Assembly (NCBI GenBank): GCA_973895155.1
Contig: OZ316892.1
Span: 8,670,048 to 8,734,047, forward strand
Direction of reading: 5' to 3'
DNA from: Marsupella aquatica
Lineage: Eukaryota > Plantae > Marchantiophyta
DNA length: 64,000 nt
The position numbers were made by a program, and so were the translations under genes. Shown here piece after piece: positions 1 to 64,000 of the stretch. The notes beneath the pieces were generated by a model. It ran no database searches. It was not told where the DNA came from and saw nothing but the letters and a program-made list of their open reading frames with translations. Each line of letters starts with the position of its first letter. The first letter of the stretch is position 1.

Positions 1-2293
1 ACAAATTATGCTCACTTGGAACAGAATCATGCTTTAGAAGGAGGTATCTTATGATGCAAGCAAACTAGAATTTTACATAATGAGGATAGTATTGTTAGTG
101 AGTCACTAGTACTGGTTCTCAATGTCTTTGTATTTCTAGTGAATTTCTAAGAGTTCAGATAACTAGCAAGTTGGCTAGCCAGAAAAAGAGTTTCAAAATC
201 GGTGTTTACTAACCAAATTTTGGCTAGTTTGGGACTAGCTTAGTTAACAAAGTGGGGTTTCCTTCTAACATTAACAGGAAATTTTGCCCTCCTAATAGGA
301 TTTGTTTTCCTATTTGCTTGCACAATACAACTACCCCTTTAGAACAAGCTATTGAATGTATCCCAGATTCGCTCGTCTTCCATTCTGGCTGCATAAACTA
401 GGATACCTGATCCTGATTCAGAGTCTGGAAGTAGAATTGGTTTATGAAGAAATTTGAAAGTTGGAGGTAATTGGTTTATGAAGAATTTTGAAAGTTGGAG
501 CTAATTGGACTAGTTGGATTATAATATGAAAGACTACCACCAAACGTGGCTTAGGTTGCTAGTATCAGAAACCAAACACCAATCGAGAATTTTATGTGCT
601 CAAAGATAAAACTTTACTACTAGCTATCATGTGCTCGTGCTCTTGATGAGACCAGAGAGAGTGAAAGCTTGCTTTGGTTTTCTGGAATGCAGGTTTCACT
701 TAGAAAAATTTGGATGCACCTTGTGAGTGAAAGAGGAGTCTTTATGGATTGTAAATGGATTGCACTAAGGAAGGAACGGAGAGGGTTGAAACTGGCTTAC
801 CAAATCCACACAACAGACACATTTTTTCCTAAACTCCACTAGCCATGACAAAACTTGGATCCACCAAGTTTCATCAATTAAAAGATTCCTTTATGGAAGT
901 GTGGAGCAAAAAGGCAAGGACGAGGATTAGAGGAGTGAATAAAAAAGGGGAAGTCTTGGACACCTCTCTTTCTATATAGCATGCTCATCTTGGAACATGC
1001 TTCATTTTTTGTTTTTTAGTGATATATAGGTATTTGGATTATAATATAAACATGACATTGACTAGGAAAACGTACAGTCATATTGAAACTTGTGCACATA
1101 AGGTACCAAAAAAAATACACATGTAAATAAAAATAATAATAAACAATAAAGTTTAAATTTATGGTATTGGGATGTGCACATAATGTACATGAGTAGAGAT
1201 ATTTATGTACTTACTTTAGGTAATGACACTCAAAATAATTAAAACCATAAATTTAGGACACAAAACCATGAGTAGTACTTAAAGACATAAGGTGTGCACA
1301 TTATTTAGATCATTTCTTCTGTACTCATGAGAATAAGGGCTAGAAATTCAACGAGCTCTTTGTTATAGGGTGGATGATCTTAAAATATAGCAAAGATTTT
1401 AAAAAATTAGAGGGGTGCCAGAATAAATTGGAAATCTAAACTATACAAGGGGCATCCCTTGTTAAGACACATTAAAATAAAAATGCATAACAAAAGAAGT
1501 TTGAATAAGACAAAATAATGAAAGTTGCATTCGCATATAGCACCTTCAAAATGCCCAGTCTAGGTTTAAAGTGGAGGTAAGCAGGCAAGGATAAAAAAAA
1601 CCTGCCGACTTTTGTGTTTTTTGTTGCCATGATCTCGTCTTGTGTGGTCAAAGCTATGTGGACCCATCCTGATATACAACTTGCCCTTCATGATTGAAGA
1701 AAAGGTAAAACAGATTTGAAGCAAGAAGAAAACAAAGATGCCTGATTGCTCCCTCCTTTCGCGCCCACGGCTAGAAGTAAATGGGTACTGTGAATTCCAG
1801 TGGACCGAGTCCCTGCTAGAATGGATGGACGACAGGCACCGACCATTGTCACAAGCTTTACAGGTCGCATTTCAGTGATGTAATCGACATCATCGTAGTG
1901 AACACGGCAGCAACCCTTGTCAAAAGCTTTACAGGTAGCAACCGTTATCACAAGCTTTACAGATTATATTTTCAGTCACATGTAATACACATGTCTTGCT
2001 GTATATGTAACGTAATGTAACATATGTAACATGACATAATAAAATATAACTTAAACATCCATCATGGTCGAGGAAGTCTGTCGGAGTATTTTGTGATATA
2101 AATAAAAATTTAAGCATAGAGGTCCCATCCGAGCTGAGGAAGTATGTCGGAGTGTTTTGTGATCGACACAGATTCAAAAAAGGGATCCACCTGAGTGAGG
2201 AAGTCTGTGGGGGTGCTCTGGTAAACTGGGAGGTCCATCCAAAATTTCCCCCTTTCCAGGCTTTCCTTGTCCAGTAAACTGTAATTTTTGTCA

Positions 2294-2549
2294 AGAGAAG
2301 AGGTTACGGGTGTGTAACAATTTATGTAGGGACTTGCTATAGTCATAATATGCTGTCCTGAAAAGTCAAGTAGGTAAACTCTTTTTGGGTAGGAGTTACA
2401 CATGCTAGTGCAGGGCTGGGGTTAGACTATAACTTGTTCCCGGAACATTCAAAGAAATTTTCCGGCTACCATCAATCAGCTTCTTTTCATATTCCGAACG
2501 CAAGGTTATAACCTAGTAACCCTACGCCCAGACCTGCATTACCTTGTAC
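2294..2549. repeat. Dispersed repeat (MITE-like family); inverted copy at about 47270-47531
   Basis: About 260 bp align by eye to the reverse complement of 47270-47531. The terminal motif (GGTTATAACCTAGTAAC..GCCCAGAC..ATTA) recurs at about 43620-43730 and 48290-48640. Confidence 0.75.
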
Positions 2550-5500
2550 GTAACCTCGGAAGGCAAATCACAAAACTTTGCAATCCACTCAAGGTAGAGT
2601 ACAAGAGTGGGCTACTGGGCTCATCAACGAATTTAATTATCACGGGGAGACACTGAAAGAGAGAGCACCGAAAGTTCCTTTATTGGCTGAACTTAAAGTT
2701 CAGCTTTGTGGTGGGAGCCCAAAATGGCTCCAAACTTTTTTTCTGCGCATACGTTTTCTTTGCATTCGTTTTCTCCACATATACTTTCTCCACATACATA
2801 TAGAGGCACACAAATATACTTTAGTCACAATATATTCATTTTAACATTCTTTAGTTTGTATGAAATATTCAAGATCAAGACAAATTGGAGTACACAGAGT
2901 ATATTGTATTCAACACAAATGAAAGTACATTAAATGCTCCCCCTCAATGTAAGTGTGTACTTGATTCTCTCACCACTTAATGTCTTTGTCTTTTAGTTAT
3001 CAGAATTTCTTAATGCTTTTATATATTTCCCTTTGGGACCAAAGTCACCTTGAAAAGGTACGCGTCTTAAAGGGGCTTCCTTTTTGTTTTTGGGTGAAAT
3101 TGGTCACCTCGAAAAGATTTTTAAAGGGGTTTTTTTTTATAGAAAAAACGATGAGTAAGGAGCATGCCCTATGGTTGATCTCATTATTTTATTTTCTTTG
3201 AGAATTAAAACAGATAGAGAATCAAGGGTATTTTAAAGAATGGGAAAATCAAAAAGACAAAAAGAGACATTTTTATTTTTTGGCCCGGATGGAGGATTAC
3301 TTTAAGGGGAGAAATAATAAGGGTTTAAAGAATTTTTTCTTTAATTGCTGAGAGGTTTAAGGGTATTTAAGGGAGAGATTTTCAAAATGGTCTTTGTTTA
3401 TATTTTTTTCTTGCTAGAGGGGGCAGACACTAGTTGAGTGTATCGAACAAGCTAACCCCTATTCTATCTTAGAAGTGGGGAGCGATGAATGGTTTAAGGG
3501 TCTTTTAAGGGGAGGAACAATAAAGACAAAGAATGGAGAGATTTCAGGTTTTATAAATCTTTCCTTTTTCTTGCAAGAGGGGGGTCAACATCAAAACAAA
3601 AAATGTGTTTTTATTCCTTTTGTGTACTTCTCACTCATTTTTCAACATAGATATAGATTTTTATTTGAGTAATTCTAGAAGAATGGGTGGGTGTGCTTTT
3701 AATTAGGTTAGGTATGACATTAATTAGGAACTTAGGGATGATTAGCATAAACGGGAGAGTCTCTCAGTTCATTCTCCTCATTCTCTTCTCTTCTCCTCTC
3801 ATTGCTTATTCTTTTGCCTTTTTTTGGCCAAAGCGACCTCATAGGCATTGGCGCCATAAGCGTTGCTTGCAACCTACCATTTGCCTAGGTGGTCGTGGAG
3901 GGACGCCCTCGATCATTAGGGTCGTTCATAGGTAGTTTTCTATCGTATTCTTTTGGACTAGTGCGAGTTTGCTCTAGCCGGTGGTAGCAATGACCTAGTC
4001 ATTTGCTACAGACCTGCCTATAGTCACTTAATCTAGTACATTTGACCCGACATTTGGATGCAACTCTTTTTTGTTGGAGATATACTTTGGCTTTGTGTTG
4101 TCATCGATGGAGTGTTCTCGATGCATACAATGCTTGTTGCTTGAGAAATATTTTGCCGATGAGAGTGTTCATCCTTCAGATGCTGGTTTGTATATACATC
4201 AATGAAAGGTTGACGATGAGAGGAGAAAAAGATTAAATTCTTTATGATTTATTTCAGATTAGGTGGTGGACAATTTAGGGTTAATTTAGGTTAGTCTTTT
4301 AGATACATTTAGGTTTTGATACATTTTTTTCTCTTATCGAATAAAAATTACATGTATGAATTCTATTTCAAACTTATATTATTTTGACGTATCATATTAG
4401 AATGAAGTATCTTTTCCTTGTATTTATTAATTTTTCTCAAATTTAAATGCAACCCCAACTTATCATGTTTTTGTACTATTGCGAGTCAAATTTGGGTCAA
4501 AGCATTTCAGGACCCGAGTTTTGAATCTGAGACCTCCCCTTCACGAGAGTGATCACTATACTAATGAAACATTCATGTATTGGTGACAATAACTAATGAG
4601 TCACAAATTATAAAAAGTAGTTCAGCTTTTGTGACCAAACCCTTGGGTCACGGGCATTTCACGGGGAGACACGGAAAGAGAGAGCACCGAAAGTTCCTTC
4701 ATTATTGGGGTACCTTAGTCGTCAAAACTTGACCGAGGTGCCACGTTACTATTGTGTGGCGACCTGGAGTGCAATATTGTACTGCGGTTAGATTCGAAGT
4801 TCGAACTGTTCTCCAGTTGGAAAACAGGAAAAGAATGGTCTACAGGAGTGATGTACAGAAGAGACCCGTTCGTGGAGAACCCGATGTTGGTCGTCATCCG
4901 CAACAGCGCACTTCGAAGGATCGCAGCCGTCAAGGTTGGACAGATGGCTCCCCATCGCTCGGCATCCGGAGTGGCGTGCCGCCCTCACCTACCTCCCGCC
5001 ACACGATAGCCAACCAATCAAGAAAAGATATTTTGCTTCCGCTTCAGGTTTGCGCGCCTACACTTCTCTCGCAGGCGGTGTCGGTTCGGGCTCTGGAAAG
5101 TGGAAACTGCCTCGCCGCGCTGATCCCTTCTTCACGCTCCGTGTGCGCTCGACCCTGCTTATATAGCGATCGTCCTGGTCCAATAGTCACTTTGATTCCC
5201 GCCGATGGCGTCCTCGAGGTGTCGAGGTTTGGGAGTTTCTATGGCGGAAGTGCGGGGAAGGACGGCGTCTGGTTTCATGTCGAAGGGCTATGGTGATCTG
5301 CCTTGTCCTGGATCCGCGGCGGAAGACTCGAATACGTCGCCTCCTTCTTTACGGGTATGTGACGATTTCCTTCCAGAGCTTGATTGTGTCAGATGTCGGT
5401 TGTGAGTTCAGAGTTTTTACGAATGCGCAGAAGTAGAGTGATGTCGGGGTGGTACTGGATTCGGAAGGATTTCCGGAGACGTCTACTTAGTTCGATGGAT

Positions 5501-7027
5501 TGGGATGATGATGTGATCTGCGACTCTTGTTGCGAGAAGAGTGTAGGTTCGTGAGTGTTTTTGGAAGGGGGTTTGTCTTGTTTCATCGGTCGACCGAAGA
5601 GGCTCGCATCCGGTGTTGTAAGATCGCAGCTTGTCTGTCGGTATTAAAGAGCTCGGTAAGGAATGCTCGCTATGATGCTATCCAGCGGCCCAACTGATGG
5701 TCTACGTTTGCAATCATGTTACGTCTTGGTTGACATCCCGTTTTACTGTTCCGGGTTTCGGGATGTTGCTGATAGGTCCAATTTAGGCGTTTGTGTTCGT
5801 CGCCGACTGAACTATGTTATCGAGTTTGTCTGATCGCGGTTGTGGTAGTAGCCGTCTATGTGTCATCTGCTTGCTAGAAGAGTCCAGTGTTGCCCCTGAC
5901 CTTCGTTTAGTGGTTGTGAGTCCGGGGAGTTGTAGTGTATAGGTCTCATTACAATGATCTTCGTTTGTATCCAGATATCCGTGACAGATGTGCTTCAGGA
6001 TTACGCAATGAGTGTCATTGCTGGGTGCTTGCCGGCGGTCGATCGGTTATCCCATCCGAAAGATCGGAAAGATCTTGCACGGCGCTGCGTGTGATCAAGT
6101 TCTGCATGCTTCGTCTAGCGAGCAGGTTGTGTAAGATAACATCGGGGCCGGCGTTCAGAGCTCTTCCGCAGTAGTGTTCCGAGACGAAGATCGGGGGATG
6201 TGTACTTCCGTCTTTGATTTGCGGAGTGGTCTGGAGCCTGGCAGTGTTATGGTAGTACATTGGACTTCAAATGGGAGACTGCTGTGAAGTCCTATGTTGA
6301 ACAGTAGTGATCAATGGTTGGAGATCTTGCGTCTTCGGTACGTGATTCAAGTTAAGCTTCTCGAATGATTGTCAGGGATAAACGTCGCAACCTACCAAGG
6401 ATCTACCTCATTGTTGAGATAGAGTAGGACCTTGCGTAACGTTATGTCGTGTATCCCTGGTGTGGTTGATCTGTGAGAGATGGTTCGCTTAGTTCTCAAA
6501 GCTGGTTTGACAAAAGACTTCGCCCGTCATGCTTAAGCGGAGGTAATTATGTTCTTGAACCATTCAGGTTTCGTTAGGTTGTTTCCGAATGTGCATATGT
6601 TCACTGCCAATCAGCCTTGGTGAATGGGAAAAAGTACCAGGCTGATTGCACCACGATACGACCTTGCCCTTATGGGTGCGCTTACGGGGCAGGTCAATGT
6701 ATCAATAAAAAATGTCGCATTTGTGTAGGGGAGTGGTTATGACCCTCCCCGAGTGTGTGGTGCGGACTGGCGGTTCCCGTGTGGCTTTTGTGGTGCGACG
6801 GGGAGGGTACCGTGCATCTTGTCCTGTCTTGTCTTGTGTCTGGACTACGGAACAGTGTCAAATCTGATGGCAACCACTGCGCACATCGGTAAGCGGCTTG
6901 GAACTAGTGTCTGTAGGATTTGACGTTCAGCATCGCTTCTTTGCCCTTGTTGTTTGCAAAGTGTCTACTCCACCCTTCCAGCACTTCCACTCCAAAGTAT
7001 GACTACATATTTCTTCCTCCGTTACAT

Positions 7028-7301
7028 TTCGATTGTCCAGTAATGTTTCCACATACTCCCTATCAGTAGCTCTGCAGCATCCTGTGCAACGTTGACACGC
7101 ATACCTGCGATTTAATCCATCTGCTCCGATTGATTCCGGTTGTCAACTGATCTTTCCACAGATTTGCCCTATCAATAGCTCTCGTGCATTCTATGCAACT
7201 TTGACCTCCAATCTTCTCCGTTCTATTTCGATTGTCAACTAATGTTTCCACAGATTTGCCTTATCAATAGCTCTGCTGCATTCTGTGCAACAATGACATC
7301 C
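7028..7301. repeat. Three degenerate tandem copies of a ~70-110-bp unit
   Basis: TTGTC..TTTCCACA..TATCA(A/G)TAGCTCT..GCAT..TGCAAC repeated at about 7028, 7139 and 7227. Confidence 0.75.
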
Positions 7302-8357
7302 ATCTGCTAGTGGTGAAGAACGAACATAATACACCATGTTTTGGTGCTTTTTAACCTGGCTTAACTTGGGGGTCGTCTTCAACAAACTGAAGGCAATAAA
7401 TTTCTGACCCGGTTACTACATCGACCCTGTTTGGAACTGATTTGTTCTACGCAGAGCTGGCGTTTGCAAGCGGATTAGTGAAGAGAAGGTATTCACAATT
7501 ACCCAAGTTATAGCGATTTCGTAGGTAGATTGTGATTTTGTACTGGTAATATCTAAAATTATGTTTTGTGTATGTTGGCAAAGGCATGCCAGTCCACCTG
7601 AATTGCCGGAATGTGTGCGTGTTTGATTGCGATGTGCCAAATTCAAGTCGCGCGCCAGGATTGTATCAATTCGTAGGATGTCGGTTATACTTGTAGACTT
7701 AAGTATTTGCGATAACTGTTCCTGTCAATATCTATAGTATTTCGGTCGAGTTTGTGATGGTGGTGTAGTTGTTGCTGGGTGCGAATTGCACTAGCAATGT
7801 GAATGTAGAGTAAACTGTGGCTTTGATGAATATAGGCTGCAGGGAAACGGGACACTGGGAAAAGTAAATGGAAGATATGTTACAAGTTTGCTGCCTCTCG
7901 TGTGCGAAAAAAAAAGTAGCTGATAATAAGATGATGCTTAAACTTTGCGCTCGCATATCGACTCGCAAATCTATGTTCCGTGGGTATCAAACAGGCATTC
8001 GAAACAATCATCAGATGAAATCTCTACATCGAATGGGACGTGGCCTACTACATATAGGCGGAAAGATCGCGCACACACAGGATGGAACATAACCGCAACC
8101 ATGATTGTTCAAATTCAAATTTGACTCGGCAAAATCCATCTTGTGCAGATGGTAGTGAACAATGGTCAAGTGCCTCCAGGAGCTGCATCGGAAAACTGTC
8201 ACAGACGCCTATGTGATGTAAATAGTTCGTCGTTTACACTATCTGCAGCAATTAGTCATTTTGTTCTTAAGTATGACGTTACCGTTTGCAAATAAAGCAA
8301 TCTGAATTCCTTCGACCGAAGTTCTTAACTTTATGTTTCGTCTTTTGTTTGTTAGCT

Positions 8358-8528
8358 TCTAGTTGCAGGATGAATAGTTCAATGTATCGCACGAAAATAA
8401 TTTTTTTGCCCCATCATCTTATTCAATATGCACTTAGCTGGCCTCTAGTTGCAGGATGAATAGTTCAATGTATCGCACGGAAATAATTTTTTTGCCCCAT
8501 CATCTTATCCAATATGCACTTAGCTGGC
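8358..8528. repeat. 86-bp tandem duplication
   Basis: TCTAGTTGCAGGATGAATAG..CACTTAGCTGGC twice, near identical. Confidence 0.9.
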
Positions 8529-9887
8529 TTGTTTGCGATAGCCAGATAAACCCATGTTTATACTTCTCGGATAATTTTTTTCCCCTTGGGAAATTTTTCT
8601 TGGATGCGGAGTGCGGGATCGGTTGGATTGTGTAATCCATCGCGCAGGAGGTGATTGTGCAGTTGTTTTGTTTTGGCAAAACCTCCCCCGTCGACCTGCA
8701 CATCTATGGCAAAGTATGGAATGCCGGAGAATCATCAGCTATGAAAAGCTTTCTCGGGCTAATAACGAGCACTGCCACGCCGAGTATGGAATGACGGAGA
8801 GTATCGTGAACTATCAAATACTTTCACGAGCTATAATGAATTCAGATGTGAATGGTACAACTTTGTTGGGTCATACCGTCCCTCTACCCTTTTCTCCAGC
8901 TGTCGAATTAAACTTTGCTCGGCTGCCCCGTATCCCTAGGAGTGAACTCCCAGCAGCGATTATAGTTTGACAGTTTTAGGGGAACTGTAATTACGTAGGA
9001 CAAATTTTGGCGTTTGTTACACTAGATGCTTTTAACATGGAACCGTGTGAAGATATAGTATCTCCTGCAGAAGCTGAGTAGGTTGCATAGTTTATTTGTG
9101 GTTAGCTCTGCGTACAAAGACAGACCTCAAATGCTGGACATAATGTCAGTATGTTTTGTTTAAACCCTGGGACTTCAAAGGTGTCCAATTTGACGGCCTG
9201 GTGTATTTTTAATGCTCGGTTTGACTGTCATCACTTCAGTGTACCAGCTAATTACAGGGTTGATACGGTGATTTCGTCCCTAATTCTGATCGGTGTGTCA
9301 AGTGATTGTGGTACTGAGGGAACTGTCGCATCTTGTCCGAATGAAGTAGTCGACTTGCTAGTGTTCGAACGATGGGTCGATGCGTGAAGTTGGGGTGGCC
9401 GATGGAGTATTGGATGCGGTGTACATGGAGTTGAAGTAACCGGTGCTCGAATGACAAGTAACGGATAAGTAGTGAACTTGCATGCCCGAATTCTCGAAGA
9501 ATCGATCTTTCCAGCCTGGATTGGCCAGGTTTGTGGGTCCGAATCCCACTGGAAAGCAATTCCTACCTTGTGCTATTTATCTTTTCACCCCTGCGGCTTT
9601 GTTGAAAGAGATTAACCGTTAATTGGCCGGAATGTACGAAATTATTTATTGTCACGTCTCTTGCGAACGGTAGCCGTCGTTGCCTACATGGCAATATAGA
9701 TTTGCACAGAAGGACATCAGGCTGGGTCCCGGTAGGCTCATTGCTCGATGTCAGTTTAATTTTTTCTCCGCTTCAGAGCATTTGGTGCGCCTCCCCCCTC
9801 CCCATAGAGGGACGGCTCTTGTTATCTGCCCATAATTTGCTTTCTCCCCAGGGAAGATCTCCACTTGATATGTTTACATTGCTTTAA

Positions 9888-9902
9888 ACCGCCACTGTCC
9901 AT
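9888..9902 (+). repeat. Left terminal inverted repeat of the Kolobok-like element
   Basis: ACCGCCACTGTCCAT preceded by TTAA; exact reverse complement of 19640-19654. Confidence 0.9.
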
Positions 9903-11494
9903 CAAAGAAACCTGGATCCACCAGGTTTCTTAATTTAGGGCATGTCCAGCTCCGGGCATCCCCCGACAGTTTTTGGCCGGTCAGTGTGGCCGATACTTTT
10001 TGGACGGGTCAGGTGTGCAAATGTAGCTCGGTGTCCCTACTAGATTTGCGGAGGGCGTGAGAGTTATTGGAAGTCCTGGTCCAGCTTCACTCCGCCCATG
10101 CTGCGCGAGTGTCAATAGCAGACTCGAGCAATTCTTGCTCTCCGGTGCTCAGCAAGTGTTCAGCAAGTGTTCAGCCACATGAGTCGACCATTTCTCCTGA
10201 ACCCATGCTGCTGAATAGCATGGAACGTGATTGCTTGAATATGTGAAGTGTCCTGCACCTCTCTTCCGCCCATGCTGTGCAAGTGGAGAATGGATCGTGA
10301 ACTCCTTATGAACCAATATTACTGCACATAACTGTTCAGCAGCCGAGTCGTGCAATTATCATACCCCATTCTACTACGCAGCAAATTCTGCTTTTCATGA
10401 GCAGAGCGTTCATCCACAGATCGAGATTTCACATGCCAAGCTTCAGTTGTCGGCAGCAGCGAAGTAGGAGTTACCTTCACGTTTATATTTCGACGAGTTC
10501 GGCTGGCAAGGTGGACATCGTACTGAATGAGCTCGGCCTTCAGGCCCGTCTTGCACTTGTGAGAGAGTTTTAGAATTGGAATATGTCACACTATCAATTT
10601 GCCATTCACAAGATCTTGTCCCAGACGTCGGGAATAAGTCCACCCAACTGTGCTAATTTATTTTCTCTGTAGTGGTCCCCGGGGTGGTGCCACTACTGAT
10701 TGGGTTTCACCATTCATTGAGCCTCGGCCGTTCATTAATTGCTAGTAGGTGGAAAGTCAATTCGGATAAAAACGATTAGTGCAACTTCGATAATTGCTGT
10801 AATTGAAAGGTCAGCCTGAACAGGACAGTGCTCATGGAACAAGATTTACACTTCACATCATTTCCGTCTCTATTCTGCTGCACTCATCTTTGCAACTTCA
10901 TCCATCTCTTGTTCTTCCTTTCCCTTGCCTTGGTCCCGATCGAACAAGTCTTGCACTTTCCCAGAAGTCTCTGTCTTCAAAATTCACTGTCAAAGATCTC
11001 GATTTTGCAGCTCCAAAACAAGAAGCCTCAGAACCCGAGAAACGCCTGCAATCTCGTTTGAGACTCACCCATCAACAATAGCACACTAGATTGCGAGTAG
11101 ACGACAAAAAGGGCTTGACTTGAACATTATGTTGTACTGGTTAATTAGTTGGCCACACGAACTCTAACAGTGCTCCCGATCACCCTCTCAAAAATCCTGC
11201 GGATCTCCCTGGCTTCTCTACTGTCTACAAACTAGACAAGATTTCTTGTCCGATCCTGGTTCTTCCTCTCCATATTCCCTTGCCGACATGGTCTGTTGTC
11301 TGGATCCAAACCAAAGAATATAGTCATTCATTCTCATCCTCATTTGGTTGCCTTGAATTCACTCTTTCTGTTTAGGAGGTTTTTTTTTTGAAAGGGCATG
11401 CTCAAGTCACTTTTGCAACCCACTATGTTATTCATTTCGTCCTTATGCTGTGCAGTTGTATTGTCATTGTTCATCGACCTTCCGGTCACTCAGC

Positions 11495-12240
11495 ATGAAT
11501 AATCTTAGGTAAACTCTATCTTGCAAAAGAAATTGAAGAAATTGCTAATTCCCCTTCAAATTATTTTGGCTCATGTCTACTTTGCTTGTGGCCTGTTTTT
11601 ATGCATAGAAGTTGCCCCTATTTTTTCTCATGTATTTGGGTCTTACATGCACAAATTTAATGAGTTTGTGTACAATTTACTTTCCATCATGCACTGTCTT
11701 GCATAATAGTTGTTTGGTCTTGTTTAATTATCTCATTTAAGATATAACATGTATTCATTGAACAACAACTAGTATCCTGCCCAACTTTTCTAGGTTTATA
11801 GTTGCATGACATTGAATTTAAATTGGCCATGTTGTAGGAGTGTCGAGCATGAAAACAGACCGGCAGAATTGATATCCTATGGAAATGGCATATACCGCTT
11901 GTCATGGCCAGTTCCTCCACCAGGACGTCGGAAATTCCGACTTCTGAGACATGTAGACATTGTTGCTAGGTTCCCAAATTTTTGCACAGCAATCGACGAA
12001 AACCTTGCTGACCTCAACTCTGCCCAGGCTCTTTCTCCTGCAACAGTTCAGGCTTTTCATATGTGTGCTGCATGGGCATACACTGAAACTGTTCCCCGCA
12101 GACAGAGGTACATTGTCTACCGCAAACTAGCACATGTTGCTAGTTTTGCAGATAGAACACCCTTCCCGGCAGCAGTTACAAGTGCAGTGCAGTCCACTTG
12201 GGAGCTACCTGGTGAACAACATGTGGGTTTCCGGTTTTAG
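11495..12240 (+). CDS. KolX-like protein (resembles the P2X7 C-terminal ballast domain), about 138 aa
   Basis: Exons 11495-11508 (ATGAATAATCTTAG|gt; first exon less certain) and 11838-12240 join in frame. The C-terminus RQRYIVYRKLAHVASFADRTPFPAAVTSAVQSTWELPGEQHVGF fits the recalled KolX/P2X7 pattern R-Y-x-x-Y-R..R-x-x-x-P-x-x-V..GxxxGF. The gene lies tail-to-tail with the transposase inside the TIRs. Confidence 0.75.
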
Positions 12241-13147
12241 GTTTGGAGGTTGTTTTTACTTTTTTCTTTTCATCATTGTTCTTATCACTTGAGTTATTTT
12301 CCATGTCTAGGTTATTTGTTCTACTAGTTTTTGGGTCTTTGTATTGCAAGTGCCACCCTTTCTTTCCCAACTACAAGTGCATGCCACCTAGTAGTTCCTA
12401 AGCAAACACCATGTTGGTGTATGCCTTTAGTTTTCTAAGGTTGTGTGGTTATCTTTTCATCAGTATGAATTTGCTTATTGTTCCATGCTTTCTTTGTTTT
12501 ATCATACTATTTTATTATTTTTATCTGGCATGTGCCTCCTTCTTCTCCCAAGTGCATTAAGAACCCTAACTTGGGAGATGCAAGGCAAAAACCATCCCTC
12601 TTTCTGCATTTACTTGTTGAGGTTCACTTGTGTTTGTTTAAGTTTATTTATTTGTTTATTTCTAGTACTGTCATTTATGGGTTCTTTGTGCTACTCTTTA
12701 CACGTGTTTCTTTGGCTTGTGCCTCCTTCCCCCTCCTCTGGGTTGGAACTCCTACTGGATGGCAGCACGAGGGGTTCAATTCCCCTTTGGAGTATTGTCA
12801 AATTTTGGAAAATTGTTTCAATTTTTATATCTACTAGGTTCTTCCGTAATGCCATGCCATGCATGCTACTCTTCATAGGCAGGGCAAATGAGGGATACTG
12901 GGGCCATGGCCATTTGCCAAAAGTGTGACAAATCTCAACATAACTCACAACTTTCATTCATGGTACTAAACCCTAACTTTCACATCCTACTAATACACTA
13001 ATACAAAAAAGAATAGATGGCAAGGTGATATATTGGACTAGAAAAATGACAAATGAATATAGTAAAATCCACAACTTATATATCTCCTACATGTCAAATA
13101 AACAACACGTGTGGATTTTTCCAAGCCAAAATAAATTTATCAAGTGC

Positions 13148-16100
13148 TCATGAATCATAATCTACACCTCTTTCGAATATGATACGGGCCACGTCTTTCT
13201 TCCATCTGATGCTTCTAGGAACAAGGTCATGGACCCTAGATGGCCGTTGACGAGTGCAAGTATTACTAGGCTGTCGTGTTCTAACTCGTACCACCTCCCG
13301 ACCGATGTTCTCATTCCAGCACATTGCAGCACAAGCCATGCGGGCTTCGTGGGTCATGGAAAAATGAATCCTCTTCATAGCATATTTGTTGACATTTCCA
13401 TGAAATGTTTCACTAAGGAAGTTTGCCCGGGCTCTAGTGTAGAAGCGAACATTGACTGCAGTGACATTCTTGTGCAACCATTGCTTTAGAGCTCTATGTG
13501 TAGCGCCCCCTGTAAAATCCACAAGTATCCACATTAATTTATTTTTTTGGAAATATTAAAATATTACATAACAACCCAAGCACATTATTCATGTCATATG
13601 CAACTTACAACCAGGGAGAATTGCTAGTAGATTTTCACTTACCTGCGACATAATATGGACTATAAATTGCACCTTCCTCACAACACTTGCGAGGAAGGAA
13701 ACTTTTACAAGGTTCATGGTTACCAGCCCAGTGATCAGCTGCAGTGATGATCTCCCTAGCCAACATGGCAGCATCATCATTTCCCCTGCAAATAGTCATT
13801 AAGATTCAACTCAAGAATTAGGTCAGTTCAATCCAAAAGTAACATTTACAGAAGTCATGTAAATGGAAATAAATACCATAGTTATCATCCTACCTTTCTT
13901 TTGCATTGCAACAACAATAGTAAAACCAACTCTTCAACTTATCACCAAGTTGCTTCTCTGTCAATTCTAGATACTTCAACTGCCTCCTGGTACGCAATGT
14001 GATGTCCTCCTCTGGCAATCCTCTATGTCTTCCAATGCGATACACCAACTCTGTCTTATTACCTGTGTGTCTCAAATTTTGGTTCGTACACCAATCTGAC
14101 AACACCCGAACTGTAAATCTGCCCAATTCCTCCAAGGATGTTGCACCATCAATCCCATAAGCAGGTGCTATTTCTTTCACATTTGCCAACTCTTTGTTAA
14201 ACTGCTTCAATAGATTTTTACATTTGTGCCACAAATCCTTCTGGTTATCAATATTGAATTCATAAATTATATTATCAATAGTGTTGTTATCATCGTGAAC
14301 AACCTCATTGATTGTAATCCCAACATTCTGAAGATGTTCCAAGGCACGACGTACACCAAGTGCCTCAATAGCGCCTGAATTCCCTGCCTCAACCCGGTCA
14401 ATTGTTACAAGCTCTACTATCTTACCAGTAGCCACGTCTATCACGGGAACAGTGCCATGGTATCCAGAACGTGATGAGTCCCAACGACAATCCACATATA
14501 GAATTAATGGAGTGGAACCTACAATTATCATAAACCACAAAATAATGTTATAAAATCACCATTTACATGATGCTCTAACAACATGGTACCTAGTAAAATG
14601 ATAAATTCATTACTCAATGTAATTAACTAACACAAGCTTGTGCACTAAAAGGAAGACTCATATACCGTCTCTTTCTGCTAGGCCTCGTTGCAACCTTTGT
14701 TTCTTATTATCCCAAACTTGCAATACTGCTCCAATCCATCCAATGTCTCTTTGGGCTCCATTTTGAAATCGAAACCAATGTGTATTTCTTGGAACATGGA
14801 TTTGAATGTGAGAGAATAGTTCACTTATCATGTTGTGTGTTAGACCAGCAGAGAGAGCAGAGTGGTAAATTAATCCAGTGATTGCAGGAACACCTGTATT
14901 CATAAATTAAACAAGATTAGGTACACAATATTAAGCCATTTAGGTACAAAAAGACAGAAGTATAAAATTAATTTGAGTAGATTGCATACCTCTATAAAGT
15001 TCATTTTCTCCGGTCATGAAAGATTGTGCATGCCCTGTTGGGCACTTTAGCTTCAATATCCACAACTGATGGTGTGTGACAATGTCCTCAACCGAGTACT
15101 TACCGTCACAACCTTCAATACGACAATTCACACAAAACTCCTGGAAAAATTCGTGGACCTTACTCTTTTGCCAAAAAGCATACTCCACCAAACTCTCAGG
15201 GTCTGACTCAGTTTCTTGAGAAGATGGCTCATACTCATAATCCAAACGGCAGTCAACTTCTATTTGCTCAGAAGAAGTAGATGCCTAAAACAACACACAA
15301 TAATTAGTAAGTTAACTAAAAATGCAGTAATTGCAAGGAGGAATTATAACAGACTATGAATTGATACAAATGACAAGTACAAGAATGTGCAAAAATGTAA
15401 TACCTGAGTTGGAGCCTCTTCAAATCCAGAATCCATGAAAACCATATCATCTAATCCAAATGTTGTTGGATCAGCCACATCCAGCAAACAAATGGGTCCA
15501 TCCTCATTTGACATCTGTTTAGGGTTTAGGGTACAATATTTGTTTATTAGTTGAAGCTAAGCTTTACATTAAATTAATGTACACCTATGAAAAACTAGAG
15601 GTCCTCATTTGCATGACTTATCAATGTATGGAACAAAGGTAGCACAAAGCAAATTAATTGAAAAAGCTAAACTACACAGTTACCTGGGAATCGGACATCA
15701 TAGAACAATCTTCCAATTCTATGTTGGAGTCCGGAATGTGCTCTGCATCCTCCCTCCCAGACTGAATGCGGTCAAATACACAAGTGTTGGAGTATGAATG
15801 AACTTGCTCATCATGTGAAGGTGATGCCATATCAAAATTGGAATCATCATCATTTGGAACGGAGGATGGTGCACCACAAAATGGCTGCAATAAATAAATA
15901 CAAACATAGGTTAACAATAATAAAACATGATGTATCGGCAAAGATAAAACCTCTAAATTTTGGATAACCCAATTTTTTTAACACATACAAAAGGAGAGAT
16001 GGTGAAAGAGTTATACTCCAATTAAATTAAAATCTGGAAAGAAAGGGATTAGGGAAGGCAAACAAGTTGAAAGTAGAATGAAAAATGTTATTAAAAGTAC

Positions 16101-16406
16101 CTGAGCAATCAACCCAAAGGTTCCCAAGTCCTCTTCATCAGCAAGGTGTTCATTATTTATCCATCCAAAGTCATCTGGACCCTCAAATGCCATTACATCC
16201 CCTTCTTCATCCTGTCCGTGATGAGCACTAATAACAGCCGATATTTGCTCGGACATACCATCCATGAGCCAAGCCATAATCTTTCCATGAGACATGTTGA
16301 GGGCCCCTTGTAAGGCATGGTATCTACGTATATGACTTCCAGGAAGCCTACATCGAAGACTGCCTCCAACTTGGTGATAATCAATCGCAGGCGGTGGACG
16401 GTCCAT
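13148..16406 (-). CDS. Kolobok/Mutator-like DDE transposase, 8 coding exons, about 756 aa
   Basis: Exons 16406-16101, 15884-15684, 15514-15404, 15284-14990, 14893-14666, 14518-13894, 13785-13643 and 13509-13148 all have GT..AG introns and join in frame without stops. Motifs: CxxC..CxxGH (CVNC..CPTGH), D1 in VDCRWDS, D2 in VVHDD, DLWHK, DHWAGNH, E in SETFHGNVNKYAMKRIHF, and RMACAAMCWNEN. SAP-like insert at about 14025-14126. Confidence 0.88.
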
Positions 16407-17504
16407 TTGTCCGTCTCTAGCAACCTAACAATACAACAAACAAGAATTTGTAAATTATATGTCCTTGTATTTTTCTAGTACCTCAAAGGTCATGTTTGCA
16501 AGAATGCACTTATGAATGAAGATGTAGAAGTTCACACCAGGTCCATGATTACAATGAAGAAAAATGTACTGCAGAAAAATACATTGAGAATAATAATTGC
16601 AGCAAGTAAGAGAAAAAGAGCCCCACGCCATTCCCAATTATGCTCTAAGTGGATGGTTTGGTTCATACCTTCCCTTAGAGCGAATCCAGATTTATGGTAG
16701 TTCACCAAAGTCAGTACCCTACTACTGTAGATGGCAAGTTATGCAAAACTTGGTCATTTCCCTCGGCAAGCTGCATTTGACCCACGTGAGTCCCAGATGT
16801 TTTGCAGGTTGTGTCAGCTCCTAGGATGAGACGAGGCTGCCTAGTTCACTTTCAACTCCCGTCATTTTGAAGTCGATCGGATTTGTTATAACCTCCATGA
16901 ACCTGCATACTTTCCTAGCCTCAATGTGGGAAGACTCAGTATAATGTCTTTCACTCCTAGAGTAACCAATACAATCTAATAAGATAAGCTACTTTTTTGG
17001 ATCTGCATCACGCAAAACCGGACATACTACAGTCCGACCTCAGTTGGAAGTTGTGCATTTTTCATAATTTTCAGTCCGTCATCATTGAGAAGCTACATAA
17101 AAAAATTTCATAGACTACATGTGTTTGAATTGACATACTTGGAGCCTCTCCGTTCAGCCCATAATTTTGAATAACGTTCATCATCTCCCCTCGCGTTTCC
17201 CCAAGTTATAGACAACAAATTTGCGACATGCATTGGGAGTTGCTGGACCTTGGGCTGACGTTGATGGTTACCCTATTGTTGTAGTGTGCAGGTGACTGAA
17301 GGCTGCTAGAGACGGGGTACGTCCATTGTTGCAAAAAATGCTTGTCTACATAATTATCTTGCCAAAATTGCATACCTTCTGCGTAGACGAACAATTGCCC
17401 CTCAATCACCCTCGACCTTCAGTGAACTCTTCTTTATCATCGATAATCTGTGAGGCACCAGCGGTCAAGCTATCTTCCGACCAGCCAATCACGCCTCATT
17501 TTTT

Positions 17505-18110
17505 ATGAAAAGCTTTTCACATTGTTCTTATCAAATGGCGAACAACTGAGATTTGCTAGTTCCGAAAATTCAAACTTAGCGTCACTACTGATGCGACCGT
17601 CATGTGATGAGAGCACCTTTGCGGTTTTCAGAGCTTCACTGACTGCCGCCCTTACATGGGCCATTCGATCGTGTTTTCAGTCATCCAAGGCTTCAACACT
17701 ATGTTCCAATTCAACTCTGAGGCAAGAGATGCTTTATCCACAATGGGTAGCACAGCCTGCAAAAGGCGTGCAACACAAGCTTTTTGCTGCCAAGTACCAG
17801 AAGCCGATGTTTGACGAAGAACCTCGGATTGTTGAAGTGGCCAAAGGAAGGAGAAGCGTTGCCAAACTTTTCCTTCTTCAAAGAGATTGTGCTTCATTGC
17901 GGGGACAGACACAGAAGGTTCGCAGAGTTTTGTTACCCTGTTTTCTCGATGGCTTGTGTCCACTATGGCAGAGGGTTCTGTGTCTGGTATCAATGAAAGA
18001 TTGAATTATGATCTTGCCTTATTGTGATATCTTCTGTTCAACAAACGTAAAGCGCTCATTGGTGCATGCAAATGGGCAGACACGGAAATCAAGCACGATC
18101 TTGCCCGTAA
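17505..18110 (-). pseudogene. Decayed ARM/HEAT-repeat gene fragment (SINE1/TORTIFOLIA1-like) carried inside the transposon
   Basis: Minus-strand translation gives ..RENRVTKLCEP..AMKHN..WQQKACVARLLQAVLPIVDKASLASEL / SVEALDD*KHDRMAHVRAAVSEALKTAK. This resembles the plant SINE1/TOR1 HEAT segment (..CQSDQMAYVRGAAYEA..) but has a frameshift and in-frame stops. Confidence 0.45.
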
Positions 18111-19639
18111 TGACTTGAGAGTGACAGCTCGGTTGTGCTGGTGCACCTTATAATAGAACAATCAATAAAATCTCTCGCTGATAGCAGGAGTAGTTACACT
18201 TTGCTTGTCGCGATTTGCCTGATTTGTCTCGAAAGGATACAGACGCGACAGTGACAAGATGCACAAAATTTATGAGTACATTTGATCTTTGGTGCACTTT
18301 TGTTACTATCAAGTGTGTTTGAACAACGTCAGTACTTACTTGCAACTACTACAACTTGGATCGATGGAGGAGATGTACTCCTTGTAGCCATCTTCGATAA
18401 TGCAAATCCATGACCTAGGTTGTACATCAAGCGGATGTACTCCAAAGAAATTATAAAGGGATATCTTTAGGGCAGACATGTTTAGCAATGCAACAGCCTT
18501 GTGTATGTCAGTGAGAAGATTGCTGCGTCTTGGATCCAGAACTTAGTAGCATTCATTGTGAATTATTGAAGTTTCAAGGGGAAGATTTTGCACGCAAGGA
18601 CTTGTTCATTTTCGGGAGTGTTGGTCGAATGCTTCGGTTCCCACCAACCTTGCCGCGCATGCTTCTACAAAAACAGAGCACATATCCAATTTGGTCTCTC
18701 CCCTTTGAAACCTACTCCACTTCGTAAGACGAAGCATCCCACGGTGAGCGATTATGCACATTGGCTGTATAGTCAATAAAATCTTGGAAGATCACGTAAT
18801 GGTCAACATGGCTCTGGGTAATGGTCAACATTCGGGGCCATTGGACATGTCCATGACAGTGGGGCTGTGAGGATGCTGCGATGTGACGCAGTGAACCATA
18901 CTTGCAAATCTGAGTTGCGACTACTGTTGGTGTGATGTTGTGCAATTTGAAGAGATGTTTGTGACTTTCCGCCCCCACATTGAATGGATTGGCAGCGGGA
19001 TTCGGCAAGTCAAGAAGGATGCAGTTTTGTTAGTGATAAGCATTAGTGTCGCGAGCATGCTTGAAGTCCTGGAATGTTTTTAGCTTGGATGCTTTTCCAG
19101 CCCAGCAGAGCACGTCTGTGACGAACGTCCATAGCTTTAGCAGCAGATTTTCCAGCCCAGCCTACTGATCAACCCCGATGGCTATGGCAGCACCTTCTCA
19201 CGGTGACCTTCTCGGGGCAATGCACGCCATCGATGAATGGTGCTGCTCCCAATCCAATCTTGAACCACGCCCGCCCCCGGCCGCAGAGCAAAGCTGGCCT
19301 TAGCAGACCGACACGAGAGCCGTAGGCTTTCAGTAGTTTACTCCCACTTTCCTTTGCCACGACGAAAACAACAAATTCTCGTCCTTTCTTCGTTCGGTGG
19401 GGTCCCCCTTGTCGATGGCTATGGCAGCACCTTCTCACGGTGACCACCCCACTCACAAACCCACTCAGGATTGCACAGGCCCGTTTCACAGCACTGCCAC
19501 GTACTAACTACGGACGCAGTGTTTTGCGGAGCCTTTGGCTGGGGCTAGCCGGCTCTGGCTGAGAATCGGAAGCCTGGCCTTTGCTGGGCACCTCTGGAGA
19601 GAATGAGCTGACCGGAACTTGTCCCCTTCTGATATTTAT

Positions 19640-19654
19640 ATGGACAGTGGCGGT
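19640..19654 (-). repeat. Right terminal inverted repeat of the Kolobok-like element
   Basis: ATGGACAGTGGCGGT followed by TTAA. Confidence 0.9.
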
Positions 19655-20228
19655 TTAAAACGATTGGGCTTCGATCCCGTGCTAGTATTGTGTACGCATT
19701 TATAAATAGCACTACTTTTGTTTCATGCACTAATTGGTTCTACTATATTTACCGAACTCACCTTTTAATATTTTGTCGTCATTGTTTATGATATATATGG
19801 TTAATATAATGAACTTTGTCTTAGTAACATTTTGTTTGATGTATATATCCTTATTTTAGAGTGCCATCACAATGCATCACTTGTATAATTTAAATTTAGC
19901 ATTGCTTTGGCACCCCAATGAATGTGTTTTTATCTTTTCCCACTTCTAGCATGCACCCTCTGTTGCAAATCGTAGGCAATTTCTGCCATTTCTAGTGAAG
20001 AGGGAGAGTATTGACACTTTGAGAGGTTTCTCCTAAATATAATGAATGAAAGAAAGATATATACTTGACACCTTAATTTGGTTTACATTCTCGAACCCAA
20101 GACGTCTTAACTATTTATATTTATGTTGGTTGATTTCTTCAAAGACTTGCAAAAGATTAAAAAAATACAACCCCTGTTTCTCTGGGCACTTCGACCTTCG
20201 GTCCTTGTGGGTGCTTGACCCCGTCTGT

Positions 20229-20345
20229 GGGCCGCGCCCTTGTTGTATGCTGGTTCTCTGGGCACTGCAAGCTTAGCTACTTCTTGACGGGGCCGCCATT
20301 GTTGTATGCTGGTTCTCTGGGCACTTCAAGCTTAGCTACTTCTTG
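20229..20345. repeat. ~59-bp tandem duplication
   Basis: TTGTTGTATGCTGGTTCTCTGGGCACT.CAAGCTTAGCTACTTCTTG twice. Confidence 0.85.
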
Positions 20346-23300
20346 TAACTTGTGGGTGCTGACCCAGTTTGTTCACCAATTGGTTTTTTCGAGTCAAATA
20401 ATTGTGTGTTTCCCGATTTCCGCCGAGAGACGGTCCGTGGACAGTTCGGGAGGCTTCTTCTATAGGGCAATTCTCCCACCATTCTTGCAGCTAGTGCATT
20501 TCGAAACACTGTCATGCTCCTGAGATTGATTGCAAAGATCCCAGGGCCTACTGGATTGCCTTTCTCTGAGATGAATCAAAGCAGCTTTTATCTTTCTTTA
20601 GATTTCGATTCGTAGAAGTCAAATATTCGTGCGTCTATACAGTTCGATAGCCTTCTTCTTTGCGGAGTTTCTCCCGCCAGTTTTGCGGCTCTCGTGCATT
20701 CCTAATCGCTGCCTTGCTTCTGGAAGGGAGTGCAAAGATCGAAGGTGATACTAGAGGACCATTTCTCGCAGATGACTCTAAGCAGCTGTATGTTTATGCA
20801 GGTTTCGATTCGTGGAAGTCGGTCAGCCAGCTCAGGGCTCGAGTTCCGGACAGCAGTCGGTCGATAAATGTTACCCGACATGGACCCAATACTTTACAAC
20901 AGGATGTTGGCAGTAGGCAGGGAGTTCTGGACAAATGAGCGAGACTCGGTCGCTCTAGCGCGAATGATATTGCGAGGGCGGAGACTATGGGTACAATTTT
21001 TCTCGATCTTCTTAAAGTGAATCCTAAGCTGGAGCAGACGGTCGAGAATGCGTTCCCTGCTGTTGAGGAGAGTGGTGGTGAACAGGCTATTGTTCACAGA
21101 GAATTGAAGCAACTGATTCGACTGTTTGGCAAATCGAAAAATTAATAACACGTACGAGACCGTGTTCCACTGGCTACTTTGCATGACTGCGGAATGCGCA
21201 GCCAGAACACAGTCCTCCGAGCCGTCCAAACGCTAGAAAAGAATGACGATGGACAGTTCCAAACCAAAATTGAACGCAAACAGAATGGCGGATAAACGCG
21301 AAGCAAAGCTCCCTGGATTTCAACTAGCGCTTCCTTCTAAACATGTAGCACGACGACCATACCACGCTCCAACTTGCCATCACACCAGTGCTATTGCTCT
21401 TTTGCGGTAGATATCACCGGAGATTGCATTCTATCAAAGTTCACAGCACCCGCAGCAGTTCTTCACCTTCTTCCTATAATACTCCTATGCGCTGCCCTCA
21501 TACAACCCTCTGCCCTTCCATCCTTTTCTCAGCACGTCCAAATGACCCTGCGGAGATCTTTATGTTTGCATCATAATAATTATCACATTATTATGATGTT
21601 TTCCTTGTTTTCTTCGGAATGTATGCACCATCCAAATCATCTCACCAGCCACACCAAGTGCCTTGCTCCCTATTGATTTCAAGCTCCATTTCCTGTCAGG
21701 AACAGGCAATATCATCGTTCTGCGTGACATCGAGACCCTTGTCGCATTATCCACAGTATCCGTACTTGGGGTCGGACACGTCCGTTTCAAGATGCTGGAC
21801 CAAGAACATCACTCTTCCGCTTCTTCGTTCCACTAAAGCCCCGCTTTCTTTCATCCTGATGCGAAGCGGTGACTACCTCCGTCCCTCCACTCTTCGCATT
21901 ATAAGATACCTAATCGATTCGCATGTGTTCATGTTGATTTCGGGTTGATTTCGAGCTGGCCTTCGTGGATCGGCAGCCGGTCTGTTCGTCCGATCCCCAA
22001 ACCCAAAATCTCTTCTTATATTTCTATCTGGAATCTGGATTCGTTCGGACGATTCACCTGATTCCTGATCACTCGAGTTTTCAAACGTATGTCTGTTGAT
22101 TTGAATAATATTTGGATCAATAGCATGACTGTACACAGATCCCCGTGCCTCTCTTTGGTAGCTCCTCTTTGGGCACTCCTGCTAAATTTCACTTCTGGGC
22201 TGCACGTCGATCATCGCCCGGTTTTGCTCAGAAGTTAAGCTGTTGTTTGATTTAAGAAGTAATGAATGACGCCAAGCCAGAGAAGATGTTTGACAAGAAA
22301 TCTTTGCGCCAGAAGATAAGGGAAGAAGGCATCGAAATTTAGTTTGCCCGTTCTGGGCTCAGCTTCTTTCTGGCTCCCCGGGTTGTAGCACGTCGATCTT
22401 TGGTACTCCTGGATGGAGCCCTTTTGGGCTCTCCGTTTTGTATGCTGAATTAACAGAATGGATTTCATTTGGTTCATTCGAGGCAAAAAACAGGAGATGA
22501 AGGAAGGAGGCATCGAAACAAAGGTAGATTAAGCAGAGCATTCTCCACGAAAACCAATTGCTGCACAAAGGTTGAGAAGAAGCTGTTGCTTCAAGTGGGA
22601 ACAACGACTCAATTGTAAACGGTATCAATTGTAAAAGGTACTCCTCATTTGAAGTAACTGCACTAGTCCTACGCTCTGTCGCTGTGCCGTGCGACACGCG
22701 TTCCAAAAGCAAGGATCTCGTCCGCTGTATGTTCCTGCAACGTAATCAGGTTTGACGATTCAAGATCATGGCGGCGATGTTTGACCGTCTTCGCTGTCGT
22801 CAAAGGAGTGTCGCTGAAACTTGGGCCACAGTTTTATAACACTGCGATTCCACGTGTTGCTCATGAACGAACGAAAGAGTAAGGGTTGTTGAGGATACTA
22901 CTTGGCGCTTCCAGCAGCGCTGTGGCAGGAACAGATGTCTGGGCCAAGGGATGCCGCGTGTAGTCACTCATTGATTTTCTCAGCATGATGCGAACATATG
23001 GCCCTGAAGCTCCTCTCCGAATGACTCCTGGTCGAGAATTCCCGTTCCGAAATTTTTGGCTGCAGTGCGGTCATTTTCGAAAGCTCGCATGAGGTTGCTG
23101 GCTAGAAGCTGGAGTAAATTATGACGCGATTGCTTCAGGTCAATGACGCAAATTTACTAAAAAAATTCATCCTCTGCGGAATTCGACGAAACAAATTGCA
23201 TGGTTGCTGTCGGCTATGCCAAAACAATTGATAGAGAAATGAGGGCTGATATTATTTCGTCGTTGGAAGAATGTGAGGCGTAGTAGCGGGGCAAGTATAT

Positions 23301-24276
23301 CACAGAAGCTCCCACACAAAGGAATTTCCTAGATTGAAACTCCACTATTCAGTAGTAAGGTGATACTCCAACAGAAATGTACCACAGTAGTACTGCAACA
23401 GAATGCACCAGTGTTGAGTTACACCACGACTCGTGCAGGGTCAAGCTGAGAACAGTTTGAAATATGCCAAATACATCAAGTCTTTAGCGGAACATTTTGA
23501 TTCACAAAATTGGAATTTAAACGTTCCAGTCGTAGACCAGGATTTGATTCAAAAATTGTATTGACAGTAATATCTACAAAGAGAGATCTCTCTTTCCCTC
23601 TAGTTTGGATTTTAGAGAATCCACTCTACTTCAAAGGTTTCAATGCGTCCGAACTATTCACGAGTAGTAAACATTTTAACAGCTTGAACCTGTTGATATC
23701 CAGATTCCTCAACCTACTAATCAAGCGAATGGTGGAGATTCAGATTGATATATGCGCAAGAATTCACAACTACACAAACTAATCAGCAACCTGCGCTGAC
23801 TCACTGTAGTAGAGAGGAAGACAAGAGTGTCACTATGCGCAGTTCCATAGAGATGGACTGCATAGGGCGACAGCGAAGGCGGTCGGTTTCTACTAGCCGA
23901 CGCGCTAGCCGACAGAGCTGTGCGGGACAGAAGCGAAGTGAACGCAGCCCTCGCCATCGCCAGCACATAAATCGTAAGTTAGAAAATATAGGAGCAGACA
24001 TAGGCTGGCTTCAGCAAATTAAAGCCGTCTTCACCAATTTGGATCTTGGACACATGGACTGCATGCTAAATCGATTCTACAGAGGTAGAAAGTAGACGGC
24101 ATATTTACAAGAATGGGGTAAGCTAGCCTTTGGAACTAACGATTTCCAACACCGATTACGTGCCTAGCCACTGTGAGCGTTACCATGCGGGACAGTGATC
24201 TAGTCTGATAGGACACCTCAAAGGTACCTAGCTGGAGCAGAGAAGCCGAATGTAATGAATTGTGTGGAAACAAGCC

Positions 24277-25674
24277 CTATGAATGGACTGCAGTCTCAGT
24301 TGGCATCCCCTGTTGATGATGTTCACTCTCACTGTTGGGAATACCGTCCTTGGACTTCAAATCGTCCAGAACATTCTCCCCTTCGTCCTTGCCAATTGTC
24401 ATAATCTCTTCTCGTTGCCCCTCCGTCTCATCAGATCCTTCTGCCATCTGCTTCAACATTGTTCTCACCTTCTCCAAATGCTCGCCGACCGGCTCCCACA
24501 CCAAATCCATCTGAAACATTGTTGGAATATTAATCCCGCCTTTCTCTTGACAGATTTTGTAATAGCTCGTGAGCAAAAATGGCTGCATGAGACTCGGCAG
24601 TGGGTCGTGCGCCGCAAAGGTCACGTCCCGGCTCTTCACCAAGCGCTTGAGGTGCAAGAGATACTCGTGCGCGTTCGCGTGGGATCGCCGCGGAACCATA
24701 AGCATGCCCGGAGCAATCTTGCGAGGGCTCGCTCCATTACGGGGTATGACGACCTGGCCACTAGAGCCTACAGCAGGATCGGTAAAACAACGCGCGAGGT
24801 CTCGATGTCCGCTGTACAGATGAATCCCGCTGGTCGCGCGGGGATTGCATTCAATGGCAACGATGCGGCCTTCTTTGGTCTCAATGAAGTCGAATGCGAG
24901 CTGCCCTCTTACTCCCGGGTGCGCTTCTGCGATCTTCTGAACGTAATCACGGATGCCTTGATGTTCCGTGGATTCGAAGTAGACGCACGAGCTACCGTCC
25001 AGTGTATCTTTCACGGGGTAGATGGCGAGCGCCCGGAGCTGGCCTTCGCGGAGAACCGAGTAACTGCAGTATCTTGATCCGTAAAGCCACTCCTGAGCGA
25101 TGTAATGTTCCTCGTTGGTGACATCTATGTCTGGGAGAGGCTCTTCTGGTTTCAGATGGTAGACTTTGCTGGCTGCGCGGCCAAACACCGGTTTCACTGC
25201 CCATTCCTTTGTGCGATCCAACGTCCGAACGTCGTCCATGCTGCGGCAGAGCTTGGATTCCGGACAGTCGAGGCCGATGCGTTGCAAGAACTGGGTGAAC
25301 CACCACTTGTCGTGAAGGCGCATCAATGCGCCAAGCGGGGGCGCAAACAGCCTCTCCAGGATCTCCGGGTCCTCCGACTCTGCGAGATAGAAGATCTCCT
25401 CGTGCAGCGGAATGATCAGGTCTATCTCCTTCTCCTTCACTGCGTTCTTTACGCCCGCAATGTATCCTGCGGCGTCATCATGCGGCGCCGCGACCTTGAA
25501 GCTCTTCTTGACAACGTTGGAGAACTTGCAGACATGGTAGTGCATAGGGTCAACGACGAAGACGTTATGGCCTGCTCGCCTGAGTTGTCGGGCCAAATCT
25601 ATGGCAACGGGGAATCGCCCGTTGGACAGGAGAATGTTGAGGGAACGGCCTCCTTTCGGCGGTTTTGACTTCAT
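24277..25674 (-). CDS. ATP-grasp domain protein (putative amide/peptide ligase), intronless, microbial/fungal-like
   Basis: 465-aa ORF. N-terminal Rossmann-like ILLSNGRFPVAIDLARQL..GHNVFVVD; ATP-grasp motifs LHDKWWF, WAVKPVFGRA, IAQEWL, GQLAFDFI and AIECNPRATSG. Confidence 0.9.
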   Translation of the reverse strand: MKSKPPKGGRSLNILLSNGRFPVAIDLARQLRRAGHNVFVVDPMHYHVCKFSNVVKKSFKVAAPHDDAAGYIAGVKNAVKEKEIDLIIPLHEEIFYLAESEDPEILERLFAPPLGALMRLHDKWWFTQFLQRIGLDCPESKLCRSMDDVRTLDRTKEWAVKPVFGRAASKVYHLKPEEPLPDIDVTNEEHYIAQEWLYGSRYCSYSVLREGQLRALAIYPVKDTLDGSSCVYFESTEHQGIRDYVQKIAEAHPGVRGQLAFDFIETKEGRIVAIECNPRATSGIHLYSGHRDLARCFTDPAVGSSGQVVIPRNGASPRKIAPGMLMVPRRSHANAHEYLLHLKRLVKSRDVTFAAHDPLPSLMQPFLLTSYYKICQEKGGINIPTMFQMDLVWEPVGEHLEKVRTMLKQMAEGSDETEGQREEIMTIGKDEGENVLDDLKSKDGIPNSESEHHQQGMPTETAVHS

Positions 25675-26007
25675 GTTTGTGATATACGGAGAATCAGCTA
25701 ATGACGTATGCTATCGTCCTTGAGGAGGATTACAATTGTTTTCAAGTCTGATTCCTGTAACGAGAATTCGAAGACTGCTAAATCGTTCTCGTGCGACCTA
25801 ATAGCCGAGGAGAGTGGCCTCGGTGGAATAGCAAGATCGCCACCGTAAAATCACCTTCTACCGTGACTACGATGAAGTTGATTAAATTCTGACAACAATG
25901 AAACGCAATGCCAAGAGGGCAGCACCCTGCGTCCTATTAAACTTAATCAAATCAAGCTCATCTAAAGACTGCAGCCTAACTCGTTCAACATCGAAGTACT
26001 CGCAGGC

Positions 26008-27732
26008 CAGCCAAAATAAAATAATTCTAAGAGAACTGCCATCAGTGAAGTTTGCAATTGCCTTTCGTCGTAGATTTCCACGGAATTGACTTTCGGTATC
26101 GTTGTGAGGACTAGACCGCTAGCCGCAGTACTTTCCAGGTGAAGCAAGAAATCAGTAGTAGGAAAACCAAATCCATCAACCAGAGAAATCATATCGAGCA
26201 AGAGACCTCCTCCGGACTCACGACTCGAAACAAGGAAGTGATTGCTTCATCCGTAAAATAATCCTTCGCCACCTTCCCAATCTCTTGACACCTTCCCAAT
26301 CTCTTGCCACCGTCCTTACAGACAACGGATCCTTCGGGATTCCATTCTGTTACTCGTACTTGGCAAAAGCTGAGCTATTGTGGAACGACACTTAGCGCTG
26401 ACAAGTGTGAGCAGGAAAGCTCAAATAAGTAGTGATTGGTCGGGACAAAGAAGTATGCTGCTTTCTTTGCTGTCCGTCCTCGGGAACTTCATAGTTTTAT
26501 TTGCTTCGACCGGAATGCCAATTCCGTGGCCCTCAGGAGAGTCGCGAAGGCCGGTTTCTTACGGCATGCTCTACAGTCATCCACTTGTGCTTGCATGGAT
26601 CCGACAACGTATCTCCATCGGACACGCATGCGTCAACTTTTCGATTCGGTGCACCTGTATCAAGAAACAGGGATGACCAATGCTGTTCGAGGGCACAGAA
26701 TTGTCACGCGCCAATGCAATCTCGACACATGTAACAACTTCTTTTTGACTCGACTACTTTTTTAATCTGCTTAAGTGCTCACCAGGACACGCGTCAAGCC
26801 TATAGAAAAAGACAGAGTCCAACCAGTTCACACAGAGGAATGCAACTGTCGACTGAAAGTTCTCGGGTGCGCCTCCCTCTCTTGATTTAATTCCTGACCC
26901 GATGGACGTGGCATTTCGCACAATTTTTTTTTCGAAGAGGACTATGTCGTCCGCCTGCTCACCTGCCATGCGTGAGACTCTATCATTGGAAACATCACTG
27001 AATAATTCTAGAAGGTCTTCGTATGTGAACTGACGTGTGAGGTCCAAAGGATTCAATCATTATACGACGATGCCACTGCCTGTCACCAGAATTTCGAAGA
27101 GTTTCTGTGGCGAATCGGTCAGGGATTTGAAAACTGCTCCGAACTACATTCCATCTTGGCGAAGAAGTTCGAGAACCAGGATCTCCCGTCAACTTGGCAA
27201 CCCCACCGTCAATTCCCCTGGACGTTACTCGAAGCTAACCATCGTAGCGGTAAGGTACCCCCTCCACCTAGGATGGCTAGTCATGACAAATGCCGGGGTA
27301 CCGACATGCTGACATAGACCTTGTTGCAGCTTTGTTTAGGACTTTGATTTTATCGTCGAATGGATGATTTGAACTTTACTTAGCTGACAACTTCTTCGCG
27401 AAGTTCTGCACACACTTGTCACCACTTAGTGTATACAGCCAAAATAAAGTATTTCTAAGAGAATTGCCATCAATGAAGTCTGGAATTTGCTTCCGTCGAA
27501 GATTTTCACAGAATTGAGATTCCGTAGGGTTGTGACGAAAGACCGATAGCCGCAGTAGTTTCCGGGTGAAACAAGAAATAAGTAGCAAATTCGTCAACCA
27601 GAGAAATCGTATCGAAGAAAAGACTTCCTCCAGACTTACAAACCGAAGCAAGGATGTTTTTGATTCATAGCTAGGGCTGCCAAGGGTGTGCAGGGATGTC
27701 CAAATAAGTAGTGATTGGTCGGGACAAAGAAG
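26008..27732. repeat. Duplicated module in the ATP-grasp/esterase intergenic region
   Basis: 26008-26236 resembles 27436-27654 (diverged direct repeat). An identical 32-mer CAAATAAGTAGTGATTGGTCGGGACAAAGAAG occurs at 26422-26453 and 27701-27732. Confidence 0.85.
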
Positions 27733-28054
27733 GTTAAACTGCTTGCATCAATGCTCAGATCACGCAATTAACGAACGCATGATCCTCGTGGTTGAGTGAG
27801 TCCCTCAAAATCCGAATCCGGTCTTGGACAGGGACCAAAAGTCGTGGAATTCGGCACATGTCTTTTCGATACGACTGAAGAGAATCACCAACCGCGGATT
27901 ACTTTATGCCCCATCTCTGCTACTGATTTTTATTGAATTTTACCGTCATAGAGAGCTTTGGTGTCGATTTGCTTACTCTACGATTGGTCCCTAACGTTTG
28001 ATAAGATCGGCACGCCAAAAAATAATAATTCTGACTACCATCACTGCCCTGCAG

Positions 28055-29182
28055 ATGACTGCAGCGACTCGAGCAGTGTCCGCATCTCGGTGGAAGCTTC
28101 ATCTTCAAGCTCAGACATGGCGAGCGCTAATGGCCATGGGGATGAATCTCCACAAAATGGCCCATCCACGCCCACCTGCCCCTTCGTTCCGCAGGCGCAT
28201 TCCGACAACAGTATCGCCAGAACGTGGGGAGATTGAATTGCTTTTCTACACGCCCCCTGCATACAACCAGCGATATCGTTCTCGCGGCAAGAAGGGTGAA
28301 CGGGCTCCTGCCCCTGCTGCTGGTTCGCAACGAGGTTATCCTGTGGTGGTCAATTTTCACGGCGGAGGCTTCACCATCGGCCAAGCCAGCGATGACGTGC
28401 GATGGGCAGACGCGGTAGTGCGGGAGGTGAATGCGGTTGTAGTCTCCGTGGAGTATCGATTGGCACCTGAACATCCATTTCCCACAGCGGTCGAGGACGG
28501 CGTTGATGCCATCCTGTACCTTGTAGCAAATGCGGACGAGCTTGGCATCGACCCTCTGCGGATTGCTGTCAGTGGCTTCTCAGCAGGCGGGAACATGGCG
28601 TTCACGGTGCCGCTGAAGCTACAGGACGTGCTTCATAATCCTCGCCCCGAGGAAGAACTGGATCGGGATGGACGCAACAGCATTGTGGTGACCTCACCCG
28701 CTGCCATCAACCAACCGGCTGCCATATTCAACCCCGTAGCCATTGTAGCTTGGTACCCGAGCACGGACTTTGCCACGAACACGAGATCGGAACGCCGATC
28801 GACAAACATCAGGCCAGAAAAAGAGCTCCCGGAGTTCTTCACGAAGCTCTTCGACGCCTCCTACCTACCGGTCACTGAGGTGGCGCTGTCCAGTCCCTAC
28901 CTTTCCCCATGCTTAGCGCCCTTGCCGATGTTGCGCGCATTGCCGGACCACATCATTATGTACACCTGTGAGTGGGATGAGTTGCTAGTGGAGGCGGAGC
29001 GGATGCGGGATCGATTGAAAGGTGAAGCAGGTAAGGAGGTCGTGTACCGAATGGTGAAAGGGGTCGCGCATGCGTGGGATAAAAGCACAAATCCGCTAAG
29101 GTGGGACCCGGCGATAGAGGAGGTTTACAAAGAGGCTTGCACTTCGCTGAAGCGGGCATTTGAGGTTGAGGCAGGCATTTGA
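28055..29182 (+). CDS. Alpha/beta hydrolase fold-3 (HSL-family carboxylesterase/lipase), intronless CDS, fungal-like
   Basis: First ATG at 28055 (the track ORF starts at TTG 27998), giving 375 aa. Motifs NFHGGGF, VEYRLAPEHPFP, GFSAGG nucleophile elbow, EWDEL acid and GVAHAW catalytic His. Confidence 0.92.
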   Translation: MTAATRAVSASRWKLHLQAQTWRALMAMGMNLHKMAHPRPPAPSFRRRIPTTVSPERGEIELLFYTPPAYNQRYRSRGKKGERAPAPAAGSQRGYPVVVNFHGGGFTIGQASDDVRWADAVVREVNAVVVSVEYRLAPEHPFPTAVEDGVDAILYLVANADELGIDPLRIAVSGFSAGGNMAFTVPLKLQDVLHNPRPEEELDRDGRNSIVVTSPAAINQPAAIFNPVAIVAWYPSTDFATNTRSERRSTNIRPEKELPEFFTKLFDASYLPVTEVALSSPYLSPCLAPLPMLRALPDHIIMYTCEWDELLVEAERMRDRLKGEAGKEVVYRMVKGVAHAWDKSTNPLRWDPAIEEVYKEACTSLKRAFEVEAGI

Positions 29183-29975
29183 TTCTACAGGTAGATGACA
29201 TAGATGAGCTCAAATGAGGTGAATTCGGTGAGGTGACCAGCATTGAATCACTGGACTGCATATAACACTGAATGTTACTGTGATTGAGCGACAACCACCG
29301 GAGTGGGGATCGTGGAAGCGAACCACCCCTCACTCGCACACAAGTTCTCCGTGTTGATAACGTTGCTACAACCTACGGATGCGCAAAGGGGCGTCTATAG
29401 CTTGCCGGCCCTGATTCTCTAAACGCTTTGCTCCAGCAGCTTGTCGCCTCACGAAGTAAAATTTCAAACAGACAATAGGCAGGCTCGATGGTGTCTGGTC
29501 GGACCTAGGAGCGACTGTTTCCACCAAGATTTCGACTGTTATGGTTGCAGCTTCAACCGGCATTCACGATACCGTAAGCTATCTCTCATTAGGTTTCTTC
29601 TTGCACAGCTCCACAATCAGGGGCTTGTTCCCGGCGGTCATGTGAGGTGAAGGCACATTGTAGAAATGAACCCTCGGCATCTAATACAGGGAATGTTGAG
29701 CCTCGGTAATTTCTTGATCCAGCCATTCTTTCTCCGACACACCGGGTTGTGTACTTGAGATATTAGCACCATTGCACACCGTGCCATTGGCTGGCAAGAC
29801 TCGTCATCGAAAGGCAATGACTAAGATAACAGAAATTGCCCCAGGTACAATTACGTGATCCCGTCAAGCTGCTGCATTTGTGTATTTCCCATTCTATCTC
29901 AATCGCTTCTCCCTGGCATTTTGCAGCCAGCCAAGAAATGGTACAGGACGCCGAAGAGATATGCACTCTACCGTA

Positions 29976-30077
29976 TTTTCACTCATTCTTGATCAATGAC
30001 TAATTAACGCCACCATCTTTAAATCTTTTCACTCATTCTTGATCAAAGACCAATCAACGCCACCAGCTTTAGATCTT
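29976..30077. repeat. 50-bp tandem duplication
   Basis: TTTTCACTCATTCTTGATCAA..AACGCCACCA.CTTTA.ATCTT twice. Confidence 0.85.
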
Positions 30078-30891
30078 CGAAGCGATATCACGGACAGAAC
30101 TCTAGACCTTACTCAAGAACAGAACGAATACCAAGGTGGAGTCTCGATGTTTGCTTGGACTGACAAGCGTGAGCACGGTGTCGCTGGGAATTGCTCTTTT
30201 CCAGTGTTTCGACTCCTCCATATTTTAGTTTCAGTTTACAGTCTTCTACGTTTCGCAGTTTCGATTTCAATTTAGCATAGGAAATTTGCAATTAAAAGTT
30301 TTGATTCACATCTGTTGGAGTTTGATCAGTGTTGTTTGTAGCAGCGTGCACGATGGCTGCTGTCCGCCGTGTGACCCCTAAATCAGTGTGACTCACAGAC
30401 TCACACTGATTTGTGTCCCAATCAATTTTTATCAGGAATCACATTAATTTCGTATGTTATAGTGTGTTGTGATTCTCCATTGGGCAAGTTTTATATTCAA
30501 CTGCACTCACAGCTTGGAGAGGAATTGTGACGAAAATGATCGAGGGTTCTGTCCAATTTTTTAGTGATTGTTTGCTTCCTGAAATGGACTCCCGGAACTT
30601 TAATGAAGTTGCTGGGCAGGAGAATGTTGGCACTCACTTTTTTGAAGCTCAAGTCTTCGAGCCCGAAAGTAAGGACTTCCGGCTCTTTAACAAAGCTTTT
30701 GGGCTAGAGAATGTTGTCACTCAGTTTACTGCAAGTTAATAATCTTTGAGCACGGAAATCAGTGTGACAGACAGTGTGACCCAACGTGTACAGTGACTCA
30801 CTATTTCGTGTGTGAAGCGAGATTTTATGGACTACAGAAAAGTTTGACTAGCACGAATTGCGGTGGACAGTGTAGCTGACGAGATTTGTGA

Positions 30892-31345
30892 CAGTTGTAT
30901 TGGAGACTAAACCAATGGAACGGATGTTGAAGTCTTATTAGTTCTATTGGAGACTAGAAACCAGTGGAATGCGGATTGAAGTCTATCTTGGATTGAAGAA
31001 TTTTGAATTGACTCTGACTAAAGTTCTATGAACGGAACTTGAAACAGACTAGAATTGTACAAGAGAAAATCCAACCGGGGAATTAAAGCCAGTTGTGTTG
31101 GAGACTAGAAACCAATGGAATGGTGATGGAAGTTTGTCAGTTGTATTGGAGACTGAAACCCAGTGTAGTTTTTAAAGTCTATCCTCGATTGCAGATTTTT
31201 CAATTTTATGCACGGAACCTGAAAACAGAGTAGAATTGTATACGAGCAAATCTGAACCGGGAATTTAATGCTGTTAATTTTCAATTGGCTCTAGCGTTGT
31301 TTGCACGGAACTTGAAAACTGAATCGTGCAACAGAAAATCTGGAC
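30892..31345. repeat. Higher-order tandem repeat (~200-bp unit containing ~47-bp subrepeats)
   Basis: AGTT..TTGGAGACT..AACC occurs four times and CGGAAC.TGAAA three times, in nested periodicity. Confidence 0.75.
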
Positions 31346-32868
31346 AATGTACAAAGGACGCACGGAAACCCCTTGATTCGTGTATACCCCATGCAGCTCG
31401 TTTGGGCCGAATTTTCTTTCATGGAACACAGTGGCAAATGAGTGCAAATTGAGAAGTGTTACCAGGGAATGCCATCAACGAGTGGGTGGGAAGGGTAAGT
31501 TGGTCCAGAAAGTAGCAGCAATATAGTGACTGAGCTAATTCACAAGCTCGGACTTGAAGCTTTCTCTACCAAGTTTTTGTAGAGAAACTCCAACAGCAAG
31601 AGTAAGCTTTCTTGGATGGGATCTGCACACTAAACTTTTTGCTCAATAGGATTTTTAAGGGTACATGAGATATACGAAAACCTGCAGTTCAGTTAGAATT
31701 TCACTGAGATTAAGTAGGACTACACAAAATGGGGTCTGTCGCCTCACCCCCTCTTCAAAAGCATATAACTAAGAAAATCCCAGGTTCCCCTATGACGTTT
31801 CAGAAACAGTTGTTTAGGCCTAAGCTTGTGCCGGCCCTGGGGATTTCAGTCTGGGCATTTCAGGACTGGGGCGAGCATTAACCTACCTTGGTACATGCCA
31901 TACATTTCCAAAAGTAGAGTCTAAACATATGCGCCGCCACTAAAATAATCCTTTCTGCACATCAACCTAAAGCCCATGAACATGATACGCTTTTCCTAAA
32001 TCTAGGGGAGATCTGTAGGAAATTGACATGAAGGATATCGGTAGCATCTCCCAAACACATTGATACCATTGGAAACACTGGCGACTGTAAAATCTCCACA
32101 AAGGACCTGAGTGAGACAGCTGGCCTGAAAACAATGGCCACTTAAGTACAACTTGCTTAATGTGTGGGTGCATCAACCTCAATATGCACAGCTCTCGAGG
32201 AATGCGCTGAGGCCACACAACCAATGGCCAACCAGGGCAAATGGGAACACTTGCATTTTGTCACACAAGATTCCGAACATGCAGTAAGGAGAATACGAGC
32301 TCCGTATGCTGTCTTTGTGAATGGAATTCAAAAAATATTTGAAGGCAAAAAATACCAGCTCCGTTTTGATACGATTTTGTCGATCATGTAGTCTGAGTAC
32401 TAAACTGAAAAATGGGACAAGCATATTGAAGAACCTTGAAGATTAAGTAACTGTTCAAGTGCCATATTAAGAGGATACCTGGGAATCGGAATGATGGCAG
32501 TTGACAAGGACCAAGGGCAAGCTAAGATGTACTGTACAGTCGACTACTCTTCCACTCCTCTCAAAATTTAGTAAAATAACGTACACACACGAAAAGTTTC
32601 CGTTGGTGATGTTATTCAATAGATGATCGTAACGTGATTCTGCTCAGGGTGTGACGATGGCTTACTGGAAATTCATATCCCGGGACGTGATTCCACAAAT
32701 CTCAAACGTTCACATTCCTGTTCCACCCTCGGTTCCACCAATTAATTTAAATTCGAAGCAGAGACTCACTCCCGTGAAACAGAATCAGTGATTCATGTGA
32801 AATTAAAGAGTGTTTTGGGGACGAGCGAGCTTGAATGATGATGACAAGCTCAGCTGTTAGTGAACATA

Positions 32869-34989
32869 TTACGTTTGAAATATTGTTGCGAAAGAGACCT
32901 GCCTCTGGAGCTTGGACATACGATCGGAGTGGAGATTGAGAAGCGCTACCATCCCGTGGCCCTCGGCATTGGGCATCATGGTGATCCCGTCAATGAGTGG
33001 GCGAGGTGGAGAGTTTCTGGCTGCAAACTTGGGCCTGCCCCATCCGAATTGAATGTCATACAAAGGCAAGAATGTCCAAAAAGTGGCTGCGACATCGTGG
33101 CCCAGCGAATTGACGTGGTCGGACTTGGAGCTCCCAATTCCTTGCAGCTCTACCCAGTCAATGAGCGATCTAAAGTATTCGTCGGTAATATTCCTAGTGG
33201 CGATTCTGATCAAGCTAGCTGTGTAGTGCAGTGGCTTATTGAGGATGTCAGCTTCCTTAGCTACTGCGCACGCGCTGCACACTACATTGCCAAAATAACC
33301 TGGTTGGAGACCGAGCCTCTTCCTCCCATCCACGAACATGAAGAACTTGGTCGTCTGATCTCTCGCCTGCTCTGCGTCATAAGAATTCGCTGCAGCCCTC
33401 GCTTTGGTCATTTGCTTCCACAAGTGACCCGAGATAGATTCAGCGGACGTAAATGGACGAGGAGTGAACGGAGGTGGCTGCAAATTTGCCTGTTGCTTCA
33501 GCTCGGCGACCTTTTCTTCGCTGAGATCGAACTTCTCTAACGTCGCTGGCTCATCGGTACTCGCCTTTACTCCTTCGCCACATGTTTCGTCCAAGCACTT
33601 GCTACTGTACCCATTCACTAGAGTTGGATTGGGGGGATCACGAGCTTTCAGGACACAACGATTATGTTGAGGCTTGAGAGAGATAGGCTTTCCAAGGGCA
33701 ACCTCGGACCATGATCGCAAAAAGTGAGTCCCACTGAAACCATCCGCGATTGTGTGGTGCCAGCTCGTGGCAATAGCTATGGTGCCACAAGTAAACCTTG
33801 TGACTTGGATGATCAGCACCGGCATGGAACTGATCTGGTCGGGAATGTAGAGCGGTCCAGGCCCAAGTCGAGCAACATCGAACCCTGACAGCAAATGATT
33901 TGCTCGCGCCCCTCCTACATCCTTGAGGTCCGCGGCCACTGTTGCCTCGATCCACACTGCGCCTTCGTTGTTGCAGTACAGATCTACCGTCCCATCTTCC
34001 CGGAGTTTGAGTCGGCCGGCAAGAGGGTAGAAGTCCAGCAGCGTCTTCGCCAGTGTCTCCTTCAGGGAGCTTGTTACGTCTACAAACGGTCGTGACTCGT
34101 CGATCACACTCTCATAGTAATGGATGACGCTACTGAATGTGGGGTTGACGACACGGTCTAGATTGCTAAGAACCAGCCAGTGTTCGTCGATGGACACCGA
34201 TGCCTTCACAAGCGTTTTAGCGAGGGCCTTCCCCTTGGGTAGCGGCTTCTTCTCCTGTACTCCTCGCACGTCCTCTCGGACAAGCTTGGATCCCTCACTT
34301 ATGTCTTCGTCTTTCGTGATGGATGACACTAATGGACTGTGTGTGATCTCTCCCACTTTCTGCGCTGTCTCTTCAGGTTCTCCTTCTAGAGAAACAAATT
34401 CCTTCGCCGGAGAATTCAGCTGTGGTAGCGAGCTTCGAGTTGTTTTCGTGAATGACCACGACCTGGCTAGAGCTTGGTTCACGTCGAGATTCAAGCTGGG
34501 CTTCATCAAATCTGCAAGTCTCACCTTCCTCTCATCCGGCGGCACAGTAAACGACCAAGACCGCCTAAATGCGGTCTTGGGGCTAGTACTGCTCTCGAGC
34601 ATCGAATTCGTCGTGCTCTGCTGGTCCGAAACATAGGCATCTGTCGCTGCGGATTCGTTCAGCAGTACGAATTCGGAAGAGGATTCAAGGTCCTTAAATA
34701 CGGTTGGCGACTTCGGTGCCTGCATCGCGGCGCAGCACTCCGCTTCCAAAAGAGAAACAATCCCCATGCATGAATATTCCTGTATCTCCTGACGGGCTCC
34801 TGACTGACTTTCGTTCCAATTCACCCGATTCGCCCAAAGACTGAGTTCTTCCAAATTAAATCTTACGAGCCATCTAAGATGTCTGTTCACGGTGAATCCT
34901 GCAAAGCTAATATTCTGTACGCGAGCGACGTCGGAGCTTTTTTCTGGACCAAATTGAACGAAATCTTTTTGACTCAGATTTTTCTGCAT
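32869..34989 (-). CDS. BAHD-family acyl-CoA acyltransferase with a long N-terminal extension
   Basis: 706-aa single ORF (true start could instead be ATG 34767 or 34725). Motifs LSNLD, FYPLAGRL, QVTRFTCG, catalytic HHTIADG (HxxxD), GYFGN and DIQFGWG (DFGWG variant). Confidence 0.92.
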   Translation of the reverse strand: MQKNLSQKDFVQFGPEKSSDVARVQNISFAGFTVNRHLRWLVRFNLEELSLWANRVNWNESQSGARQEIQEYSCMGIVSLLEAECCAAMQAPKSPTVFKDLESSSEFVLLNESAATDAYVSDQQSTTNSMLESSTSPKTAFRRSWSFTVPPDERKVRLADLMKPSLNLDVNQALARSWSFTKTTRSSLPQLNSPAKEFVSLEGEPEETAQKVGEITHSPLVSSITKDEDISEGSKLVREDVRGVQEKKPLPKGKALAKTLVKASVSIDEHWLVLSNLDRVVNPTFSSVIHYYESVIDESRPFVDVTSSLKETLAKTLLDFYPLAGRLKLREDGTVDLYCNNEGAVWIEATVAADLKDVGGARANHLLSGFDVARLGPGPLYIPDQISSMPVLIIQVTRFTCGTIAIATSWHHTIADGFSGTHFLRSWSEVALGKPISLKPQHNRCVLKARDPPNPTLVNGYSSKCLDETCGEGVKASTDEPATLEKFDLSEEKVAELKQQANLQPPPFTPRPFTSAESISGHLWKQMTKARAAANSYDAEQARDQTTKFFMFVDGRKRLGLQPGYFGNVVCSACAVAKEADILNKPLHYTASLIRIATRNITDEYFRSLIDWVELQGIGSSKSDHVNSLGHDVAATFWTFLPLYDIQFGWGRPKFAARNSPPRPLIDGITMMPNAEGHGMVALLNLHSDRMSKLQRQVSFATIFQT

Positions 34990-35083
34990 GAAATGAGAGC
35001 TTTCCCATCAGTTAGTTTGATCGAGTAAATTTCGAGAAGGTCCTAAGTGATTGAATTGTAGACGACTATCTGAGACTCTCCTT

Positions 35084-35237
35084 AGTCTGTCAGTCAATGC
35101 GATTCCATACTACATGGAAACAACTTTAACAACAACTACAGTATGCAGCTAGAAAGGAGTCTGTCAGTCTATACGATTCCATACTACATGGAAACAAATT
35201 TAGCACCAACTACACTACAGTATGTAGCTAGAAAGGG
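35084..35237. repeat. ~74-bp tandem duplication just upstream of the BAHD ORF
   Basis: AGTCTGTCAGTC..CGATTCCATACTACATGGAAACAA..GCTAGAAAGG twice. Confidence 0.85.
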
Positions 35238-35570
35238 ACACGCGTATATATTTATGATGACAGATTAGATAGATAGAAGCTAGAGTTGGCAAGTTTAGAT
35301 GTTTGAGACGAACCAGTCAGCGTACACAACGTACCAAGTCAGAGGCGTAGAGATCGGGTGAACGAATTAGTCGTAACGTTTGAATGTGTCATACATCACG
35401 CCAAAAGCACACAAAGGGGGAGACAGGATCCTGGCGGGGAGTAAACAAGGGAAAAATTAAAGACACGAAACCAAATAAGTCCGAGAGTCTCCACTAAAAC
35501 CTTCCTGGGCAGCAAAGTGAAAAATACACAATATAAGTCGACTTGGTTTGTCCTTTCTAAAATATATGGA

Positions 35571-36860
35571 CTAGCTCAATACCCGTGCGTTGCACAAAAG
35601 ATGTCGTGACGGCCAAGATGTCGTTGAGAACAAGAGAGGTCATGTCGGCCAAGAGGTTGTTGAGAAGAAAGATGTTGTATCGCCCAAGAAATTTTTGAGA
35701 ACAAAAGATGTCGTGTCAGCCAAGATGTTGATGATAAACAAAATATGTCGTGTCGGCCAAGATGTCTTTGAGAACAAAAGATGTTGTGTCAACCAAGATG
35801 TCATGTCGGCCAAGATTTGGTTGAGAAAAAAGATGTCGTGTCGACCAAGAGGTTGTTGAGAAAAAAAGTTGTGTTGGCCAAGAGGTCGTTGAGAAAAACG
35901 ATGTCGTGTTGGCCAAGATCTCATTGATAAAAAAGATGTCGTGTGACCGGCCAAGAAATCATTGAGATAAAGGTTCTTGTGTTGGCAAAGAAGTCGTTGA
36001 GAAAAAAGATGTCATGTCGGCCAAGACGTCGTTGAGAGAAAATATGTTGTGTCGGGCAAGACATCATTGAGAAAAAAGAGTCGTGTCGGCCAAGACGTCG
36101 TTGAGAAAACAGATGTCGTGTTGGCCAAGACGTCATTGAGGAAAAATATCAGTGCATTGCACAAAAGATGTCGTGTCGCCCAAGATGTTGTTATCTGAAA
36201 GATGTCATGAAGTAAAAAGATGTCGTTAAGAAAAAACAAGTCATTTTGCCAAAAATGTCATTATGTGAAAGATGGCGTTAAGAAAAAGGTGTCATTTTGC
36301 CAAACTAAGTGATTGTGAAGTAAAAGATGTTATAAATAAAAAGGTGTCATTTCACCCAATATGTCATTAATATGTGAAAGATGGCTCAATACCCGTGCGT
36401 TGCACAAAAGATGTCATTAAAAAAAAAATGTTGTGTTGCCAAAGATGTTGCCAACAATTTTGTTAAGTAAAAACATGTTGTGTTGTCAAAGATTTTTTTA
36501 AGAAAAAAGATGTCATGTTGCCAAAGATGTCAAGAAAAAAGATGTTATGTTGCCAAAGAAGTTGTTAATATGTGAAAGATGTTGTGAAGTAAAAAGATGT
36601 CATTAAGAACTATGATGTCGTCACGATGCCAAAGGTGTCGTGAAGAAAAAATGTTCTTACGTGAAAAATGTTGTGAAGTAAAAGATGTCGTTGCACCAAA
36701 GATGTCTTTATGTCCAAGATTTTGTCAGGTAAAAGATGATGTTTTACGAAAGATGTTATTAAGTATTTTTTTGTTAAGTACAAAATGGTCAATAAGTAAA
36801 GGGATGTCATTAGACAAAGATGTAAGTTGTGAAGTAAAAGATGTTCTTAAGTACAATTGA
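35571..36860 (-). mobile_element. Non-autonomous Helitron-like element (3' end) with internal AAGATGTC satellite
   Basis: Minus strand ends GTGCAACGCACGGGTATTGAGCTAG|T (short hairpin plus CTAG before T, a Helitron 3' signature). About 1.3 kb of degenerate ~36-bp AAAAGATGTCGTGTCGGCCAAGATGTCGTTGAG units adjoin it, with a second terminus-like copy at about 36385. The 5' end was not located. Confidence 0.65.
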
Positions 36861-39800
36861 AAATATTGCTAGTAAACCATGTTAAGTAAAAAAAATTGTT
36901 AAGTTGTTGCCACTTTTTTGCCACCCCTTGCATCCTAAAGCCCCATTGATAACCCCAAAGTTTTTGTTACTTTAAGCTTTTTACTTAAAGTTACCATGGC
37001 TGCTTACTTGGCTTTGGCCGCCCCAATGCCGAGCGGGATGCCAAGACCCCTTGGGATAATGACACGGCTTGGCTGACTTTTCAACAACTCTTCACTACCC
37101 CTTGCATCTTAGAACCCCATTGGGCCCAAAGTTTTGGCTACCTTAGAGTTCTTACTTAAAGTCGCCGCAATAGCTTAATTGGCATTGGCCGCCCCAATGT
37201 CAAGACCCACTCGGGTAACGGAGCAGCTTGGCAAATTTTTGTCCATTCCAATCAGTCGTTCTTGTGCAACATGGCCATTCCTAAATGGACATTCGGTAAT
37301 AAGTGCCGACTTTTTACCTTTCTAAGTGTGCAGTTGTCCCTCTCTCCTGCATTGGCTGCCTAATTTTATTTTTGTTAAAGTCACACATATTTTGTTTGCT
37401 TTCGTCCATCCCAATGATCGTTCTTGTGCAACATGTCAATTTCTGAAATTTCGGGCTGCCTTCCATGAAAATCACATTTGTGCTCATGACGTGCCGGTTT
37501 TTATTCTTGTAGTTGTCTCCTGGTTCATGCATTGGCTGGCTGGCGTTTTTTTAAGTCACACACCTTTTGTCCATTTTGTACATTTTTAACTTTTGACCTA
37601 ACTCAACCTCAAAAGTTATGCACTACCAAATTCATGAAATTATGGACTACCAAATTTATTATCCCTAATTTTTTGCCATAAATAATGGTAGTCCACCCTG
37701 ATTAAGGATCAACCATTTTTTAATTTGAGTCCACACAATTTTCAAACTTTGTGAAAAACCTAAGGCAAATTGTTTATGGCTTAAAGTCATCCTCCATAAG
37801 TATGAAGCTTTGAGACTCCTTAAGTAGCAGTAGACAAGGACGATCAGCCATTTTCACCCTGTAGCTCTAATGGGTTTATTCACAATCATAGAGAATAGTT
37901 TTCTGTTTTTTTTTTTCTGAACTCCAATCAACTGTGTGGATTATGGATAAATATCACTACCAAATTCATGAATTATGGATTATCCAAATTTATTATCAGT
38001 AATAATCTCACTCCAGTCAACTATGTGGAGCTTGTATAAGTGCATCCCATGCTTAAGTACAACCTGACCATGTAGTCCCTAAACATTCGAGCAATATTCT
38101 TTGTACATGCACAAAAAAGGCAGTTAATTTGCGTAAGTGCAAGATGACCCTTCAATGACAAACAGTGGCACTAAACTACAGAAGTGCATTATCAATTATT
38201 GCAAAGTATACATTAAAAGCATTTCTTGTTGAGTGCAGCAGACATTTACATAAACTACTTTCATGTACATATCCAGTTGACTCATGGAGCATGAGGGGTT
38301 GGGGCTTGAGGAATCCAATGTGTTTGACATGACAATAATGACACATGAGGACATGCAGATTAACAAATTTTCCATGCCTGCACTTAGAGCATCTCCAGCG
38401 GAGCAGTGGCCGCAAACCGCTAAATGGGTCTGTTTGCGGCCACAGATGGCACCCCCAAAGTCTGTAGCCTGTAAAAGCGTTTAGAACCCCACCGTCTTGC
38501 CTAAAATTGACCGCCATCTCAATCGCGTGGTTCATAGTGGGGCCCACCATGCAAAATGCCAACAACTCCCGCAAGTTCACACCGGCAAAGTAGAAACAGC
38601 AGGCGGGAGTCAAGCGTTGCATACCACCAATGCCCAGGTCCACACCGCAATGGCATGGCCCATCTTGAATTTGTTGTTTGCTTTGCAAATCCAAATCGCA
38701 TGCATAGCTGAAAATTAGAAGCTCCTAGTCTTCCCGTGGATTGAGTGGCTTCTTGAAGTGTCATCGACTGCTGCTTGGAGAATAAGTTTCTTGTTCCTCG
38801 ATTCCGTTTTCTGGTGCAAGGTGCGTTGTCTGGCGCGAGGCATATATGTTTTCAAGCAGGTTGTCAGGATTCCGCCTCCTGCTGCCGCATGCTGGCTTCA
38901 TCACCGTTGATCACTTTTCAGGTTAGTGGAGGGGCATTGCATGTCCACCACCTTTCTCACAAAAACTGGAGGTTGTCAGGTCAAAATTATTGAGGTAGCC
39001 GCAATAATTTATCCATGGAAGTACCTGAGGAGAAAGGTACCTTTCAGTAAAAGTTGAGGCAAAGTCCTGAAAATAGCAGTTGCGGGCCCAACAGCGAGCA
39101 ACACTGGAGATGCTCTTACTGGGTAGTGCAACCGGATGTGCAACCATGCACATATGGCAAAGTTGAAAACTCTTATCTGATGCACTTATAACATACTTAG
39201 TACATAGAGTGAATTGGTGCTTGCTTGGGGCTGCTTGTATGCTTGTAGGGAGCATGCACTTAGACATGGTAAACTGTAGTATTGGATGTGGTTGTTTCTA
39301 GACCCTACACGAAGAAAAAGGTCCACCAAGGTTAGACTTGACCGCGTTGACGAATTAAACAAAAAGCCTTGTCTCGTCAATGCACTTAGAGGAATGCATT
39401 GATTTCTTAGACTTTTGACGCTTATCTTGACTAGAAGTGGAGAATCGGTTCGTAGAGCAGGACTTCTCGCTTTTCTTTGCATCCTGGAACAACACCTTTA
39501 TTATATTCCCGAGGTCGTCAATGCGAGACAGAATAGACTCTCTCATCCTGTTGCTGTCTGTGAATCAGTCTCCTTGAATGAGTCTGTGTAGAGCGCCGTT
39601 CTCCGGTGCTTTGCAGCTGCTTCTGTAGGAAGGAGTCTGTATGCCACTCGAGAGCTTCCTAGCTTTCCAGTGACGCCTGGGTTGCGTTTTGGGGCCCATG
39701 CTTCATAACTTTCAGTATACTAAAAAGAAGAAAATAAATTGCACTCGATTGAATATTTTCAGTCAGAAAATGACATATTAACCATTGGAGATGCTCTAAG

Positions 39801-41004
39801 GTAACGTACTCTCATCTGAGTAATTAAACTGACGATTGCGTGTGCTTGGTCCTCTGCTATCTCTAGATCACGGGATGGAACGGAAATTGTATGCCAGAAA
39901 TAGCTTGCAGTTTCTAGTCACCCCTGGCTTGCGTTTTTTATGCCCCTGCTTCATACATTCATTACACTAAAACGAAGAAGATACATTAATTGCACTCTAT
40001 GGAATGCTTCCAGTAAGAAAAATGACATATTTCCATTGGAGATGCTTTCAGGGTACATACTGTCGTCTGAGAGAGCTGACCATTGCGTGTGCTTGGTATG
40101 CCTTGCAACAAGGGGCGGATTGAAGTGAGTGGACAACGCGGGGAGTGATTGCACTGTCTTTTATTAGACTGAGAGCTCGAGTGTTAGAATACGTCCGTGA
40201 TCACGGATTGGTGTGAGCTCAAAGTTGGTGAGAGAGGGCATGGCTTGCCGCGTCGGGAGACAATCGGTTTTCTGGCCAACAATAGTCCTGGACTCGTCCA
40301 AATAATCAGATCGAAACCTTTGACACAACCAGATCGAGACTTGGTTACCAATACCTTTAACATAACCAGATCGAGACCCGGAATTCCGAAGGAGGAAAAG
40401 ACAAGTAATGTGAAGGCGCGCAGCTGCGAACAGTAATCTGCCAGAATTCTACGATAAAAGTTGCGGGAGTGGAGATTTTTAACTTCGATCTCAGACGCAC
40501 TAATGGCACCTGCAGATAACGATTTATTTACAAGTGAATTGGCTCTCATTGGCTATGGCAAACCATTATTAGAGCACGGTCAAATTCAATTTCTGGCGGC
40601 TTCTGTCCTGGACGGTAGGCATGCATTCGGATTTGGTGAGATCAGAATAATGATATGGTGATATCTTACTGGCCAAATTACAATTTCCATAAGGGTGTTC
40701 AATTTTTCATCTCCAAACTATAACTCTCCTAGGGTTTCTCAAACTTTGAAGGTAACTCTCCTAGGGTTTCTCAAACTTTTGAAGTTGTGAGAAAAAAAGG
40801 ACTAATTATGCCCGGAACTATCAGTTTTGGTCACGACTTAGCAGGGTGTGAAGACGGATTTTTATGTCCGTCACTTTTTTCCCCAGAAATCTGTCGCTGA
40901 CCGCAAGACCGAAGGCAACAATGTGATGTTTGAGACTCCCTACTGGAATCCAATACTGAGCCTTTACACCACGAGGATGTGCGAAATATTGACTATCATA
41001 AACA

Positions 41005-41349
41005 TGTTAGGATTTACTCTTAGGTCTAGACTTATGATTGTACCGTAATTAAGGCTAACGTTAGTCGCAGACTTGGTTAGGTTAGTCATGCTGTGCACAC
41101 TTTATAACCAAGCGGTGTTTGTTTGGAGAGTGAGAACTCAGGTTCATTGTTACGGAGCTAGTTGAGAGATAGAGAGAGCTTGTACTGTGGATGCTTGGTA
41201 TAGCCGGTTGGCCTAGAGTGCAGTAAAGCTCATGTGTGTTCCCGTGGACGTAGCCTCATGTGGAGGTGAACCACGTATCTCTCTGTGTCGACTCTTGTGT
41301 GTTGGATGGTTCATGGGCTTGCCTTTACGATTGTCGTCTATGTTCAACA
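41005..41349 (+). mobile_element. Solo LTR (Copia-like), 345 bp
   Basis: TGTT..AACA termini and a 5-bp TSD AAACA on both sides. Internal CCCGTGGACGTAGCC..TGAACCACGTA motif typical of plant Copia LTRs. Confidence 0.85.
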
Positions 41350-42879
41350 AAACAAAATATTTGGGATATAAAACCTCAAAATAATGTTGCTATGCAGATC
41401 TAAGTGGGAATCTAAGAAAGTTCCCAGTTTGATGTAAATTAAACATTTACTTTACAATGTATGCATTTTTTTTTTGACATGTAACTAGAATATGTATTAG
41501 AGCTCATGTATTAGAGCCTTTCCTTACAAGCATTACAGCATACACCTGAGCATACATAAGTACCTGGTTCACTAAATTATTGATTATGAATAAATAATAA
41601 ATAAATTTAATAAGTTATAATTGAAGGCCTTATGATGCTTAGATCTGAAAAATGTTAGAAGTGTGTTATTTGACCTGATAATTGTTGCTTTTGATCTAAC
41701 TAGTGATTCTTTTCTCAAATCTTGACTAATGAAAAAGCATTCTTTGTTTTGTCCACTTCAAATAGACCTAGCAAACACAAAATCAACAATGGATAGCACT
41801 CTTTAACAGATAAGGGCATTGAGTGAAAATAATTAGTTCCAGGACCCTGCCTTGGTTAAGTAAGCTTGATATTATTCAACTAGTTGGAGCCATGAAGAGT
41901 TTGACATTAAAACAGGTTTTATTGAATATGAAGATGAGAGGACAATGATTAAATAGAGGATTCTGAAAGAAGTGAGTTTTCAAGTGGTTAGGACATGTTC
42001 AATTTCATAGAAGACAAATTGGAGCTTCGGTTATGAACAGAAAACTAGGACAACTTGTGACAACAAAATAACACAAGGATGTCTGAAGATTGGCATAGAG
42101 CTGCCTTCTAGTGGTAAATGAGTAGCAAGAGAAAAATATGTACTCATATATTTATTTTTGGTTGTTAGCATATAATGGTGCATTTAGGGTACCCACTTTA
42201 CCCGATTTAATATAATTTACCGGTTTCTGCAAATACATTTGACAAATGATAATGAGTCACTCTTGGAGATACATTTCACCCTTGTGTTTTTGTTGAGTAC
42301 ACTTAATTAATAATTATGCTCATTGGTGTCTTAACATGCTGCAAATGTATGTCCTTAAATATTAACTCCTATAATACACAGTTGCGCCACTTTTTAGAGT
42401 GGTCGTCATTCAAATTTGCAGGGCACAAAAATTAAAAAATCTAACCAAAAGAAGGAATAAAACAAAATTGAATTATATTGAGTGTGAAATAAAGAGTGAC
42501 ATGTTTTCCAAGTAAGAACTAAAGGGGAATTGGGAATGTCAGGGAATGCCAATACACAATAATCAAGTATTTTATGGACCATATATGTATAGTACTATCC
42601 ATGCATAGGAAGCCCCATGCATAGAAATAGTATTCTCCATGCCTAGACATTGTACCCCATGGTAATCTATGTCCTAGGAGGAGTTTAAATGATTACAAAT
42701 TCATAATGTAATAGAAAAGATCAAACCAAAAAATAGTACAAAAAGCCTAAAAGGGGGGGTGGGGGGAAGTTAAGGTTTTCAAGGAATTACAAAATGAAAA
42801 ATACAAAGACAAAAATCATTCTTGACTGGTGATACTTTGTGGTTGTTGTTACTCATTTTTTGCGCCCATTTTGCGCAAG

Positions 42880-43313
42880 ATTTTTTTCTTAAAAACATCT
42901 TGGGCGACACCACATCTTTTTTTCTTAACGGCATCTTGGATGACACCACATCTTTTTTCTTAAACAACAACATCTTGGGCGACACAACATTTGTTTTTCT
43001 TAATGACATCTTAGATGACATGACATCTTTTTTCTTAATAACATCTTGAATGGGAGACATGACATCTGTTGTTCTCAATGACTTCTTGGCTGACACGACA
43101 TCTTTTGTTATCACCGGCATCTTGGCCAACACGACATCTTTTGTTCTCACATCTTGGGCCGACACAACATCTTTCTTCTCAACGACTTCTTGGCCGACAC
43201 AACATCTTTATTCTCAACAACCTCTTGGCCGACACGACCTCTTTTGTTCTCACCCAAGAACGACATCTTGGCCGTCACTACATCTTTTGTGCAAGGCACG
43301 GGTATTGAGCTAG
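42880..43313 (+). mobile_element. Second copy of the Helitron-like satellite element (3' end)
   Basis: GACATCTT-type array ending GTGCAAGGCACGGGTATTGAGCTAG|T at 43313; near-identical reverse complement of the 35571 end. Confidence 0.65.
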
Positions 43314-44042
43314 TTGTTTCATAATCATCTCTTGAGTGATTCGACCACATATATAGAGGCAGCGCAAATCAAATATATAGCACATGTGGATGCATATCAT
43401 TTAGCTCAGTCACGCACATTTGGGGGAAAAACAGTAATTGAAGTATTTTCAGTTTTGCCCCCCATAGAGGCCTTTTGGCTGTACTCCTTTCTGGCCATCC
43501 CAAAACTGGTTTTCTTGCCTAGCTCCAGCGGCCTTGTGTGGTGTGATTTAAAATAAGTAAGTTGTGTGGAACCCCTTTTTGGTGGAGGTCAGCGGGGGTG
43601 TATTCTGCTGTGTTAGTATATAGGATCATGGCTGTCTGGTGCGGGGTTACTAGCTTGTAACCTAGTGACTAGAAAGGGAATAAAACCTGACTACCGTATC
43701 AGAACCCCTGCCTAGACTTCCATTATAGTACACAATTATTGTCTAGAACATGATTACTCAGAAAATGATTACTCACACAAGAGATTATGGAAACAACAAG
43801 AACCTGCAAAAATGATTGCATTCAGTACACACATTATGAGATGTAGTGCCAGTTAGTTGAGTACTTCCAACGGGCAAGATAAGTACGAGAGCTACTGCTC
43901 TTCACAAGTGACGGCGTTCATGGAATTCAGTCTCGAGGAGAATTAACTAGAGCTTATTCTTCATTCAGTTATCAAGGACCGAATAGAGAATAGAGATCTA
44001 GGGTTTTAGGTAGAGCCATTTTGGATAAACAGCTATCGGAAG

Positions 44043-46781
44043 ATGAGTAAGGTCAATCAGCAAAAGAGCAAGACAACAGTGAGAAACTATGGAAAGGTTT
44101 TGCGAATGGCATTCGAGAAGGAGAAGTACATTGATATGGAGTTCGTGTTGACTGTGGACGAGTTGGACTAGTTGATGTTTGAGAAGAGACAACTTCAAGC
44201 GATCAAGCAGGTTGTCTACCACTGTTCACCAATTCATTGGAGTTCACAAGGAACAACAAAAGAGTGGCAAGTTGAGAAATTCATATGCAAAGAACATTCG
44301 GTGCATCCAATGCAGCGACGTTCAGCTCAGGCGGCTCAGGCGGCTCAGGCCAAACGCAAATCTACAGCTGCAGCGGAGCCATCGGAGAAGAGAGCTCGAA
44401 GCTCAGGAGGTCGAGGTGCAATACCAAAGGGACAAGGGAGACCTCGGGTAGAAGCGCAACCGGCTAGGAGACGGGGTCGAGGAAGAAATCAACCGGAGGA
44501 AGAGGTAGGTCCAGAGTATGAAACTGAACCGGAGACTTCTCCACCAAAACATTGGGACTGGAAGGGATGGATGGCTACTGTACATGATCAGGTCCGACGC
44601 AAGTTCATTAGATCGAAGGAGGACGTGGAGGCCATTGCTGCCCTGCAAAGGCATAAATCCCCAGGGTTTATGGAGAAAACCGGGTTAGCAGAATTTATAA
44701 GACTTCCTTGGTTGGACGATGTTGTGCCTGAGAGAGAGTTGTTGGAGTTTGTGGGAAACTGGGATCCCGAGAGGCTCACCCACGTATTCGGACAAGAGTT
44801 CCAATTTGATGAACAAGTAGTCGCGGAAGTATTTGGACTAGCAAGAGGCCGACCTCTAAAGATTGAGATGCGAGTGTGGCAGCCAAATGACCAATACACA
44901 GAATTCAAGGGGCCACCTGGTACCAATGGGTTTCTCAAAACTCAGTGCACAAACAGACATAAAGTTGAGGTAGTAGATTTTTTAAGAGTTACTCTATGGA
45001 TGACAAAAAGTCGGCCAGAGGTTGGGAAGAGCCAATGGTGGTTGGCACAGACATTAAATCAAGATCAGGATTATTGTGGGTTCCTCTATAAAAAATTATT
45101 AGAGGCATTTAACGAGAATCATCGGAAGATTTCACTTGGAGTCAAGTCTCATCTATCGTTCCATATGACTTTAATGTGTATGTTCGCTCGGCATAAGGCT
45201 TATAGAATTGGGGCGTTGCCTCCTATAATGTCGAAGGAAGACAAGTTCGCTCGGCATAAGGCTTATAGAATTGGGGCGTTGCCTCCTATAATGTCGAAGG
45301 AAGACAAGATAGCGCAGCACAAGACAGGGGCTCCAAAGGAGGTGTTATGGAGTCGAGAATCCGCACCTATGGGGGAGTTGATGATGGGAGTTGCAGCAGT
45401 GGAGACCAGTGTTGTACAGACGAGTGAGAGCTCTGAATTAGAGAAATCTGACACCAACGCCGGATCCGTCGGATTAACACCCGAATCATCTGAAGATTTG
45501 AACGAGGAAGATCCCGGAGTGTTCATTCAGCACACCACATTGAGTGGAGTAGGAAGCAAAAAACGAGTGGTACAGGATACTTCAGCAGACGAAGAATCGG
45601 GTAAGGGAAGGGAGATAGGGGAGTATCCGGCTCGACCCGATCCAAGGGAGAGTGTTGTGGTCTGCAATTCAAAGGCAACGCTTGATCAGCAGGTGAAGGA
45701 ATGTGTCCAATGTTTATCGACCTCGATCGGGATGATCGAGGAGAATGTTCAGCCGACGGTGAACACTCAATTCAAAGCGGAGGAATTGGAGACTCTCGGT
45801 ATTGATCAATATGATGGTCATCAAGAGGGGCACTTTGGTCTTGCTCCACATGCGATCCAGGGAGTACGAGAGTGTGGCATAAACAGGCCACTGGAGGCTG
45901 TTCCGATTCAGCACTTGGATTCACCAATCTCACCATCGAAGGAGCAAAGGAGGACAATTGGGCTTGAGGACATAATAATAGAGGAAGTTGCTACATACAC
46001 ATGTGACGGAGAGGACCACGAGGCAGCTCAACAGAGTGTCAATCAGACGACGGATCGGGATGTTAAAATTGAAAATTTACCAGGCGGTCCTTGGTCTACG
46101 AGCATCAGAGAGGCTGTGGAATTTGGCAGGAAGGATATGCCTTCTTTAGACAAGTATCGGGAAGAAGTTTGGGCTGATCGAATGACAAGAGGGCCAAAGC
46201 ACAATGGGCCATTATCGGAGTATGCAAAAGGGTTAGCGTCTCATGTTAGTAAGGCACTGGCGCAAGCGTTAGTCGAGATTATACCCGAGGAATTAGAAGC
46301 GGTTCCATTCAAACTGAAGAGAGAAGCGGAGTATAGTCGTCTGCTGGTCTTGCACGATGTAGAGCGTAGAAAGAATGAAGAGCTCATAAGAAGGCTCAAG
46401 GAGATAGCAGCGAAGCAGGCCAAAGAAATGTCGGCATTGGCCCAATTGGTGATCTTAGCTAATAAGAAGAAAGAGGAATTACGAGCTAGAGCAGCAGAGG
46501 AGTTTGAGACCGAACGGGCCAGCTGGGCTGTAGAGAGAACTGCTTTGAGTAAGGAATGCACGGAGTTGAACGCAAGCCTACTCAAGGCAGAGACTACACT
46601 GACCACTACAATTCAGCAGCGGGATAGAGCAGGGGAGAAAGCAGAGGAGTTGGTCGAGCGGAACAAGAATTTTCGGCAACGATTAGACCAGCAGTTGCAG
46701 GAAATACTTCGACTGTCTGCTCAGAAGAATCTGGCCGACAATATTACGTCCAATCCAAGTCGCTCAGCACCCGGGAATTAA
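44043..46781 (+). mobile_element. Long intronless orphan ORF, probably a retrotransposon accessory ORF with C-terminal coiled coil
   Basis: 869-aa track ORF; the frame extends back to ATG 44043 across one TAG (44169-44171). Basic low-complexity N-terminus, a globular GLAEF..LLEFV..VAEVFGL block of the kind seen in plant TE accessory ORFs, and a coiled-coil tail. Short repeats follow it. No gag/RT/integrase motifs seen. Confidence 0.5.
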
Positions 46782-46889
46782 TGGAAGGGGGTGGCCGGGT
46801 GGCACCATACTCACTATTGAAAGGGCAAGTTCCCGATTTTGTACTCCATGGAAACCATAAACTCTTCGACGAAGCCAAGTCGACAGCAC

Positions 46890-47205
46890 AATGTACTCTG
46901 TCAAATTTTAGGGTACCCCGATGATCTCTCGAATGTACTCTGTCAAATTCTAGGGTACCCTTTACATTTGCCTTTTCGATCTATACTAAATTTTGTACAT
47001 TTTGGATATAGCACAACTTGTCCCTTTTTTTGTGTTAGAAAAGACCGAAACCCACACTTTGACACCTAAGATTACACCTAAGGTTACAATGTACTCTGTC
47101 AAATTCTAGGGTACCCCGATTTTTGCTCCAATGTACTCTGTCTCTATTCGAGAGTACCCGATGCTCGCTCCAATTTACTCTGTGGTACTCTGGAAAATTA
47201 GTACC
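46890..47205. repeat. Array of AATGTACTCTGTCAAATT(C/T)TAGGGTACCC motifs
   Basis: At least five full or degenerate copies downstream of the 44-46.8 kb ORF. Confidence 0.8.
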
Positions 47206-47269
47206 CTCCCTATTCCGTAATACCGCCACATGATACAAAATTAGTCACGGTGCATAGTAGTGTAATAAG

Positions 47270-48497
47270 TATAGGGTAATGCAGGTCTGGGTGCAGGGTT
47301 ACTAGGCTGTAACCTTGCGTCCGGAAAATGAAAAGAAGCTGACCGGCAGCAGCCGGAAAGCTTCTTCGAATATTCTGGGAGCAGGTTACAGTCTATAACC
47401 CCAGCCCAGACCTGCACTAGCATAAGTAACTCCTGCCCAGAAAGAGGTTACTGGCTAGACTTTTCAGGACAGCAGATTATCACTATAGCAGGCCCTTGCA
47501 GAAATGGTTACACACCGGTAACCTCTTCTCCTGAGAGGAATTATGTACTAGATAAACGGAATGAGCAATGAATGTTTCTAGGGAGGCCTCAGGTTCAAAT
47601 TTACTATTTACACTCTGGCAGTCCACACCACGTATATTTTGGTTCCATGAAAGTTGTTTGGGAGTGATCTGACCTCTTTCAAATGGTTGTATTTTGTATT
47701 TTTAAGTGAAATCAGTGAAACTCCACTGAAAGGGAGGCAAAAGAAGCCAGTTCTAACATGTGAACCAAATACCTATGAGTCCCTACACCTATGAGTCCCT
47801 AGTCAAGTGAGCTACCATGTAGCCATGCTAGCTTAAGCTTCAAATGGTTGATTTTGGGTCGATGTTCACATATAAGACTATCTTGCATCTACTTGTATCG
47901 CAACGTCGCTCGAGTTTTTTTAATCAATGGATGGCCAATATGAAACGTTTGTTCTGTTAAAATCTAGTCACATTCTGCATTATGAATGACTGGGTCATAA
48001 AGTAGCAGGATGACCCCACAGTGGAGGTGAGTTTCATTTGACCATGACTACTACTTACAATGAAGTAGCAGGCATGTTTGTATGGAACAAAGGTTACATG
48101 TGGGCTACCATATCTACTCCATGCCGCTATTCTCATAATCTTGTGCCCAAGAATATATAGCCCCTGACCTTTTGTTGAACAAAATTACAAACCTAGTCTG
48201 GGCAAGGGTTCCAATCTACAACCTCGTGTTTGGAATGTTCAAAGGCTTTCCTGCTACCCCTTGTCAGTTTGTTCTCACATTCCGGGCAAATGGTTATGGC
48301 CCACTAACCCGCACAGACCTCTTTCATCCTACACTGAAAAAAGAGTGTTCTCACATTCAGGAAGCACAGTTATAACCTAGTAAACCCCCCGCCCAGACCC
48401 CAGTTATCCTACATTGAAAAAAGGGTGTTCTCACATTCTGGACGCAGGCTGCACAATAATTGCCTAGTAACTGCCCGCCTAGACTTTGATTATCCTA
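47270..48497. mobile_element. MITE-like element bounded by imperfect inverted termini
   Basis: Left TAGGGTAATGCAGGTCTGGGTGCAGGGTTACTAGG versus right CTAGTAACTGCCCGCCTAGACTTTGATTATCCTA, with tandemly reiterated terminal motifs at 48270-48497. No ORF. Confidence 0.45.
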
Positions 48498-48744
48498 GAA
48501 AAGGTGTTGTCAAACTGAATATGTAGTCCTTTTACACTAACAAAACCTACTAACCTGTGGAGCTGGACTTATGGAAAAAGTTTTTAGTCATCTATCCTCT
48601 ACACAACCAACCAGCCTGCGCCTAGATTGCACAATACTGTACCTAGTTCCCTCCATTTTCCCCGTTTGTACATATGAGAATGCTATGGTCAATTGGCTAG
48701 GTAATTAGCCTAGAACCAAGAGGTCCCTCCTTTGTCACATTTGA

Positions 48745-49200
48745 GAATGCTCTTGTGATCAGTTGGCCAGGGGATTAGCCTAGAACCAAGAATACCAAGG
48801 TTCAATCTCCACTCCACACACAAGGGGTGTGAAGTGTTGAGTATTGCTCTTAGTCTTGTGACTCTAGGGTTAACCGCAGTTAGGCTAATTCAAGTTAGAA
48901 TTTAGTTTAGGTTAACAATGATGCATGCTGTATATAACCGAGATTAATGTCAACCCCTGGTGGATCTTTAATTTATTGTTGGAGTTGGGCAAGAGAGAAG
49001 TAAAGGTCTCTTGCTTTCCCATGGATGTAACCTGAGTCGAAAGATGAACCACGTACTCACTGTGTCGATTACTTTGTATGAAGTTTACATGTGCATGGTG
49101 TCTCAGGATATGGATTATCCCCAACATGAAGGGTATGTGTGTGTGGTTTATCTCTCTCTCCTCCTGGTGGGGGGCCCTTGTGCCTACCCTACACAAAATC
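48745..49200 (+). mobile_element. Putative tRNA-derived SINE interrupted by the solo LTR
   Basis: A-box-like TGATCAGTTGG and B-box-like GGTTCAATC at tRNA-like spacing (about 48755-48808), with a partial head duplicate at about 48675-48727. The body resumes after the LTR TSD. Confidence 0.45.
48835..49126 (+). mobile_element. Solo LTR (Copia-like), 292 bp
   Basis: TGTTG..CAACA termini, 5-bp TSD TGAAG on both sides, and a CCCATGGATGTAACC..TGAACCACGTA motif. Confidence 0.85.
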
Positions 49201-49472
49201 TATGGGTGTTGTACCCTTGTGCATACCCTACACAAAATCTATACTTCGTTGGATGGGTCTCGTTGGATGGGTCTTGTCTGTTTTCGGCTTTCGAGTGAAA
49301 AAAAAAAGTTGCTAATGCTGAAAAAAGACACATGTACAGTCGTGTTGCAGTCGAAGGAAGCTGGTCGTTCTTCTCACCTCGCGGCCTTGTTTGCTGCTTT
49401 GCGTCCCGCCCTACAAACTCCTCTCGCTCTTTGCTCCGTTCGTTCGTCATTGGCACGGACCACGAATTCTCA

Positions 49473-49538
49473 GATCGGATCGGATCGGATCGGAGAGGAG
49501 AGGAGAGGAGAGGAGAGGAGAGGAGAGGAGAGGAGAGG
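49473..49538. repeat. (GATCG)n(GAGAG)n microsatellite in the SPCS3 5' leader
   Basis: Read directly; a similar GAGAG tract lies upstream of MRT4 at about 56219-56241. Confidence 0.9.
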
Positions 49539-49615
49539 GATTGACAATTGTTTGTTGAGAACGTTGCTTGGAGAGAGAAAGTTTAGTGGGTGGTGAGAAG
49601 GGGTGGGTTGCAGTC

Positions 49616-50122
49616 ATGCACTCCGTTCTGTTTAGAGCGAATACGGTGCTCACGTTCGGGGTCACGGTGTTGGCTGGCCTCTGCTTGCTAGCTTCGTTTA
49701 CGGATACTCTGCATTCTGCGTCGCCGGAGGTTCATCTGGAGGTTCTCAACGTGGACGTGCTGCAGAGACTGAACAATGGCAACGATGAGGCGAAATTGAC
49801 TTTAGGGATTTCTGCAGATTTGCGGTCGGTCTTCACCTGGAACACCAAGCAGCTGTTTGTGTTCGTGGCTGCTGAGTACGCATCTGCCAAAAACCAGCTC
49901 AATCAGATCTCTCTGTGGGATCTGATCGTGGAAAAGAAGGAAGATGCGCTCATTTATCGTCGATTGAGAAACAAGTATGGATTTGTGGACCAAGGAAGCC
50001 ATTTACGCGGAACGGACTTCAATTTGACGATGTATTGGAATGTCATGCCATTAACGGGGCGCATGTACACAGAAAAGAGAGTAGTCACAGGATTTCGTCT
50101 TCCACAGGACTATAGTTGGTAA
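49616..50122 (+). CDS. SPCS3: Signal peptidase complex subunit 3 (SPC22/23)
   Basis: 168 aa from MHSVLFRAN. N-terminal TM segment and motifs ADLRSVFTWNTKQLFVFVAAEY, NQISLWD, NKYGFVDQG and WNVMP. Confidence 0.95.
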   Translation: MHSVLFRANTVLTFGVTVLAGLCLLASFTDTLHSASPEVHLEVLNVDVLQRLNNGNDEAKLTLGISADLRSVFTWNTKQLFVFVAAEYASAKNQLNQISLWDLIVEKKEDALIYRRLRNKYGFVDQGSHLRGTDFNLTMYWNVMPLTGRMYTEKRVVTGFRLPQDYSW

Positions 50123-52999
50123 TCCTTGCTTTCTTACTCCACAATTGGTCGGAAAGGATTTTGAATTAGAGTTGCTGACAGTAATTGACGTGAGTTTTCT
50201 CCTGAATGGAGAATTAATTTTTGCTCCTAGGATTACTCGTAGAGACAGTCGGAATGATACATTTAGTAGGCTCTCCACGTTTTGTATGGGCTGGAATAAA
50301 ATGCATCACAAATTCTCAACCTTCTTTACTACGATCAGCTGTCTGTTACGATCATTGCTATTTCATTTCGTTGGACTTGATCTGCCTCATTAGAGATTGA
50401 TGCCGCAAGTCTTCCTGTACAATTTATCCACCTATAATTTGTCCCCGAGCATATGGTCGACAACGTGTTTTACTTTCTTCTTGTACGATTTCTCTATTCT
50501 GATTTGTTCCCGAGCATTTGCTCGACAGTATTTTTGCTTTACAGTTTTTTTCCTGCCCTAAAATGCAGGGCTAGTTTTGCTTTCCAGTTGATTTCTGCCC
50601 TAAAACGCAGGGGAAACGTGCAACAATTTTTTATGCAAATCATTTTCCTTTCCAGAGGGTTTGGGGCGTGATAGTCCACTGGTACTGATGAAATTATATA
50701 TATAGAACGTCATAAATGAGAAGCTCTGGGGTAACAGCAAGGTCTGGCAGAACTGATCAATCACAGTACAATTGCTGTCATTCACCCACCATCTCAATAG
50801 AATTATGTCATTCGAGGGGTAAAGAGTCTGCAGCTGATATTTTGGCTATGGATAGGAAACTAGATGTTAATGCGGTGGCTATTTGAATCAGGTGACAAAA
50901 TCACTTCCAAGTCGACGTTGGCCATTGAAGAACAATCAACTAGGATGACTGCCAATTGCTCCATGACTTCAACAAACAATTGCTGCTGTTATCACATTGA
51001 AATCTACCCTGATCACAGCGGCCTCATCAAATACAGAAACCTGAGTCATTCTATCTTGACATTTCTGTACTAAACCTCAGTTACTAAAAACTTTAGAACC
51101 ATCAAGGTTTTGCCCTCAACCATCAAACATTGCAGATCTAGATCCAGCGTCCACCAAAGGAATCCCAGCGTGATGGTGGCAAGTTCTAGAGAGATTTTCC
51201 AGGTGGAAAGAGCACCAAAACTTCCAGTAGTGGTGTCGCTGCTTTATCAATCTCGACCAATTTTCCATGGATTCGGCTCCGAGTATGATCATTCGAGACC
51301 GCCAATTCCGGTCCTCCGCCTCTAAGACTCCTGAACCAATTAGAACCTGGCGTTTCATGAGAGGTATGACTGGTCTGATTGCTGAGAGATTGTATACCGC
51401 CTGTTGAAGAGTCAATATTATGCGACGTTCTTCGGGTGAAAATATCATGCGACGCTAAATTGGATGAGTTGTTGGACAGTCTACGCATTTCTTGCAAGAA
51501 TCCACATACATTAGCGCTTAGTGGCCCAGAGCTTGGTGGCTTCCCGGCCTACGGTTTAGTGGCTTCTGCCGCGTTAAGGTTGAGGCCGGCAAGAAGGATC
51601 TGCCTTCGTTTTTTCTTTTTTTCTTAGGTGTCAAAGGATGGCCGGCTACCACTACCAAGTTTCTCAGTCCCCTAAATTGTGTCTAGACATCTGAAATTTA
51701 AGAATGGCAAGAGTAGTGATACTGATAAGATCCAGACTATTATTGTCGTTACCAAATTCGATGCCCGAGTTCGCATACTGGAAATTCATTTTTGTGAAAC
51801 ACAAAATAGTAAATGTGGCCAACAACCCTAAATCTTTGACCAATGATCGAGTCCTTAAGAGTAGGAATGACTAAACTTCCGGCAAAATTCGAGAGGGTTC
51901 CACGGTAATCTGAGTTGCGAAGCCTCTCATTTCTTATTTTTTTGTGAACATTCCGGGTAATTCATTATGCAGAGGTCATGTGCTGCAGGGCAGACTAAGT
52001 TGCGAGCTTCTCAGTGATTGATTTTTCTGAACATTTGGGGCTAATCCGTTATGCAGAGGCCATCCGCTCCAGGGTAGTCTGAGTTTTGAAACCTCTCATT
52101 CATTGATTTTCGTGAATATTTTTGCCTCTTAGGGCTGGTATGAGTGGCGAAAGAATATGAAATTTGGTAGGAAATTTTAGAACATGAGTGAATTCTGGTC
52201 TGTATCACACAATAAGAATGTGCAAATTTTTTTGATGTTTTGGGTAAATTGCGGAAGTTGTTTCAAAATACCTCAAACTATATGTGTATCACATTCTCGA
52301 GAGTGTCACACAAAATATTTCATCAGATTTTAATTTTTTCCATGTACTGTATATTTACTGTCCTTCGGCTTTGTATTCCTCGCACAGAAATTTCAGAACC
52401 TTGGAGTTGAGGTTTCGTTGGCTCCAATGTGCTGTGCACTCAAGATCGAGTTCGGAGCTTCAATCGACAGTAGAAATTGGGTAAAACTTGAGGACATTCG
52501 GATATATGAACTGCAATTTCTTCCAAAACCTGATCTGAGAATTAAGGAGAGGGACCTGAAGCTAGAAACAGCCGACAAGACACGGGAATCTTTCTTTACA
52601 AACCATTGGGATTAGCCAAGAATTGTCATTGTCGGTGACCATACAAGGCTACAAACCATTAGAATTTGCAAACAACTGCTAATACAACATTGTCTGTCAC
52701 CATACGAGGCACTAGAAAACAAATACCCCATCGCTCCACTGAGAAAGGAGTCACCAGCTCTTCGAAATTGTGTCAAGACCGTGTTTTGACAATTTTGAAG
52801 AGCATTTGAACGTCTTCAAAACTCGAACAAGAGAGAGATTTTCTAAGGGAAACGCGGGTTTGATTGAGCCAATTAATATTTTACTTGCAGAGCGCAATCA
52901 ACTCGTAGGTTAATCGCAATTAATCTCTCACTCGGTTCACAGGTTTGGCCATCTGCTAGCGTTTTGGCAGAACGCACTCAACAGTTCCTGGACCAGTTC

Positions 53000-53152
53000 T
53001 TACTCCCCAATTCTTACATATTCTGTGCTGTTTCTGAGCACAGTTAAATTCCGCCTTCCTTTTGAACTACATCCATTACTCCCCAATTCTTACATATTCT
53101 GTACTGTTTCTGAGCACAGTTAAATTCCGCCTTCCTTTTGAACTACATCCAT
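53000..53152. repeat. 76-bp tandem duplication
   Basis: TTACTCCCCAATTCTTACATATTCTGT..GAACTACATCCA twice, with one visible mismatch. Confidence 0.9.
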
Positions 53153-54128
53153 TTTGACAAAAATGTTAAGAACGGCTGCGTTGAGGCTCCGTTAGCTCTT
53201 AAGATCAATTTCTGTTGAGAGTTCATCAGTAAAGTGGCCAAAAACTCTTTAATATCAAGTTCTGTTGAGGGTTCATGAGTTAAGTGGCCAAAAAAATACA
53301 AAGTTTCAATGCTTGTACAACTGAAAATCAAACATTGGAAAATGAGAGGTTGAAAGAGGAATTGATGTCCAGAAGCAAAGAGTTGGAAAACCATGGCTTG
53401 GAAAATCAGAGGTTGAAAAACAATAATTGCAGTGAGAAAAAGAATTGTAAAATCAGCAAATCAGCACTAGCAGGACAACTTGATGCAAGGAATCGGCCTG
53501 AACACACCACCAAGCCTACCATTGGAACAAGAGAAAGTAGAGACTTCACCTGAAACTCCACTACTTTCCACCACAATACCTTCTCCCAGTCTGGATATGC
53601 AGTCTCTTCCGAGATGTGGTGAAGGGCCAAATGAAACTGTAATGTGTCCGAAGGCTGTATTAAAATCCTAGGATGTTTGATAAATCTACTCTTATTATTT
53701 TCCTTGGAACAGTACCAAGCATCACAAGTAGATGAAACCCTAGTGGAAAGGGGGGTGTTTCCTTCTGTTTTATTGTAGCCAATCAGGCTCACGTCTTAAT
53801 TTATTTCCACACAATATAGAAGAGAGAGTTTAGGGTAGAAAGCTGGAGACTTTACAGATAGCGGTGCAAGTTTTCTGAAAACTTAGGCAAATAATTAAAT
53901 ACGTGAACTCTCCAAACACACGAGTGGTGCAACTTTCCTGTCCCGACAATCAGATAGCGGCTTTGTAAAAGGAACAAACCGATGGAAACTCTGCAATTCT
54001 TCAATGGTCTCTTCGAGAGATTATTACAATTCCCGTCCTAATAAATCTACAAAACTGTTCAGTATAACAGTCCAATTTAGGGAGCTGCTTCTTCAACCAA
54101 GAATGGAAAGTAAAGCAATCTAGACTAA

Positions 54129-56101
54129 CTATGAGCCATTCTGAGGCTTTGGTTCCTGCTCCGCATCCTCCTCGCTGTCACCTTCAACTTCGTCTTCCTG
54201 ATAGACCTCAAAATCCGCTTCGCTCCAGCGACAAATTAAGTGCAGGCGAAATACGGCCATTCGTATTGCCAGTAACCTCTGCAACGTGCAGAAATATTAC
54301 AGATCAGGTTCCAGACAAGGACAGACTATCGAAGAGATTGCTGCAATCTTCTCACAACACAAGAAACGCCTTCTCTCCTGTAACGGTGCTTGTTGTTTGG
54401 TGACAGAAATATCAGTTCTTATACAGACGACAGGAAAAAACCGCAAGCTTGAAGAGATTTCAAAACCAACGTTAAAAGAAGGTATGCTATATCAACTGAG
54501 AAGAAAGACAAAGCTCCACAGATGCATGAAAAAGGCGTCGAAACTCACCAGAATTTTAGATGCTTCGGGTGAAATTTGGTCCCCTTCGGTACAAACAGTG
54601 TAATCGGCAACTAGCTCAACAACCCCTGCAACGAAATGTATGTGAGTAAAATACATAATGAACCAGAGAATGTCTAATGTCTGCCACTGGTTGGCATGTA
54701 TGAGGATGATGTCTTCACAAACGAGTCGTACAACTTGCTACGGTACATTATTCTTATTAGGGTTTATCCCAGCTTCACAATAACATTCCAGAGGATTGCT
54801 AGCCCAAACCTCTATTGAGTCGAACAGGCATTCCTTGCTTTCGCAAAAATGGCTCCATATCATGTGTGAATTGCTCTAATGGCCCTTCCTTTAACTCAAC
54901 CTGTGAAACAATCTTTAGCATTAGATAGCGAACGGGCTGCATTTCTCTCGATAAACAGTATCCGTAGAGGTACTCAAACCCCTAATCCACTTATTTCTCA
55001 TAAACTCAAAACAGTTCTAAACATAACAATGATTCCAAAGTAAGAAACAACACAAAAGAAGTGACAAAAGATCAACGTACTGTTTCTGTGGCAACGCTTC
55101 CTACGCGTGCGAAATCAAGCTCCTCAAAGCCTTCGAATATCCTGAAGTAATACGGATCCATTTGGTTTAGACATCTCAGTCTTGTGAAATATCACAACGC
55201 CATCACAACTAAGATAGAAATAAAGTTCCAAGGGGATGGGCAGGAAGTCCGCTTAATCGAGACCTCGACTTACTTTAAAACTTCTTCCTTGGTTAGATTT
55301 GTTAACAGCAATCCACGATCGCCGTGCACAAACTGCGGTAGAATACACAATTCCATTAGGGATGCAAACTCCAGAAGGCGGGGTTAACTAACAAACAGAA
55401 TAACGAGTAATCCAGCTGGTCGGGCACCAGACAACTACCTTGCTGGCCTTGTGAAGGTCTTCCTTAAGCTCGTCTGCAGCGGTTCGTCCAAGTGCAATCT
55501 GCAGCACCTTAATAGAGCCCATGAAGAATCTGCAACAAATATCAGTAAACTGTCAGAATACCAACACACACTCAACAAGGCACATCATCTGAAATCCCGT
55601 GAAACCACCTAAACTACATCATCTGATCAAAACCTCCCAGAATAGACCCCCACGAAAGCTCACTTTTTGCAAAGACACACGTCCTTCAAGACCAAAACGT
55701 AAACTGAAACACGTCAAAATGGCGTTCAAGGACAATTCACCTGCTGCTGGACTTCAATCGATCTCTCAGTTCTTTGAACAAGGAATTCCGCATGTTCTCG
55801 AACTCAAATACATACAATGAAGAGTACTCCTCGACAGCTTTCCGCAAGGAAGCCACCAAGGATTCTTTGTGCTCCCTGCCTTTCTTTTGCGTCTTGGACA
55901 GAGTCACTGCAAGACGAAAAGTAAAAACACATCATGATCCACTAACACAGCGGTTACCTGGAGCCGAGAACGGAAGTAGAGACGTCGACATTCCGCAAAT
56001 CTTTATAATGTCAGATGTTCATCCTTCACATGCGAAAGGCAGCACTGCCGGTTCAGAGGGAGCGAACACCTACCAAGTTTATTCCGCTTGGACTTCGGCA
56101 T
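54129..56101 (-). CDS. MRT4: Ribosome assembly factor Mrt4 (uL10/P0 paralogue), 8 exons, 240 aa
   Basis: Exons 56101-56074, 55906-55741, 55529-55439, 55332-55274, 55141-55081, 54900-54810, 54625-54549 and 54278-54129 are in frame with GT-AG introns. Translation: MPKSKRNKLVTLSKT..NMRN..FFMGSIKVLQIALG..DFARVG..FTHDMEPFLRKQGMP..ASKILRLLAIRMAVF, then an acidic tail. Confidence 0.95.
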
Positions 56102-57096
56102 GGTTGATATGCGGTACCAGAAGAACAGAAGGAGAGGGTACCGATGTGCTCGCGACGCTCAATAAAATTCGTGCTGCACGAGCTCGTGTGGCAGAGAGGG
56201 TCGACGAAGGGCCCGTAGGAGAGGAGAGGAGAGGAGAGGAGAAAAGCGGCGCACAAAGCCGACTCACTCTACTACTCGACCTGCGGATGATACCGTCGTG
56301 CTCATGTCCGTGTGACCGAAAAAGATCGAATAGCAACGAGAGGGAGGGTTCGCACAACTGCAGTACCCTCCCTCTGCAGTACCCTAAACAATATACATAT
56401 AAAAACAATAATGGCACTCGGGAGCAATCCCACAGTGTACAACGCGGGGAGATTATTTTTTGAGGGTACTGAAAACTGAGTGGGGTGAAAATTGAGCGCA
56501 ATGTAGGCTACTGTGTTTTTTGCAAAATCAAGACAAACGAGTGTGGTGAAAAATGAGCACAATGTATGCTAGTGTGTTTCCTGCAAAATCAAGAACTCCA
56601 CCGTTCCAGGCATTACCGGTCGGGCCTCACATTTGGTGCCCGACTAGTCATGACCGTTGTCATGAACCACAGCAGTCATGGGCATAGTCAAAGCAGAAAT
56701 ATGGGTGTATTTGAGATGCCCTGGTACACCTCCCTCGTCTCATTATCACCCGTCATTGGAGGAACCAAACATCTGTGCTCAAGGAAAAGACTTGATTATT
56801 GGCCCCCCAAGGGAAAAAAATTGACTAGGCCCCTACTTTTGAAAGGTGCTTTTTTTGCCTTGAAAGCCAAAACGAGACCCATGCAAGAGAAAATAGACGT
56901 CTTGCTCCTGAGCATGCAATTTTATTTAGGGTAGCCACAAGGGGACAATACCAAGGGAGGGTTCGGAGTATTCAATTTTATGTAGGGTAGCCAGAAGGGG
57001 ACAATACCAAGGAAGGGATCTGACAAGGACCTAGACCAGGAGGGAGAGGGTTAAACCAAGGCCCCGGCCAAAGCGGGTCAACCAAGGGCTGAGACT

Positions 57097-57290
57097 TGAT
57101 GGCCCCAGCCCTCCAGCCCATGCACTTCCCCTCCAACCCCAGCTTCTCTAGGCCCCTCGTTTTGAATGGGATTTGATGGCCCCAATCTCTCCAGCCCATG
57201 CATATCCCTTCAACCCCAGCCCCTCTAGGCCCATTCTTTTGAAGGGATTTGATGACCCCAATCCCTCAAGCCATGCACTTCCCTCGAGAC
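57097..57290. repeat. ~77-bp tandem repeat, about 2.5 copies
   Basis: TTGATGGCCCCA..CTCCAGCCCATGCA..CAACCCCAGC..CTCTAGGCCC..TTTTGAA units. Confidence 0.8.
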
Positions 57291-58865
57291 CGCAGCCCAT
57301 CCAGCCCTAGAGAGCTCCATTGTCAACCAGCCTGGTACCATGCAGCCCTAGTCTCCCTACCAAGCTATTCTTTAGGTTTTCCTTTTTTCAAAAGTAGCAA
57401 ATGTCATCTTGTGTGAAGTAGATTCTAAGAATGTTTTCCACTACCCAACCCATAGCATTTTGGGGGCAAAAAATCATTGGGAAGGCTACTTTGAGACTCC
57501 CTAGTGCAAAATTTTGACTCATTCCACCCCACTTGGAAGTATTAGCCAATGTCTTTTTTTTCTACTCTCCCACCTAGCCACACACCCCATTTGCTAAAAC
57601 TTAACAATTCCTTAAATCTCTGAAGATCTAATGTTTTGAAATTAATCCAAGAAAATGATGTAAGGAATCTTTTTAGAATCCTCTACTTCACACTAGGTGA
57701 CATTGGCCAATTAATCTACTACGACAATAAACAAGAATCTCCTATTTCACACTAGGTGACCCTTGCTAGCTTGGGAAAAAAAGAAAAACCTACAAAATAC
57801 GGGTTGGTAGGGACACTGGGGCTCCATGGTTTTGGAGCACTCCAGGGGCTAGGGTTGCAAGGGATGTGCATAGGCTGCATGGATTAGGGCCAGCAAGTCC
57901 CTTTCAAAAGAGGGGGCCTAGCAAACCTAAACCATGTTTCAGACATGCTCGATATCATTATTAAATTATTTTCAAAAAACCAAGAGTTACTGTGTTGAAG
58001 AAATTGGTGCAGTGTGTAAAAGAATCCTACTGTCTCCGAGGACTGATTGGTATCACTACATTTTTCAAGTGGCACTCCAACAACATGTTTGTAATTCACC
58101 AGTCTTTGGGGCCAAATGGACTACTTAGAGAATGACACCTAGGTGAACTCGCTCCTAGGAAAAACAAAAGTGTTTTGATTTTAGGTTGTATGCTGTGGAA
58201 TTGAATTCATGAGTCATGTAGTCCTCCCAAACAGATGGCAAGCTTTGGATCTGAAGATATGGGCGTACACAATTAGATTTATCTGATCTCTTACCAACTG
58301 CAATACATTCATTCGTCCCTGAGTACATTTGGGATGCAAAGATTGATTTGGGATGCAAAGATTGGTATCCAACGTCAAAAGAACTTCAATGAGGATCTTT
58401 CAAGGAATACTCGTCATTTTCCCTTAATTTCTGACTTAGAATGTCAACCGTTCTAGAGAGCCCTCCTTGTTCTTCTTTTTGTAACGTGCTCACTCTATAA
58501 CATGTCCATCAAATTGGTGATGTTTGCAGGGCGAAGGACAAATTTTTCCACAGGTTTCAGTGTCCCAGATATTTCGCCTCATATTTTCTCTTGGACAGCT
58601 GACTAAGGTGTGTGAACCTTTGCTTGTCCCTCTTGTCTTGAAGAGTAATGCAGTAGAAAGCTCAATTTGCAATTTTCTGCGGATAGTGAAAAGAACGTGA
58701 TAACCATGGTTAATTATGCATATAACGTTGTCTATCTTGCACATGCAGGTAGTATCGGCACTCTGGTAGGTTAGAATTCCTTCACACAAAAAATCTATTT
58801 GTTTTCATCAGTATCTCCTTTGCGCTGTCTTCAGGTCGAAGTCCGTGAGGTTGCAGCAGCAATGG

Positions 58866-59094
58866 GTCTCCTCAGAAATTCATGTCTAATTTAGTTGAAA
58901 GAAGTTCCGGGATGGTCTACCATGGCGAAGGTACTGTCTCAAACCATAGAGCGCTCGAAGCAAGGGTTCAATTTGCAGAGTCTCCTCAAAAATTCATGAC
59001 TAATTCAGTTAAGGGAAGTTCCGGGACGATCTACCATGGCAAATGCTTTGTCTCAAATCATAGAGCGGTTCGAAGCAAGCTTTCACTTTGCAGA
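58866..59094. repeat. 114-bp diverged tandem duplication downstream of TyrRS
   Basis: GTCTCCTCA.AAATTCATG..GAAGTTCCGGGA..CTACCATGGC..CATAGAGCG.TCGAAGCAAG..TTTGCAGA twice. Confidence 0.85.
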
Positions 59095-59365
59095 ACAATC
59101 AGTCTTCTCCTACATTAGTCTCGCGTGGCAGAAGCAATCAGATTACGATGACTCTTCCAGAATTTCATTTGTCCATCGAGTCCCTATTTCTGAAGTTCTG
59201 CAGTTGTCGACCTCTCTCCTGACAAAATTTGGCAGCGGCAGCAACAGCAGCACACCTCTCTCGTTTCCAGTATAGGCCATTGATAACGAGTTGTCTAATA
59301 AAACGGTTTGAGCATTTTAGCTCTGACGTTGCGACTCTCTCTCTCTACGTGCCAGTCTATCTTTA

Positions 59366-62300
59366 TCACCTCGACACCTTGTAACCCTGCCACATGCACA
59401 TCATGATCCAGAATGAAAGGAGCTAATTAGGTCAAATTTTAACGGGCTTTTCTGCTGCGAGTGCACTAAATACCCTTAGTGTTGTCAACTGGTACCATAA
59501 AACTGGACATTTCAAAATCCACCACTGACAACAGATGCTCACATTAAATAAACACAGGCACAACCACAAAGATGCATTTACCTTCACAATCTTTAGTAGA
59601 GCCTTGGCTCCGGCATTGGTTTTGAAGTGGTCCCTAACAGGCTGTGGACAAAAATCCCAAAATTTTCAATAAAACATGTGAAGAACAGAGATCAAACGTA
59701 CTTTGCAATATTGAGCAGGTCTCCTGGCTGAAGCAACAGTAATCAACTAAATGTTTCGAAAGCATGCACCTGCAAGATCTTGTTCAATGCCTTGATCAAT
59801 GCAGGCTTCAAATCACCAGGATGTAATGCACCACTCAGATAGTCTTCATGTAGTTTCTCAGCTGTCTCGTAAACCCTGGGAACCCAAGACATATTAGCGT
59901 AGGCACTGCAAGACCTTCAGAGTAAAGTAGAGATTCGAATAATTCAAGCCAAATTCTGCTTTGCAACAAGCCTCTTGAAACAACCGAGAAGTACATCCGT
60001 TCCCTTGACACTAATGGGGTCATGACATGGTTCCCAACGAGGAGTCGCCTCTTTCTGGTCTTTCACTACCATTTCAAACATAGCAGGAGATGCAACTCTA
60101 ACTACAGCAGGATCATGGACCAACATTCTTGAAGACTTACGTGGTTCCACCATTTTGCTCAGCACGCTCCACCACAAATTCACCAAAATATGGGAGGACA
60201 ATGTATGTTGTGTATTCAATAATAGGGTTCCCTGCAACTACTTGAGGAGGACAGAAACCCTTGATGATCTTCGCTTTTACCTCGAACTGGGGAAACAGAC
60301 ACCGTCCAAACACCAAAATGGCAACTGGTCAACGTTAGGCTCTCCGTTATAGCTACTCATTTTGATTTTAAATAGCACGCAGTTGAGAAAACAGCGACGG
60401 CCACACATGGTGGTCAGACAGTACACCGAACACTTAAGATACTCAGACGAGCATGCTCATACCCAGAATTACCAAGATCAACAGCGAAAAAGAGTTTACC
60501 TCTTCATCTTCCATAAATATGGCGGAATCGGAGACACTCTTCGACATCTTTTCTTGACCTTGCAGTAGGCCAGGCAACATGTCTACCATGCTGGTCAAAG
60601 AATAATCATCTCTGGATCCAATTGCATTAGAAAGTACAGCAAAAAAGTCCCTCTCCTTGACAGAAACTAGGTACATATAAACAGGAGTCTAATGACAGCA
60701 AATAGCAGTTCCAAGAACTGCATACATTATCATATGAGTGTAATGACGGCAGGTAGCATTTGGCATACTTGTACAACTGTGGAAATTAAAAAAAACCAAA
60801 AATTAAAAACAGCTTCCATAGAGGATACGGTGGGAAAGAATGATTGGCTTCAACTTCCGTTTGGTTTGATCACAATACTCCCGCGCCAGGACATTCACTT
60901 TCCGTTGGTCCATGCCCAGTTGACAGATATCAGCCTACAAATCAATCTCAACGCCTCTTAATGAGAGATACACGAACATCTTCACCGAGTTACAAAAATA
61001 CGTTTGGTGTGTACACTTCATAGCAACAAACAATCTCCAAGGGTACAATCTGGTATAAACCTTTAAGAAAAAAATGTCTGCACATTGCATGCATGGGTAA
61101 AATATCTGGGCAGCAGTCAGCTCGTCCTCGTCGTTGCGTCCCATAATTTGTGAGCACCTGCGGACATAATCATGCCAAAGTTAGGACTAGAATACAGTTC
61201 CAAGTATGCATTGTTGTCCAGGCAAGTAAAGTATACGAATAGGGATCATTTCAGAACCATGACGAATAAAAAGAAAAGGCAATTTAGCACACCTCTTGAT
61301 CCGAGGAAGATTATTGCGTCGGGCGATGTCCATTACAAGAGGCCAATACTCTGCCGCGTTCTTGTTGATTTCTTCGGACGTCCAGACAAACTGAACCCTG
61401 TTCATGTCCATGCCAACTGCCTTCCAAATCTCGATCATATACTTCCCCACATTTTGAATTTTTTTCAAATCCCCGCCCATCTTGTTGTTGAGCTGGGCGA
61501 ACCAGTCTGCAACCCAAAATTTGAATATACATCCTGCTTTCGTCATCTTGTTGACATTGATCACTTTCATGACCCCCTGTCGTTCCAACGTGATTGGACT
61601 TTCAGACCAGAATTAAGATGGGGTACAGGTCGAGAAGCAATAGCACACCAAACCCCAAACTATGGGAAAGGAGATTTGTTACAGAATCTAGGCAGCAAAT
61701 ACCTGAGCTATATGCATCCTTCCAGAAGGCTCAAACCCATCATAAGCTATTGGGTCCTTTTTCTTTTGAAGTAGGTTTCGAAGCTCATCTTCTTGTATGC
61801 ACTCCTCTCCCACGCTTCGCACTAGTGCATACTTCTCATCCAAAGTCAGGCTGCAAACAGTCGCACATCGGTCCAGTGATGGGAAATATTATACATACTG
61901 AAAAAATCGAATCCCGGAAGGACATAGAGTAAAACCGAGTATGATAGGAAAGGCCAAAAATTGTACCCTCTCAACAGGCTTTCCACATGGCGATGAATTC
62001 GATTCACGGTTTCTTACAATCAAATTTGGGAATAGTCAATCCGCAATCTGGGTGTTCAAAAGTTTTCATTTCTTTTAAGTAGAACCTTGAAATAAACTTC
62101 CGAAGGTCATCTAATGACTAATGAATTTGAGATTTCGGATCACCGTTCATCTTTGACAATATTTGGCCGCTTAATCCATGTTACAGAGAAGTCAGTCTTT
62201 CGAGCCTTGCAAACTGAATGGTGAGCGAGACAGAGAGGGCAGTACAGGTGAGTGAGAAGGCAATCAAGACCGACAATATTCATAGCAAATGCCAACGAGT

Positions 62301-62421
62301 GAGACCTGGAGAAGGCATCCTCGATGCTCGGAGTAGCTTCTTCCGGCGGAGGAGGCGTGGATGCAACGTCCGGACCATCCTCTGTTTCCACCGAAGTCGA
62401 AACCTCTCCCCCTCCCGCCAT
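59366..62421 (-). CDS. TyrRS: Cytosolic tyrosyl-tRNA synthetase, 10 exons, 388 aa
   Basis: Exons 62421-62306, 61850-61703, 61576-61293, 61157-61061, 60934-60829, 60582-60500, 60286-60141, 59875-59770, 59641-59582 and 59386-59366. Motifs YDGFEPSGRMHIAQG (HIGH-like), YPCMQCAD, QLGMDQRK, KMSKS and LHPGDLK. Confidence 0.96.
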
Positions 62422-63055
62422 GGGAAGATTCCCGAGCTAATAGAGACTTTTCTCTCACTATCAAAATTGCTGTCCGCCCTTCCGAAGAGCTTCGAGTTTA
62501 GAGCTTCGACCTAGTAGCGAACGACTTGGACGAGAAAAAGCATTAAGTAATGGAGCTAGATTGCCGCGAGAGCTTCAATGCTTCAAGCTCCTGTGACTGC
62601 GAACGAATTGACAACTAATCTGACGAGCGCTCCCAAAGAGTGAGAGAGAGAGAGAGACCACAATGAGAGACTCGAAGCTCCCGAACCAATACTAGAACGA
62701 CAGTACCCTAGTGTCCTCTCGGTTCGCGTATGACTGTTATTTTTCATTATAATTAGAATTTGAGATTTGCTAGGGAAATGATGCTTGCATGGACCACAAC
62801 GTTGGTCGTTCAAAACCCCCATGTACCACATTTCCCAAAATTTGGTCTCCCAAAATTTGAGTTGAACTGTAATAACTTGATGTTAGTAATTTCAAATTTT
62901 TTTAGTTTTAAGGATGGGTTACAGGAGTAGGTGAACTAGATTTTCATCAAAGTGATAGTGAAATCTTGGCCATTTTGGTTGAGTTATTAAGCATGGAATG
63001 GAATGTGGAGGGGTAAATTCTAGTAGATCAGTTTTCACTATGTCAATATGAAGTA

Positions 63056-64000
63056 CTAGCCCCATGCACGTGCATTGCACAAAAGATGTCAAGGCGAGGC
63101 AAGATGTCGAGGAGAGGCAAAGATGTGGAGGCGAGGGAAAGATGTCGAGGAGAGTCAATGATGTCAAGAAGAGGCAAAGATATCAAGGAGAGGGCAACAT
63201 GTCAAAGTGAAATAAGATGTCAAGGTGAGAAAAAGATGTAAAGATAAGGAAAAGATGTTGGGAAGAGAAAAGATATCGAGGGTGAGGGAAAGATATCAAG
63301 GAAAGTCAATGATGTCAAGGAGAGAGCAACATGTCAAGGAGAGCCAAAGATGTTGAGATGAGAAAAGATGTCAAGGTGACAACAAGACATAAAGATAAGG
63401 AAAAGATGTTGGGGAGAGAAAAGATGTTTGAGGGTGAGGGAAGATGTCGCGGTGAGATAAGAGGTCAACGTGAGTAAAACATGCTAGGGTGAGGCAAAAA
63501 TGTTGAGGCGAGGGCAAGATGTTAAGGTGAGCAAGATCTCGAGGTGAAGAAAAGATAGGGAAGTGAGAGAAAGATATTGAGACAAGAGCAAGATGTCAAG
63601 GAGAGGCAAAGATAAGGAGGTGAGATAAAGATATTGAGGTGAAAACAGATGTTGATGAAAGAAATGGATGTTGAGGTGAGAAAAAGAAATCAAGGTGAGA
63701 AAAAGAGGTAAAGGAGAGAAAAGATGACAAGGTGAGAAAAAGATGTAAAGATGAAGAAAATATATTAAGGGTGACGGAAAGATATTGTAATGAGATAAAG
63801 CTGTCAAGGTGAGCAAAAGATAGGATGTCGAGTCGAGGAAAAGATGTCAAACCAGGTGGTGAAAAAGATCTCAAGGAAAGAAAAGATGTCAAAGGTGAGA
63901 AAAAATGTCATTGTGAGATTAAGATGTCAATGTGAGAAAAAACGACGAGATGAGATAAAGATGTAAAGGTAAAGTTGTCGTGGTGGTGTTTAATAACTTA
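63056..64000 (-). mobile_element. Third, diverged Helitron-like element with an AAGATGTCAAGG array, running towards the window edge
   Basis: Minus-strand end GTGCAATGCACGTGCATGGGGCTAG|T, joined to the same TTGCACAAAAGATGTC junction and a ~19-bp degenerate repeat array. Confidence 0.55.

Follow-up and report, generated by a model that had tools for sequence, protein, structure and literature searches.

Background

The closest described relatives of the element reported here are the Koloboks of the Kol0 lineage, typified by Kolobok-1_XT. These insert at TTAA, measure 7-14 kb, have short terminal inverted repeats (TIRs) with RR termini, and encode a DDE transposase with a DxxH motif, a zinc finger before the last E and no CCHC finger after the first D, along with a second small gene, KolX, whose P2X7 ballast-like product has seven zinc-binding cysteines (PMC9587614, PMC6004289). 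An N-terminal THAP domain is usual in Kol0 (PMC6004289), and the Xenopus Koloboks have 16-bp TIRs and span 6.8-13.9 kb. Nearly all Koloboks carry the zinc finger that separates DxxH from E, and MuDR, P and hAT lack it; among plants, the 2022 description lists only algae, namely chlorophytes and rhodophytes (PMC9587614). A survey of 1007 plant genomes screened for Kolobok and reported seven other superfamilies.

Here we describe, from a 64,000-nucleotide stretch of DNA (hereafter the window), a TTAA-flanked full-length transposon, likely of a leafy liverwort, which we read with reasonable assurance as a Kolobok-type element whose transposase begins with a probable homolog of the TCP DNA-binding domain. 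It resembles Kol0 in target, short TIRs, size, possession of a second small gene, a DDE triad with DxxH, the zinc finger before the last E and the lack of the CCHC finger. It differs in its AC termini, a SAP insert within the core, a TCP-like domain where Kol0 has THAP, a second gene product without the seven cysteines and its land-plant host.

The element and its copies

The full-length element comprises 9767 bp and, together with the TTAA sites that flank it, occupies 9884..19658 of the window. The left TTAA (9884..9887) is followed by a 15-bp TIR that starts with AC (9888..9902, forward strand), and the right TIR (19640..19654, reverse strand) by the second TTAA (19655..19658). The two TIRs form a perfect inverted repeat, and the 15-mer has exactly two perfect matches across the window. 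Of 261 TTAA sites in the window, those that bound other inverted pairs of at least 11 bp lie only inside an unrelated minisatellite element. The preliminary description had reported these same ends, with AC rather than RR termini, and is confirmed in this; the termini are AC...GT with TTAA taken as the duplication, and a target duplication of 4 bp, 2 bp or 0 bp within TTAA would be indistinguishable by sequence.

In contigs built from reads, further copies stop at this same TTAA and continue into unrelated sequence (runs X1, X3 and X5), as had been anticipated for other copies. Loose ends start just before 9884 at the left end (five contigs in X1, four each in X3 and X5), and lie behind 19658 in X1 (three contigs) and behind 19659 in X5 (four contigs) at the right end; no empty site was seen. 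The near-identical copies lend support to the earlier view of a young element, which may still be active. At the left end other copies and short derivatives cease matching at 9928-9929, so the shared left end amounts to about 45 bp. Two X5 contigs, one joining 9929 to 19635 and the other 9928 to 19640, look like short derivatives keeping both ends. A subterminal palindrome with 11-bp arms and a 5-bp spacer (9905..9931) is a candidate transposase-binding site.

The 3.2 kb upstream of the transposase gene (16407..19639) contain no recognized coding exon: tblastn with 48 homologs gave no match outside the coding region, and Rfam none in this upstream region. The sole internal repeat found consists of two identical 33-bp stretches in direct orientation, at 19176-19208 and 19413-19445; long terminal direct repeats of the KolobokP kind are lacking from the element, as noted before. 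KolobokP elements also carry a His-Me finger nuclease, and no nuclease match emerged in 11 ORF pieces scanned.

The transposase gene and its product

The transposase gene (13148..16406, reverse strand) comprises eight exons: 16406-16101, 15884-15684, 15514-15404, 15284-14990, 14893-14666, 14518-13894, 13785-13643 and 13509-13148. The spliced model encodes 756 aa with no internal stops, and all seven introns are GT-AG, 96-216 nt long and 69-74% AT. Homology to the Riccia protein P0001 (45% identity over aa 189-748, plus a separate N-terminal match) backs exon 1 with its start codon as well as exons 4-8; exons 2 and 3 encode an acidic, poorly conserved linker whose borders are those of the predicted model. 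The eight-exon, 756-aa transposase of the preliminary description stands in its frame and its catalytic motifs, with this qualification for exons 2-3.

The catalytic core contains D390 (conserved in 74/78 aligned homologs), D456 (86/90), D475-x-x-H478 (H478 in 69/81), a zinc finger formed by H607 (99/107), H612 (90/106), C615 (93/105) and C623 (71/101), and E670 (77/87). The claim that the element is intact survives in part: its reading frames are unbroken, but the window copy departs from most homologs at two codons. It has L at codon 564, where contigs of five runs have P and P is present in 68 of 97 homologs, and H at codon 730, where contigs of four runs have R, as do 37 of 53 homologs. 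These two residues are a caveat on calling this copy intact.

Between DxxH and the zinc finger lies a SAP motif (14034..14126, reverse strand; Pfam PF02037), which scores below the cut-off in the window copy (E 0.0011) and above it in relatives such as P0024; the top PDB match of this stretch is the SAP of Ku70. Both this insert and the N-terminal domain discussed below had gone unnoticed in the preliminary description.

Superfamily affinities, relatives and host

The order of motifs in the transposase is that of the Koloboks in a by-eye comparison with Data S5 of PMC9587614. In the Atlas, the clusters nearest to P0001 in features and structure carry PF20700 and come from molluscs, chordates, cnidarians and parabasalids; among them are THAP+PF20700 (TM 0.64/0.66 over 487 residues), PF20700+RNase_T and PF20700+YqaJ. 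By analogy with the architectures of the DEDDh and lambda-exonuclease lineages (PMC9587614), these clusters would themselves be Koloboks. Together with TTAA at the other copies, these observations sustain the assignment made earlier to Kolobok; we class the element as Kolobok-type rather than canonical Kolobok because its termini are AC...GT and not RR...YY. The structure model of P0001 (pLDDT 53) matches Hermes (hAT) and ISCth4 (IS256/Mutator) first (Foldseek E 1.1e-3 to 5.8e-3; VIA Z 10.1, rmsd 6.7, 228 aligned). These share an RNase-H-like DDE core and a helical insertion domain with the element's transposase at about 10% identity, whereas target-site rules and N-terminal domains differ; the modeled fold would point to the C/DxxH group. 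One Kolobok transposase of the green lineage bears the label Kolobok_1_KlNi, which we take to denote Klebsormidium nitens. It and a second one, Kolobok_1_MicRcc299 (Data S5, PMC9587614), carry a CCHC finger after the first D that is absent from the present clade, and they therefore represent a different lineage.

In a profile search 30 of 31 matches were from Riccia (14 from R. sorocarpa, 16 from R. fluitans). Ten further matches that were looked up include one from Calypogeia fissa, two from Riccia, three from Chara braunii, one from Closterium and one cluster labeled Pyramimonas and Prorocentrum; no animal protein is among the named matches in the top 150, which tells against the Kolobok assignment. 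The Calypogeia relative is 63% identical to the window transposase and is its sister in the tree with support of 100/100, while deep branches are weak (59/89). As relatives occur in liverworts, Chara, Closterium and a prasinophyte-labeled cluster, we are dealing with an old green-lineage clade and not with contamination. The transposase lineage thus looks old in green plants and has probably been lost from most land plants. The land-plant host proposed at the outset is upheld by the Calypogeia sister protein and by a plant gene in the window, but Chara and Closterium show that the clade extends beyond land plants.

Placing the element in some other DDE superfamily (MuDR/Mutator, hAT, P or piggyBac), or in an unnamed superfamily sister to Kolobok, is quite unlikely to be right. 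Such a placement could appeal to the sole Pfam transposase family matched, PF20700, which is labeled "Mutator-like" and mostly scores below cut-off, to the ranking of Hermes and ISCth4 among fold matches, to the missing RR terminus and THAP domain (neither the window exons nor 14 N-terminal sequences match THAP), and to the TTAA target that piggyBac likewise uses. However, the homologs scanned have no Pfam match to MULE, hAT, P or piggyBac, a zinc finger in the interval from DxxH to E fits Koloboks, the PF20700 clusters bear Kolobok accessory nucleases, and fixed TTAA with 15-bp TIRs fits the Xenopus Koloboks. MuDR/Mutator elements have long TIRs and a variable 9-11-bp target duplication, which the 15-bp TIRs and fixed TTAA do not fit. 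The piggyBac elements have pyrimidine-starting termini and a DDD core; here TTAA fits, but the AC start, an E as third residue and the lack of a piggyBac Pfam match tell against them. No grouping with MuDR or any other superfamily appeared. Still more improbable is that the segment represents non-plant contamination or mis-assembly. Two intronless, GC-richer ORFs 4.6-9.5 kb rightward look fungal, by impression only; in contrast, runs X1 and X3 span both element junctions with no mismatch, the nearest protein is from Calypogeia, relatives lie on liverwort scaffolds of 21-77 Mb, and the window contains an HCT-like plant acyltransferase gene (E 1e-61). Contamination, which the preliminary description had named as fatal to its reading, did not appear and is largely refuted.

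A TCP-like domain at the N-terminus

The first 62 residues of the transposase (16221..16406, reverse strand) constitute a TCP-like domain of the ribbon-helix-helix (RHH) type, with D9-Y10-H11 and R18-C19-R20. One member of the family, P0121, exceeds the Pfam TCP (PF03634) cut-off (28.7 versus 23 bits, E 2.2e-6), which the window exon 1 and the other 12 proteins of the same scan do not reach; Pfam TCP was matched at all by only two of 14 proteins in that scan and two of 11 members in another, the window exon 1 alone gave no Pfam TCP match, and P0121 alone found no TCP chain in PDB. A profile whose members were picked before any TCP match was seen (A3) put AtTCP15 at the head of its matches when run against 177635 PDB sequences (E 6.5e-4 and 7.7e-4; OsPCF6 at 0.92). 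A trimmed profile, curated after the TCP match was known (A4), retrieved five TCP sequences among nine PDB matches, across the whole domain (E 3.6e-7, 7.8e-7, 1.2e-3, 0.016 and 0.07). A profile without the window row scores window aa 9-60 at 20 bits.

The domain shares with TCP factors (AtTCP15 7VP3/7VP6, AtTCP10 7VP1/7VP2, OsPCF6 5ZKT) a length of about 55 aa, a D-x-H loop, an R-x-R strand, a helix-LG-helix unit, an A-E-P-A-like tail and, as predicted, homodimerization. The DYH and RCR of the window protein occupy the loop and saddle places aligned with DRH and RVR/RIR. P0068 has DRH, whereas in most members the loop is DYH/NYH; across the family Y mostly replaces the central R of DRH, and the first saddle R is variable. 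Unlike in TCP factors, the domain is the N-terminus of a transposase, and the TCP consensus sites, GTGGGNCC or GTGGNCCC, are not enriched at the element ends, where the outermost 300 bp contain no more of them than chance would give. A homodimer model of window aa 1-72 scored 0.40 against 0.00 for the best control (pLDDT 64 or higher, with 91% or more of the contacts shared between runs). The dimer mark is reached by 21/30 solved pairs and 0/23 single chains from microbes, and by 17/29 solved pairs and 0/30 single chains from eukaryotes; this predicted pass may reflect the predictor's prior exposure, or mere likeness, to solved TCP or RHH dimers.

A generic RHH fold whose TCP likeness is convergent or due to chance appears unlikely, although the domain is short, single sequences mostly miss TCP, there are weak matches to the RelB and VapB antitoxins, and the TCP fold comes within about 3 A of RHH (PMC9841405). 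The stretch from the Pyramimonas cluster favors an RHH-type antitoxin family (E 0.0037) over TCP (0.025), so part of the TCP signal may be generic RHH likeness. Nevertheless, TCP chains head the PDB lists of seven and nine matches with no CopG, Arc or MetJ by name, the match extends beyond the two helices to the TCP-specific D-x-H loop and A-E-P-A tail, and one member lies above Pfam's curated cut-off. Given homology, the direction of transfer has to be considered. A 59-species survey from 2022 states that it found no possible ancestor of the TCP genes (PMC9480096). We give about an even chance to the proposal that the land-plant TCP factors (TB1, CYCLOIDEA, PCF) descend from the domesticated N-terminal DNA-binding domain of a green-lineage Kolobok-type transposase, with the donor lineage still multiplying in liverworts. 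Movement from transposase to host is slightly favored over the reverse. The opposite course, in which a Kolobok-type element captured a host TCP domain, or descent of both from an older common source, either of which would be silent on TCP origins, is possible, if somewhat doubtful. Capture would be in keeping with the fact that liverworts supply the named relatives in which the domain is clear, that Chara and Closterium belong to a clade already possessing TCP genes (PMC9480096), that class I TCP15 is matched best, as expected for capture from one class, and that accessory-domain swapping is known among DNA transposons (PMC9587614). Against it, a related stretch occupies the same place in the Pyramimonas-clustered transposase (E 0.002-0.004 among 193 proteins), a label that is unsafe because the same cluster also has a dinoflagellate label. 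Moreover, the survey found no TCP gene in chlorophytes (PMC9480096), the domains vary considerably among the transposases (mean column identity in A4, 41%), and the profile reaches both TCP classes.

Functional and evolutionary implications

By our proposal of a Kolobok-type transposase, the spliced 756-aa protein would bind either the TIRs or the subterminal palindrome by means of its TCP-like domain, which as an intertwined dimer would hold the element ends, and the SAP motif might add a non-specific grip on DNA. The RNase-H-like core (D390, D456, E670) would then excise the element and place it at a new TTAA, which would be duplicated in the process, and short non-autonomous copies that share both ends could be moved in trans.

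The element extends Kolobok-type transposons into land plants as complete, recently multiplied copies, and its TCP-like domain in place of THAP appears to be new: no earlier report turned up in the literature searched. TCP factors govern branching, leaf shape and flower symmetry, and this transposase family is a concrete candidate ancestor for them, making TCP ancestry testable by domain trees, binding assays and structure. WRKY and FAR1/FHY3 are plant-specific factors thought to come from mobile elements; if the proposed derivation is true, TCP would join them. A plant-native TTAA-specific transposase could also serve as a tool.

The second gene

Convergent with the transposase gene is a second gene (11495..12240, forward strand), for which a two-exon model (11495-11508 and 11838-12240) predicts 138 aa. 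Searches against Pfam, PDB, homologs, the Atlas and folds returned no match to it. The model contains two cysteines, or four with an alternative upstream acceptor, and cysteine-poor KolX-like proteins have been noted in piggyBacs (PMC9587614). A loose KolX-like C-terminal motif, composed by eye after the ORF was seen, occurs once in the window, within this ORF, and in none of 100 shuffles. The small convergent gene of the preliminary description is present; its KolX label relies on this by-eye motif with no significant search match, and the product is probably a cysteine-poor KolX accessory factor. One X5 contig aligns gap-free over 11988-12241 and is replaced by other sequence directly after the stop codon of this gene.

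Structure of the element and superfamily affinity

With TTAA directly outside each end the stretch spans 9884-19658; the element between the two TTAA is 9767 bp long and is bounded by a perfect 15-bp inverted repeat (9888-9902 and 19640-19654), which has just these two mismatch-free occurrences in the whole window. The transposase gene lies on the minus strand (16406 to 13148), and its eight predicted exons, separated by seven AT-rich introns that all have GT-AG borders, encode 756 aa without a stop codon. Riccia proteins align to this gene model beginning at the start codon and again through exons 4-8 (45% over aa 189-748); exons 2-3 encode an acidic linker, and the borders of these two exons are predictions. 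A smaller gene of 138 aa (11495-12240) is convergent to it, and Rfam gives no match. The preliminary description had read all this from the sequence alone, namely the terminal repeats, the TTAA on either side, the in-frame transposase with its catalytic motifs and the convergent small gene, and in these respects it stands. It had also called the element apparently intact, which holds for the open frame, but at codons 564 and 730 the window copy encodes L and H, against P and R in the contigs of the sequencing runs and in most homologs, so that the open frame is no proof of a working copy.

The catalytic core runs in the order D390, D456, D475xxH478, an H-H-C-C cluster and E670, all of which are kept in homologs. 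Compared by eye, this order and the adjoining motifs agree with the Kolobok sequences aligned in Data S5 of PMC9587614, and section 10 of that paper describes a zinc finger before the catalytic E as absent from MuDR, P and hAT. A structural model of the Riccia homolog P0001 has Hermes and ISCth4 as its best matches. In the Atlas, P0001 adjoins PF20700 clusters from animals and parabasalids, some of which are fused to THAP, RNase_T or YqaJ, which are accessory domains of named Kolobok lineages. The motif order, the zinc finger and these neighbors together support the Kolobok-type identity that had been proposed. The Pfam label of PF20700, "Mutator-like transposase", thus appears to cover Koloboks, and plant Koloboks may be hidden under the MULE name. 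Unlike the canonical Kolobok, the element has AC...GT termini (the AC start, in place of the usual RR, had been recognized from the outset), lacks the N-terminal THAP domain and carries a SAP motif inserted after DxxH; for the Xenopus Kolobok the comparison draws on parts of PMC6004289. We file the element as a Kolobok-type lineage that would work like the Kol0 lineage, the comparison with named Koloboks being one of motifs and neighbors.

Relatives and host range

A search with exon 6 matched six proteins, five of them from Riccia sorocarpa, and 30 of the 31 proteins found by a profile search come from two Riccia species. The full HMMER search yielded 1061 matches at E 0.001; among the best 150, ten were looked up for species, and these included Calypogeia fissa, Riccia (2), Chara braunii (3), Closterium and one cluster labelled Pyramimonas and Prorocentrum. 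No moss, fern or seed plant is among the named matches, which are a minority of all, and transposons are often left out of annotated proteomes. In a tree built from 30 sequences picked for length, whose deep branches are poorly supported, the window protein is sister to that of Calypogeia (63% identity, support 100/100). This placement and the HCT-like acyltransferase gene, a plant gene carried by the window, bear out the claim of a land-plant host, which is likely a leafy liverwort. Scanning metagenome, viral and prokaryote collections with the transposase profiles yielded no usable locus, and the two metagenome loci matching the terminal repeat pattern were chance matches without further likeness. 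Five host proteins of the window were looked up by exact sequence, and none had a match.

A TCP-like domain at the N-terminus

The main interest of the element lies in its N-terminal domain. Its pattern suggested a ribbon-helix-helix, and exon 1 was therefore aligned with 11 family members (alignment A3), which were fixed before any Pfam TCP result. Pfam TCP is matched by 2 of 14 proteins, one of which, P0121, lies above the curated cut-off (E 2.2e-6) and is a true fragment of the family (E 4.5e-46 to the transposase profile). Against the PDB the A3 profile ranks AtTCP15 first (E 6.5e-4). A trimmed and more diverse alignment, A4, curated after the TCP likeness was known, reaches five TCP sequences, drawn from both classes (best E 3.6e-7), and the match begins at the DRH loop and continues into the AEPA tail. 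Taken singly, the window domain has no match to the TCP family and P0121 finds no TCP chain in the PDB; the corresponding stretch of the Pyramimonas cluster is closer to an antitoxin family than to TCP. Where TCP15 has DRH and RIR, its two DNA-reading parts according to the relevant portion of PMC9841405, the window domain has DYH and RCR. Residues 1-72 are predicted to form a homodimer whose contacts involve residues 15-22 and the two helices (0.40 versus 0.00; pLDDT 64 or higher; 91% or more of contacts shared), a model that possibly reflects memory of solved dimers. TCP consensus sites at the element ends stay at chance level, with no enrichment. We consider homology of this domain to the TCP domain highly probable.

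Such homology could have arisen by transfer in either direction. In the parts consulted, PMC9480096 traces TCP to an origin in Phragmoplastophyta, with none in chlorophytes and no ancestor found, and PMC6679135 reports no TCP genes in any algae. The Pyramimonas-labelled transposase has a weakly matching domain, which would be older than the TCP genes if its label, which is unsafe, were right. We lean slightly towards donation of the TCP domain by a transposase over capture of a host domain by the element, as a preference and not as a result.

Copies and mobility

Other copies were read from contigs of six sequencing runs (X1-X6) aligned over the region. X1 and X3 span both element-flank junctions. 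In X2 and X4 the right junction is spanned, and coverage of the flanks is scant in X5 and X6. Among the loose ends listed (24 of 337 for X1-X4, 12 of 158 for X5/X6), at least five contigs in X1, four in X3 and four in X5 depart just before 9884, and at least three in X1 and four in X5 behind 19658-19659. Agreement among the flanks of departing contigs is low (0.53-0.61), which argues for further copies at other TTAA sites; the expectation of TTAA at other copies is upheld by loose ends in X1, X3 and X5 that fall at TTAA while their flanks differ. Contigs of X5 join the first 45 bp of the element to its last 20-25 bp, the structure expected of short non-autonomous copies. X6, which had a small share, has no terminal loose end among those listed, and no empty-site joint is among the joints listed (15 of 22 for X1-X4, 15 of 18 for X5/X6).

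X1 has long contigs inside the element that show 0-3 differences per 0.4-1.5 kb and lie at about 2.5x flank depth, and its summed depth over the transposase exceeds 10x that of the flank. This hints at many older copies beside a few near-identical ones, depth being no copy number and the best run perhaps the source of the window. Synonymous changes make up 10/17 transposase differences in X5/X6 (p 0.025 against 0.33 expected) and 4/12 in X1-X4, and 2/4 and 2/5 in the second ORF, counted from 30 of the 40 listed for X1-X4 (555 in all) and 25 of 40 for X5/X6 (929 in all); the listed differences offer a weak hint of selective constraint on the transposase. At 10871, contigs of X1-X3 carry a 19-bp insertion that the window lacks, and a variant in all of X1-X4 skips 1502 bp in the 3' part of the transposase (12908-14411).

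The second gene

The C-terminus of the second-gene product fits the pattern of two proteins in Data S6 of PMC9587614 that resemble KolX, the small second-gene protein of Koloboks. A loose version of this pattern, written after the ORF was seen, picks out this ORF alone in the window and none in 100 shuffles. One X5 contig aligns up to the stop codon and has different sequence straight after, which suggests coding constraint. The ORF has no significant match in Pfam, PDB, homolog or Atlas searches and no locus in viral contigs; its single-sequence model is poor (pLDDT 49), with no fold match above Z 4.6. It is likely a putative KolX.

Relation to earlier reports and other features of the window

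We know of no report of such a TCP-like transposase or element. Literature searches joining Kolobok with Riccia, bryophytes, Chara or Embryophyta found none, nor did those for PF20700, Repbase and Dfam lying outside their scope; none joined TCP and transposase. The consulted parts of PMC9587614 list no land plant as a Kolobok host and include a probable Klebsormidium Kolobok of a different lineage. A screen of 1007 plant genomes for Kolobok reports seven other superfamilies in its text (PMC12973397). Portions of PMC11735767 give no superfamily detail for Riccia transposons, those of PMC12676858 and PMC8616336 add nothing further on novelty, and the supplements of the bioRxiv DDE survey may show plant Kolobok matches beyond its text. 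The angiosperm mentions of Kolobok that were consulted (spinach, Stellaria, lupin, Brassica) come from automated repeat tables or lists and describe no element. The string "transpos" is absent from the main text of the TCP papers PMC9841405, PMC6679135 and PMC9480096.

Host genes in the window comprise the HCT-like BAHD acyltransferase, which has a long extension at its N-terminus (32869-35007, minus strand), an intronless signal peptidase subunit SPC22 (49559-50122, plus strand) and pieces resembling tyrosyl-tRNA synthetase (about 61154-61774). Two intronless ORFs in GC-richer DNA, for an ATP-grasp protein (PF02655; 24277-25710, minus strand) and an alpha/beta hydrolase (PF07859; 27995-29182, plus strand), look fungal or microbial, and horizontal transfer into the plant is possible. 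Elements at 35570-36850, 42880-43314 and 63059-64000, which we take to be Helitron-like, have CTAG-type ends, a short hairpin-like motif and then 19-bp or 35-bp minisatellite arms; two of them face one another and form a 7.7-kb inverted pair. An 869-aa ORF (44172-46781, plus strand) that has a basic N-terminus, contains a tandem duplication of 21 aa, ends in a coiled coil and lacks any significant Pfam match is possibly part of a retroelement. A 278-bp dispersed repeat occurs inverted at 2282-2552 and 47266-47543 (81% alike), and many short head-to-tail duplications of 76-200 bp lie between genes at 7012-7302, 8348-8528, 20441-20820, 30892-31271, 53000-53153, 57090-57307 and 58866-59094.
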